Shown in pieces: positions 1-64,000 of a stretch of DNA of 64,000 bases. The position numbers and the translations under genes were made by a program. Numbering within the stretch: position 1 is the first letter of the stretch; every line of letters starts with the position of its first letter. Origin of the DNA: Heteronotia binoei (Eukaryota); NCBI RefSeq assembly GCF_032191835.1, contig NC_083240.1:24800001-24864000 (forward strand), given 5' to 3'. Under the pieces are notes generated by a model that saw only the letters and a program-made list of their open reading frames with translations, was not told the DNA's origin and ran no database searches.

Positions 1-99
1 TCCGTGACCTTGGGCGGTGGGCACCTGTTTCCCAAGCAAGCGGGAGCCCCAGGCGGCATTCCTTGCTCCTCGGCGGGCCCGCCTTTCTGCTCACGAACT

Positions 100-414
100 C
101 TGAAGTTGGCTGCAGCCGGCCCCTCCACTCCCCATTGGCCCGGCTGAGCAGGCGCTGACTGGCAGCGGAGGAGCGGGTCTCTGAGGCGGCGGGAGGCAGC
201 GGCTGGTGCTTTTTGCCCCTCGTCCCGCTCGAAGCGCCTCGCCTTCCCCTCTCCTCGCGTTCGACCAAAGCCGAGGAGTCTCGGGCGCCAGAGCGAAGGC
301 GGCCGCTGACTTGGGAGTGCCCCATGGCGCCTTCGGCGCAGCAGCTGTAGGTGGCCCGGGCGCGCAGCACTCGAAGAGCCCTCCGCTGGCGCAGGCGGCA
401 CCTCCTCGGAACAG
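100..414 (+). promoter_or_regulatory. CpG-rich promoter and probable non-coding first exon ending at a splice donor (possibly a METTL27 5' exon)
   Basis: High CpG/GC content; inverted CCAAT (attgg ~134-138); donor ACAG|GTGAGG with GT at 415-416. The start is approximate and the link to METTL27 is inferred. Confidence 0.5.
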
Positions 415-1220
415 GTGAGGGACGGCGAAGGCAGGTGCGCGCCGCGGGAAGGGCTGACCCGAGGGGGCGCCTGGCTCGGAAGCGAAGCCCACGCTGGTTC
501 TTCCAGGTAGCTGTGGGGGGTCGAAAGCCCCAAAGTGTCCTGTGGGGGGTCTGGGGGGCCCACATAAATCTTGGGCCCCAGGCCCCCAAAGTCCTAGCTA
601 CGCCCCTGACCATGTGCAAGTGGATTTTTGCCATTTCACACAGTAAAATCCATCTGCAAAGTGCATTGAAAGCATGTTATTGAGTGCGTGTGAAAGCATA
701 ACTGGCAACAGCGCTCTAGGGTCTCAGGCATCAGTCTTTCACATCACTTCCCACCTGGCCCTTTTAACCAGAGATGCCGGGGATTGATCTTTGGACCTTC
801 TGCATACCAAGCAGAGGCTCTTCAGCTGAGCCACAGCCCTTCCCCTAATGAACAAGCAATGCTTATCTCCAAGACCTCAAGCAAACGAACACAAATGAAA
901 TTGCCTTATACTCAATCATACCCTTGGCCCAATTATTGGCTATTCAGGCTGGCAGCCACTTTCCAGGATCTCAGTCTGAGGTCTTTCCCAACCCTTGCTA
1001 CCTATTTTACCTGGAGATGCTGAGGACTGAACCTGGGACCTTCTTCATGCCAATATATCCAGGCCCATACAGCTAGTTCCATCTCAAAAGACATTATTTG
1101 CTGCCTGAGGGAAGGTGGCAGTGAAGTAACCTTTACAGTAACCTTTACAGTGCAGCGGTTACTAGACTGTCAAACTAGGACTTGGGCAATCCATTAATCT
1201 CATCATTGGTTGACCAGGAG

Positions 1221-1700
1221 CATAAGAGAACATAAGAGAAGCCATGTTGGATCAGGCCAATGGCCCATCCAGTCCAACATTCTGTGTCACACAGTGGCCA
1301 AAAAAACAGGTGCCATCAGGAGGTCCACTAGCGGGGCCAGGACACTAGAAGCTCTCCCACTGTTGTCCCCCAACACCAAGAATACAGAGTATCATTGCCC
1401 CAGACAGAGGGGCTAATAGCCTGTGGCTAATAGCCACTGATGGACCTCTGCTCCACAGGCTTATCCAGTCCCCTTTTGACACTATCTATGCATGCAGCTG
1501 CCACCACCTCCTGTGGCAGTGAATTCCATGTGTTAATCACCCTTTGGGTGAAGAAGTACTTCCTTTTAACTGTTCTAGCCCGACTGCTCAGCAATTTCAT
1601 TGAGTGCCCACAAGTTCTTGTATTGTGAGAAAGGGAGAAAAGCACTTCTCTCTATCTTCTCTATCCCACGCATAAACTTGTAAACCTCATGTCACCTTGT
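1221..1700 (-). mobile_element. CR1 LINE 3' fragment
   Basis: Minus ORF 1427-1645 (HNTRTCGHSMKL...RKYFFTQRVINTWNSLPQEVV) resembles the CR1 ORF2 C-terminus; (cataagagaa)x2 tail at ~1221-1240. Confidence 0.85.
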
Positions 1701-1984
1701 CATATCCTACCATGGAGGAAAAATTGGATAAAATTCTGATTGAGAGCACTATGTACTTTTTCTTCCTTTCTCAGAGCGCTCACCTGTTTGCTAATGGATG
1801 GAAATCAAAAGGGCCTCCTTGTCCAGGCATGTATTAGCCACCAAAGGGCCCAACCAGTTACAGGAAATTTCCAAGAAAGTAGTTTTTAAGGAATGTTGTG
1901 AGTCAACTGCTTTCTAACAGGCTAGTAATGTTAGGGACTACCTTCAAGCAGAATGCAAGCCAGCTCCCAAGACCCGAGTCTCTT

Positions 1985-2156
1985 TGTGACGTCACAGAAG
2001 AGGATCCGTCTGACGTCACAATCAACTGCTAGGCTCCTCCCCAGGCATCAGACGCAACGCGCTCCTCCGCCCCCGCGGACTGCATAAATACAAGAGGAAC
2101 CCCTTTGCTTCGTTGCCCTGGCGTTTGGTACCTGTCGCCTTGGTTGCCATGACAGC
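1985..2156 (+). promoter_or_regulatory. CRE-CRE / GC-box / TATA-like / RFX X-box promoter module
   Basis: TGACGTCA at 1987-1994 (inside the 12-bp palindrome TGTGACGTCACA) and at 2011-2018; CCGCCCC ~2067; CATAAATA ~2083; GTTGCCATGACAGC at 2143-2156 (12/14 to the X-box GTTGCCATGGCAAC). Confidence 0.55.
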
Positions 2157-2499
2157 GGAGACGGAGCCATTATCTCGGCTTCCGAAGATGCTCACATGAG
2201 CAGCTTGCCTGATGTGCTGCATTTAAATTAGGACAAAAAAGTGGCTCTCCTTTCTGGAAGGAGGGGAAGAGTCCGAAGGTGCCCTTAGTGTCGGTGCTCA
2301 AGCTAAAACCTCGCCTTCTTAACGCCGTAATGACGCTGGCTGTTGGCTTTTATGCCTTTTGCAAAGTGCCCTGCAATCCTGTGCAAAGTTTATTCCACTC
2401 TCGGGTCCATGGAAATCAAAATTTGCTTAAACTGGAGTGACTCCGCCGAAGGTTGAATAGGGAATTAATTTCTTTAATCAAGGTATATCTCGCTGTTTT

Positions 2500-2917
2500 G
2501 ATCCAAGACACCCTTCGGCCGGGCCACAAAACTCCCAAAGGCCAAGTCTCTTTCAGCTAACGGGCAGGGCTAGGCGTGGGAAACGTCCGCTCTACATTAA
2601 AAGCCGATTATTAAATTCTATAAAACAGCCGGGAGTAATCTCGAGTCCCCGGCTTTCGCCTCCTCCAGTCGAGAGGAATCGGGGGGGGGGGGGACAAAAC
2701 AGGCAGCGTTTTCGTATTTTTTTCACACCGAATCGAACCGGCGGGACTCAGCCCCACAGGCAAATTTTAAACCGAACCCAGCACTCAGTTTGCGTTTAAG
2801 CCGCGCCCAGCCTGAAGATCCGTGGGGTCAAAGACTGGGAAAGGGCGCCGCCTTCTCTGGGAGGGCCGGCCTAGAGGCGGCCAATGGGGGCAGATGAAGA
2901 CCGCCCCCCTGCCTGCC
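2500..2917 (+). promoter_or_regulatory. METTL27: CpG island / proximal promoter or 5' UTR of METTL27
   Basis: CpG-dense; CCAAT at 2881-2885; CCGCCCC ~2901; lies directly before the Kozak-like GCCATGG at 2918. Confidence 0.6.
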
Positions 2918-3040
2918 ATGGCCGTCTCCAGTAGCCGGAGCCTTCCTGAAGTGCAACGCCGCGTTTCCGCGGTCCATCACAGCACCGACCCGGAGGAGCA
3001 ACTGCGCTTCTACGACACTTGGGCCCCGGAGTACGAGCAG
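2918..3040 (+). CDS. METTL27: METTL27 (WBSCR27) SAM-dependent methyltransferase, coding exon 1 of 5; CDS join 2918-3040, 8167-8295, 10026-10161, 10282-10374, 13466-13695
   Basis: MAVSSSRSLPEVQRRVSAVHHSTDPEEQLRFYDTWAPEYEQ resembles the human N-terminus (SLPEVRARV...FYDRWAPDYDQ); 123 nt, phase 0, donor CAG|GTGCTT. Confidence 0.92.
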
Positions 3041-3240
3041 GTGCTTCCTCCCACCCCCGCTTTGCGGGCCTGATGATCACGTGTGCTCCGGAAGCGGTAT
3101 CTAAAGAGCATGTGCAGAGAGCATTCCCTCCGCGCGTTGCTGGCTTTTTTTTTTTTTTTTTGCAAAGCTTTGGCAAATTCGTGGAGGGGAGGTCTTATTA
3201 TTGTTATTGCTCGCATCAGCCAAGTGGAGCTTCTTTGTTC

Positions 3241-3386
3241 AAAGACAGCTGCAATGAGAGCCCTCTCAGCCCCACCCACCACACAGGGTGTCTGTTGTGG
3301 GGGGAGAAGATGTAGGAGATTGTAAGCCGCTCTGAGTCTCCGATTTAGAAAGAAGGGGGGGATATAAATCTACAGTCTTCTTCTTC
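3241..3386 (+). mobile_element. Squam3-like tRNA-derived SINE, 5'-truncated
   Basis: Matches the 3' half of the SINE repeated across the window (ctctcagccccaccc...gggtgtctgttgtgggg...tataaatct...cttctt). Confidence 0.75.
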
Positions 3387-3684
3387 AATGCCGGCGTGTG
3401 TGTGTGTGCAATTATGCAGCCAGAGGAGCAGCCATCATCTTCATATCATACCCTGCTCTGGAGCGTTCCAGTGGCTGGCCAGTACTGGAAATAGGGGAGG
3501 GTTGCTGCCTCAGGTGGCTCCCCGTAGCTACCAGGGGGCCTTTGGGGACACAGCCCCCTGACTTCTGGAAGAGGCCCCCTGACTCTGGGGCCCCAACAAG
3601 CCCCTGGGGCCTCTGCCAGGGCTCCAGGACAGTGGAGAGGCCGCTTCTAGGGCGGGGGGCATAGGCAGTCCCAGCTTCCAGCCT

Positions 3685-4312
3685 CAGTTAAAGGACCCGT
3701 CGATCAGCTGAGCCGTGGGCCCTTTAACTGGTGGGGGGGCGGGGGGCTGCTTCTGCTGCAGGCCCACCTGTTGTTTTACTGGTGGGGAAGAGAGCGTGGC
3801 GGTGAGCTCGCCACAGCCCTCCGTTCCCTGCCACTAAAACAGTGCATGGGCTGGCAGCAGTCACGGCAAGCGGGGGGAGGAGGGGCGGTGAGCGGGGGAG
3901 CACCGCAGTGGCGGGCGAGCAGAGCGCAGTGGCAGGGGGTGGCGAATGGAGTGCAGCAGCAGCGAGTGGGGGCAAGCAGAGTGCGGCAGCTGGAAGACGC
4001 TGGGGTCGCCTGCCTAGGGCCTATTCACCCTAGAGCTGCTCCTAGCAGCAGAAGCAGCCCGCAGCCCCCCCCCCCCACTACTTAAAGGGCCTGTAGACCA
4101 GCTGTTTCGCAGGCCCTTAACTTGCATGGGAGCCTGCTGCTGCTGCTGGCTCACGTTATTTTACTGGTGGGGAAGAGAGGCTGATGGGGAGCTCACCGTA
4201 GCCCTCCATTCCCTGCCACTAAAACAGCGCATGGGGCAGCAGCAGAAGCAGTCCCCAGCCTCCGCACAAGTTAAAGGGCCCATTTAACAGCTGATCCACT
4301 GGCCCTTTAACT
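3685..4312. repeat. GC-rich modular repeat: three CAGCTG-centred hairpins and two 77-bp direct repeats
   Basis: Inverted arms at 3685-3730, 4082-4120 and 4269-4312; direct repeats at 3774-3850 and 4159-4235. Confidence 0.75.
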
Positions 4313-4807
4313 CGCCCAGGGGCTGGGGGCTGCTTCTGCCCCCAGCCCAGAAGCAAGTTGTTTGGTGGGGGGAGGGGAGGGTGGTGGCAAGAGAGAGAGG
4401 CAGGCAGGGAGGGAGCCACTAGAGGGAAGGTCGTTTGGGGCACTGGGCAAGGCTTCAGTGCCCCCCCCAATGTAAATGCCCCCCTCCTGACCTTCCAAAT
4501 TCTGGTTACGGCCCTGCCTGGAGACCTCATGGAATGGCAGCAGATTTCCAGGTGGCAGAAATCAATTCCCCTGGAGGAAGGGGCCGGTTGGGAGAGGGGA
4601 CCTTCAGGCATTTAACAGCACTGAGTTCCAACTCCCCTCTCAGGCTCCACCTCCAAAACTTCAGGGATTTCCTGACCCAGAGTTGGCAACTATAAGGGAG
4701 TTGATCTGATCCAGGCAATGCTTCTGCTCGTGCAGTGAGCTTTCCCTTAATCACTGGGAAAGTGCAGCCCACAGATCTATCAGAGTTGTGAGATTATAGG
4801 GAAGGCC

Positions 4808-5319
4808 CAAGGATGTCAAACTCATTTATTATGAGGGCCAGATCAGACATAAATGACACCTTTTGGGCTGGGCCATGTGCGTACCTATTTAAGATTAGAT
4901 AGCAGCAATATAAACTTTATAAAGGACACAAACACAATTAAATATTTTTTAACTTAAAACATGCTTAAAACATTAGCACTCATTGGTCTTAAAGATGCTT
5001 TCTTTGTATTTCTCCCATGGGATCCAAGAACTGGGCAAATGAAGCTCTGGCTCTTTCCTTCCTTCCCCAGGGGACAAGGATGGGGAGGAGCCTCAACCAA
5101 AAGAAGGAAGAGAGGCTTGGCTCCGTAGCTCTGCTGTGTGATTGAGAGAGCCTGGCAAAGCAAGCTCTGCCTCCCCCTCCCCCCTCCTCTGTAGCTCTTG
5201 TGCAACTGAGCAAGTCTGGCAAAACAAACTGATGGAGAAGGAAGCAGATGACAGCCAGTTGCTCAGAGGCCTGATAGGATCCCTCTGGAGGCCCCTGGGC
5301 TGTATGTTTTACACCCATG
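4808..5319 (+). mobile_element. ~500-bp non-autonomous hAT-like element
   Basis: Degenerate TIRs (caaggatgtcaaac / gttttacacccatg); a homologous copy lies at ~62081-62555. Confidence 0.7.
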
Positions 5320-6396
5320 CCTTACCTGATCAAGGAGATGACTTCCAAGAAGAAGAGGGGATTGGATTTATATCCTCCCCTTAACTCAGGGTCTCAGAGC
5401 AGGTTATGATCTCCTTCCCTTCCTCTCCCTACAGTCAATAAGAATGGGAAAGTGTGTGTGGAGAAACACCATTTCAGGCCTGTGCTTGTCTGGGAGTTGG
5501 CTAGAGGAGTCTACAAAACTCTAGGCAAGGCTTTGGCCTACCTAGTCTATTCTTCCTTCCTCCTGCCCTCCTCTCTGGAAGCAGCACTTCTGAGGAGGCC
5601 TCCTAGAGAGACAGGAAGTCTTTCAGGCTGGTCTCCCAGAAGGCTGCAGGAGGGAAAACCAGTTCCTGGGCGGGAACTGGGGTTTATATTATAGATTTTG
5701 GAAGGGAAAAGTAGTTTGCTTTGAGTCTTGGAGACTGGTGAGTTAGTTCTGGATGGTATGGTCAGGGCCAATTGTATAATAGGGAAAGAAGGAGCGTTTT
5801 TCCCTCGTTTGATTTAGTTCTTCTGTTCACAATTTTATAATGCTTGTATATAGTTATAAATTTTAAATAAATATTTTGTCTGTTTAAAAAGGTAGTCCCT
5901 ATGTACCACATAGTTTCCCCAACCGCCTTAGACCACGCTACTGAAAGAGGGGAGTCCAGGGAAGGGGGAAGGCATACAGTTGGTAAGGTACCAATCCTCC
6001 AGGGGTCTCCCAAAGAAGGGCTATGGTCTCTGTGTTAACCAGGTACTGAGTTGGCAGAGGACCTTGAGGCCACAGAACTGGCAAGGGGGATTGGGAGTCC
6101 TGTTCCTCTCAGTCAGGAACCCCTAAATTGAACAGGTGGTGGCAGTGTGCCCTAGTGGTGGGAAGATTAGCTCTCTTCAGGAATTGGAACTCAAAAGGGA
6201 GTTGATGGGACCCGGTCTGAAGGCAGAATTGGGCCGGTTCTGTCACAGTGTGTATTACCAATTGAGAAAAAAAGTTAAAAGTCCTCACCACTGAAAGCAC
6301 AAGAGAAGAGAAAAACTTTGTCTGACTTCTGAATGGGTAACCAAGATGGCTGCAGGCACACATAAAGGGAGGTAGTTCCTTAACCTCAGTGCCCAC

Positions 6397-6590
6397 CAGT
6401 GTTCCCTCTAAGCTGAGTTAGTGTGAGCTAGCTCACAGAGTTTTAGCCTCCAGCTCACACATTTTTGTCTTAGCTCAGAAAGGATGATCCCAGAGCACAA
6501 TAATTTATGCAGTAGCTCACAACTTTAATGCCAGTAGATCACAAAGAAGAATTTTTGCTCACAAGCCTCTGCAGCTTAGAGGGAACATTG
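6397..6590 (+). mobile_element. hAT-type MITE with perfect 8-bp TSD
   Basis: TIRs CAGTGTTCCCTCTAAGCTG / CAGCTTAGAGGGAACATTG; TSD GTGCCCAC at 6389-6396 and 6591-6598. Confidence 0.88.
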
Positions 6591-7010
6591 GTGCCCACAA
6601 AGAAAAGGCCCTGTTTCTGGTAGCAACCTGCCTCACCTCCAAAGTGAGGGCACACAAAGACAGGCCTTCTTGTTAGATTTCTGGCAGGCAGGGCCAGTTT
6701 ATAGAGGAAAAGGCAGTTCTGTAGATGCTCACACCTCTTAGGATAACAGCAACACTTTGAATTAATTGAGCCCTGATATGAACTGGGAGGCAGCGGCAGT
6801 CATTAATCCTGCCTCAGCCATGGCAGTTAGCCCTCGTTCACCATCTGTCTGCTGCATTTTCACCTCTCAAAGTTTCCAAGTGCTTTCCAAAGGTCGCCCT
6901 GCATACCAGCACAGTTCTCGTGCCTCAATGTTACCAGAACGTGGGTGACAGTAACGGCCTTGCAGAAATAAATGGGCTTGTTTTGCCAGGCTTTCGAGAG
7001 AAGACGACGG

Positions 7011-7275
7011 GGCGATTTCCCACACAGCTTACCAAGGAGTGAAGTCCCTCCTCACCGCGCAGCATCTGTTTGGATTTCCCACCAACTGCTCCGCGGATTC
7101 AGGAAGTGCCGGACCTTTTGCGTCTCAAATGGAAATCGCTAAAACCCTAGTTTACGTTAGCGACGCAAAAGGTCCAGCACTTCCTGAATCCGCGGAGCAG
7201 TTGGTGGGAAATCCGAGCAGACGCTGCGCGGTGAGGAGGGACTTCGCTCCTTGGTAAGCTGTGTGGGAAATCGCC
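7011..7275. mobile_element. Foldback MITE, PIF/Harbinger-like
   Basis: ~115-bp inverted arms with 5 mismatches; flanking 3-mers CGG and CAG, compatible with a CWG-type TSD. Confidence 0.7.
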
Positions 7276-7335
7276 CAGGGACTTCTTATGTCAGAGGAAA
7301 GCTTTAAACCTGGCCAAGTGGATGGCTGCATACAG

Positions 7336-7608
7336 GAAGAAGAAGATATTGGATTTATATCCTGCCCTCCACTCCGAAGAGTCTCAGAGCGGCTCACAAT
7401 CTCCTTTGCCTTCTTCCCCCACAACAGACACCCTGTGATGTAGGTGGGGCTGGAGAGGGCTCTCACAGCAGCTTTCAAGGACAACCTCTGCCAGAGCTAT
7501 GGCTGACCCAAGGCCATGCTAGCAGGTGCAAGTGGAGGAGTGGGGAATCAAACCCGGTTCTCCCAGATAAGAGTCTGCACACTTAACCACTACACCAAAC
7601 TGGCTCTC
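7336..7608 (-). mobile_element. Squam3-like SINE, full length
   Basis: Reverse complement starts GAGAGCCAGTTTGGTGTAGTGGTTAAG (tRNA-like A box) with a B-box-like GGTTTGATTCCC and ends in (CTT)n. Confidence 0.85.
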
Positions 7609-8166
7609 CAGGGTTCCACCTCCCCTCCGCACCCCCGCCCCGAGCTTTCAGATCTTGTACATGCGTCAGCAATACTGGCTCCAAGAACACCCCCAGCTGC
7701 CGAGCTGCCCTTTCAGGGGTGTACAGCGGCCTCCATCACTGATTGGACAGATCGTGCTTCCATGGTTTGATAAGCCTCCATTCTGGCTGATGTCCATCCT
7801 TTGAATCCTTATCTCCCATTTTGCCCCACGCTGGCAGCTGCTGGGCTTCCCCTTCTTGGATCCGTGTTGTTTTGAGCGCTGGGGGGGCTGCTACTGTGTC
7901 TTGGTCTTAGCCAAGACTCAACCCTGACATGTTTCCTGATCTCGGACTCTGCCCTGGAACTTACAGAAGATAAAGAACACAGAGTGCTCCTGTTGAAGGC
8001 AAAGGGCACGTCCCCACGTAGCTAATCCTTTATTGGTTGCCTTGAGCTGAATCTCAGTCTGCTATCAAGATTTATGTATACAGTATCATAGTTTTGGGTT
8101 TTGTTAAAAAAAAAACCATGCTTGTGAATTCAGTTCAAATAATTGCCTGATGCTTTTCTCCTGTAG

Positions 8167-8295
8167 GATGTGACTGTATTGTGCTACCAAGCCCCCCAGT
8201 TGGCTGCTTCCTGCCTGGCCTCGGTGTTCCAGGAATCCATTGCAGATGTGCTGGTGCTGGATGTGGCTTGTGGCACAGGGCTTGTGGCCCAGGAG
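8167..8295 (+). CDS. METTL27: METTL27 coding exon 2
   Basis: Acceptor ctgtag|; DVTVLCYQAPQLAASCLASVFQESIADVLVLDVACGTGLVAQE contains SAM motif I (VLDVACGTG); donor GAG|GTAATG; 129 nt. Confidence 0.95.
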
Positions 8296-8427
8296 GTAAT
8301 GGGGCTCCCCAATCTCATCTGGCCTTGCATCTGAGTCTGGGCTACTGGGAGATTTACCAGGTGCCCGCTAACGGTGGCCTAACTCCTGGTCATTGCAGCT
8401 GATGCCCTCTGACAACAGTGCCTCCAC

Positions 8428-8730
8428 CAGGGGTGGCCAAACCGTGTCTCGGGAACCACATGTGGCTCTTTCACACATATTGTGTGGCTCTCAAAACCCC
8501 CACCACCCCACTGGCCAGCTTGGAGAAGGTGCTTGTCTCTTTAAATCACTTCGCCAAGCTAAGCCAGGTGGCAGCTTGAAAAAGGCATTTAAAATTAAAG
8601 ATGCTTTCTTTCCACCTCTACCTCCCCTCATTTTCCTCCCTTCCTCCAACATCTGACATGTCTTGCGGCTCTCAAACATCTGATGTTTATTCTTCGCAAC
8701 TCTTACGTTAAGTAAGTTTGGCCACCCCTG
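8428..8730 (+). mobile_element. hAT-Charlie-like MITE
   Basis: TIRs CAGGGGTGGCCAAAC / GTTTGGCCACCCCTG; degenerate 8-bp TSD gcctccac/gcctgtac. Confidence 0.85.
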
Positions 8731-9787
8731 GCCTGTACTGTTACATCACTATTCCTGGCTGCATCGAATTTTTCTGACCAAGTGAGAAAGGTACACAATT
8801 GAACCATTCCTATAGGAAAGTGTACCTGGCCATGGCAGCAAACTATCAAGAATGAGGCCTCTGATTAATATAATATCCTTGCCTTTGGTCACAGACAATA
8901 AATGGTTTACAAATTTCATGTTGGACAATTTATAAGAAACGAATGTTGCATTGTAATGTCAGGAGCTATTCTGTAATATCATTTGTTTGATCACTGAGAA
9001 AGGCCAAAGAGCTGAAATGCATGTGGTCAGTTTTGATAATGGTCAGTTTTGGTTCTTAATTGAGGCTATTACCAGGGCCAATATCTATTTTTAATCTACT
9101 TGGTAATAAATACATGTCTGTTTTTGATAATCCGCCAAATTTGATGTTTTTTAATTTAACTAACAGAATGACTGGACCTGTCCATTCAGATCTTCTTAAC
9201 CTTTAGGTTCTTAAAACAGTGCCTGTAGACCAGTAGCAGCCCCAAGCTACAAACCAAAGACCAAAGCACCATCCACATAATACCTTTGATTAAAACAAAC
9301 CCAATGACACGTCGTAGGGCGTAAGCTTTCAAAGTTCCCCAGACTTTTCCGCAGACCATAAAATGTAAAGCATATTCACAACATACAGATGTAAAGATCT
9401 GCTCCCGCAGGCACGTGGGGGAAATTGTGGCAAGCCACCAAGATTAAGCATTGAGGTGTTATAAACCAGGGGCTATAAAAACAAGAGGCAATAAAGCAAT
9501 ACAACTTGATAGCAACAATTGCCCTCAAAGTTTCTTTTGGGTGATAAAAGAGGGGAAAGACTAATTTCTTTGGGGACGGAAAGCCACAGTTGAATCAGTG
9601 AACAGCTGCTGGTGCTATACAGAATTTAGAAGTGTCAGTGGCTTTGTTGCAACCATCTTTGGGGATCCCTCCCCCACCCACCAGTCACACCAGTCTGTTT
9701 GGCATAGCCCTCCTCCCAACTCCTGGGTATCTAGAATGCCCCCTCCAAAGCATGATGGTTGGTGTGTCCCAGGGGTGGAATTCTAAC

Positions 9788-9925
9788 GAACTCCTTTGCA
9801 TGTTAGGCCACACCTGCCCGATGTAGCCAAAGCTCCAAGAACTTATAAAAAAGAGCCTTGTAAGCTCTTGGAGGATTGGCTACATCAGGAGGTGTGGCCT
9901 AATATGCAAAGGAGCTCCTGCTGGA
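9788..9925. mobile_element. Palindromic hAT-like MITE core
   Basis: gaactcctttgcatgttaggccacac...gtgtggcctaatatgcaaaggagctcc inverted arms; same family as 45211 and 56629. Confidence 0.8.
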
Positions 9926-10025
9926 ATGCGACCCTTGGTGTGTCCAAATGTGTCCCACTGAATTGGCAGCCAGCAAGAGGGTACAGTTCTAGGCCAGGAT
10001 CACGTGACTCACGCTATGTTCTAAG

Positions 10026-10161
10026 CTGCAGGCAAAGGGTTTCCGCCGTTTCCACGGCCTGGATGGAAGCCAGGGGATGTTGGAGCATGCACGCCGGAAG
10101 GGGCTGTACCAGGAGCTGAAGCAGTGTATGCTGGGCCAGGAAGCCTTGCCTGCATCCTCAG
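10026..10161 (+). CDS. METTL27: METTL27 coding exon 3
   Basis: Acceptor ttctaag|; LQAKGFRRFHGLDGSQGMLEHARRKGLYQELKQCMLGQEALPASS; donor G|GTAACA; 136 nt, phase 1. Confidence 0.93.
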
Positions 10162-10281
10162 GTAACAGCCAGGAATGAGGGAGAGGCTGGGATGAGCAGT
10201 AAGCTGCTCAGGTTGTTGGTTCCTGTTGCTCTCTCCCCGCTTCCTCTCCCTCACAGCTGAACATCACTCCTTCCATCCCAG

Positions 10282-10374
10282 GTGTCTACGATGCCGTTCT
10301 TATTGTGGGGGCTCTCAGTGAAGGGCAGGTGCCCATCAGCGTCATCCCAGAAGTGCTTCGTGTCACCAAACCAG
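10282..10374 (+). CDS. METTL27: METTL27 coding exon 4
   Basis: Acceptor ccatcccag|; (G)VYDAVLIVGALSEGQVPISVIPEVLRVTKP; donor CCAG|GTAGGG; 93 nt. Confidence 0.95.
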
Positions 10375-10425
10375 GTAGGGCCTTTGGCAAGATGAGCTCG
10401 ATTGCTGGGAGGACGGATTCAGCGG

Positions 10426-10619
10426 CAGTGCTCCCTCTAAGCAGTTGAGTCTTGTGAGCAAAAATTCTACTTTGTGAGCCGCTGGCATTCAAGTTGTGAG
10501 CTACTGTATAAATTAGTTTGCTCTGGGGCCATTTTTCCTGAGCTAAGACAGATATGTGTGAGCCAGAGGCTAAAAAGCTGTGAGCTAGCTCACACTAACT
10601 CAGCTTTGAGGGAACACTG
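10426..10619 (-). mobile_element. hAT MITE, same family as 6397-6590
   Basis: TIRs cagtgctccctctaagc / gctttgagggaacactg; 6/8 TSD ttcagcgg/ttcatcag. Confidence 0.8.
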
Positions 10620-11298
10620 TTCATCAGAACACTTGGCAGAACTTGGGTGGCCCAAATACTATCCATCCCAATACGGAACCCTCAAGAGTGGCCCGCAGTA
10701 GAAAGATTCAGTCAAGTCGTGAGCGGCCAGGCCTGTAGATTGCCTCTGACTACAAAAGCTCCATTGTCGACTGGTTGAAGATGGTTTGTCTCCAGCAGCT
10801 GGTGATCTGAGGTAGACTGCCACTGACCCCAGAGGCTTCATTCCAGGCTGGTTGGAACTGGCACGCTCTCTCCTGTAGCTCTTGGAAGGGTAACATTCCT
10901 CTGTCCCATACTCTGAAGACTCTGTGCTCCTGAAATACAGAAAGCGAAGCAGGGAGCAATTCTTCTTTCCTGCCTTCCTGTTTCTCTCACCTGTTGGGTC
11001 CAGGGCCAGCTTAACAAATAGGTACCGACCTATGGGCCCCTACACCTTTAGGGACCCTGGGCGGGTTTGCCTCTCTCTGCCTCTCCCCTGCAGCTTTGTC
11101 AAAGGGGCTTTTGAGAAGGTGCCTGCAGGAGATATTAGGAGATAATTTGCGGTGTGGGGGGGGGGTGCGATTTCAACTGCCTAAGGGCCTCCACAGGGTT
11201 TAAACTGGCACGTCGGGTCACAGTCCTTAATTAGAGCTGCTTTGCAGGACAGTTTGCAGTGGGAAGCTGGCTGGCAGTTTTGGAGTTTGTTCCTTTGA

Positions 11299-11601
11299 CC
11301 ATGGGTGGCCAAACTGTGGCTCTTTCACACATAGCTCTCAAAGCCCCCCATCACCCCATCAACCAGTTTGGAGAAGGCATTTGTCTCTTTAAGTCACTTC
11401 TCCAAGCCAAGCAAGCCAGCGGCTTGGAGAATATATTTAATGTTAAAGTTGCTTTCTTTCTACCTCTCCTCCCCATCTGTTTGCCTTCCAACCCTCCCTC
11501 CCTCCTTCCTTCTCTCAAATATCTGATGTTCATGCCTCGCAGCTGTCAAACATCTGATTTTATTCTGTGTGGCTCTTCCATTAAGCAAGTTTGGCCACCC
11601 C
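11299..11601 (+). mobile_element. hAT-Charlie-like MITE, same family as 8428-8730
   Basis: catgggtggccaaactgtggctc...aagcaagtttggccacccct. Confidence 0.8.
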
Positions 11602-12215
11602 TTCCTTTGATTGTGTTTCCAGGTTTGCTACAAGCGACAAGGAAACTCAGTCACTAAGATCTTTGTTCCGTGCAGCAGAACAGAGCAGGGCTTGGTTTCC
11701 ATTGTCTTCTGTTGCTGTGGCTTGAAGGTGCATCCAGTTGAATGGCTGATTTTGTAGACCTTCGCTGGGGCTGTCAATCCCCTGAAATGAGCTGTGGAAA
11801 GAAAGAACTGTGCACCAGGGTTGACAGCCTACCTCAGAGGGTCCGTCCCAGCAACTGAAAGCAATAAGTGTCTGTAACCCTGATTCAAGGCCTAAGAAAA
11901 CCTGCTGAATGTATTAATAGCTCCCAGTTCCACAGGCTTTTCTTAATTTAATCTTATGTAGTATTTTAAACCAGATGCTGGACAACCCTTATTTCTGACC
12001 GCTTCTTGTAGCTCAACAGCAGCTGCAGAAGACACCCAGGTTTGGATCTAGGATTTATTCTTTTTCCTGGCCTTCTGTAGTCTCTGAGGGAAATATTCGT
12101 GTTTCGCTCAGCGGGGTGTAGGACAGCTCCAAGGATCAGGAAAACATCCCAGATGCTGCAGTTGATGGGCTCTTTTTGGTCTGCTGCAGCAAGTTAATTT
12201 GGGATTTGGTGTCTG

Positions 12216-12234
12216 TGGTCACTAGATGGTGCCA
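12216..12234 (+). promoter_or_regulatory. Candidate CTCF site (forward orientation)
   Basis: TGGTCACTAGATGGTGCCA versus the consensus TGGCCACYAGRKGGCRSTA. Confidence 0.5.
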
Positions 12235-13158
12235 CTGCCCTGAGAGGCTTTTCTAAGCAGGCGGTTGGCTGGGAGGTGGGGAAGGTGGAGTTTGGCACCA
12301 GGTTGTTTGGATAAGCTTTCTTGGTCTTCCCTGCTGCCTAGCTCTGTCCAGAGGGCCTTCTAGGCCTTGATCCCTTGTCGTGGTAGAATCTCGCTCCTGC
12401 AGGGGAAACACAGAAGGATGAGGGAGTCTCTGCTTCCAGTTCACAGAAAAAGGACGAGGCTGGAATGGATTAGCGGGTGGTGTGCCGAGGTGATGGTTTG
12501 GGTTAGGCCAGGGGGCCCCTGACTTTTTTTGAGCCTATGGGCAGCTTTGGAATTCTGACATGGCCTTGTGGGCGCAGCCACAGATTGGCTGCCACAAAAT
12601 GGCTGTCGTAGGAAGTGGAGCCAGCAACAAAATGGCTGCCACAGCTTATCTTCAGTCACACCAGCGAAGATCCTCGTGCTGTGGCAGCAACCTTTAAAAA
12701 GTTTGCACAGTTCTCTGATGGTCATTCCAAAGCCTTGCTGGGCAGACGCCTCACCTGACTCCACCCACTTCCTAAAACCACTTGGCGATTGCCAGAAAAG
12801 GCGTTTTCAGGCACCACCTAACCCACAGGCACTGCGTTGGGACCCCTGAAGGAATAAATGTGGTTATTCAGAATTCTTTCCTGGATCTGCCCCACAGTTC
12901 TTGGATAATGAGCAACTGGTTTGGCCTGCAGAGGCAAAGCACACCCCACAAGAGACCAGCTGGCTTTCAGCCCTATTTCTCCCCAGCTCTTTTCCTCCTT
13001 GAAAGCGAGAGAAGGGATAGCACAGATATGCTTCCAGGTCACCTCCATCTCCCTTGTTCTGTCTCCATGAGTGAAGAAATGCCTCAGAAGGACATTGAAA
13101 GGAAAGGCCAAGAGGAGAAGCAGAGAGATGCACAGTCCGGTTTTTATTGCTGCTCTCC

Positions 13159-13308
13159 CAAGGCTGGCCCTGCCACTAGGCGAGCTAGGCAATTGCCTAG
13201 GGCACTGGCCTTCAGGGGCACCAAACTGGGTACTCCCCATGTGACTCAGTGTGGCGGGGGCAGAAGTGAGCCTTGCCTAGGGTGCCAGACAGTCTAGGGC
13301 CAGCCCTG
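13159..13308 (+). mobile_element. 150-bp hAT MITE with perfect TSD
   Basis: TIRs caaggctggccct / agggccagccctg; TSD TGCTCTCC at 13151-13158 and 13309-13316. Confidence 0.85.
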
Positions 13309-13465
13309 TGCTCTCCTTCTGCGCTCAAGAAACAAGGAAATGATGAGTTTAGTAGGACAAAGGGCCAGATTCAGCTCCAGGGCTTATCTTGCCCACTCCT
13401 CCCCCCCTGCCAACTGCATTCCTGTCTGTGCGGGTGTGATGTTTGATCAGCTCTTCACCAAACAG

Positions 13466-13695
13466 GGGGCTTTCTGTGCCTGACCACACGGGACAACCAG
13501 AGCAACCTGCGTTACAAAAGCCAGATGCAGCAGCTGCTGGATGACCTGGAACAGCGAGGATTGTGGGAAAAGGTCAAGGTGCAAGAAGTCGAACAGTGGG
13601 AGAGGGCAACATCACAACAGGAAGCCAAGGGGGGCTCAGACTACATTTCTGGGGTGATTTACCTGTACCGGAAGACTTCAAGGATCAGCTGTTGA
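13466..13695 (+). CDS. METTL27: METTL27 coding exon 5 (terminal)
   Basis: Acceptor aaacag|; GGFLCLTTRDNQSNLRYK...SDYISGVIYLYRKTSRISC* with TGA at 13693-13695. Exons sum to 711 nt = 236 aa plus stop. Confidence 0.93.
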
Positions 13696-13852
13696 GGGAG
13701 GGCATTAACCCTCTGGAAGACTCCCCAAGGCAGCTTTGGTCCAATAGGTGACAAGGAGAGGCTCTTGGGAAGAGCGGGTGCATTTCCAAAGCGCTTCATT
13801 CCAGAACCTGTTCTTCCTACCAGGACTCAGTTTTGGAACACGTTGAAGTAAT

Positions 13853-13858
13853 AATAAA
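13853..13858 (+). terminator. METTL27: METTL27 polyadenylation signal
   Basis: AATAAA ~160 nt after the stop codon. Confidence 0.65.
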
Positions 13859-14911
13859 GCAAATATGCACCTTGGATCATATACCTTCCTTTACTATCAT
13901 AAGCCTGTCCATCTATAGTTCTCATTGTCAGCCCCAGATTTGGAGATTTGGGGGCAGAGCCTGGGGAGCATGCTTTGCAGGGTCATGATGCCAGAGAGTC
14001 CACCCTCCAAAGCTGTCGTTTCCACCAAGGGGAAACGATCACTGTCATCTGGAGATCTGTTGTAATCCCAGGAGGTTTGCACTTCTGTCTCTGAAGGCAT
14101 GCCTTCCATAGACTTCACAGCACCTCTTTTTGGGGGAGTGTTTCCAAAACCGTATATCTGCAAAGTTAAAGTACTTGTTCTTTGAATCCTGTGCTCATCA
14201 AAAATCAGGGGTGAGACTGGTTGATGTGTTTAGCAAAATAAACCTTCAAGGATTTCATCAAAGTTGTGTGGGTATTGTATTTTTCCCGTCCTTGTAACTG
14301 CAAGTTTTTGTCCTGTGGGAAATGCGGCCTGATAGCAGAGTAAAATGCAGATTGGGGCGGGGGGGGGGGCGGTTCCCAGCCCTGTGAAGGCAGTGGGTGC
14401 TTTCAGTTTTTTTAGAACACTGGGTGGGGGCCACTGCAAAATGGCTGCCATGGTAGCTGGGACCAATCACAATACAGAAAGGTGCCAAGCCAAGGATCAC
14501 CCTTTGGTGGAGGCAGCTGTGTCTGAATGGGTGTCCCTGCAGACCTTCAAAGGTGAGGACTCCTGGGCTCTTCTGAAGCTCCTCTTACTCCAGGGAGGTG
14601 AAGAAAAGCCAGGACTGGCTCTTTGCTTTGGGAAAGAAGCTAGGGGGTCCAGGGAAACATCAGCAGGCACCCAAGGACACCATGTTGGGGATTACTGCCT
14701 TATTGGATACCAGCTGTAAGTTGTGAAAATCTACCTGAGAGTAGCAGGGAAAGAAGGCTGTAGTGCTGCTATGTACCATTAACCTTATTCTCACCCACTC
14801 CCTTGTCATTTCCATATCCTGAAATCCCAAATGGGAGAAGTAAATCTCACTTCTTGCTCAGCTGTATTTCTGATGCTTCCCTTCACCTGCAGAGAAGCTT
14901 ATAGAAAAGAC

Positions 14912-15085
14912 CAGGGCTTTTTTTGAGCAGGAATGCAGTTCCGGCTGGCTTGACATCAGGGGGTGTGGCCTGATATGCAAATCCATTCCTTCTGGGCTTT
15001 TTCTACAAAAAGGCCCTGTGTGAAACAGTGGTGATGTCGGGGGGTGTGGCCTAATATGCAAATGAGTTCCTGCTGGGCTTTTTTG
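14912..15085 (-). mobile_element. Octamer/CACCC-bearing hAT MITE (partly duplicated)
   Basis: CAGGGCTTTTTT TIR; two gtgtggcc(t)(a/g)atatgcaaat blocks. Confidence 0.75.
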
Positions 15086-15320
15086 TTAAAGACCCACCTA
15101 GCTGTACTCTAATGAAAGCCAGCCCAGTTACCTCTGTCTGATGTTTATCCCCAACATCTGCTCTACTGCCTCTTTACATGGTAGTGCTGTTCAGTTTTGG
15201 AAGGGTTGGGGCAAAAGGAGGCAGCAACTCCCCCTCTTTCTTGATTGGATGGGGTAGGAGAGTTTCCCGAGGTGTTCTCTGCATTTGCAGTGTGATGCGC
15301 ATTTGCATTTGCAGCGTGAT

Positions 15321-15443
15321 GCTTTTTTTGTGGCAGGAACTCCTTTGCATAATAAGGGCCTACTGTAAGCTCCAGGAGGACTGGCTACATCAGGGGTGTG
15401 TGGCCTAATATGCAAAGGAGTTCCTGCTACAAAAAAAGCCCCG
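15321..15443. mobile_element. Palindromic hAT-like MITE, internally deleted
   Basis: gcaggaactcctttgcat...atgcaaaggagttcctgctacaaaaaaagccc. Confidence 0.75.
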
Positions 15444-16482
15444 GCAAACCAACAGCTGCATGCTGCATTAAAAAGAGCAAGCCGGAGCTACATCTGAGCA
15501 CGTGCAAAGTGTATTTCTGTCCCAACATACACTGCCTCTACAGCTGCAGTTTATGATGAAGGGCTGAGGCTCATGTTTCTGATTCTGCTATCCTGTAGTG
15601 GAAGAGCCTTATCCCGAAGTTCTAAAGGAATAATTTGTTCCTCTGCTTGTTGAGTGTTTTCTTGGAGTAGGGACAAGGAGCCTTCAAAGTCAAGCAAGTG
15701 CAGGCTTTTAATCCCATAACTGTCAAAAAAGTGGGTAAAGTTTTGGACCGCATCCTGGGAGACCTGGGTTCAAATCCCCACTTCTTCCATGGAAACTTAT
15801 TGGTGCCCTTGTGGTTGGTACACTTTCTCAGCCTGGCCTGCCTCACATGGTCGTCGTGAGCAAATGGAAGAGAGGATAATAATGTTCTAAGCCGCTTTGA
15901 GTCCCAGCTGGAGAGACAAGAGTGGTGCTTCTGTGTGCACATGCATTTGGAAAACAGACTTTATAAACCCAACTTAAACCCAAAATTGTGAAGGACGTCA
16001 GAATGTGTGGCTGAGGCTTTTTTTTTTAAATGCAAAAAAATATATATATGGCTACCCCTGCCAACGGCTTTGTTCTGTGGACCGAGGGCAGTCATCTTTG
16101 GAGTCACCAAACTGGTTCCCCCAGTGAATTTATGACTTTCTGCCAGCTTACGTGTGGGCAGGAAGAAATAGCTTGGAGGGGAAAGGAAGCGCCCCCTCGA
16201 TAGCGGTTTAACTTAATGGCAAGCAGTCATAAACGAGGTCCGTGAGGCCAACCCAGATCAACCTAAAAAAACGGCAGAGTGCTGTGTGACAACAGACAGG
16301 CCCTCTCTTCGACACTCCCTAGCAAGACTTTTGAACGACGGCACTTTTCTCCCAGACAGCCTAGCAGAGAATTAGACCAGCCTCTGTACCAAGGGCATAG
16401 TCGGATATTAAAATGGCCCAAGAGCCAGAACTACAAGGGATGATAGGCGTTGGCTCACTTACAGTGGTGTAAGAGGAGGCAA

Positions 16483-16784
16483 GATGGAGCCCCGTGGCAT
16501 AGTGGTAAAGCTGCAGTACTGCAGTCCAAGCTCTGCTCGCGACCTGAGTTTGATCCTGGCGGAAGCTGGGTTCAGGTAGCTGCCTCAAGGTTGACTCAGC
16601 CTTCCATCCTTCCGAGGTCGGTAAAATATGTACCCAGCTTGCTGCGGTGGGGGGGGGGGGGGAGTGTAGATGGCAGGAAGGCAATGGCAAACCACCCCGT
16701 AAAAGTCTGTCAAGAAAATGTGGTGACATCACCCCATGGGTCAGTAACGACTCGGTACTTGCACAGGGGACTACTTCACCTTTC
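16483..16784 (+). mobile_element. Sauria SINE, full length with TSD
   Basis: Diagnostic core caaggttgactcagccttccatccttccgaggtcggtaaaat; tail gcacaggggactac; 13-bp TSD TAAGAGGAGGCAA at 16470-16482 and 16785-16797. Confidence 0.9.
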
Positions 16785-17171
16785 TAAGAGGAGGCAAAAG
16801 ATGAAGTGGTGCCCACGGTTGGCTAGGGCTGGGCTGAATGGCCCCTGTAGCACTGGCAAAGCTCTTCAATCCCATTTTGCTTTCGGTAGCTCTTGAGGGA
16901 AAGCGGAGCTTCCTGAAAGAAGCAGAGGCGTGCTTTTGGCTTTACTGCTGTTTTAATGTTTTTATCACCTTGCTAAATGTTATATTAGGTGACTTCAGGA
17001 GGGTGGGAAAGACAGAATGTTCCACAGTGGCAACGGCCAGGGTGTGGTGAAAACCTGTTAATTATTGCCAGTGTCGATTCATTTTGTACTCTTTCAAAAG
17101 AGAAATAAAATTCAAAGGCACATAAGACACACAAGATCCTGAGGACAAAACGCCTGGTGGAGGGAGTACAC

Positions 17172-17275
17172 AGTGACAGAAAAAAGTTAGAGTCCAGTTG
17201 CACTTTTAGGATCAACAAAGTTTTATTCAAGGTATAAGCTTTCATGTGTATATACACTCCTTCAGCTACAAACAC
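17172..17275 (-). mobile_element. Probable Penelope-like element terminal remnant
   Basis: Reverse complement reads gaaagcttataccttgaataaaactttgttgatcctaaaagtgcaactggactc, a motif I associate with reptile Penelope ends. Assignment from memory only. Confidence 0.4.
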
Positions 17276-17785
17276 AGAAAGTGTGAGCCAGGAAGGGCCT
17301 TTGAATCGCACTGCTCTATATAACCCAGTTGGATTTTTATGGTGCATTCCAGTTCTAGGATTCTGCTGCATAAAATTGTTATAAAATATATTTTGCTGTC
17401 GTTTAGCTTGGACAGGGGGAGGAGATGGGGAGTTAACCCCCCTCACCCTCCCAAAAAAAACCCCCTTACTGCAACACTAGAAATGGCCCTGGACATTTGC
17501 CCCCAAAGTCTTCCTGTGTGAGATCTAAGGGGTCCTCCTCTTCACCAGGATGTGATGCCCAGATTGCTTTTTCTGACAGCTGGCTCTTTAAAGGAAATCC
17601 TCAGCTAGTAGCAGGACGGTAGCCAGGATTTCTCATTTTGTGGGGCACATATGTTTTCTTGTGGGGCACCCATTATGGCTAGCTGAGGGGAGTGAAACTG
17701 ACTGAAAGCAGCAGGGCAGTTTTCTTTCCTTCCCCAGCTTCCCAGCTGCTTGGGGGGGTGGGCTGGGGAAGGAAAGCTTTAAAAA

Positions 17786-18072
17786 GTAAAAGGTCGTCCC
17801 CTGTGCCAGCACCAGTCGTTTCCGACTCTGGGGTGACATCGCATCACGACGTTTTCACGGCAGACTTTTTACGGAGAGGTTTGCCACTGCCTTTCCCAGT
17901 CACCTACACTTTCCTCACAGAAAGCTGGGTACTCATTTTACCAACCTCGGAAGGCTGAGTCAACCTTGAGCCGGCTACCTGAACCCAACTTCCGCTGGGA
18001 TTGAACTCAGGTCATGAGCAGAGAGCTCGTACTGCAGTACTGCAGCTTTACCACTCTGCGCCAGGGGGCTCC
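17786..18072 (-). mobile_element. Sauria SINE
   Basis: Reverse complement of the same core (gggtactcattttaccaacctcggaaggctgagtcaaccttgag). Confidence 0.85.
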
Positions 18073-18389
18073 CCTGCCATTTTTAGTCAGTTTCACTCCC
18101 CTTTGATCTGTTAGCCAAACACCTAGAAGCTGATCAATTGGGAGTGAAACTGACCAAGGAAGAGCAGCTTCCTTTTCTTTCCACAGCCTCACTGCCACTG
18201 TGAGGTTAGATGCACTGGGGGTCAAGTGGTGGGGCAAGGCTCCTGGGTGGGGGGGGACCCTGACCCCAAATGCCCCACCGTGGCTAGGGGCCAGCTTAGT
18301 AGGGTCCGTTTCTTCCCCTTTGAGTCAAGACAATGGCTTCTTTGCATCCGACTCCGTGCTTACAGCACACACCTCCTCCTATGAGCCTG

Positions 18390-18952
18390 CCACCTTTTAG
18401 AATTAAATGTTTTAAAATGCTGAATTAAGCACAGCTAGGGACCCATGCTTTTTTTTCATGGCACACTGTCAGAAGGCATGATAATAAACTTTCACAGGAC
18501 ATTTCTAGGAACAGCAGAATAGCTAGAAAAATCCAGAGGACCAGGGGAAAGCAAACAGTACCACAGATTTTTTTTTAAAAATGTTTGCTTTTAAAAGCCT
18601 AGTTATGCACAGCTAGGAAATACGGTGCATTTGCATTGCCAATCAGAGGGCATGAGAATAAACTTTCACAAGACATAAGTGCCACAGGTCTTTTAAAGGT
18701 TTGTTTTAAACTGCCAGATCACGCAGCTAGGATGCACATTTCTTTCGCATGGTGCAAATGTTGTCGGTGTGCACAATGGCCAGTCAGAGGGGTATGGGAA
18801 TAAACTTTCACAAAACAGATTGTACCACAAGTTTTTTAAAGACTTGCTTTAAAATGTTATATTACAGACAGCTAGAATGCATGCTCCTTTCGCATGGTAT
18901 AAACATTGTTGGCGTGTGCAATTGCCGATAAGAAGGCACAAGAACAAACTTT
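18390..18952. repeat. Degenerate tandem array, four units of about 143 bp
   Basis: AATAAACTTTCACA at 18483, 18657 and 18799, AACAAACTTT at 18943; each unit also has cagctag and gt(a/g)ccaca motifs. Confidence 0.8.
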
Positions 18953-19449
18953 GGGGACTGCAGAGTGGCTGGATGGGTGTAAGAAGATGCACTTCAGGGA
19001 GCCTGCCTTGACAATCTTGTGGGATAAGCCTGCTTTACAGCTGAGGGCTGAGAGAAAGTGCCTTCTCCAAAGCCACAACCAGTCAGTCTGTGTCACCTTC
19101 AGGACTTCAACTGGGGTCTGTCATGCTTCAGTTGACCGTTCTGCACCCACGTGATTCTTGCTAACGCAAATACTGTGGCCATCTTTGGGGAGTTGTGGCT
19201 TGTGCAAGGTTAAACAAGGGAGTGCCCCTGAAGCCTCCATCCCCAGCCAGATGTGACTCGTTTGCCGCTGCCCCTCATCTCTTGCAGCCTCTCTCCCTCA
19301 TCCCATTGTGTCTCACCACTCAACACCACACCTCCACTCATCTCACTGTCACCACCCAGCAAGGAGCTGAAGCAGCTAGATCCAGGCGTAAAGGCAAGCT
19401 GCCCATGCAAAACAGAACTTCCTGCACTCCTCCTTCAGGAAGCCTGATT

Positions 19450-19657
19450 GAGAGCCAGCACGGTGTACTGGTTAAGAGCAGCAGTCTCTAACCTCGGGGG
19501 CCAGGTCTGATTCTTCACTCCTCCACATGCAGCTGCTGGGTGACCTTAGGCTAATTCTCTCAGCGCTCTTCTCTCCAGAGCAGTTCTCTCAGACCTCGCT
19601 CAGCCCCACCTCCCTCTGTTGTGGGGAGAGGGAGGGAAAGGAGATTGTAAGCCACTC
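19450..19657 (+). mobile_element. Squam3-like SINE (diverged)
   Basis: gagagccagcacggtgtactggttaagag head plus the typical body. Confidence 0.7.
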
Positions 19658-19672
19658 ATACTCCTGGGGGAA

Positions 19673-19894
19673 GCTCTGCTAGTGGAAACGTTATAACTCC
19701 CATACACATTTTTAAGGAGGATCTATTTTCACTAAGGGCATCAATATGTTCCACAAATTCTCTCCCAAGCTGTTGGCAGCTTTAGTTCCCAGGATTCTCT
19801 GGAGGAAGCAGTGCTAGCAAAAACGCTATAAAACTCATACATATTTTGTAGCAAGATCTATTTCCACTAAGAACATCAATATGTTCCACAAATT
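19673..19894. repeat. Local direct duplication, 135-bp period
   Basis: gatctatttt(c)cactaag..catcaatatgttccacaaatt ends at both 19759 and 19894. Confidence 0.8.
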
Positions 19895-20091
19895 ACACAA
19901 GACTGGGCTGGTGTGGACATTTCCTCAGCACCAAAATGCCCTCTGAGCTTGAGCTGTGAGAGAGAGATGTGGAGGGCTTAGGAATCCTGATTGAGCATCC
20001 CTCAGCCTCTGTGAACTCCCTTCGCCTGTCAGAGTCCTGAATAAGTACCTTCTCCATGAGGTACAGAGGAAGAGAGGTTTTCTAAGGGAAG

Positions 20092-20739
20092 CTACACGTA
20101 GTCTTTCCGGGCATAGCTCCCCGGGTTGGAGTGTTTTGCCGCACAATATCTCACCGGGTGGGGCTTCTTGGCCTTGTTCTGAGGGAAAAGGCAGCAGAGG
20201 GTGGACCCCCCGAACACCAAGAGGGCACTGGCCGCCCAGCCCACATACAGTGCGACGCCCAGCTCTCGCTTCAGGGCTTCAGGCACCAGCGGGTTGTAGA
20301 AGTTGCTGATGATGGAGTTGGCTGACCAAGACACGGGAACCAGAAGAGCCAGCCCCGCCAGGATGAAGACCGTGCCAGCCACCGCCGAGACTCTGGCCTT
20401 GGCGCTTCTCTCCTCCACGCAGCGGGTGCACTCGGCACCAACGATGGCGATGAGGAGGGCCAGGAAGGCCATGGCAATGGAGACCACCACAAGGGCACGG
20501 GCGGCCTGCAGGTCTGACGGGAGGTCCAGCAAGGAGTCGTAGATCTTGCACTGCATCTGGCCGGTGCTCTCGTAGACGCAGTTCATCCACAGGCCTTCCC
20601 AGAAGACTTGAGCCACGATGATGTTGGAGCCGATGAAGGCCGTTATCTTCCACATGGGCAGGGCACAAGCTAAGATGGCCCCCAAGCAGCCCAAGACCGA
20701 CAGGGCCAGCCCCAGCAGCTGCAAGGCCAGGACCGCCAT
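20092..20739 (-). CDS. Classic claudin, CLDN3/4-like paralogue, 215 aa; orthology unresolved
   Basis: Intact ORF; signature W-EGLW-C-C (FWEGLWMNC...QCK); four hydrophobic segments; juxtamembrane cysteines; ECL2 [11 protein letters not shown]; PDZ-binding C-terminus KDYV. Confidence 0.95.
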
Positions 20740-20741
20740 GC

Positions 20742-20780
20742 CTGGAAAAGAGCACAGGGGTTGGTGAGGAGGAACAGATA
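20742..20780 (-). other. Splice acceptor 2 nt upstream of the claudin ATG (5' UTR intron)
   Basis: Minus strand reads tatctgttcctcctcaccaacccctgtgctcttttccag|gcATG; AG at 20743-20742. Confidence 0.7.
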
Positions 20781-20884
20781 GGGCTGGTGAAGGGGATGGG
20801 TGTGAATCCAGTGCTCCTCAGCCCCTCAAATCAGAATTTATTTTTATTTTACTTCATGTATACCCCACCTTTCTCTCACAGTGG

Positions 20885-21153
20885 GGACCCAGTTTGGTGT
20901 AGTGGTCAAGTGCGTGGACTTGGGAGAACCGGGTTTGATTCCCCTCTCCTCCACATGCGCACCTGCTGATGTGACCTTGAGTCAGTCACAAGTTCTCTCA
21001 GGACTGTTCTCTCAAGAGCAGTTTCTGTCCTAGCTCTCTCAGCTCCACGTACTTCTCAGGGCATCTGTTGTGGGGAGGGGAAGGGAAAGAAGATTGTAAG
21101 CCGCTCTGAGACTCCGAGTGAAGGGTGGGGTATAAATCCAATCTCTTCTCTTT
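20885..21153 (+). mobile_element. Squam3-like SINE
   Basis: ccagtttggtgtagtggtcaag head; tataaatccaatctcttct tail. Confidence 0.8.
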
Positions 21154-21371
21154 TCTTCGCTTCACTTCTCTTCTCTTCATACCAATAAAGGCTGGCTCAC
21201 TGACTGACTGGCTGGCTGACAGACATTCTCCTCTTTTCCATTTTATCCTCATAACAACCTTGTGAGGTAGGTTAAGCAGTGACTGGCCCACAGATCACCC
21301 AGCAAGCTTCCACGGAGAGTGGGGAATTCAGACCTGGGTCTCTCAGATCCTGGTCCAACACTCTAACCACT

Positions 21372-21591
21372 TAGGGTTGCCAAACCCCAGGTGACACCTA
21401 GAGATCTCTCGCTGTTATAGCTGATCTCCAGCCAACCAAACCAAGATCAGTTCCCCTTGCAGAAAATGGCTGATGTGGAGGGTGGACTCCATCGTATCTT
21501 GCTGAAGTCCCTCCCCTCTGCAAACCCCACCCTCCCCAAGCTCCATCCCCAAAACCTCCAGGTATTTCCCAACCCAGAGCTGGCAACCCTC
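21372..21591 (+). mobile_element. hAT-like MITE (TAGGGTTGCCA family) nested in a SINE head
   Basis: TIRs TAGGGTTGCCA / TGGCAACCCT; perfect TSD TAACCACT at 21364-21371 and 21592-21599. Confidence 0.85.
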
Positions 21592-22459
21592 TAACCACTA
21601 CACCATCATGCAGTCTCAATGTCCTGAGCCAAACTGTGTGGGAAGAAGATCCCTTCATCCCACCCATCCCTGTTCCCGGATCTCTCTCTCTCTGCCCACA
21701 TTTCCCTGTTTTGCTCTTGCCTGCGATCTTCAGTCCTCCAACGCTAAGTCTCCTGCTCATGTAAATGACTCTGCTCATTCATTCTCCTTTCCAGCCTCTC
21801 CCAAAACAACTATGAGGTGTTTCCCGTTCCATCTTCCTTCCAATCCCTTTTCAAAACCTACCTGTTCTGTGAAGACTTTGCCTTAACCTCATTCCCCTCA
21901 ACCCCACTTCCTATCTCCCAACTGGCAAAGTCCATCTTCTGAAGGTGCTGTTTTCTCCAGGGGGATTGATCTCTGTCCTTCGGAGATCCCTTGTAACTCC
22001 AGGAGAAATTTGGGCTCCCCTGGGAGGTTGGAAACCCTCTCCCTGAAGCCCTCCCACCCAGTTTTCTCTTTAAACCAGACCCCTGCTTGACATACTTAAG
22101 GCAGATCTGAGTTCAAATTGATCCACACCCACCAGATTGGCTACCATCGCTTGCAGTTTTGTCCTTCAACGAAAGATGAGACGAATTCACAGGACTGGAG
22201 TGGATTGGATTTGAAAAATGTATTCCCTGCATCTTCTCCTCAGAGACCTTCTGAGGCAGCTTACAAACTATGTAATTACTCGAGCAGTGATTAAAAGGAA
22301 ACCCTACAGAAGTTGGTACATTACTTAATTTTTTAAAAACATCTCTGTGGCTGTTGAGCAGGCTGTGAAAGAATCACATTCAGGGGCAAAATACTTCTGA
22401 GTGCCAGTGGCTCAGAGACAAACAACGTGGCCACAGCCTTGCAAAGAGTGTGGTTTTTG

Positions 22460-22581
22460 CAGGGCTTTGTTTTTTGTAGAAAAAGCCCAGAAGGAACTCA
22501 TTTGCATATTAGGCCACACCCCCTGATGCCAAGCCAGCCAGAGCTGCGTTCCTGTGCATTCCTGCTCAAAAAAAAGCCCTG
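22460..22581 (+). mobile_element. Octamer/CACCC-bearing hAT MITE
   Basis: cagggcttt...catttgcatattaggccacaccccc...aaaaaaagccctg. Confidence 0.8.
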
Positions 22582-23019
22582 TTTGGGTGCTCGGGAAGAG
22601 AAGCTGTCTTGCATCATGTGTTTTGCTTTGATCCAGCAGGCTCTTGCAAAAGAGTTGTTGTGAATACTGACCGTAAGGCTTAAAAAGCCTTTAAGAAAGC
22701 GCAACGCGGAAGAAAGGGAAGAGAGGAGACCCCCAAATGCGAACCAGATATGAAGGGCAGAACCGTCCCAGAAGGGGGAACCTCATAACTGGAGAGTTAG
22801 CAGATCCCTGGATTCGGTTGTGGGGTGTAGAAGCCAGGCGGATGCTGCTGTACACACCCAGAAACACAGGCTGGGTGGATTTTGCAACCGGAAAGGAATT
22901 TCGATGCTGCCTACGAACCTGTTTCTGCACCCCAAATAGATTTTGCAAGCCTTGCTTCTAACTCACGGTTGACACATAATCCAGGAGAGGCAGGCTCTAA
23001 TGAAGCCTGATACTGTCCT

Positions 23020-23262
23020 GGTGGCGCTGGCAACCTGCAACTAGAGTTGTCAGCCTCCAGGTGGGGCCTGGAGATCTCCCACTTTTACAACTGATCTCCA
23101 TCTGGCAGAGATCTGCTCCCCTGGAGAAAACGGCTGCTTTGAAGGGCAGACTCTATGGCATTGTACCCTGCTGAGGCTGCTCCTCCCCTCCACAAACCCT
23201 GCCCTCTCCTGGCTTCACCTCCAAAGTCTCCAAGTATTTTCCAACACAGAATTGGCAACCCT
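23020..23262 (+). mobile_element. hAT-like MITE (TAGGGTTGCCA family)
   Basis: ctccaggtggggcctggagatctccc...ttggcaacccta. Confidence 0.75.
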
Positions 23263-23642
23263 ATCTCTGCCCAGTGAACAGTGTGCACAGGTTCTTGATT
23301 GACCAAACTCAGTATTGCCGCCTTGGGCTGGCAGTAACACTCTGGGGTCTCAGATATAGAAAGCTGTTACCCAACTCCTGCAGCCCTTGGGCTGTAGATG
23401 CCCAGAAGCAAATCTGTACCTGCCCACAAAGCCTCCTGTTCCTGGATTGTGCTTCTGTGGGGCCAGGGGCAGTCAGCACACACACACACACACATCAGTC
23501 CTGGTCTTTGACTCCCTGGTGTTTATTGTGGAGTCAATGACCTCACCACCACCACTGCATTCGGCATGCACCCGACTTGAGAAGGAGCCAGGCCTGTAGT
23601 TACAGTGGGGCCCCCATCCTCACCCAGAGCCAGTTTGGTGTT

Positions 23643-23925
23643 GAGAGCCGGTTTGGTATAGTGGTTAAGTGCATGGACTTTTATCTGGGAGAACCGGGTT
23701 TGATTCCCCACTCCTCCACTTGCAGCTGCTGGAATGGCCTTGGGTCAGCCATAGCTCTGGCAGAGGTTGTCCTTAAAAGGGCAGCTGCTGTAAGAGCTCT
23801 CTCAGCCCCACCCACCTCACAGGGTGTCTGTTGTGGGGGAAGAAGATAAAAGGAAATTGTGAGCCCCTCTGAGACTCTGATTCAAAGAGAAGGGCAGGGT
23901 ATAAATCTGCAATTCTTCTTCTTCC
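23643..23925 (+). mobile_element. Squam3-like SINE, full length
   Basis: gagagccggtttggtatagtggttaag...tataaatctgcaattcttcttctt. Confidence 0.85.
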
Positions 23926-24407
23926 TTGAAACCACCTGGCCCCATCACTGACAGCCCCTGCCTCTACTTTCTCGTGCTTGCCACCGCCACTTTCTTGGGT
24001 GGGCTGCTTTGGCCCCCAAGTCCAGTTCTTTGCCTAATGGGTGCCCTTTTCTGCTCCAGCCGGCGGGCAGCAGCGAGGGCCATGGAGGTGAGGGCTATGG
24101 AGGCCCGAGGTTGAATCCCTCGGCTTTCAAAGCATGGCAACAAATCCTGGAGCTGCTCTGGTCTGATGTAAAAGTGGGGGTCTTCTAGGAACTGATTTCA
24201 GTAGAACTGCTAGGGAGCAGCTGGGGAATCCTAGCCTCCCTGCCTGCCTGTCTTCCAATGCTGGCAGCCCGGCCCCCTGGCCCCTCTAAACAAAAAAATC
24301 CTGCCTTTGGTCCCACCAAATTTGAAATTCTGACTACAGCCCTGGAAGGAGCAAGAGATTGTTCTATATCTACAAGGACCCAAGTAGTTCCTTCCATCCC
24401 TCTGGGG

Positions 24408-24590
24408 TTTTTTCCATCTTTCCGAGGTCGGTAAAATGAGTACCCAGCTTGCTGGGGGGGAAGTGCAGATGACTGGGGAAGGCAATGGCAAACCACCCTG
24501 TAAGAAGTCTGTCGTGAAAACGTTGTGAAGGCAACGTCACCCCAGAGTTGAAAACGACTGGTGCTTGCACAGGGGACTACCTTTTACCTT
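24408..24590 (+). mobile_element. Sauria SINE 3' half
   Basis: ttccgaggtcggtaaaatgagtacccagcttgctggggg...gcacaggggactacc. Confidence 0.8.
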
Positions 24591-24594
24591 ATTT

Positions 24595-24766
24595 TTTGCC
24601 ATTGCCTTCCCCAGCTGGATACTCATTTTACTGACCTCGAAAGGATGGAAGGCTGAGTCAACCTCAAGCCGGCTACCTGAAAACCCAGCTTCCACCGGGG
24701 ATCGAATTCAGGTCGTGAGCAGAGCTTAGGACTGCAGTACTGCAGCTTTAACACTCTGCGCCATGG
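24595..24766 (-). mobile_element. Sauria SINE 5' part, inverted and abutting the previous copy
   Basis: Reverse complement has the head (gcgcagagtgttaaagctgcagtactgcag) and the core. Confidence 0.8.
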
Positions 24767-26520
24767 AGAGGGGAAGGGGAAAGCAGAGGGGAAGCCAAAA
24801 TGCTCTGCCTCGGAACCCAACCCTAGAATACGTTCTGTGCAGAGCTGGGGAGAGGTGCTACCGAACATAAGCTGAAAAGGTATCGCCAGCATTGCCAGCA
24901 TGCAAAATCAGGCATTTCCTGGGGCCCAGAGGCTGCTGAAGACAGAGATGGACTGGCTGTTGAACTTAAAGGGAAATCTCCTGGTGGGCCACTGCATGGG
25001 AGGATGGCCAGCGGCCAGAAGCCAGCAAAATCAAGCTCTCACAATTCTGCCAGAGCCTCAGAGACCGCTTGACTCCAGCCCTGCGTTGGCAAGGTTAACC
25101 TGAATCAGCTCACCAGTGGTCTTTTCCCACACTGCAATTCATTGTCAGGAGAAAGCAATGAATGGGGGAGCCAGTTCCCACAGTTTGCACTGCTCAGCTG
25201 AGTAGCTCCTGCAGCGCTGGCTTGTAGCCCCCCAGGGGGCCGCTCCGCTAGGCTCACTCCAGGGCCACTTTCCTGTCCCAGTCTCCTTCCAGGTCTGCCT
25301 TCAGCAGAAGCAGAGCAGACTGTCTCAGGCAAAGCAAGGTGTTTTGCAGCCCCTCCTGCTGCTACTGGAGGTCTACCCCTGAGCTATAGCCTCTCCCAAC
25401 CCAGGGGAAGTCTTAGTGCTGTTGGGGCTCGGGCAGAAGTCCAAGATAAGGCCATAGTATTGTTATCCCCTGCTGCCTTCACCCTGCAGCCAAGCAAGAG
25501 GCAGCTGGAAGCTGGTTGCCTGAGTCTCGGACAGAGAAGGCACAAGCAGCCCCTGCCTAGTTGGGTGGAGCACGCACAAGCGGTTGTTGCTGCGAGCAGC
25601 TGACTCGAACCCAGAACAGGTTGGGTGGAAGTGGGGGCGGAAGGAACCTGCTGGTTTTCTTCCTTTCCGCTGTTGGGTGGGGCAGGGCCATGATCATTTG
25701 CGGCTCTCCCCATCATGCATCCCGGACATCAAGGGCAGAGCAGGATGAGGAGTTTCTTGGGGGTGGCATAATCCTTGAAGCCACCCTAAGGTTATGAATG
25801 GGTGTCAATTCATTGGCGTTTCACCTGTTGCAAGCACTTCCCTGGGAGATGCTGTAAGAGCCACAAGTGTGTGTTAAGGTTGTTCACAACTATGAAGGTT
25901 GTTCACGAGATTTCTAACTCACCTCTCCAACACCGGCTTTTCAAGACAGCTTATGATCCAGCATAATAGCATGAACACGTGAAGCTGCCTTAGGCAGAAC
26001 CAGACCCTTGGTCCCTCAAAGTCAGGGGTCTCTGGCACATCTCCTGCTACTTGCTCCCTTCAAACTGGAGATGCTGGGACTTGGACCTGGGACCCTTTGC
26101 ACACCAAGCAGCAGATGCTCTATCAATGAGCCACAGCCCCCTCAGTCAAAAGAAACCCATGCATGGTGTGGGCCGAAGGTCCACCATGCCTTGTTGATAT
26201 GTTGTTGTTTTTTAAATTATTATTTTCTTGATGAGATTTAGATCCTGCCCATCCCAAGGCAGGCTTTGGTGGGTGAAAAAGAGGTCTCAATCTCCTGAGA
26301 AAGCCCTCCTCCCCCACCCATGGATCCATGATGGAAGCCGGGGGATGGGGGGGGGGACATTGTAGACTAATGGGATAAAATAAAAACAGGAAAAGGAAAT
26401 CCAAAATGGGACCACAGTCTTTAAAGAGCACCACAATTTAATGCATGAAGACTGGCAGCAGCCATGACTGTCATGTCACTAACCAAATAACAGAACTGTT
26501 TAGAGACATTTTCTCATATG

Positions 26521-26732
26521 GGGAGGGATGGTGGCTAAGTGGTAGAGAGTCTGCTTGGTAAGCAGAAGGTCCCAGGTTCAATCCCCGCAATCTCAAACTA
26601 AAAAGGGTCCTGGCAAAGAGGTGTAAAAAACCTCAGCTTGAGACCCTGGAGAGCTGCTGCCAGTCTGAGTAGACAATACTGACTTTGATGGACTGAGGGT
26701 CTGATTCAATATTAGGCAGCTTCATATGATCA
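26521..26732 (+). mobile_element. tRNA-derived SINE (Squam2-like)
   Basis: A box TGGCTAAGTGG, B box GGTTCAATCC, tail gcagcttcatatg; related copies on the minus strand at ~760-843, ~26043-26140 and ~48290-48440. Confidence 0.7.
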
Positions 26733-27002
26733 TAATCCTTACAACAACCCTGCAGGTTGGTAGAAACAAATTACCCCCCTATGACAGACATAGAAGCTGA
26801 GACAGAGCCTACTTAATGTGCTCTTTTCAGAGAGGAGAGTCAAACGGCAGAGTTTCTGCCTCTGCACTATGCCACTTCTCTAAAGGAAAGTGTTTTCCGC
26901 TTTGGAGATCAAAGAACAGCCTCCTCTTTGGCTTAAACGCGCAGAGCGGAGGGAGGGAGGGAAACCAGCGAGAGGCTCTTGATTCCTCATAAATACTCAA
27001 CA

Positions 27003-27022
27003 TTTATTTAACACAATTTATT
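27003..27022 (-). terminator. CLDN4: Probable CLDN4 polyadenylation signals
   Basis: TTTATT at 27003-27008 and 27017-27022 (AATAAA on minus), next to U-rich sequence; implies a ~1.95-kb 3' UTR. An ATTAAA alternative lies at 27685-27690. Confidence 0.5.
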
Positions 27023-27820
27023 CAAGACCATTTACAGGCTGCTTTCCCCAGAAACTTTAACATAGTTCACAAAAAGATAAAATAACATTTAAATACATGA
27101 AATAAAATAAAATATGGGGTTGGGGAGGGAATAGACAGACAGAGCAGCAAAAGATTTAGCTTCACTCTTGTCTGTTGTTCTGACCATCCCTGACACGGGC
27201 AGACCAGAATAACCAACCTTGCAAGAAAGAAGGGGAGAATTCTCACACCACTACCCTGGCCATGCAAACAGGGCCAGCACCAAAGGCAAATCCTGACAGA
27301 TCCCTAGGTGATTCAGTGCTGTGAGAAAGGCACTTTGCACATGCACAGAAGGACACTCCTTGCTGTTTCATAAGCTGCAAGACCAGACCTTGATGTTCAA
27401 AACAGGTTGAGCCTTCAAAAACCCTCCTGATGGATAGTCACTTCCAAATGTACAGAGCTGGGGCCAAGGGGAAGAGGGGATGGAGATGATGATTTCTAAA
27501 ACAGAAGGTTGTGACGTTCAGGAATTCCTCAAAGCCACTTGTTTTGGTCTGGAGTTTTTCTTTCCTCATCCCAGAATGGAGGGTTAAGTTACATTTACTC
27601 ACTGGGATAAGCAAGGCACTCTGCACGTGCTCAGAGCACCATCACGTGCAGAGAGTCTGCAGTGTTTTTTTTTAAAAAGGTTCTTTTAATGCATCACAAG
27701 GAGAGTCTTGGCACTGGAAGCAGGTTCCAGATCGAAGCCTGTTTCCAAATTATCTAAGCCCATTCTGCTTAGGTTCTGAGACTTGTCCTTCTGTCCTGCA
27801 CTTCCCAATTTAAATTTTGT

Positions 27821-28094
27821 AAGACTGCAGATTTATACCCTGCCCTTCTCCCTGAATCAGAGACTCAGAGCAGCTTACCATCTCCTATATCTTCTCTCCC
27901 CACAACAGACACCCTGTGAGGTGGGTGGGGCTGGAGAAGGCTCTCACAGCAGCTGCCCTTTCAAGGACAACCTCTGCCAGAGCTATGGCTGACCCAAGGC
28001 CATTCCAGCAGCTGCAAGTGGAGGAGTGGGGAATCAAACCCGGTTCTCCCAGATAAGAGTCCACACACTTAACCACTACACCAAACTGGCTCTC
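27821..28094 (-). mobile_element. Squam3-like SINE within the probable CLDN4 3' UTR
   Basis: Full-length reverse-complement copy ending aaccactacaccaaactggctctc. Confidence 0.85.
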
Positions 28095-28969
28095 TACACC
28101 AAACTTAGCTCATCCTGATTTGTATTCTGCTTCTGCTGGACAATTTACACTTGAGGAAGCCCATATGTAATCTGAAAGATTGCAAAGATGAGTCGGCCCA
28201 CCCAAAGAAAGGCTGCGGCTCTTGCCTCTCGCTGTTTCCGAAGGGACTCTCCCTTCTGAAGGCTCACGTGAGGTTTGCATTTCTCTGTGTTCAATTAAAT
28301 ACTTAACAAAACCTGCAAACAATGCGCGACCCCCTAGCCAGACCTCCCCACATGACCTGGAAAGTCCTTCATGGTCATCTGCCAGCAGCTTTTGACCCAG
28401 GGTCCAAGACACCAAGATCAGACCAATATTCTCACTTCTGTCTTCAAATTCTCAGTCCCCACTCCAAGCCACCCTGCTACCCCAGCGTGGCTTCAAGTTC
28501 TAGGCAACCAGAAATGGCCCTGGAAACTAAGACACACAAACCCCAAATTCTATGCTGTTGCTCTCCGTTCCATTCCGGTGGCGAGCCGATGCAAAGGCCA
28601 GGAGGAAAGCCCTTTCCTAGTCCACCTTTGCCAGGTGGAATCCATTGGATGATCTTGAAGATAAGCTGTTGCCCATCGTCCAAAGGAGATGCCTCACAAG
28701 CCGGTTCGCCACATGTTTCCAGTGGGTGAAAGCAAGGGCTGGCACCCCCGCTGACCAATCACATCCTCTCTTCGCTTGAGATGTTTCCTCCGAACACTGG
28801 AGAATGATGCCCACTATTAGAATCAGGACAAGCAGCCACAACATGAAGTTTTTAAATTACAGAAGGAGGGTTTGTCCAACAGAGAAAAAAATGCAGTCTT
28901 ACATCTCCCCCTTTGGTGTGGGGGAAGTCCCAGGCCAAAACCCCACACGGCAGGGAGACGGGCTGATTT

Positions 28970-29599
28970 TTAGACATAGTTGCTGGTCGGCATGGATCGG
29001 GCTGCCGTGTACTTTGCGGAATAGGGCTTCTCATTTTTCGGGGGGCAGTTGCAACACAGCAAGGACCCACCGAGGAGCAGCAGGCCAGAAGAGGCCCAGC
29101 CGATGTACAGGGAGGCGCCCAGTTCCCGCTTCTGGCTTTCAGTGACCAGAGGGTTGTAGAAGTCCCGGATGATGGTGTTGGCGGTCCAGCAGAGGGGGAT
29201 GAGGAGCATGATGCCGGACAAGATGAAAATGATGCCGGAGAAGATGACAACCCTGGCCTTGGTCGATTCGTCCTCCACGCAGTTGGTGCACTTCCCGCCA
29301 AGGATGGCGAAAAAGATGCCCACCACCGCCAGGACGATGGCGATGATCACCAGCGCCCGGGCAGCCTGCATGTCCTGAGCCAGGGCCAGCATGGACTCAT
29401 AGATCTTGCACTGCATCTGCCCGGTGCTTTGGACCACGCAGGTCATCCACAGGCCATCCCAGATGATCTGGGCCACCACGATGTTGTTGCCGATGAAAGC
29501 TGTCACGCGCCACATCGGCAGGCCGCAACAGAGGATGGTGCCCAGCCAGCCAATGACCGAGAAGGTGATGCCCAACACTTGAATCCCCATGGTAGCCAT
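28970..29599 (-). CDS. CLDN4: Claudin-4, single-exon CDS, 209 aa
   Basis: Same length as human CLDN4; C-terminus [28 protein letters not shown] matches CLDN4 (CCNCPPRTDKPYSAKYSAARS...SNYV); tail-to-tail with METTL27 as in mammals; Kozak GCACCATGG. Confidence 0.93.
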
Positions 29600-29680
29600 G
29601 GTGCCTGGCTCCCTGCAGCTGCCACCGAATCGGAAAGGGAAAGCGGCAGAAACTGGAGATGCGGCTCTGCTAGTGAGCTG

Positions 29681-29881
29681 CAGGTGATAAGTTTGGGGAA
29701 ATTATATGTCTGGGCAGTGGGTGGAGTCTCCCGAGCCCCATCCAGTCTTGAACAGACGCCGAGGCTCAAACCAGTTTGCCGAGATTCCTCCTCTCCATCG
29801 CAGGCCGGGATCTTGGCTTTTCAAGGATAGAGCTGTCTCCTTGACTGGGAGGACTGGTTTTTCCATTTTTCCCAACCGGGT
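29681..29881 (-). promoter_or_regulatory. CLDN4: CLDN4 proximal promoter
   Basis: TATAAT on minus at 29701-29706; E-box CAGGTG at 29681-29686; GRHL-like AAACCAGTTT at 29768-29777, GACTGGTT at 29852-29859, AACCGGGT at 29874-29881. Confidence 0.6.
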
Positions 29882-30397
29882 AAAATTAAACCTCAGCCAG
29901 GACCAAAAAACAAAGTGGGATGAGTCGGGGTAAGACAAGCAAAGGGTGTGTGAAATGCTGTTCGTTCTGCTGTTTGGCAAAACTGATCAGAACACGGGAG
30001 TGGGTGAATCTGCTTCCTGGGTCAGGCCAAAGTTCCTTCTAGTCCAGCATACTGTTTCCAAGCGTGGAAAGCCACATTTTTCTGGGGAGCTCATGAGCAG
30101 GATAGGAGAGCAGCCACTCTTGTCCCCAAGAACTGATATTCAAAGGTATTGTGTGCTTGAACATGAAGGTTCCATTCTGACCTATCATGAGCAATGCAAA
30201 AATCTTTGCTACCTTGTTGGATGAGAGCCAAGGGATCCATCCGGTCCAGCATCCTGTTCCCCAAAATGGCCATTTTTGACATGAGTGGTGTTTCCCTGTC
30301 ACCCCTGCTATTTGGTGGTGTATAGCTCCTATACATGGAGGCTCCACTCAGCTCCTATACATAGAGACTTAGCTAACAGATGTTGATCAGCAAATCG

Positions 30398-30615
30398 AGG
30401 TTTGCCACCTTCCAGGTGGCACTTGGCAATCTCCTAGTATTACGATTGAACTCCAGGCAACTACAATCGGTTCTCCTGGAGAAAATGGCTGCTTTGAAGG
30501 ATGGATTCTACGGCATTATATCCTGCTGAGGTCCCTTCCCTCCCCAAAACCCTCCCTCCCCAGGCTCCACCCCCAAAATGTCCAGGTATTTCCCAACTCA
30601 GAGCTGACAGCCCAA
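30398..30615 (+). mobile_element. hAT-like MITE (TAGGGTTGCCA family)
   Basis: ggtttgccaccttccaggtggc...ccaggtatttcccaactcagagctgacagccc. Confidence 0.65.
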
Positions 30616-30661
30616 GGCAGATTCTCCAAGCCAGTGGCACTACTGGCAAGAACAGTATACC

Positions 30662-30851
30662 CAGGGCTTTGTTGTAGAAAAAGCCCAACAGGAATTCATT
30701 TACATATTAGATCACACACCCCTGACATCACCATTGTCTCATACGGGACTTTTTTTGTAGAAAAAGCCCAGCTGGGATTCATTTGCATATTAGGCCACAC
30801 CCACTGACACCAAGCCAGCCAGAACTGTGTTCCTGCTGAAAAAAAGCCCTG
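30662..30851 (+). mobile_element. Octamer/CACCC-bearing hAT MITE
   Basis: CAGGGCTTT / AAAGCCCTG TIRs; 7/8 TSD agtatacc/agtataac; ATTTGCAT at 30781-30788. Confidence 0.8.
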
Positions 30852-31505
30852 AGTATAACCTTTTAGAAATGAGTTCCACATCTGCCCTGAGCCCGCTTAT
30901 GGGGAGAGCGGTATATAAATGTAATAAAATTAAAAAATTAAATAAACATTTTCTGTAGAAAAAGTATGCCCTTCTTTCCTTACCCTGCAGTCCTGTTGTG
31001 TCTCAGATGTTTTCTTTCCCATACCCTCACGTGTGATCTAGCATAGATGGTGCATCTCCACACAGCCTATAGACTCCATCTCCGCGCAGCCTATAGACTG
31101 CATCCATAAGTGGATCACCTCATCCTCTGGAGATGGGATGACCAGCCACACCCGTTCCTCGCCATCGAGAGCACCAAACTAGTCAGAGCAGTGATAGTTG
31201 CCTCACAAGAAGAAATCCCTGTGCCACAGACTGCCAAGAAAGCAATGGTGTGAGGGGAGAGGCCCAGATGTTTCCTGGTCCACACAGCATCCCTCTTTCT
31301 TCCCCTCTATTGTGGTCGATTCCCTCTTAAAAGTTTCCAGAGCTAAAAGCTCAGAGTTTCTGAGCAGTGTTTAGGCAGGCCTTGTCCCTCCTGAAGGGAA
31401 GTACATGGCATGCTCATTGGCCAGTTTCAAAATGGAAGACAGAGAGATTGTCTCAGTGTGCTGTAAGACTCTCCATAGTGGCAATCAAGCAAGACTAGAA
31501 ATCAC

Positions 31506-31623
31506 CAGGGCTTTTTTCAAGCAGCAACACACAGGAATGCAGTTCCAGGTGGCTTGGCATCAGGGGGTGTGGCCTATTATGCAAATAAGTTCCTGCTGGG
31601 CTTTTTCTACAGAAACCCCCCTA
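31506..31623 (-). mobile_element. Octamer/CACCC-bearing hAT MITE with perfect TSD
   Basis: TSD GAAATCAC at 31498-31505 and 31624-31631; ATGCAAAT at 31579-31586. Confidence 0.8.
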
Positions 31624-32502
31624 GAAATCACACTGCTTGCACTCACTCAGTGGAGATGGAAACCCTCTCTGTGCATGTTCAGAGGCACTTCCTGATTACT
31701 TTACACATTTACAGAACTTAGCCTCACCCACCATTTGGGCCAGCATGGCTACGCAAGAGGCCAGAACCATCATTCAAGGCAACAGCATGTTTTTGGCTGT
31801 TGAGAATCTCACCCCCAGAGCTTTCCAGTGCTGGTAACAACACTCACCCTGGCTCCGCTTCTCTCCTTTCCTTCTGTTGTCTCTCTCCACTAACAAAACG
31901 TTGTTGTGTATCATTTGCACGGATGCTTATTAGAGCAACCAAATGGGTTGCAACAGGATTGGAGTGAACTTTCAGTGGTAAAACCTGGGACAGTTAACTG
32001 CATCATGTGTGAAACCGCTGTGTTTATTGCTGGGAAACTCCTATTCATGTAAAGTGTGAATGTGCGTGCGTGCCATCTGTGACAACTCTCACCACACACC
32101 TTACCATCTGAACTTGATGGCTGGCCTGAGTGCGGATTGTATGCAGCCCAGCCAGTCCATTCTTTGGACTGCATTTGTCCTGAGGTCTCCCTTTCCCCCC
32201 TATATTTGTCTCCACTTCAATAAACAATCAAGCCAGTCTGTTGAAAGCCATTCTGCCCTTTCACCCCACAGCCTGGAGGCCTCCCCAGACCCTCTCACAC
32301 ACCTGGAGAGCTCCTGCACAGTAGAGTCCTAAACAGAGTTATACCGTTCTAACCCCATTGTCTTCAGTCAATTTTAAAAGGTGTAACCGTCTATTCAGGA
32401 TTGCACTGTGAGCCTGAGATGCAAGAAACCGGCTCTGCCTCAGGGCTGCAGAAGCCAAGTTCTGACTGTTGACAGGTCATTAATCTAGCACCAGGGTGAA
32501 GG

Positions 32503-32721
32503 TAGGGTTGCCAGCCTCCAGGTGGGGCCTGGAGATCTCCCACTTATACAACTGATTCCCAGCTGGCAGAGATCAGCTCCCCTGGAGCAAGTGGCTGCTT
32601 GGAAGGGCGGACTCTGTGGCATTGGACCCTGCTGAGGCCCCTCCCCTCCCCAAACCCCGCCCTCTCCTGGATCCACCCCCAAAGTCTCCAGGTATTTTCC
32701 AACACAGACCTGGCAACCCTA
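32503..32721 (+). mobile_element. hAT-like MITE (TAGGGTTGCCA family)
   Basis: Intact TIRs TAGGGTTGCCA / TGGCAACCCTA. Confidence 0.85.
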
Positions 32722-34314
32722 GGAAGGATAGCCTGACACACTGGCTTTCTTGGTGCACAGAGCTCCATTAAACAGACAAGCACACAATCTCCTGAGCCTC
32801 CATCTAAATCTGGAATGGGCCCAGCCCAGAGGTCACCAACAGTAAGGAGGCAGTGATCCATTCTAGCGGCTGCTCTCCAGTCTCTTTTCCTCCACAGCCT
32901 GCTTGGTCTCCTCTTACACTCTACTCTCGGACAAGTTCACAACAGACCTGTTGCCAAAGTTCTGGATCACGAGGACAAACCAAATGCTGCTCATCGCAGC
33001 CGTCCTGCACAGCGCAGGGCCCCCTGGATGCCTGTGACCCCTGTCCTCCCCATGAGCCTTCAAAGAAAAAACAAGGAACAAGAAGAGACAAGAGAGAATG
33101 AGAGCGGGAGGGAAAGCAGGACAAATCTGCAATTTTATAGCAAGACACAATGCAAATCTATGGCGTTTGTAACTGTCACCATCTAGTTGTCTTTCATTGG
33201 TTATTGTATATTTTATACTGAGAAATTTTGTCTTTTATCGTTTTTATGCTTTAATGATACGCTGGTTTTTATTCTGCTTGTAACCTGCCCTGAGCCTGCC
33301 TTGGCGGGATGGAAATCCCATAAAACAAACAAATAAAATGTCGTAATTTTAATCATTGGTGTGATTAGCTGGACTTTCTCCTTTCTTTAAGAGGTGCAGT
33401 TAAGTTTACACTTATTACAGGCTATCATAACTTATAGTTAAAAAATTAACTGCGTTCTTATGATTGCTTATTATATTTGTAACTGGTTTTATGGATTTGA
33501 TTTACGGAACTTACACGGACCGGTCACAAAAGCTTCCTCTCAGTTGTATTGATTTGCAAAGTGTTTTGTTTTGAAATGACGTATATAATTATAACATTTG
33601 TGTGGTGTCTTGTTATGGAATTGCCAACTTGTACCACATTTTGTTCTTTCATTCCCTCTGGGACATTTTTGCACCTTGGGGTTTTTTTTCAGTGTTGGAG
33701 AGTTGCCCCTTTTGTTTATCCACTAGTCTTCCAAACGAGCCACCATGCAGGATTGCCATCCTCCAGGGGGATATCCAGGTGCCACCTGGAGGTTAGCAAC
33801 CCTGCTGACCTCCACCTCTCCCCAAACTCCACCACCACAAAGACCACCTGTAGATTTCCAGGAATTCCACAAAATGGAGTTGGCATGAAATGGGAGATTA
33901 AGTCTGACCAGGGCCATTGATTGTGGGGGGGGGGCTACCTCTTCCTCTCCTCTTGCCATTTCCTTGATTGAAGCTACCCTGGGCTCCCCACCCCATTTCA
34001 GAAAAGGAAAGGGCTGTTTGATCAGAAAAATGGCTCCTCTCTGTAACCTGAAGGTGCTTTGTAAAAATAGACTACATGTTACAGATTCTCTGGCATAACA
34101 TGTACTTGGCCTGCATTGGACCATCCAAAAGCCCACCATGGTGACACACAAATGGAATAAGTTTCTGCTCTTTTAATGGTACCCTCAGAATCCAGCAGCT
34201 GGGCATCACCTCTATCCACTTTGAATGTTGCTTTGGGTCCCCACAGGGGAGAAAGGTGGAGCATAACTGAAGCTGATGAATAAATGAACGAACGAACGAG
34301 CTGGATGTATGGTA

Positions 34315-34530
34315 GTTGTAGAACTGCCAACCTCCAGGTGGTGACTGGAGATCTCCCAGAAATCTGACTGATCTCCTAGCTATAGAGATCAGTTCCCCTG
34401 GAGGAAATGGCTACTTTGGAGGCTGGATTCTGTGGCATTAGACCCCAATGAACTCCCCAAACTCCACCCTCCCCAGGCTACACTCCCAAAATCTCAAAGA
34501 ATTTCCCCACCCACAGCTGGCAACCTGAGG
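34315..34530 (+). mobile_element. hAT-like MITE (TAGGGTTGCCA family)
   Basis: ctgccaacctccaggtggtgactggagatctccc...gctggcaacc. Confidence 0.7.
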
Positions 34531-35789
34531 TAGCTATAGTTGTGTGTAAGCCCACCACAACAAAAAAAGTATTTAAAGGGCATGGGAAAATTTCCAAGGG
34601 ATTTCTGCTTCCTGAGAATGGGCATTCGTTTGTTTTTTAAAAAAAATAATACCCAGTATTTCCCCATGGCTCAAGGCAACTTACAATATATAATTTAAAA
34701 CATCCAGTAACAATAATATTCCAAATCACTCCCAGCCAAATTAAGGGCCTGCAGCTTATGCTGTTTTAAATCTCTGCCAAATCAAATAGCCTCCAGAAAG
34801 TTTCTGAAGACACTTTGCCCTCACTTCCTTGGAAGTCTATTCCAATAAGCGGGAGCATCCAGAGACAATGCATGGGCCCTAGTTGATAACGGGCTGGAGA
34901 CCTTCAGTTAGGGTGGCAAGTTGAAGAAGTTGGTGCCTGGGAACGTACACTGTCTCAGGAGACAGATACGCGAGTTCAAGGCCGTGCAGGGCACTGTGCG
35001 TTTGAGACCAGTTTCCACTAAAGGATGACTTAATTGTGCATGGTTCTCCATGCAGAATAACAGGTAGAACCAGGCCTCTATTTTTTTAGAAAAATCCAGC
35101 AGGAACTCATTTGTTGATGACTTAGTTGTGCATGACTCCTTGTTCAGAATTGCAGGCATGACTTAATTGTTCATGATTCCCAGTTCAGAATCAGAGATAT
35201 GTTTCGAGTGCTTTTCATCCTCCATCCAAAAGCACGGCGAAGGCTTCATTGCCTCTTCCAAAGCATACCCATTCCACCTAGCTCCTCATTCGAAAATAAA
35301 GCACATTCCTAATATCAGTTCTGAATTTTGGTTGCACACCAGGCCGAGTTTTGCAAGATCTCAGGAAACAAAGCATAGAAAAGCTATTTGGAAGCAGGTC
35401 CTTTGTCGGCACATTTATCTGTAATATCAGATGTGCTGTTCTCTTTGAAGGGGATGTAGAAATCCCAAAAATATTCGCAGCATGACTGTCAGGTATCATC
35501 CTCCCGGGCAGGAATGTGACCAGCAGGCCCAGTGACTTCGGGGGTTGAGAAAGTGAGGCCTTCAACACCGCTGGCCGGGCGCCATATAAGGATTCACCCA
35601 GCCAGCTGGTATCCTGAGATCTCAATCAGCTCCTTGCTGACTGACATGTTCAAGATTGCCATCTGTTTTTCCCCCAAAAAAACTCGAGAATCCACTCCTC
35701 CCTTTCACTGGCCATGTTCTCCAAAGTCACAGCAGATTGCTGACTGCAGCAGCGGTTGGTAATTAAAACAGCCAATACTCTGCTGGGGA

Positions 35790-36455
35790 TTATAAATCGA
35801 TGGTGCGGCTTCATTTGGAATACTGCGTACGGTTCTGGTCATCACACATCAAAAAAGATATTAATTTGGGAAAAGCCCAGAAAAGGGCAACTAAAATAAT
35901 TAAGGGGATGGAACACTTCCCCTATTAAGAAAGGTTAAAGAGGTCAGGTCTCTTTAGCCTGGAAAAATGATGACTGGGGGGTGAGGTTTACAAAAATTAT
36001 ACATGAGATAAAGATGACAGAGAGAAAAAAGTACTTATCTGCCTTTCTCACAATACAAGAACTCATGGGCACTCGAAATTAATGAGCAGTAGTTTTAGAA
36101 CAGATAAAAAGGAAGCACTTCTTCACCCAAAGAGTAATTAACACGTGGAATTCTCTGCCACACAAAGACAATAGACAGCTTCAAGAAGGGATTAAATAAA
36201 AACATATGGAGGAGCAGAGGTCCATCAGTGACTATTAGCCGCAAGGTGTAGATGGAACACTATGTCTGGAGTAGTGATGCTCCGTATACTTGGTGCTCGG
36301 GGCGGGGGGGGGGGACAGTGGGAGGGCTTCTGGAGTTCTGGCCCCACTGGTTGACCTCCTGATGGCACCTGGGATTTGGCCAGTGGGTGACACAGAGTGT
36401 TGGACTGAATAGGTCACTGACCTGATCCAACATGGCTTCTCTGATGTTCTTATGT
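35790..36455 (+). mobile_element. CR1 LINE 3' fragment (degenerate)
   Basis: atggtgcggcttcatttggaatactgcgtacggttctgg and ttcttcacccaaagagtaattaacacgtggaattctctgcc; 3' end aacatggcttctctgatgttcttatg. Confidence 0.85.
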
Positions 36456-37213
36456 TGGTGCTTCTTTTCAGAGCCAGAGTGGGGCTAAAGGATACCTGCC
36501 ACACCCAGACCACTGATTTGTACCACCTAATAATTTGAAGGGCCATCCTAGATGGACAGAACTAAGTGTCTTAGATGGGTGTCATTTGAAGTAGGTATAG
36601 AGTTGCCAACACCAGCTTGGGAAATTCCTGGAGATTTGGAAGAGGAGCCTGAGAAGGGCAGACTTTAGAGAAGAGGGAGCTCAGCAAGTATGTGATGCCA
36701 TATAGTTTCCCCACTGAAGCTATAGTTTCCTGCAGGGAACTTTGCAGCTAATAGGACTGCAATGTATAAAATGGTTTTATAGACTTGCTTGGATAAATGA
36801 TTAGGGACCGGGGTCTGTACTGTTGCATGTAGATGAATGGAATAGAATCCTACTTCTGTCCCATTTAATGTGTCATGAGAATACTTATGTTCTGCTTCAG
36901 TTCTTTCTGGTGGTTCCAGACTTCTAAAATCCAAATGCATTGGTTATTAAATGTCCCATTTTGTTGACTGTACCGACTGCAACTTGAGTCCTTGTGAGAA
37001 TGGCTGACTATAAATAACACAAGCAAATAATCAATCAATCAAAGTCTGTAGACTGGAGATCTGCAGTAATTCCAGGAGAACTCCAGAATCCACCTGGAAA
37101 TTGGTAATCCATATCTTCAAAACATAATTTAAATGGAAGTGTGATGTAGTGGTTTGCATGTCTGGCTAGCATGTCAAATCCTCACTTTGCCACAGGCTAG
37201 GTAACTTTGGGTC

Positions 37214-37487
37214 AGAGTCAGTTTGGTGTAGTGGTTAAGAGCTGCAGACTCTAACCTGGAGAACTGGGTTTGATTCCCCACTCCTCTTTTACATGCAGCC
37301 AGCTGGGTGACCTTGGGTCAGCTGCAGTTCTCTCAGAGCTGTTCTCTCAAGAGCAGTTCTCGAAAGAGCTCTCTCAGCCCCACCTACTTTACAGGGTGTC
37401 TGCAGTGGGGAGAGGAAAGGAAGGAGGTTGTAAGTTGGTCTGAGACTCCAAGTGAAGGGCAGGGTATAAATCCAATCTCCTCCTCCT
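37214..37487 (+). mobile_element. Squam3-like SINE
   Basis: cagtttggtgtagtggttaagag head; gggtataaatcc tail. Confidence 0.8.
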
Positions 37488-38605
37488 CTCCCCCTTCTCT
37501 CTTTCCCTCAGCCTAACCTACCTCACAGGGGTGTTGTTGTGAGGATCAGCTGGAAGAGGGGAGAGCAATCTCAGAAGCTACTTTTGGTCCCCACGGGGCA
37601 GAAAAGCAAGGTATAAACACCGAAACAAATAAATCTGACTTTGCCAGCTCAGCACCTGTTCCACGCCCACTCTGATGGAATCATCTACTCTCCTGCTAGG
37701 ATCCTGTTTTCATATCCCTTCTGCATAGTAATGGAACACACCTCTGTCCTGGAATGTTGGGTGTTCTGCCCTCATTTGCTAATAACTTCCCACCCATTCT
37801 CCTTATGCACTTTGCGTGTGTGCGTGCGCACATACACATACACACTGCAACGTAATGAAAAGTTTCATCCCTCTTTCTCCAACTTCCAATGACCACTTCA
37901 GACCATCGAAGAAGGTGCAGGCAGCAGGCAGGAGCCTTCACATCATACCTGGCTCCAGGTCCAGGTAATCACCCCTCCTCCCCAAAAAACATTTGCATTG
38001 GATTTGAGTGTCATTTGATGGGTTGGGATCTTATTCCCCTGAACCTCACTGGCGGCCACTTTCCGCTGAGAAGCAGAATTTAAAAATACTGATTGTTATG
38101 CAGCTGCCGTGTCCATGTCAATGGACAAGGTAGGTGGGGAGGAAGAAAGCGCTCCTGTGAAATCCTGCTGAATTCAAGGCCTGGAATGAGAGACCACCAA
38201 GGAAGTCTACGTTTGCTGTGCAGACTGCAGAAGCAGGCAATGGCAAACCAATTCTGAACATCTTTTGCCTTGAAAACCGCACAGGGCTGCCATAAGTCGC
38301 CTGCGGCTTGATGGCAAAATAATAATAATAATAAAGTATCCAGCACTTGTCCAAGCACAGCCTAGTGGTTACAGTACCAAATTCCGCCCCCCCCCCCCCC
38401 CCCGCCTCAGCTGTGAAGCATCCTGGATGACTTTGGGCCTGTGATGATAAAATGGAAGACAGGAGAATAATGTCTGTCATCTCAAGGAAGGGTGAGATAA
38501 TAATGGAATAGAGAGAAAGTCACACATGTAACAGAATGAATGCCCTGGGAGTTTTCCTTCCATGGACATTGACAAGGAGAGAGCAGCGGGGACAGGCAAG
38601 AACGA

Positions 38606-39123
38606 GATGGTTGCCAATCCCCAGGTGGGAGCAGGGGATCCCCCGGATTGGAGGCCCTCCCCCATGCTTCTTGGTTATCAGGAAGCAGGGTGAGGGAGGG
38701 AAAGGTCTGCAGGGCACTCCATTATACTCTATGAAGACCAATTCCCATAGGGTACAACGGAGAATTGCTCTATGGGTATCTGAGGCTTTTGGGAGGCTGT
38801 TGTTTGTTTGTTTTTACGTAGCGGCACCAAATTTTCAGCATAATATCCAATGCCTCTTCTCAAAACACCCTCCAAATTTCAAAAAAGATTGGACCAGAAG
38901 ATCCAATTCTATGAACTCCAAAAGAAGGTGCCTCTATCTGTCATTATTTCCAAATGGAGGGAAGGCATTTAAAATGTGTGCGGTCCCTTTAAATGTGATG
39001 GGCAGAACTCCCTTCAGAGTTCAGTCATGCTTGTCACACCCTCGCTCCTGGATCCACCTCCAAAGTCTCCTGGCTCCACCTCAAAGTCCCCAGATATTTC
39101 CACAGTTGGACTTGGCAACCCTA
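38606..39123 (+). mobile_element. ~520-bp non-autonomous hAT-like element (long TAGGGTTGCCA form)
   Basis: ggttgccaatccccaggtggg...ggacttggcaacccta; homologous to 49982-50510. Confidence 0.8.
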
Positions 39124-39319
39124 AGAATGTACCATATACACAAAAGAACAGAGCTGTGGTTACTTATTTGAATTGTATTTCTCTTCATATAGCAGAAGTG
39201 GGGCACAGAACAAACGATAATAAAGAGACAATCGCTTTCCAAATCAGTTTCTTCCTTTTTTGGGGTGGTGGTGTTGAAGCCCAGGGAAGGTGTAGGTTGC
39301 TAACCCCCAGATGGGGCCT

Positions 39320-39597
39320 GAAGAAGAAGAATTGCAGATTTATACCCCGCCTTTCTCCCTGAATCAGAGACTCAGAGCAGCTTACAATCTCCTATATCTT
39401 CTCCCCCCACAACAGACACCCTGTGAAGTGGGTGGGGCTGAGAGGGCTCTCACAGCAACTGCCCTTTCAAGGACAACCTCTGCAAGAGCTCTGGCTGACC
39501 CAAGGCCATTCCAGCAGGTGCAAGTGGAATGGGGAATCAAACCCGGTTCTCCCAGAAAAGAGTCCACACACTTAACCACTACACCAAACTGGCTCTC
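39320..39597 (-). mobile_element. Squam3-like SINE, full length
   Basis: Near-identical to the copy at 27821-28094. Confidence 0.85.
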
Positions 39598-40479
39598 AGT
39601 AGATAGAAGGCCCTGGAGATCTCCAGCTTTTACATCTGATCTCCAGCTGGCAATAGGGTTGTCAGTTCCAACTCAGGAAATATCTGGGGACTTTGGGGGT
39701 AGAGCTAGGAGCAAGGGTGTGACAAGCACAGCTGAACTCCAAAGGCCCTCACCCTTAGAGCCAGTTTGGTGTAGTGGTTAAGTGCGTGGACTGTTATCTG
39801 GGAGAACCAGGTTTGATTCCCCACTCCTCCACTTGCATTCTGATTAGGCATCACCTGAGAATATTGCTTGCAAAGCTTTAGATATGAGTTCTACAGCAGC
39901 TCAGGTTTAGGAACATTCTGCTTTTAATCCATCTGCGAAGTGCCGTGTATAAGGCCCGGGGGGAGGGTTAGAAGGGGTGGTGGTTTTTGTTTTAATTCTG
40001 CAAACGTTGCTGATGTCAAGATTCTGTATTAGATGAAGGTAAAGCAGTTTGTCTGACAGGTTGGGCCTCGTTAATTAAAAGGCAGCTGGTCTTACTTCCC
40101 AGTAAAATGGCTAATGGAAGTTCAGTGAAAGTGAAACTGTCCTAAAAGGGAGAGATCAAAGTGTGGAAAGGAAGACAAAAAGATGCCCATCTTGCCACAC
40201 CTAAGGAAGCTGACAGCACCAGGCCTAAGAATTATCAGCGAATCATCAGTCCATATAAAAACTATAACTTTAAACCTTGTTCATCACGTGTCACAGTGAA
40301 CACACACACAACCTGTATGCACATGTGTACATTTGCTTGTAAGAAAGAGCTAGCAGAAATTCACTTTACAAATGAAACCAAGGACCAGTACCTGGATAAA
40401 CAGAGGCTTTAAATCAGATGTTGAGTTGAGTTGTATATATGTTGAATGTAGCACTGAATATAGAGTTGAATATGCGTTG

Positions 40480-40662
40480 GAAGGTAAAAGAATGTAAAAG
40501 AAGAAGGGGATGGCAAAGGATGAGAAGGTTAGACAGTGTTATCGATGCAACAAACATGAATTTGGGCCAACTTAGGAGCACGGTGGAAGATAGAGGGGCC
40601 TGGCGTGATGTGGTCCGGGGGTCGCAAAGAGTCGGACTCAACTGCGTAACTGAACAACAACA
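40480..40662 (+). mobile_element. RTE/BovB LINE 3' end
   Basis: KRRRGWQRMRRLDSVIDATNMNLGQLRSTVEDRGAWRDVVRGSQRV resembles the BovB ORF C-terminus; tail taactgaacaacaaca. Confidence 0.85.
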
Positions 40663-40674
40663 GTATGTTTTGAG

Positions 40675-40890
40675 CATAGCACTGCCAACTCCAGACTGAA
40701 AAATTCCTAAAGATTTTGGGATTCAGCCTGGGGAGGGTGGGGTTTGGGAAGGGGAGGGACTTTACTTCAGCAGGCTATAATGCCTTAGAGTCCACCCTCC
40801 AAAGCAGCCATTTTCTCCAAGGGAACTGATCTGTCTGGAAATGTGTTGTAATTTCAGGAGATGTTCAGGCCCACCTGGAAGCTGGCAACC
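40675..40890 (-). mobile_element. hAT-like MITE (TAGGGTTGCCA family)
   Basis: Reverse orientation; ends cccacctggaagctggcaacc. Confidence 0.65.
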
Positions 40891-42589
40891 ATAGTTGAAC
40901 ATAACAAAAGAATTACTCAACTCGTGCTAAGATTATGGCAGTGTGTTCACTGTAACTTGTGAACGGGGCTGTATTTGTCCAACAAGACACTGGTTCCTGA
41001 TTCCCTGTGCCACTGTTCAGAGGAAAAGAATCCTCCTGGTCTTGGAGACCAGGTGACAGCAATGAGCCAATCCTGGTATACTACCTGCCCCAATGCTTCC
41101 AGATGTGTTGCTCTCCCTCTCTCAAAAATGGCCATCCAGCTTGTTGCTGAACAAAGACACCAATCTCCCAGGGGCAGTGGGCTGCTCTTGGACAACTACA
41201 AAGCACCTGCTTGGCGCTCCATCCCTTGATTAAACAGGTAAACAAAAGAAACCTGGAAGTACAGTGGTCACCACATACTGACCTGTGGGAAGGGACACCA
41301 ACCAGCAAGACAGGGGCCAGCAAGACCATCCTAGACATCCTTGGATGCCAGCCGGTTCCTGGGAGAATCCTAGCCCCCACCCTTCCCCGGGACCGAGATC
41401 CAAGGCGGAATCTGATCCTGGTGTCGCCAGCTTCCCTTCTTCACGGGCACAGAGCCCGAGGCGTGTCTGGGGGTGAACACGATTCAGAGAGCTGCAGCTG
41501 AGCCAGTGGTGGGTCTCTCTTCACCAGGGGTGTCTAATGCACAGATTTGGGGAGGAGGGTATGCCGTGAGGACAAATGAACAGAGGAGAGGTTCACTCAC
41601 CTGCTGAGATTTCTGCGGTTGCCAGAGAACAGGGGAGAGATCCCGGGCAGTGGGGAAGGGAGGGGGCCGCTGCCTTGGCTGCGAGGGTCCTTGGGAGCTG
41701 CAGGACAAGTTCCTCGAGAGGGTAGGCTGGCCCAGGCAGGTCGCCAGAGAAGGCGGGGAGCCATGGCAGAGAGCCACGAGGCTCAGGAGCAGGGTGGCAG
41801 GAGGGTGTGCGGTAGCGCGTGCCCAGACGGAGCGAATCTATGGGCCTTTGTCTCGGGAGACATGGCAATATCATACAAGGAGAACCTGCATAGTGTTGGA
41901 TGACCTCTCCTCCTCCTCTGTGTCCCTCCTTACCTATTCTGGGTTGCAGTTTGAGTGTGAGTGCAGGAATCCCTTTAATATCTGTTGCAAGGAACAGGGT
42001 GATTTTCTCTTGGACTGCTTCACAGCTAAGGCTTGCAAAGAGGCAAGCCACAGAGGAATCTGCGAGCACTGTAGGTGATTTGTAGGTGCATATTATGAGC
42101 CCTTTGGGAGAAAAGTAGGACATACGTAAATGAAATACAAATTTAGGAAACCAGCGCTTCCAACTATGGCCATCCCATTGTTTACATAGACATAGCGCAC
42201 AGAAACACACATTTAACAGGTGAATTCCCTCGATACTGGTCTAATGAGACCAGTAGCCCTATGAGAAGGCGCACCAACTCTGGCTTGGGAAACTCTTGGA
42301 GATTTGGGGGTGTGAGGGGCCTCAGTGGGGCATAATGCCCAAGAGTCCAGCCTCTGAAGGTGATATTTTTTTCTAGGGAAATTATCTTTGTAGTCTGGAT
42401 ATCAGTTTTTATTCTGGGAGATCTCCAGGGCTGACCTGGAGATTGGCAATCCTACTTATAAGGCAGCTGCAGATGGACAGTCTGCTCTGACTGGCAACAG
42501 CTTTGCAGGGTCTTGCAGAAAGGCTTTTTCTCGGCCTGCTCTTTCCAGCCTTTGTATGTGGAGATGCACATATTCAACCACTGCTCCGC

Positions 42590-43421
42590 CTATTCAGCCA
42601 CTGCTCCGTCAACTGTGCTAGCTTCCAGTTGAATGCCGGATCAGGTTCAAGATTATGGTACTGACCTTTAAAGCCCTGTATGGTCTGGGACCAACATATC
42701 TGTGGGACCGCCTCTCCTGGTACATCCCCCCAAAGGGCACTTTGCTCAGCCAATAACAACTTGCTGATGATCCCCGGCCCAAAGGCCATCCAGATAAACA
42801 TGGCCAGGGCCAGGGTGTTTTCAGCCCTGGTCCCAATCTGGTGGAATGTTCTGTCTCATGAGACCTGGATCCTGCGAGACTGGAAACAGTTTTTCAGGGC
42901 CTGTAAGACAGAGTTGTTCCACCAGGCATACGGTCTAGGACAGGGGTGGCCAGACTTGCTTAACATAAGAGCCACACAGAATAAACGTCACATGTTTGAG
43001 AGCCGCAAGACAGGAAGGCATGCAGGCAAATAGATGGAGGGAGAGAGAGGTGGAAAGAAAGTAACTTTAATTGCATTCCCCAAGCTGCTGGCTTGCTTAG
43101 CTTGGAGAAGAGACTTAGAGACAAATGCTTTCTCCTAGCTGGACAACAGGGCAGTGGGGGCTTTGAGAGCCACACAATATGAAAGAGCCACATGTGGCTC
43201 CTGAGCCACAGTTTAGTCACCCCTGGTCTAGGATGGGTGTCGGCTCCCATTATGAACTTATGCTGATCTGCTTAGTACACCACCTGGAATTGCATATTAA
43301 TTTTAATTTAGCTGTGTTTTAAATGTATTTAATGTGAGTGTTGATTTATATGTTGTGACCCACCCAAAGCCTTACTGTGTAGGGGAGGGCAGGATAAAAA
43401 TCCAATCAATCAATCAATCAG
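42590..43421 (+). mobile_element. L2-clade LINE 3' end, interrupted by a MITE
   Basis: Segments translating as RIRFKIMVLTFKALYGLGPTYLWDRLS and RARVFSALVPIWWN...FFRACKTELF; AT-rich 3' UTR ending (aatc)n. Confidence 0.75.
42941..43225 (-). mobile_element. hAT-Charlie-like MITE inserted in the L2
   Basis: TIRs CAGGGGTGGCCAGAC / GTTTAGTCACCCCTG; perfect TSD GTCTAGGA at 42933-42940 and 43226-43233. Confidence 0.88.
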
Positions 43422-45210
43422 TGCAAGATTGACTCTTGAAGCACATCCAAAGCATGCAGTCTGTCACTAAATTATGCTCCTTTGGAGGATGCATTAGGGC
43501 TAGTAGCTGTTACCAGAGCAGGCGAAGGGAGGTACCCTTCTAATTAGGGGTGTGCAGCTGGAAATTTACTAGTCTGGATCCCATGAGAAGAATGGGAAAT
43601 GTTGGGTCTATATGCTCCCAGTCCCAGACAATTGGGAGTGGCCAGAAGTCTTCTGATTAGATTGCACTTCCAATGCCTCACTGTCTGGTTGCATTTCCAG
43701 GAAGGAGGAAGGAAGGGCTGGGCCACCAAAGGGAAAGAAACATTCAGCATCAGGAGTTGTGTGCGCAAGAGAAATGCTGACCTTAGCAGAAGAACGAAAA
43801 CGGGATCATCCTGATTGACATTTTCCACGTATCCCGGCACATTCGGGGGTGGGGGGGGGTGTTGTTTGGAAGCAGGCGGAGCCCCTTCATTGCCCTGCCC
43901 TGCCCATTACTTTTCTCTGTGAGATGCTGGATTCACTTCCTGCTGTGCCTTTCCGTCTACCTCCTGGGATTGCCAGCCATGCCACCTCCCTCCATATGCC
44001 TGCTCTGCAAGTAGGGTTGTTAACTTCCAGATGGTGGCTGGAGATCAGTTCACCTGAAGAAAATGGCTGCTTTGGAAGTATAGTTGCCAAGTCCCCCACA
44101 ACCTATGGTACCATAGAGTTTCCCTCCCAAATTGCTAGAGCATCTGGGGAAACCATCACGTTTTCCCCGAAGCTCCTAGAGCATACAGCGTGCGATCTTG
44201 CTGGCACAATGACATTGCTTGTGAGTGATGTCATCATGCCGGTGATGTTGGGTGGGGATCCCCCTGCCAACCCACAGCGGGCTGGCGAGTTGGGGACCTC
44301 CAGAGCAGGAGAACCCCCGCCCTGCCTGAGAACTTGGCAGCCTTATTTGGAAGGTGGACTCTTTGACATTAGAACCCATGGAAATCCCTCCCCTCTCCAA
44401 ACCCTGCCCTTTTCAGGCTGCATCCCTGAATCTCAAAGTATTTTCCAAGCCAGAGATGGAAACCTTATCTACAAAGGAAGATGGCCTATAAAATAGGGAT
44501 GATTCATTTTATCTGCTGGGAATTAGGAGGATTCCAAGAGTGTGGGGTACAATCAGGGAAAACTCCAGGTTTGGGGGGGGGGGTCAGGGCAGAAAATGTC
44601 CAGGAGTCCTTTCTCTTCCTCTGACCACCACCCACAATCATGACAGCCTTCCAGCCCCACTCCATTCCCACCTGCCTGTGTGTTTTCCTTACTGACCATA
44701 TGTCCTTCCCCTGATGGATGGTGCTGGGTGGTGTGGAACAGGGGAAAGACCTTCAGAAACAGGAGATCAGTTCACCTGGAGAAAATGGCTGCTTTGGAAG
44801 ACCATGGCTCAGGGGAAAGACTCGGCATACAGTCCTAGGTTCAATCCTCCCACAGCTCCAGTTAAAAGACCTCTGCCTGAGGCCCTGGAGAACCACTGCC
44901 AGCCTGAGCAGACAATACTGACTTTGATAGACCAGGGGGCTGATTCAGTAGAAGGCAAGTTTCAGGTATTCATGTGCCCACTGGGAGTGCCACCACTGTA
45001 CACCACCCGCCAGTCCTTCCCTTGGAACATGTGGCTCGGAAGCTCTGCAGCAGTGGGTCATGCCAGAAACCCCAGGCCTTGGCCACTGATCCACATTAGA
45101 GTATGCTGACATCAGCCCTGGGTACAATCTCTGAATCTATTGTCCCAGGGGTTGGGAACACACAAACAAAACCTACAGAAACATCTTTTACCCTGTAAAA
45201 GAGAGATGCT

Positions 45211-45382
45211 CAGGGCTTTTTTTTTGTAGCAAGAACTCCTTTGCATATTAGGCTACACCCCCTGGTGTAGCCAATCCTCCAAGAGCTGACAGGGCTCTTA
45301 GTACAGGGCCTACTGTAAGCTCCAGGAGGTTTGGCTACATCAGGGGTGTGTGGCCTAATATGCAAAGGAGCTCCTGCTACAA
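45211..45382. mobile_element. Palindromic hAT-like MITE
   Basis: Arms gtagca(a/g)gaactcctttgcatattagg...cctaatatgcaaaggagctcctgctac. Confidence 0.8.
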
Positions 45383-45679
45383 CTATCCTGTTCCTGGAAT
45401 TGGGAGGGTTCTGACTTAGGGTGAGGGTCACAATCTAGGTTTTCGCAACCGAAAACAAGCAAAAAGGTTTGGTTACCTTCAGAAATAAAACGAGTAGGAA
45501 GGAATTCAAAAGTGAAAAAAAACCCAAAGGAACAGTAACAACAGGTGCAAACAGAAGTAATTTTGTGTGGGTGTGTGCGTGTGCACACCTGGAAGTCCTA
45601 GCAACCTCTGGTGACTGACATCTACTGGGGGCCTGGAGGATATGCAGAGAGGTGGCTAAATAAAGCCTGCCTCTGTCTC

Positions 45680-46270
45680 CCATTCAAGTAGCCTGGAAAG
45701 GAGATGACTGAGAGGTGATATGATCACCATCCTCAAGTACCTGAAGGACTGTCATATAGAGAGTGGTGTGAAGTTGCTTTCTGTTGCCCAAGAAGGTCAG
45801 ACCAGAACCAGCAGACTGAAATACAATCAAAAGAGTTTCCAGCTAAACATTAGGAAGAACATCCTGACAGTTAGAGTGGTTCCTCAGTGGAACAGGCTTA
45901 TTTGGGAGGTGGTGGGCTCTCCTTCCTTGGAGGTTTTTACACAAAGGCTAGATGGCCATCTGAGAGCAGTACTGATTCTGTGAACTTAGACAGATCATGA
46001 AAAGGAGGGTAGGAAGGGTTGTATCCATGCTCAGTTCTCATGGGCCTTTCTTTCACGCCCAGGGAAATGCTGATTGACACTTCGGGGTCAGCTAGCAATT
46101 TTTTCCCAGGCCAGTTTGGCAAGGAATCCTCGAGGGTTTTTTTACATCCTCTGAGAATGTAGCAGAAGTCACTGGATATGGGGGGGAGATATTTGTGAAG
46201 TCCCTGGATTGTGCAGGGGATTTGGCTAGATGACCCTGGAGATCCCTTCCAACTCTATGACTCTATTATT
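45680..46270 (+). mobile_element. CR1 LINE 3' fragment (second subfamily)
   Basis: ORF 45720-45983 (MITILKYLKDCH...NIRKNILTVRVVPQWNRL..EVVGSPSLEVF.QRLD); tail ccttccaactctatgactctatt. Confidence 0.85.
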
Positions 46271-46423
46271 CTAAGCAGAATTGTTTTGTTTTTTTAGCAG
46301 GAACACACAAAAATGCAATTCTGGCTGGCTTAGTGTCAGGGGGTGTGGCTTAACATGCAGATGAGTTCCTGCTGGGCTTATTCTACCCCCCCCCCCCCAA
46401 AAAAAGAACCCGTTGATTCTAAG

Positions 46424-46543
46424 CAGGGCTTTTTTGTGGGAAAAGCCCAGCAGGAACTCATTTGCCTATTAGGCCACACCCCTTGACACCAAGACAGCTG
46501 GAACTGCGTGCCTGTGCATTCCTGCTTTTTTAAAAAAGTCCTG
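46424..46543 (+). mobile_element. CACCC-bearing hAT MITE with perfect TSD
   Basis: TSD ATTCTAAG at 46416-46423 and 46544-46551; an inverted sibling occupies ~46276-46415. Confidence 0.85.
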
Positions 46544-48525
46544 ATTCTAAGTACTTGCCAGAGTTGGCCCTGCTTAGCTTCTGAGATCTGACGAGACTGG
46601 TCTCGCCTGGGCTATCCAGGTCAAGGCCAAACAGAAGTAATGTTGAATAGAATAGAACCACCTAAAACTGACTCTCAAGATTTGTCTGTTTTGCATCATA
46701 CACTGTTCGACTTCTAGTCCACATGAAAGAGGACTCAGGTGGGCCACAAGGAGATTTATCACCACCTCAGGAAGCTCTCGACTAGAGATCCTTTCCATTC
46801 GGGCTCCCTTCCCCACGACTGTGGCTCTTAGCAGGAATGTTGTGGAGTGTCTTGATCAAACAGCAACAGCCCCAGTGTTTGCAAACTGAAGTCTGATGCC
46901 AACCATGTTCCCTCCCCTCCCCACCCCACCCCCCGCCCACCAGCAGTTTGCCTGTTTTGGAGATACTTGAAGCCTTGGCAGACGGCCACGGATCAGGTGT
47001 GTCCGTGACAGGGGTTGTTGGGCTTCACTCTCTCATGTCCGAAATACGAGGAAATGGGAGAAAAAACATTTTGAGTACACAACCGTTCCCAGCGAAAACA
47101 ACAGATCGAAACTGTGCCTCCGTCCAGGAGGATGGAGCGGGACTTCAGGCGCAGTGGCAGCATCTCAGCACGGCAGGGGGCAGTGGAGGGAGCGTGAAAC
47201 CTTTAGCGAAATCCTAGGTCAGCCATTTCATGCTGGAGACTCCATTTGAAGTCAGTTTGCCGAAGGATTGTGGCTCGTGGCTCAGAAACTCAGTGGGTGC
47301 TTTCATACACACCAGGGCTTTTTTTGCATCATACACTGTAGCAGGAACTCCTTTGCATATTAGCCCACAGAAGTGGATTGAAACTGCATTATTTAGCATG
47401 TATGGAAACGCCAGGGTGTCCCAATAGACTGAAATGTTCCCCACTGCCAGAAAGGCGTCAACATACCCTGAGCTGCCAGGATCCAGGACTTCTGGTGGGG
47501 CCCACTGCTGCTGACCCCCACTTCTCCCCTGCCACCAGTCTGTGCTCTCCTCTGCCCTGAATCATTGAGGAAGGGCATGTGGGTGACGGCCAATGGTAGC
47601 ACTCCTGGTGGCCATGGCTGCAGCGCTCCCAGCTGCAATGACTGGCTGGTGTGCTTGAGATTGAGAACAGGCTGTGCAGGAGATGCAGGCCACTGAGCAT
47701 GGGCGGAAGGAGGGCTTGTAAGTGACACACAGGCAGAGGCCAGTGTGAGGGTGGAAAGGAGGGCATGAGTGGGATCCTGGGGATGAACAGATGGGGGGGC
47801 CAGGATACTGTCTTCCCTGGGCCCCCCAAAACCTGGAGCTGAGCCCTGCCTCACTCGCTTCGGAATAGTGTGGCTTTTAATATAAAATGCATGTCCTTTT
47901 TTTGTAAGGCCTGTTCACCCTGGACTGGAGCAGATTCTATCAGAAACATGAGATTACCATGGTCACTGGAAGGCAAAAGATATCTCCATTGTTTGAAGGG
48001 AGGACCTGAGACATTAAATATACAGTACAATCCTAAGAGCATTTCGTGGGAGTAAGCCCCGAGCAGGATTATGAATACAACTGCTTAGGGTTGCTCTTAG
48101 ATGGTAGCAAATTGAGGGGGGGGGGGAATGGAGAAAGACCAAATCATTTCCCACATATTAATCTGGCTACTGGCCTTAGATGCTGCAAAAACAGCTTTGT
48201 TGCCAAAATTCCAGACAGGCGACTGTTAAGTACACAGGACTGTGTGTTCATGTATGATTTTACCAAATCATACCTTGGGTCCATCAAAAGTCAGTCTTGT
48301 CTACTCAGACTGGCAGTAGCTTTCTGGGGTCTCAGGCAGAGGTCTTTCCCACCCCCTCCTACCTGGGGATAAGCGTTGGGGAAAGAACCTGGGGCCTTCT
48401 GCATGCCAAGCAGATGCTCTGTCACTGAGCCACAGCCCCTCCTCAAAAAGGCACTCAATGGAGAATGGGAGAACAATGCACAGTGCCCTTGTTCCTTGGA
48501 GGGAAATGTGGTGGATAGATATGAT

Positions 48526-48637
48526 CAGGCCTTTTTTTTTTTTGTAGAAAAAGCCCAGCAGGAACTCATTTGACACCAAGCCAGCCAGAACTGCGTTCCT
48601 GTGCATTCCTGCTCAAAAAAAAAAAAAAAAAGCCCTG
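48526..48637 (+). mobile_element. hAT MITE (internally deleted) with perfect TSD
   Basis: TSD GATATGAT at 48518-48525 and 48638-48645. Confidence 0.85.
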
Positions 48638-49981
48638 GATATGATGTTACATAGAGTTGCCATGTCCCTCCCAGCCACCAACAGGGGATGGACTGGCAGA
48701 GGGTTGCCAAATCCAGGTAGGAAAACTCCAGGAGATTTGGGGGTGGAGCCTGGGGAGGACAGGAACCTCAGGGGGTACAGTCCCATAGAATCCACCCTCC
48801 AAAGCAGCCAGCTTCTCCAAGGGAACTGATCTCTGTTGTCTGGAGATGAGCTGTAATTCCAGGGGATCCCCTGGCCCCACCTGGAGGCTGGCATCCATTA
48901 AATGTATATAGAAAGAAAAGAGTGTTATCCAAAGGGATGACGCTGCCTCTGGAAACCACATGTTCAAGTGGGGAAAGGGTGGTCCTTTTTATTTTAAAGA
49001 AAAGACTGTTGAAGTTTCAATGAATCAGGTTGGAATTCCCCCGAGATCAGGGCAGGCCACTATGACTCTGTTGTATCCCTGTAATGCTATTGCTGTCAAT
49101 ATGTTTTTTACAAGGCCTTACTTGGCCCTCCATAAAATCTTGGCGGAAACAAACCCTTTGCAATGAGAGAGAAAGCGGATGCGCTTCCTGGATTACCACC
49201 TTGGCTGGAATGGACTGGGGCAAGAAGGTACGGCCTGAGACCGAAACTGCACTCTTTTGTTGGTTCCCTTCTATACTTCCTTATCTAAACAAGGCAATGC
49301 ATCCTAAGGACGGAGCGTGTGTCGCCAAGAGACTGAACTGCTGGGAATGTGTATGCGGCGATAGCTGACCTGCGATAGTCAACAAACCGCCTTTTGCTGG
49401 GATGGTTGGTTAAACAAGATGGCTGATAGGGGAGCCACCACAGCTTAAATAAACTTTAGGTTAATGCAGCGAACTGGTTGTTATGAAGAATTGCTTGTGC
49501 AGACCAGAGCAAAGTTCCATCCTGTCTAATTCTCTTATCACTGACAGTGGCTGTTCAGGTGCCTGGGAAGCAGAGCAGAGCCACATCTGGCCAGGTGCTG
49601 GAGGCCTCTCAGCTGGCTAGAAAACCAGGTCCTTTAAGCATCTATGAAAACTGCAACCAATTGGCCAGCTGGAAAAGGTCTGATTAGCTGCTGGGCTTTC
49701 TGATTTCTCTGCCTCCTGATTGGCTCCCGGTTTCTACTCGAGACTTTAGAAAGACTTTCGAGGCATGTCAACCCCAGTCCTCTGACAATCTCAGCTGTTC
49801 ACCCTGGCTTGTATCATCCACAGCAAACCCAATCCTCCTGTTTCTAGATGGCTTCCTCACTCCCCTGATCTTTGCAAGTGACCAGCAACAGATGTTAGCT
49901 GTGGCATGTTGGCTACATGGAGTCTTCATAGTCAGCTTTGGATACCAAGTGCTGGGGACCAAAATGTCCATCACCTTCATG

Positions 49982-50510
49982 TAGGGTTGCCAATCCCCAG
50001 GTGGGGGCAGGGATCCCCCGGTTTGGAGACTCTCCCCCCGCTTCAGGGTCGTCAGAAAGCGGTGGGGAGGGGAGGGAAATGTCTGCTGGGAACTCTGTTA
50101 TTCCCTATGGAGATTTATTCCCATAGAAAATCATGGAGAATTGATCCGCGGGTATCTGGGGCTCTGGGGGGGCTGTTTTTTGGGGTAGAGGCATCAAATT
50201 TTCAGTATGACATCTAGTGCCTCTCCCCAAATTACCCCCCAAGTTTCAAAAAGTTTGGACCAGGGGGTCCAATTCTATGAGCCCCGAAAGAAGGTGCCCT
50301 ATCCTTCATTATTTCCTATGGAAGGAAGGCATTGAAAAGGTGTGCCGTCCCTTTAAATGTGATGGCCAGAACTCCCTTTGGAGTTCAGTGATGCTTGTCA
50401 CAGCCTTGATCTTGGCTCCACCCCCAATGTCTCCTGACTCCACCCCCAAAGTCTCCTGGCTCCACCCCCAAAGTCCCCAGCTATTTCTTGAATTGGACTT
50501 GGCAACCCTA
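49982..50510 (+). mobile_element. 529-bp non-autonomous hAT-like element
   Basis: TIRs TAGGGTTGCCAA / TTGGCAACCCTA; perfect TSD CCTTCATG at 49974-49981 and 50511-50518; internal ~20-bp repeats ggctccacccccaaagtctcct. Confidence 0.88.
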
Positions 50511-51694
50511 CCTTCATGACCTAGTGAGTTTCTCAAAGGTGTACAAATCAGTCCATTTTTGGAAACAGGATGGTGGAATGGATGGAAATTTAATTGGATC
50601 CAGAGAGGATGTTCTTTGTTAACGGACACCACCCCCCTAATTTCCAGAAATTTCCCAAGCTAGATCTGGCAACTTTAGCATATGCCAGGGATTCAGCCAG
50701 GCAGCTATAGTGGAGCCTCTCAGGGCCCAGCCCCCCAGCATACCACCTAGCCCGCCCCCTGACTTCCATTTTTAAATTTTCATTTTATTTATTGCACTTG
50801 TCATCGCCACCAGCAGCAAGCCTTGTGCCGCCCTCTCTCACCAGCCACTCATTGTCACCACTGGCAAGCCCCTTGCCATGGCCACCTTCTCTTGCCAGTC
50901 CCTCGCCGCCACTGGCGAGCCCTATGCTGCCCTCTCCCTCTGGTCTTTCACCACTATCGCTCAGCTCTGGCAAGCCCCATGCCCACCTTGTAGGCTGTAT
51001 ATGCTTTTCTTTTGCATCCTTTCAGCCATGGGGATCCATTGCATGGCTATGGGGGGCGGGCTCATTTCCTTGTCTTACCTTGGCTGACCGGGTGTGTGAG
51101 GTGGTGCCACCTGACTTATTTAAATGCCCCCAAAGAAAAAAATTCTGGCTCTGCCCCTCCAGCCAGGCACTTTCTGTATGCAAACCACCTGCTATAAGGC
51201 TGAGCCGCTGCCTGTTTTCATGTTGCAGATTCAGAGTCCTTTTTTATACCTAAAGGGAGCTCTGATGTCCAAGCACAACCCCAAATAATTCACTAGACTC
51301 TCCCAGCCTCAAGTGTTGAGGTTCTGGGTTCAAGTGGTGGCAACCATTTAACAAAAATGAATGCTGAGAATGCCCGCCTCGTCCATGAATATTCAGAGTC
51401 TACTGAGGCCAGACAGCAGCTTAAAAGTTAAAAAAAATCCTGTGTCATTCAAAGTACTCCGGAAGATATTTCTTTTCTGCTGCCAATCCTGTCCCTGCTT
51501 GCCAGCCTCCTCTTGAAACCAAAACCCGTCACGGCAAACAAGCGGTAGGAATTCAAGGCCCGCTTCCAGCTTGCCCTCCCTGGTCGGCCTCCATCTCTTG
51601 GGGATGCCATCTCCTCAAACAAACAAAAGGAGATGGTGTGAGGGAACAGCCGGGTAAGAGTCCGTTGGCAAAGCCCCACCCCATGCCTGAGCTA

Positions 51695-51760
51695 ACACAG
51701 CCCGCCCCGGCTATAGCGATGGTTATAAATCATCCCAAGGCCAGGTGCTTGAACACTTTG
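51695..51760 (+). promoter_or_regulatory. CLDN3: CLDN3 core promoter
   Basis: GC box CCCGCCCC at 51701-51708; TATAAA at 51724-51729, ~105 nt before the ATG. Confidence 0.7.
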
Positions 51761-51831
51761 ACTCAAAGGTACATGCTGAGAGCAACCGATTCCCCTGCTT
51801 GGCAAGTGCTGACCGACAAAGCAGCGGCAAA

Positions 51832-52476
51832 ATGTCGATGGGCCTGGAAATTGGCGGAGTGTCCCTGTCTGTCCTAGGCTGGATCGGCAGCATCTTGAGC
51901 TGCGGGCTGCCCATGTGGCGGGTGACGGCTTTCATTGGTGCCAACATTGTCACCGCACAGATCACCTGGGAGGGTCTGTGGATGGACTGTGTGGTGCAGA
52001 GTACCGGCCAGATGCAATGCAAGGTCTACGACTCCATGCTGGCGTTACCTCCGGACCTGCAGGCCGCCCGGGCCCTGGTGGTCATCACCGTCATTCTAGG
52101 TGCGCTGGGCATCCTCATCTTCTTGATGGGGGCCCAGTGTACCCGCTGTATCGAGGAAGAGTCCACTAAGGCCAAGGTAACCATCGTCGCCGGAGTCATC
52201 TTCCTGTTGTCTGGCATCCTGATCCTCATCCCTGTCTCCTGGTCGGCCAACACCATAATCCGTGACTTCTACAACACATTGGTGCCTCAGCCCCAGAAGC
52301 GAGAGCTGGGAGCTTCTCTCTACATTGGCTGGGCAGCGGCCGCCCTCTTTCTTTTCGGGGGCGCCTTGCTCTGCTGCACCTGCCCCCCTAAAGAGGACAG
52401 GTACAGACCCACAAATGTGGCCTACTCAGCCCCCAAGTCGACAATGGCCAGCTATGACAAGAAGAACTATGTATGA
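51832..52476 (+). CDS. CLDN3: Claudin-3, single-exon CDS, 214 aa
   Basis: MSMGLEI N-terminus, [24 protein letters not shown]...YD.K.YV tail; divergent from CLDN4 and upstream of ABHD11 as in mammals. Confidence 0.93.
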
Positions 52477-53781
52477 AGCAGCAGCCCATCCTGGGTGTGA
52501 AACTCAACCGCCCATTGCTACGCCCGCCAGGAGGCTCCTGAACTTCACCATCACTCGCTCAAGAAAAGAGACAGTCAGATATATCTTTGGGAATACATGT
52601 ACAGAGATATGTTCTGCTTAAACTCTGGGAACTGAATGATGGGCTCTGGGCTGGCGCTCCTCCACCACAAAGAAAAGGAGAAGGGAAAACCACTCAGTTC
52701 ATCTTTCCTTGTCTTCTCGTGGATATCCTTTGACTTCAAACACATTGCGCCCCATCGTGGACTTTCAAGTGCCTCTGCGATATTAGACCCTGCTTCCCAT
52801 CCCTCAAGCTTCATCTTCAGCCAGCAAAGGTTGGCGAGAGGTGTGGCCTTCAGATTGCCTCTCTGTTGTTCAACTTGGCTCACCCTGCACCCCTTTTTTC
52901 TTCCTATTTTGGAGCTTTGTTTCTGTGAGGGGTATTTAGAAAAATGATTAATTCAAAGGGTGGGGAGGGAGGGTGTGATGATATTCTAGGGGACAGAGAC
53001 TATAGGGAGATAGAGCCTCCATGCTTAGGATTTGTTTACTGTTGAGAATTCTTGGGAAATGACGGGTGGTGAGGGATGATATCAAACCAGGGCTCTTTTA
53101 AAAGCTGCAATATCAGCTTTAGGGCACGGAATTTGGTTTGATTAAGTAAATAGGCCAGGGCTCTTGTGGGTGACAGGCTTCCAGAGAGAAATAAAGATGG
53201 CCCCCGCCTCCATTTCTTCTTTTATACTGTAAAGGAAATCACCCTGCATCTTGCCCTGAGGTAATAACTTTGTCGCAAACCAGGCCTCTGGGAAATAAAT
53301 GGTTTCACCAAAAAAGTACAGGGAATCAGCTATGGGGAAAGGAGGATGGTGCTTTTAGGCAAACGGTCAGCCACTGTTGGCCGTGAAAAGGTTATGAGAG
53401 TTGGTGAGGGAGAAGCAAAGATGGCCGACATCCCTCATGTTCTCAAGCCTGGCCCTTCAGCACAAGTGGTAACTACTCTGGTCAGGAGAGAATAAGCTGA
53501 CTAACATAAACCATCACCTCCTGGGATGGCAGCGTGGCAGCAACCACCAGAACAGGGCAGAGGGATATTTAAGAAGCTGCCGGTAAAATTAATCTTGACT
53601 AGCAGTGGCTCTTCAGACTTTCTGTCAAGGACGTTTTAACCAGAGATGCCAAGGAGGGTTCATATCCAGCGAAGCTAGGCAAAAACAGATTCATGGTTCT
53701 GTGAGGCTTGAGACCAACTGAGACTCCCCCTCCTGCTTTGTGTTTTGTACAGTGGTATGGCGTTTCCTTCTTTCTCCCACA

Positions 53782-53787
53782 AATAAA
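53782..53787 (+). terminator. CLDN3: Candidate CLDN3 polyadenylation signal
   Basis: AATAAA followed by U/GU-rich sequence; other AATAAA at 53190-53195 and 53294-53299. Confidence 0.4.
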
Positions 53788-55483
53788 AGTCTGTTTTAGT
53801 AATTAGATCAAATGTTGCCTTCTTGACGATTTGGGTCCGGCATGACTGGCAGCCACTTCTACCTTCCTGGGAACAACCAGGCTGTTTGGTCTCACAGTTA
53901 TCTACATGTTTACGGGTGAATGTTCTGCATTCTTGCCTTTACTTTGCAATTCAGTGTGTGCACAGCCCTTTTTATGTTGCACACACAACGATGCTGCGCT
54001 CCTTTCGCACTTGCAGGAGGTGAGAGGCCTGCGGGGTCTCTAGCAGCCAGAGCTTTGAGTCCTAATCTTAGCTCAAAAAGCACGAGTCCATCTCAGCAGC
54101 GATCTAAGAGCAGCCGTAGGCAAGTTACAAACATTCTGGAAAAGGAGGAAGGAACCTGAACAGAGAAGGATTTAGAAACAGACTTTCAGCCTAGCGCTAG
54201 CCTGAGCTCGCCCTGATCCTGAACCACAATCCAGTATCCTGCCCTGAGGTAAGGACAGATGGCTGCCTCAGGCAGTGTATTTTGGGTGCTGTTAAGGGAG
54301 ACGAGTGGGAGCCAAAAAGAGATAACTCGTGGGGCACAATATACCAGGATGTTCTCCTGCCCAGATACCGCTGAAATGAATGGCTATCTGTGGAAAAGAT
54401 GATACAGAGTGATGGAGAGAAACATTTCCCTCTCTCCTCTTTCCCCGTGATGGTCATTGGCAGTACAGAAATCGGTTGCTGCCCAGACAAGATGTAATGG
54501 AACTTATGGAACTCACCATCACAAGATGTGGCAATAGGGTGGCATTTATTTAGCACATCTATAAATATTCAGAGGCAGATTATTTCTGAGTAGAATTTGC
54601 GGGGCCGGGGAGTGGGCTATCATGCTCTGCAGGGAACAACTCCAATCATCTGCCTGACCCGTGTTGAAATGAAACCAAATGCTGGTCTGGAGGGACCCCA
54701 GCCCAGCAACATGATTGTTTATGTTCATATAAAGCAGCAGATAAATTTAAGGCAGATGTTACGTCAAAATAAGTGGCATTTCCATGTGTAGAGGCGATAC
54801 ACATCTGAGCAGGAGGGCTGTCGCTGTCATGCCTTGTCCATGAGTACGGCCACAGAAAGGACTCTTGGCTTGATCCAGTAGGCCCACTCCAGTGTTTTTA
54901 CTGGGCTCCTTGTGGTGCTCCTTGTGGACTCCACCCCCCCCCCTCTCTTGGAACATCCTTCTTGGAAACAGGATCCTTAGTCTTAGCCTGCCAGGCTTAG
55001 GAATCACAGGTTAATGCGAGCCATTTTAAATAAAATAAATAGACAATGTTCCGGGGCAGAAGTTGGGCTGCGCTCTGAAACGAATTTGATCAAAATCACT
55101 GGGATTCTCTCATCCCCTATCAGAGCCAGAGTAAATTTGATCAGGGAACCGTGCTGGTTCATGAATGTTCCCCATACTTTTATAAAACATAGGGATTTAT
55201 TTCTCCACTGAAAAAGGGGTCACCGCAAGCATTTCTCCTTTCTTTTTTTGCATTGTCTCTGCTCATCTCCTGGCTGCCATATCTATTCTTCGACATTCAT
55301 TAATCATAAACTATGTTTGCGCATTGGTTATTTTATCTATATCTACATCTCTCTCTCTCTTGCTCACTGTCTGTCTAGAAATCATGAGCAAATGGAGCTA
55401 AAACCTTCCCCGTCTCCTCTGACTTTTCCTCCTCTTGGTTCTCCACTTGGGGCATTTTTTCTCATTGGGGCTCAGGTTGGATA

Positions 55484-55790
55484 ATAATAATAATAATAAT
55501 AAGTTTTTATTTATACCCTGCTTACAGAGCATGATACAGTATCATGGCATAGCAATAACAGATGAAATCAATCAACAGTATAAATACAATATAAAAATTA
55601 ATATTAAAAATAAGCTAAAACAATACAATGGTGCTACAGTCTCTGTTTATCCAAGGCAGCGTAGTATTAATTCTGGTTCCATCTTAAAAGGCTACTTGGA
55701 AGAGGGCAGTTTTGCAGGCCCTACAGAACTGATTAAGATCCCGTAGGGCCCGCACCTCTTCTGGCAACTGGATGTGGTCTTGTAGGTAGT
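55484..55790 (-). mobile_element. L2-like LINE 3' remnant
   Basis: (aat)n tail at 55484-55503, then reverse-complement tccgtagggcctgcaaaactgccctcttccaag-type sequence. Confidence 0.55.
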
Positions 55791-56628
55791 GGAGAGAGCT
55801 GAGTGCCCCTCACTCGAGCGTCCATGGGATAAAACCAGATGTACACTTACACTCTGCTCATTGCATAGGTGAAGCAGACCCAAAGCAACACGACTGAATG
55901 CACTGTGTCAAATGTACACCTTACTTTGTGTGTCTTTGCAGCTGTGGAGAGGCGATCATTTAGATTTTCCACCTTAAGTATCAATATACTTGACTTCCAC
56001 CACTACGCAGCTGCCACTTCTTTAATGGTTAAGATGCACCCTGGCCTTGCTGGAATCCCTCTGCCTGCAGGATTTGGACAATCACTCCCTGGGCTCCACA
56101 GTGAATTAAGACAATGAAGGTTATCATGGACCCTGATCAAAGGAAACCGCAGGGAGCCGCTGGCTGCAGTGCCATGGCCAGAACTACTGAAAACCCTGGG
56201 ATCAAAGCTCATGGCTGGTTGTTGGGGTGAGATGATATAAGGCCAACCTTTATCCCTTGTGTAGGAAGTCAGGGAAGATTATGATATAATGACGTATAGA
56301 TAAATAAATGGGAGGGAGACCAGAGCAGTGCCCACATTGCTAGAAATACAAACTTCACAGCCCTGTGCATGGAGCCTGCATCTCCGATCCGGAAGCTCCA
56401 CATGGAAAAGAGGACCAAGGCAGAACCAGGACATTAAAAACAGACTCGAACATGCTGATTCCAACCCGGGGGTGCATTTTTCAAAACTGAAAAGCATTGG
56501 GGTTGAAGGCAGCTTTCAAGTTTAATTGGAAATCTGACTTTCCCCTGCTGTCCAATGTTTGCTGTTTTACTCGGGGTTGGTGGAGAACCCTGCATGCCCA
56601 GAAACCCTCTTTTCTACACTATTAATTC

Positions 56629-56786
56629 CAGGGCTTTTTTTGTAGCAGGAACTCCTTTGCAGATTAGGCCACAAACCCCTGATGTAGCCAGTCCTCCGGA
56701 ACTCTCAGTACACGGCCTACCGTAAGCTCCAGGAGGACTGACTACGTCAGGAGGGTGTGTCCTAATATGCAAAGGAGGTCCTGCTA
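56629..56786. mobile_element. Palindromic hAT-like MITE
   Basis: cagggctttttttgtagcaggaactcctttgca...atgcaaaggaggtcctgctac. Confidence 0.8.
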
Positions 56787-57303
56787 CTTCCCACGCCTGA
56801 GCTCTCTGGCACTGAAAAGAGGTTCTAGGACCGAGACCTGGCTCAAATTGAACCCGGATGGTGCTTGCAGACTGAAGTTCTGTTTTTCCCTTTGCCGTTC
56901 GGGCTGCTTGGTTCTGCCCAGCAAAGGAAGAGACAGTTCTCCTCCTCCCTGAATGCTCGGGGTTTGGAGCAGATCAAGCAAGCTTGTTTGTTTCTGCCTG
57001 TTCTGAGCTGCGCCCTGCGTTATGGGCGGTCCGCACCCTCCCGCTTGGCTCAGTTCACCTGCTGTCAAACAAGAGCTATGTAAACTCTGTGCAGAGGGAC
57101 TCAAAACAGGGGGAAGAGAAAGAAGGAAACGGAGCAGAAGGACGTGGCCTAGAAAGAGCAACTGAACGGCATCATTTGGTGGTGTCCCCGTATAGTGAAG
57201 CTCCCACATTTTTAGCTTTTGGATAGAAGAGGTTTTGCTCTGCATAAAAGGCTGCAGAAACCCAAATTCCTTGACAACATAGACGCCTCAACGTCATCCT
57301 CTA

Positions 57304-57550
57304 AGAGCCATTTTGGTGGTTAAGAGCGCTGGACTCTAATCTGGAGTACCCGGTTTGGTTCCCCACTCCTCCACATAAAGGCAGCTGGATGACCTTGGGT
57401 CAGTCACAGTTCTCTCAGAGCTGTTCTCTCAAGAGCAGCTCTCTGAGAGCGCTTCAAGCCCCGCCTACCTCACAGGGTGTCTGTTGTGGGGAGAGGAAGG
57501 GGAAAAGATTGTAAGCTGCTCTGAGGATAAATCCAATTTCTTCCTCTTCT
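57304..57550 (+). mobile_element. Squam3-like SINE
   Basis: Diverged head and typical body and tail. Confidence 0.7.
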
Positions 57551-57616
57551 TTCTAGACTACGCATTTAACCCTTATCCAGTTCTTGCATGCTAACACTTG
57601 TTGCAGATATCACAGG

Positions 57617-57935
57617 TCATAAGAACATAAAAAGAGCTGTGCTGGATCAAACCAGTGGTCCATCTAGTCCAGCATCCTGTCACTCACAGTGGCCAACCAG
57701 TTCCTCTGGAGGGCCAACAGCGGGCCATAGAGACTTTCCCCAATGTTGCCCCCAGGCTCTGGGATTCAGAAGTTGACGGCTTCTGTACATGGAGATTCCA
57801 TTTGGTAATCAAGGCTCACTGCTGTTCCAATCCCTCCCCATGGAGTCCACCAACCCCCTTGTAAAGCATCTAAGTTAATTGCTATCCCCACATCCTGTGT
57901 CAGTGAGTTCCACAAGTTACATATGCACTGTGTGA
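57617..57935 (-). mobile_element. CR1 LINE 3' remnant
   Basis: cataagaacataaaaagagctgtgctggatcaaaccagtggtccatctagtccagc. Confidence 0.7.
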
Positions 57936-59991
57936 AAACATGTGGAACGTTCAGATGCTATCTTGTACATATGGCATCAGACTCAATTCTTGGAGGACCT
58001 CAGCCACGTTTCAGCCATACAGAATTCCAGGGCACACTGGGTGGGAAAAGGGGGGTGGGTTCCTTATGATTCAGTAGAACCAGACCATTTCTGAAACAGA
58101 TCAGTTCGAGCAGCCTGGGCTATTTATTTGTTAAAACATTTCCTCCTTTCTTCGTGCAGCCAAAAGCGTAAGGCGCTGCCTGAAGTGCTTCGCTCCACAA
58201 AAAACGATCCTTGCACATTTGGTAACAGGTTTATCCCATGCAGCCTGAGCATTTTATGGTGTTTGCCTATGTTACAATTCTGTGCTACAGCCACCCAGTA
58301 AGGTAGACGACTTCTATTATCTGCCTATTGCCAAACTGGGGGCGGGGAAGTGAAGTGGCAAGAACACCGCTGGGTGACAGAGGGCACCCTCTCCGTTCAC
58401 AGCAAGGGCAGGACTTCACCTGCTCTCAAATCAAACATGATCTCCCGTCCTCCTCATAAAAGACTGAATTCCCAGCTGAGACCTGTTTCATCCGACACTT
58501 CAAGGCGAGAGGCCCTTTCGGTGGATGAAAAGTGAGCGTTTGGGCAGAAGAAACTCCGTGGAGCAATGGGCGAGCATTCCTCCCTGTGGGTGATGTGGAT
58601 TGAGGGCACCTGAGATCTTGCTGAGAGGCAGGCAGAAGCGTGGCAGTGATGAGGGGGGACAGCAAGGAATTAATGTCTGCAGTCGTTTCAGGGTCACACT
58701 GGCTAAAATGCTTTGCTCCATAAAGACAAACCATCGTTACAGGCAATCGTGTCCAAAAACACCAGCAGGGGCAATGTGAGCAGCACCAAATACCAAAACA
58801 GCAACCGTGGGCAGCACCCCTTTCATTGCCAACTTTAAGAATTTGGATCCCACACTCTCAGCTAATTTTTTTTTTAATGCAAAGAACCGATATTTGTTTG
58901 CTTCTGCTGTCGGAGGGGGGAGCCACCATCCAGATGGGGCTTGGGTGGCTCCCCGTGACAGTGGAGCCGTTGTCCCCAGGAGGACACAAGAGACTCTGTG
59001 CGGGCTGAGCCTGGAACAAAGGATGGGTTTGTGGGGCCTCCACGCCCCGAGCATGTGACCGATACCTGGGGCAGGTGCGAGATACTGGGCTGACGGCCAA
59101 ACTGCATGCCCCGCTCCCATTTAACTCTTCCTTTGCCATCCAGGGTGAAAACCCTGATAGTCTGGTAGGGCTTAGGGGTACGTGGTGCCTTCCCTGGAGG
59201 ATGGAGGAGCGTGTTAAGGTCTCTGCGCATACCTGGGAGGGGCTGTCAACTTGATATTTCTCCAAGGAAACGAAGCAGAGTCTTCTTTTAAAAAGGAAGA
59301 CCCTGGGGCAGAGCAGGAATGCTAGACGCTTTGCTGTTCCTGGATGGACAGCTCTCAAATCGCCTGTAATCCACCTGTGTGGATTACGACGTGCACAAAC
59401 ACACACATTTCTCTTTTTTACAGATAGCAAACAAGTGGGTATATTGAGGTCTCTGGTGAGCTGTTGCTGACCTGCCTTCTCTTCCTGGACCCCACTTTGC
59501 AATCATGCTGGGTAGCAGGAAGCTGCTGTGATTGTTCAGTGATTAGGAGAAAGCACACTACACATGCTCAGAGATGCTCCCCCCACCCCCACCCCCGTAT
59601 ATTCTTTCATGCTCTATCAGGTTTCTGAAGCTGGGCGCTGCCACAGGTTCCCAGGAGGGGTGTGCACGTGTGTGTCTCAGAGTTTTCATTGGGAGGGAGT
59701 CGGTTGCGTCCAGCTGAGAGACCAAAAACTCCTCTGGCCCAGCCCCTATCCAGAAACCAGGAGATCCAACCTGCTACTTCCACGCAGCCACTACGAACTC
59801 ATGGCCACTGCACCACAGGAGATGCAAGAGACACTGGCCAGGGAACTTTGAAGAAAGAAGCCATGTTCCTGGATGATACAAGCTGGGTCTGGGATCAGAC
59901 TTGTTGCAAGTTCTCCTCAGTGCCCAGATGATACCTGGTTTGGCTCAGCCCCTGCTATGAATAAAGCGAGGGTTTCAGCCTTCCCCTGTAT

Positions 59992-60266
59992 GCCAGTTTG
60001 GTGTAGTGGTTAAGTGCACAGGCTCTTATCTGGGAGAGCTGGGTTTGATTCCCCACTCCTCCACTCACAGCTGCTGGAATGGTCTTGGGTCAACCACAGC
60101 TCTCATAGGAGTTGCCCTTGAAAGGGCAGCTGTTGCAACAGCTCTCTCAGCGCCACCTATCTCACAGGGTGTCTGTTGTGGGGGGAGAAGATATAGGAGA
60201 TTGTGAGCTGCTCTGAGATTCAGAGTAAAGGGAGGGATATAAATCCAATATCATCATCTTCTTCTT
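59992..60266 (+). mobile_element. Squam3-like SINE, full length
   Basis: gccagtttggtgtagtggttaag...tataaatccaatatcatcatcttctt. Confidence 0.85.
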
Positions 60267-61002
60267 GCAATAGAAAACAGTATCAGGTGGTGCTGCTTTG
60301 CAAAAATCCGTGTCTTCTTGGAATGCGTGTACATTTCCTCAACACACCAAACCATGATTTTCCCTGGGACTGCTGTGGGTGGGAAAATGGAGCAGGGAGA
60401 TGGCTGAAGTCCCTTCTCTACATACTTCCATGGTCCTGATCCAAACTGGAGAACCTTACAACTGTCTGTGTTAACATCTGAATCAGGGTAGAAACCCCAG
60501 TCCCATCCAGTGTACTCTTGAAATGTGTGAACTGGCACCGATGCTAGAAGGAGACGCACCACAAACCCAGTCCAGGTAACTGGAGCAAATGGAACCAAGC
60601 CACATACCAAAGCAGAAAATGAAACCTGACAGATCAAGGTCCACCTAGACCAGCACTGTTACTATGGGCCATCAGCCAGCTGCTCCTGAAAACCTGGAAG
60701 CAGGGCAGGAATACAGTAGCCCTCCCCTGTCCTTTGCAGCTGTGTAAAGGTATGCTGTGTCTGAACAAAGGCTTCATTTAGCCAACCAAGATATTCATAC
60801 ATTGATAGGCTGAGTCCAAGGAGGCTGTCCGACTGGCTGGAGTATGTTGCTGTTGACATGTACGTGTACCTGTTTTTGTTGCCATTGGATCTTACTGTTA
60901 GTCACTATTGGCAGCTCGCGGGTTAGTGTACTGCTCATTATTTTTGCTGTCCCTGATATTCTCTGGAACACTGATCAGAAGATGACTCCTAAACTTTGGC
61001 TA

Positions 61003-61305
61003 AGAGCACTTGTTTGGTGTAGTGGTTAAGTGTGCAGACTCTTATCTGGGAGAACCGGGTTTGATTTTAAGAGCCAGTTTGGTGTATTGGTTAAGTCCGC
61101 GGACTCTTATCTGGGAGAACCGGGTTCGATTCCCCACTCCTCCGCTTACAGCTGCTGGAATGACCTTGGGTTAGCCATAGCTATCGCAGGAGTTGTCCTT
61201 GCAAGGGCAGCTGCTGTGAGAGCCCTTTCAAGAACCACTCCTGCTCCAAGTCTCTGATTCAGAGAGAAGGGTGGAGTATAAATCTGCAGTCTTCTTGTTG
61301 TTGTT
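61003..61305 (+). mobile_element. Squam3-like SINE with duplicated head
   Basis: Head 1 at 61003-61066; head 2 from 61070 continues into a full body. Confidence 0.8.
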
Positions 61306-62080
61306 AGATAGGCATAAAATATTCTTCCCAGTTTGCTTGCCCTCAGAATGTGGTATTAAAAGATAGATTGCCCCTGAACATGGAAGTTTCGTTCTCCCTG
61401 AATATTCTTGGTTTAACGGGCTCAGGGAATGGATCCAGCAAACCCATGTGGGATGGGGCAACAAATTGGAATTACAAAGAGAAATGGCGACAGTCCAACA
61501 GAAAGTGAAAGGCACAGGTGCCTCTGTTGAAATCGATGGGCCAAGGCACGTTCGTCCCTGTGTTCCAATTAGGTCTGCAGCGCCGCTATAATCCTATAAG
61601 AAAATCCTGATCCTATAAGAAAATTATTTACATATTCACGGCGTCCTGTTCAGCCGCTACTTCTCTCTGGCTCCTCTTCTCAATTCCAGCAACGTTATCT
61701 GACCCAAAGCAGAGTTTATCGGCTGCTCTTTTCCAACCCTCCTCAGGAGGGACAAACGGTCGGTCACAAATGGCCTGTTTCTGTAAACATTGCCTGCCCA
61801 AGCTTCTGTTTGCCTTGTGGGAAGGGATGGGCAGCTGTGGGAGAAGAGCACTTTCTAATTCACACAAGGGGGAAAGGTGGGGGAGGGGTGAGAAAGAAGC
61901 AGGAAGTCCAAAGACATGAAAATCCCCTCCAGCACAAGCAGTGCATACTTGAGGGGGAGAAGGGGCAGGCTAACTACAGTGTAGGCTGGCTTCAGAGACG
62001 AGTAGCTAGTTTGCATGGGCTCAGCAGGGTTGCCAACTCTGGGCTGGGATATTCCTGGAGTTCAGAGATTTTCTCTAGGA

Positions 62081-62555
62081 CAACAAACTCATTTGTTATG
62101 AGGGCCAAATCTGACATAAATGAGATCTTGTTGGGCCGGGCCATGTATGTACCTATTTAAGATTAGGTAGCAGAGATATAAACTTTATAAAGGACACAAA
62201 CACAATTAAATATTTTTTTTAACTTAAAACATGCTTTAAATGTTAGCACTTGTTGGTCTTAAAGGTGCTTTCTTTGTATTTCTCCCATGGGATCCAGGGA
62301 ACTGGGCAAAGGAAGCTGTGGCTCTTTCCTTCCTTCCACAGGGTACTGGGAAGGGAGCCTCAGCCAACATAAGTAAAAGAGGCTTGGCTCAGTAGCTGTG
62401 CCGTGCAATTGAGCAAGCCTTGCAAAGTAAGCTGTTATGCAGAAGCAAGCAGGATATAGGGAGAAGGAACCAAATGACAGACAGTTGCTCAGGGGCCTGA
62501 TAGGAGACTTCCCGGGGCCTGATTTGGCCCCCGGAATGCATGTTTGACACCTCTA
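62081..62555 (+). mobile_element. Non-autonomous hAT-like element, same family as 4808-5319
   Basis: Long collinear similarity (aactcattt.ttatgagggcca...taaactttataaaggacacaaacacaattaaatatttttt...); ends gtttgacacctct. Confidence 0.8.
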
Positions 62556-62928
62556 CTCTAGGAGAACTGATCTCTGCAGTCTGGGGGTCAGTTGCAATTC
62601 CGGAAGATCTCCAGTCTCCTCCTGGAGGCTGGTAACCCAAGCTCAGGGGCACTCTGGGTTGCAATTCCCCGTGTTCTGCTTTTAGCACGGACAGGACTGA
62701 GATGGCAAGATCTGTGCTGGAGGAAGGGAGATGAAGAGGCAAAACCTCTAGCGGTGCCACCTGCCCCTTTCCACACTCCTCTTCCCGTCTCCCATGCGGT
62801 AAATTCAATTATTTTTTCCTCTTTGAAGGAAGCTCTTTAGTTGCAGGAAACCTCCCACTCGCCTTTTTTACAATAAATCCTTCGAAAGAAGCTTTCTGTC
62901 ACTCAGAAACCTGCGCAAGCCCATCTCC

Positions 62929-62947
62929 GCGCGCCCCCTGGCGGTGG
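62929..62947 (-). promoter_or_regulatory. Candidate CTCF site (reverse orientation)
   Basis: Minus strand CCACCGCCAGGGGGCGCGC; the core CCGCCAGGGGGCGC fits the consensus. Confidence 0.65.
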
Positions 62948-62989
62948 ATATACATAACCACATCTATTCCCTGTCCTTAAAAAGGCACA

Positions 62990-63109
62990 GTGGGACTTAA
63001 ACATTGAATTCCCGTGCCGGAAGTGCCGTGTCCCTATGGTAACACACCCGGAAGTAGCCCCAATTTCGGCCTCCTCTGTCGCCCTGGTGACCGCCGGGCC
63101 CTCCCAAGG
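62990..63109 (+). promoter_or_regulatory. ABHD11: TATA-less CpG promoter of probable ABHD11
   Basis: ETS/GABP CCGGAAGT at 63017-63024 and 63048-63055 flanking an X-box-like GTCCCTATGGTAAC at 63030-63043. Confidence 0.6.
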
Positions 63110-63216
63110 ATGCTCCGCGCGCTTGCTTTCTCGAGGTGGGTTCATTCTTCCCCTCTCCGACCCCGCCTCGTTATCCTGGCGAAGGAAAGGAGGGCCCTTG
63201 CCAGCAATGCGATTAC
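63110..63216 (+). CDS. ABHD11: Probable ABHD11 coding exon 1 (mitochondrial presequence); the rest of the gene lies beyond the window
   Basis: MLRALAFSRWVHSSPLRPRLVILAKERRALASNAI(T) is Arg-rich and acid-poor and begins MLR like ABHD11; consensus donor AC|GTAAGT, phase 2; position and strand match mammalian synteny. The catalytic domain is not visible. Confidence 0.65.
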
Positions 63217-64000
63217 GTAAGTCTACCGGAAGGGGAGAAGGGGAGGGCCTAAGTTAGGCTAGGCCTTTTTTACCCCAGAGTTCCCCGCGCGGGGCTGTGA
63301 ATGGCTGGAGGTAGTTACGATTTGAATGTGGTGAATGCCCGGATGGAGCTACAGCCAGGTGCGAGTGACGCGTTAAATACGCCGAATGCCCGGATGGAAA
63401 CCTATTCCATGGACCGCTGAGCCACGTGCTCGGGTGGGGACCACTGTTATCGCCCGCCTGCCTGCCTTAATTTCAGACCTGCCTCGCACACCTATTTTTC
63501 TCCCCTAGGTGTGCACATAATATTTCATTATTAAGCACAGTGACATATATGTGTTTGATATGTTTCATGCCTCACAGAGGAAATATGTGATAATGCCCCA
63601 GCACCTGTACCGTGGAAGGTGATAGCGAGCCTCAGGAAATTCCACAGTTGCACATGACAGATTCAAAAATGTGGAAGAGCGGTGATGGGGTAGTTGATGT
63701 GTTTTTATTTCCACAGATGCTCAAGGCTGCTGAGGTTAGCATACGCTGTTAATCCTCACAACAGTCCCTTGAGGTAGTAGGGCCCAAAGAGTGGGTCACC
63801 TAGTACACTTTAGAGCTGGAGGTCAGGTCCAATCACTGCACTGCGAGGGCCTTATTTGAATACTGCTTTCAAAATGGATTTATATATAACTATTGCTGCA
63901 TTTTTATACTTATCCACTCAGTCTTGTAAAAGACCCATGTTTCCCAGTGAGTCCTGAAGACAACAGAATTCCACATGGCATCCATGTGGCATTCAGGTTT

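Follow-up and report, generated by a model that had tools for sequence, protein, structure and literature searches.

The claudin gene at positions 20092-20739 (minus strand) of the 64,000-nucleotide stretch of Heteronotia binoei DNA analysed here (the window) is very probably the orthologue of claudin j (cldnj) of ray-finned fish, because phylogenetic trees, synteny and shared derived residues all point to this identity. Its first extracellular loop (ECL1) carries acidic residues at positions 57 and 72 that characterize the orthologue group as opposed to claudins of the CLDN3/4/6/9 type, and it keeps a lysine at position 65. The explanation that we favor is that of a cldnj orthologue that would act as a cation-favoring junction component with a role in the ear epithelium; taken as a whole, we give it a probability of about 0.5. 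The gene itself is already known, since it is annotated across many sauropsids and mutants of its orthologue have been described in fish.

A complete classic claudin under purifying selection

The open reading frame at 20092-20739 (minus strand) is intact and forms a complete coding sequence of 215 codons followed by a stop codon at 20094-20092. Its translation is a classic claudin that matches the Pfam family PMP22_Claudin (PF00822; 1.2e-26, 94.1 bits for a cut-off of 26.7). The best relatives of solved structure are human claudin-4 (PDB 7KP4, 4.8e-82) and claudin-9 (PDB 6OV2, 2.9e-81), and residues 1-102 align with human claudin-4 (7KP4) without any gap. All family-invariant residues of a 46-sequence alignment are kept, including the ECL1 signature W30...G49-L50-W51...C54...C64 (20548-20652, minus strand) and the C-terminal Y214-V215 of the ...KDYV end (20095-20100, minus strand). 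A C-terminal YV is the PDZ-binding end of claudins. An AlphaFold2 model computed from this 46-row alignment displays helices at residues 2-29, 75-107, 111-146 and 154-183 with well-scored membrane parts; its mean pLDDT is 66.8 and falls to ∼41 over residues 30-72, and the model, being unreliable in ECL1, was left out of any consideration of ECL1 geometry. With four membrane helices, the W-GLW-C-C loop, the membrane-proximal cysteines and the C-terminal YV, the gecko protein has in its sequence all that is expected from a classic claudin able to form strands. Moreover, its dN/dS ratio, a measure that had been proposed by the initial annotation of this DNA, is 0.135 against Gekko japonicus at a dS of 0.19, showing that the gene is under purifying selection.

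The particularity of the protein lies in ECL1, which reads CVYESTG...LLDLP in the gecko claudin versus CVVQSTG...MLALA in the neighboring CLDN4. The codons of Y56 (20574-20572) and E57 (20571-20569) occupy positions 20569-20574 and that of D72 positions 20524-20526, where LLDL replaces LLAL, while the codon of K65, a basic residue and an invariant column that is shared with CLDN4, is found at 20545-20547 (all on the minus strand). D72 sits in a short extracellular helix segment. Altogether, ECL1 contains five acidic residues versus three in CLDN4, for three basic residues in each. The initial annotation had described an intact claudin of 215 residues between METTL27 and CLDN4, on the strand of CLDN4, with two supplementary acidic residues in ECL1 and a preserved K65; the reading frame, the METTL27-like exons found on the plus strand and the residue counts bear this out, and the codons that it had given for Y56, E57 and D72 are those obtained by translation.

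Splicing and probable gene structure

A splice acceptor AG is located at 20742-20743 (minus strand), two bases 5' of the initiation codon (TTTTCCAG/GC ATG), which makes the coding exon start at 20741. This acceptor also occurs in Gekko, in chicken and in two other squamate contigs. Among the Logan contigs of the orthologue from one squamate, L012 and L013, which come from two runs, are spliced and carry a 133-nt leader that is unlike the sequence of L011, the latter being unspliced. As these leaders are joined exactly at the AG, the squamate orthologue of the gecko claudin is transcribed and spliced.

Nucleotides 1-121 of the L012 leader align to positions 41740-41625 of the window (minus strand), with a blastn match of 47 nt at 85% identity (E = 7.6e-10). 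Based on this homology to the squamate mRNA leader, a putative non-coding exon 1 can be placed at 41601-41740 (minus strand), followed by the consensus donor CAG/GTGAGT with its GT at 41600-41599. The likely gene structure consists of this non-coding exon (~41601-41740) and the coding exon starting at 20741. CLDN4 would then either reside within the 20.9-kb first intron or share the leader exon. At the other end of the gene, no polyadenylation signal was found within 790 nt 3' of the stop codon.

A conserved neighborhood between CLDN4 and METTL27

The upstream neighbor of the gene is CLDN4 (28970-29599, minus strand), an open reading frame of 209 codons whose product groups with tetrapod CLDN4 (support of 100/91). 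Further away and oriented divergently from CLDN4, CLDN3 occupies positions 51832-52476 (plus strand) and encodes 214 residues from MSMGLEIGG..., starting at an internal ATG of the open reading frame 51745-52476; it groups with bird CLDN3. The gene at 20092-20739 is, as proposed initially, the third claudin of the CLDN3/CLDN4 cluster, and no fourth claudin-like sequence was found in the 64,000-nt window. On its other side, tblastn with exon peptides of chicken METTL27-like reveals a convergent METTL27-like methyltransferase gene (~2951-13674, plus strand), with exons at approximately 2951-3040, 8167-8304, 10017-10172, 10287-10382 and 13465-13674. The last of these ends ∼6.4 kb away from the claudin stop codon, and the series is collinear with a methyltransferase gene of Gekko japonicus (Methyltransf_11/25 domains).

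The order CLDN4-like, claudin j, convergent METTL27-like is common to the window, Gekko japonicus, chicken and bowfin. The chicken locus assembles CLDN3 (minus strand), CLDN4 (plus strand), the claudin j orthologue (plus strand) and METTL27-like (minus strand) within 13 kb, and in bowfin the claudin gene(s) and a cldnj-like gene are followed by convergent METTL27-like genes. In Gekko japonicus, the convergent methyltransferase gene lies 7.7 kb downstream of the claudin j orthologue. In zebrafish, a CLDN4-like gene is found 8 kb upstream of cldnj, and METTL27 was not found within 10 kb of the latter. For Xenopus tropicalis cldn4, no neighboring gene was seen within 10 kb on either side. In hyena, the interval between CLDN4 and METTL27 measures 1.8 kb and contains no claudin-like sequence, and the published human map of the locus agrees with the hyena arrangement (PMC2937028).

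Orthology to claudin j of ray-finned fish

The protein search was performed with a shortened query; the full-length one was swamped by fish models of ∼370 residues with two claudin domains. The gecko claudin is 94-95% identical to a 'claudin-4-like' protein of Gekko japonicus (P0069), and its identity to orthologues amounts to 92-95% in geckos, 75-84% in other squamates, turtles and crocodile, 68-75% in birds and 69-72% in salamanders. Orthologues also occur in caecilians and in tuatara, the protein of which is partial and displays the same loop signature. Among the best matches listed in this search, no protein from mammals or frogs belonged to the claudin j clade. The signature was spotted as well in the second half of a two-domain catfish model named 'claudin j', and a search with this half retrieved the claudin j proteins of ray-finned fish, including bichir, sturgeon and bowfin, a set to which zebrafish claudin j (NP_571844.2) belongs. 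The gecko-type loop CVYESTG...LLDL recurs in sturgeon, paddlefish, bowfin and eel; teleosts have CVYERIG/CVYERTG or CVSEYTG together with LLDL. The EALKRE-type second extracellular loop (ECL2) and the YV end are common to all of these proteins.

A first maximum-likelihood tree (LG+C20, 95 rows) with 26 tetrapod and 19 fish cldnj rows placed both sets on the same side of a branch with a support of 100/99. The affinity of the clade for CLDN4 in that tree was an artifact of a chimeric Terrapene model (P0194), which combines the N-terminus of CLDN4 with the C-terminus of the claudin j orthologue; without it, the specific affinity for CLDN4 was gone. The second tree (88 rows), from which P0194 and truncated fragments were removed and to which zebrafish cldnj and chicken proteins were added, splits 27 tetrapod and 20 fish cldnj proteins (including NP_571844.2) from 41 CLDN3/4/6/9 and other fish claudins with a support of 100/91, and supports the tetrapod (98/91) and fish (100/99) groups separately. 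Each subclade follows the species tree, with bichir, sturgeons, bowfin, eel and then teleosts on the one hand, and amphibians followed by squamates beside turtles, crocodile and birds on the other hand. CLDN4 (100/91), CLDN3 and CLDN6/9 (100/100) form separate clades, the last of which comprises proteins from turtle, tuatara, caecilian and frog. As both trees are unrooted and lack an outgroup, speaking of one clade assumes a root among the other claudins, which is supported by E57 and D72 being derived with respect to the family-wide Q57 and A72.

These sequence comparisons argue strongly that the gecko gene is the orthologue of cldnj of ray-finned fish and, by the same trees, orthology to CLDN4, CLDN3 or CLDN6/9 is rejected. 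The ancestor shared by tetrapods and ray-finned fish would already have possessed cldnj as a single copy beside a CLDN4-like gene and METTL27; the gene would have been kept by caecilians, salamanders and all sauropsids, and apparently lost in mammals. Untranscribed 'Cldn4-like' sequences reported near Wbscr27 in rodents (PMC2937028) constitute a lead for a mammalian remnant of the gene.

The observation at the origin of this work stands, as does the part of its interpretation that concerned a conserved paralogue absent in humans and endowed with additional acidic residues: the syntenic spot is empty in hyena, with a concordant human map (PMC2937028). The identity that was attributed to the gene does not stand. 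The mosaic of CLDN3 and CLDN6/9 traits that had been perceived gives way, by trees and synteny, to a claudin j orthologue, and what had been taken for a reptile peculiarity is also found in birds, salamanders, caecilians and ray-finned fish. The guess that the gene might be annotated as 'claudin-4-like' proved right for the Gekko japonicus orthologue. The initial annotation had finally considered the gene as probably uncharacterized and had itself named, as a result that would speak against it, a grouping with a characterized claudin bearing the same residues; such an orthologue with a mutant phenotype does exist in fish.

Acidic residues fixed across the orthologue group

Among the 237 clade members inspected, 229 have an acidic residue at position 57 (154/161 in tetrapods and 75/76 in fish) and 235 have D or E at position 72 (159/161 and 76/76, respectively), versus none of 50 other claudins at either position. 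In fish members, these residues are specifically E57 (75/76) and D72 (76/76). All 50 CLDN3/4/6/9-type sequences sampled display V56, Q57 and A72. Lysine 65 is found in each of the 237 clade members and in each of the 50 paralogues sampled. The residues shared by the clade also include QVFW and EALKRE. In these alignments, the acidic nature of positions 57 and 72 is fixed across the whole orthologue group and is not due to chance.

A possible cation-favoring junction component of the ear epithelium

CLDN3 and CLDN4 are sealing, cation-disfavoring claudins, and K65 is the residue that makes claudin-4 disfavor cations. The best reason to expect a cation-favoring junction from the gecko protein is the glutamate that is fixed at the site of the aspartate of claudin-15 and claudin-10b. 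Indeed, position 57, which is a glutamine in most claudins, corresponds to D55 of claudin-15 and D56 of claudin-10b, where four aspartates build a 'tetra-aspartate cage' that selects cations (PMC10149405); in models of the tight junction, this position faces the pore constriction, and barrier claudins have a glutamine there. In addition, a simulated claudin-5 pore with the substitution Q57D attracted cations and repelled anions in the presence of K65 (PMC10149405). The mode of action that we consider the likeliest is therefore that of a junction protein which, in comparison with CLDN3/4, would make the barrier easier for cations to cross or draw them in, the favored cations being Na+, K+ and possibly Ca2+. 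We regard such a pore as a tentative proposal. Several observations speak against it: the invariant K65 could neutralize E57 by pairing with it, residue 57 is a glutamate and not an aspartate, and Q57D in claudin-5 has been reported, in work cited by PMC10149405, to weaken trans-interaction. Since the protein resembles channel claudins by one defining residue but possesses a basic residue at position 65, where their definition calls for none, it should not yet be filed as one of them.

The calcium supply to the endolymph of fish is described as partly paracellular. Zebrafish cldnj mutants display small otoliths together with hearing and balance defects, according to accounts of Hardison 2005 in later papers (PMC10746142, PMC7618414, PMC8147561), and their otic epithelium is otherwise normal in look (PMC8147561, PMC3875606, PMC7618414). 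Small otoliths in a normal-looking epithelium fit an ion-specific role in the epithelium of the endolymph. By orthology with zebrafish, the site of action of the gecko protein would comprise at least the epithelium around the endolymph of the inner ear, where otoliths or otoconia grow. A role in the inner ear of reptiles is conceivable on this basis, and we would not yet wager on it.

The strongest competitor retains the cldnj identity and makes the protein a sealing claudin like CLDN4, in which E57 would be engaged in a salt bridge with K65 or in strand packing, D72 would adjust how the extracellular helix makes contacts in cis, and the acidic pair would set the partners of polymerization and not the selectivity. 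This possibility, which we place clearly below even odds, is in line with the invariance of K65 (237/237) and with an ECL1 that is, for the remainder, nearly identical to that of the barrier claudins CLDN3/4/6/9. The altered trans-interaction of claudin-5 Q57D (cited in PMC10149405) points in the same direction, as does the fact that the zebrafish authors left the choice between a barrier and a signaling defect undecided (PMC3875606). Yet the simulated claudin-5 Q57D, the one comparable case with K65, yielded a cation-attracting pore (PMC10149405), and the morphologically normal otic epithelium (PMC8147561) is easier to reconcile with an ion-specific defect than with a leak. A cation-favoring role for the cldnj orthologue remains the reading that we prefer. 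Its boldest version, to which we lend little weight, sees cldnj as a natural 'Q57E' claudin offering an ancient path for cations, perhaps Ca2+, on a sealing scaffold of the CLDN3/4 type and conditioning the endolymph for CaCO3 otoliths or otoconia; mammals would have lost it, and in squamates it may in addition be driven from a leader exon situated beyond CLDN4, which would place CLDN4 in its first intron and might entail a co-regulation of both genes.

Other alternatives bear on identity or integrity, and all of them are far less probable. The names in use suggest a sauropsid CLDN6/CLDN9 orthologue, or else a copy of CLDN4 or CLDN3 that arose recently in reptiles, since sources speak of claudin-9-like, claudin-3, claudin-4-like and claudin-6 (cldn-j being called claudin-6 in PMC3875606 and the chicken protein CLDN9 in PMC7372130), and the EALKRE motif of ECL2 and the strong match to claudin-9 (6OV2) go along with them. 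This reading meets with the separate clades of CLDN6/9 (100/100), CLDN4 (100/91) and CLDN3, with the co-occurrence of CLDN3 and CLDN4 beside the claudin j orthologue in turtles, chicken and this gecko, with the presence of the gene in bichir, sturgeon and bowfin, and with the origin of the CLDN4 affinity in the chimeric turtle model P0194; we consider it very improbable. Hardly better placed is an orthology to mouse Cldn13, in which case the gene would have survived in a mammal in a rapidly evolving form: Cldn13 does belong to the same cluster, near Wbscr27/Mettl27, where rat and mouse also have an untranscribed 'Cldn4-like' sequence, but it has been found only in mouse, with a remnant in rat, has been judged a murine-specific duplication and is expressed in hematopoietic tissue (PMC2937028), and in hyena the 1.8 kb that separate CLDN4 from METTL27 are devoid of claudin-like sequence. 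That mouse Cldn13 and the gecko claudin are the same gene is consequently unlikely, both being set apart by published description and not by sequence. As for an unexpressed or decaying copy in this gecko, which the missing polyadenylation signal within 790 nt past the stop codon could evoke, it is equally remote given the intact frame, the dN/dS of 0.135 against Gekko, the retention of all family-invariant residues, the conserved splice acceptor and the transcribed and spliced orthologue of another squamate.

Significance and comparison with known systems

The gene is not new in itself, predictions of it being available for hundreds of sauropsid genomes. Its interest resides in the confusion of its names, in the natural combination of E57 and K65 and in the link with otoliths. 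A single orthologue group bears at least six names (claudin j, claudin-6, claudin-3, claudin-4-like, claudin-9-like and CLD4). Database names of orthologues include claudin-4-like, claudin-3-like, claudin-9-like and CLD4 protein, the chicken orthologue XP_004946474/5 is called 'claudin-3' by NCBI while XP_004946475 was aligned as 'CLDN9' (PMC7372130), and PMC3875606 treats zebrafish cldn-j as claudin-6. Owing to these unstable names, studies of expression or knock-down in chicken and reptiles may confuse the gene with CLDN3, CLDN4 or CLDN9. Besides, a glutamate at the selectivity-filter site of cation channels together with K65 offers a clean natural test of pore models, and the otolith link combined with the apparent loss in mammals provides a testable angle on the handling of endolymph cations in non-mammalian ears.

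Several known claudins share part of these features. Mouse Claudin-13 likewise adds to the CLDN3/CLDN4/METTL27 cluster a claudin that is missing in humans, but it differs by its published description as murine-specific, hematopoietic and highly divergent (PMC2937028). Claudin-9 and claudin-6 (PDB 6OV2, E = 2.9e-81) have in common with the gecko protein the EALKRE motif of ECL2 and a VAQV-type start of ECL1, and differ by their distinct clade and by Q57 and A72. In claudin-15 (PDB 4P79) and claudin-10b, the third residue past the first cysteine of the loop is acidic as well; they are distant (E = 3e-31 for claudin-15), with an aspartate in place of the gecko glutamate, and have an asparagine for Q63 according to PMC10149405, whereas the gecko claudin keeps both Q63 and K65. 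Claudin-4 (PDB 7KP4) and claudin-3 are from the same cluster, 55-60% identical and of the same length, with the same W-GLW-C-C spacing, K65 and D68, and the ECL2 motif NPLVP of claudin-3 is also present in the gecko claudin; CLDN3 and CLDN4 are distinguished by their separate clades and by V56, Q57 and A72 where the gecko claudin has Y56, E57 and D72. Finally, zebrafish Claudin j differs by a teleost loop that is not CVYESTG and by a function that was revealed by mutants, the gecko copy being known from its sequence. It is 56% identical to the gecko protein, belongs to the same orthologue group by the tree, has a bowfin orthologue with the gene neighborhood of the gecko, and shares with the gecko claudin QVFWEGLW, an acidic residue 57, K65, D72, EALKRE and the YV end.

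Discussion

The gecko third claudin, the cldnj orthologue, is predicted to have a non-coding leader exon at 41601-41740 of the window on the minus strand, with the 3' side of the leader splice at 20741-20743 on the same strand. This placement derives from the spliced mRNA of another squamate's orthologue (contigs L012 and L013, as opposed to the unspliced L011), and the window sequence itself has a consensus donor at this position, which lies past CLDN4 (28970-29599). Given so distant a leader, the first intron of the third claudin would enclose CLDN4, or else the leader would be common to both genes. The window also contains at least 10 copies, in both orientations, of an interspersed repeat of ∼280 bp that is shared with Gekko japonicus (for instance at 7334-7608, 20886-21158, 23640-23926, 27830-28097, 37208-37506, 39320-39598 and 59992-60266).

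In both bowfin and zebrafish, cldnj is directly followed downstream by another claudin, which is highly diverged (27-35% identity); it lies at 11475-12086 of the bowfin contig L002 and at about 17196-17777 of the zebrafish contig L008. The bowfin copy is missing the first ECL1 cysteine, and the 64-kb gecko window has no counterpart of this gene. METTL27-like methyltransferase genes also differ in number, with two in tandem in bowfin (L002 13136-14397 and 14973-16269; see also contig L003, 13403-16910) versus one each in gecko and chicken.

Public protein models require caution. The Terrapene model P0194 (UniProt A0A674IAP0) is a chimera, which follows CLDN4 to about residue 158 and then continues with the C-terminus of the cldnj orthologue, this part being identical to the database protein P0123; its inclusion is the reason why CLDN4 and the cldnj clade were drawn together in the first tree. 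Many NCBI fish models of ∼345-377 aa (P0001-P0114) contain two claudin domains derived from adjacent tandem genes. Such double-domain predictions, probably the product of read-through or of merging, score above true orthologues in full-length protein searches.

Naming is a further concern in chicken. The cldnj orthologue (P0297, XP_004946474/5) is called 'claudin-3' at NCBI and has been aligned as chicken 'CLDN9', the true CLDN3 being NP_989533 (PMC7372130). The true CLDN3 and CLDN4 directly adjoin it (contig L004). Chicken claudin studies run the risk of confusing these genes. In a few bird members of the clade (P0161 from Mesembrinibis, P0190 from Todus and three further cluster members), CVVQSTG replaces CVYESTG while QVFW and LLEL are still kept, a pattern that could result from gene conversion by the adjoining CLDN3/CLDN4 or from chimeric assemblies.

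Finally, ECL2 of the gecko third claudin contains NPLVP (residues 149-153; 20281-20295, minus strand), the motif of claudin-3 type to which Clostridium perfringens enterotoxin binds through its C-terminal domain. When this domain is used to strip claudins in chick experiments, the cldnj-orthologue protein may also be taken away.
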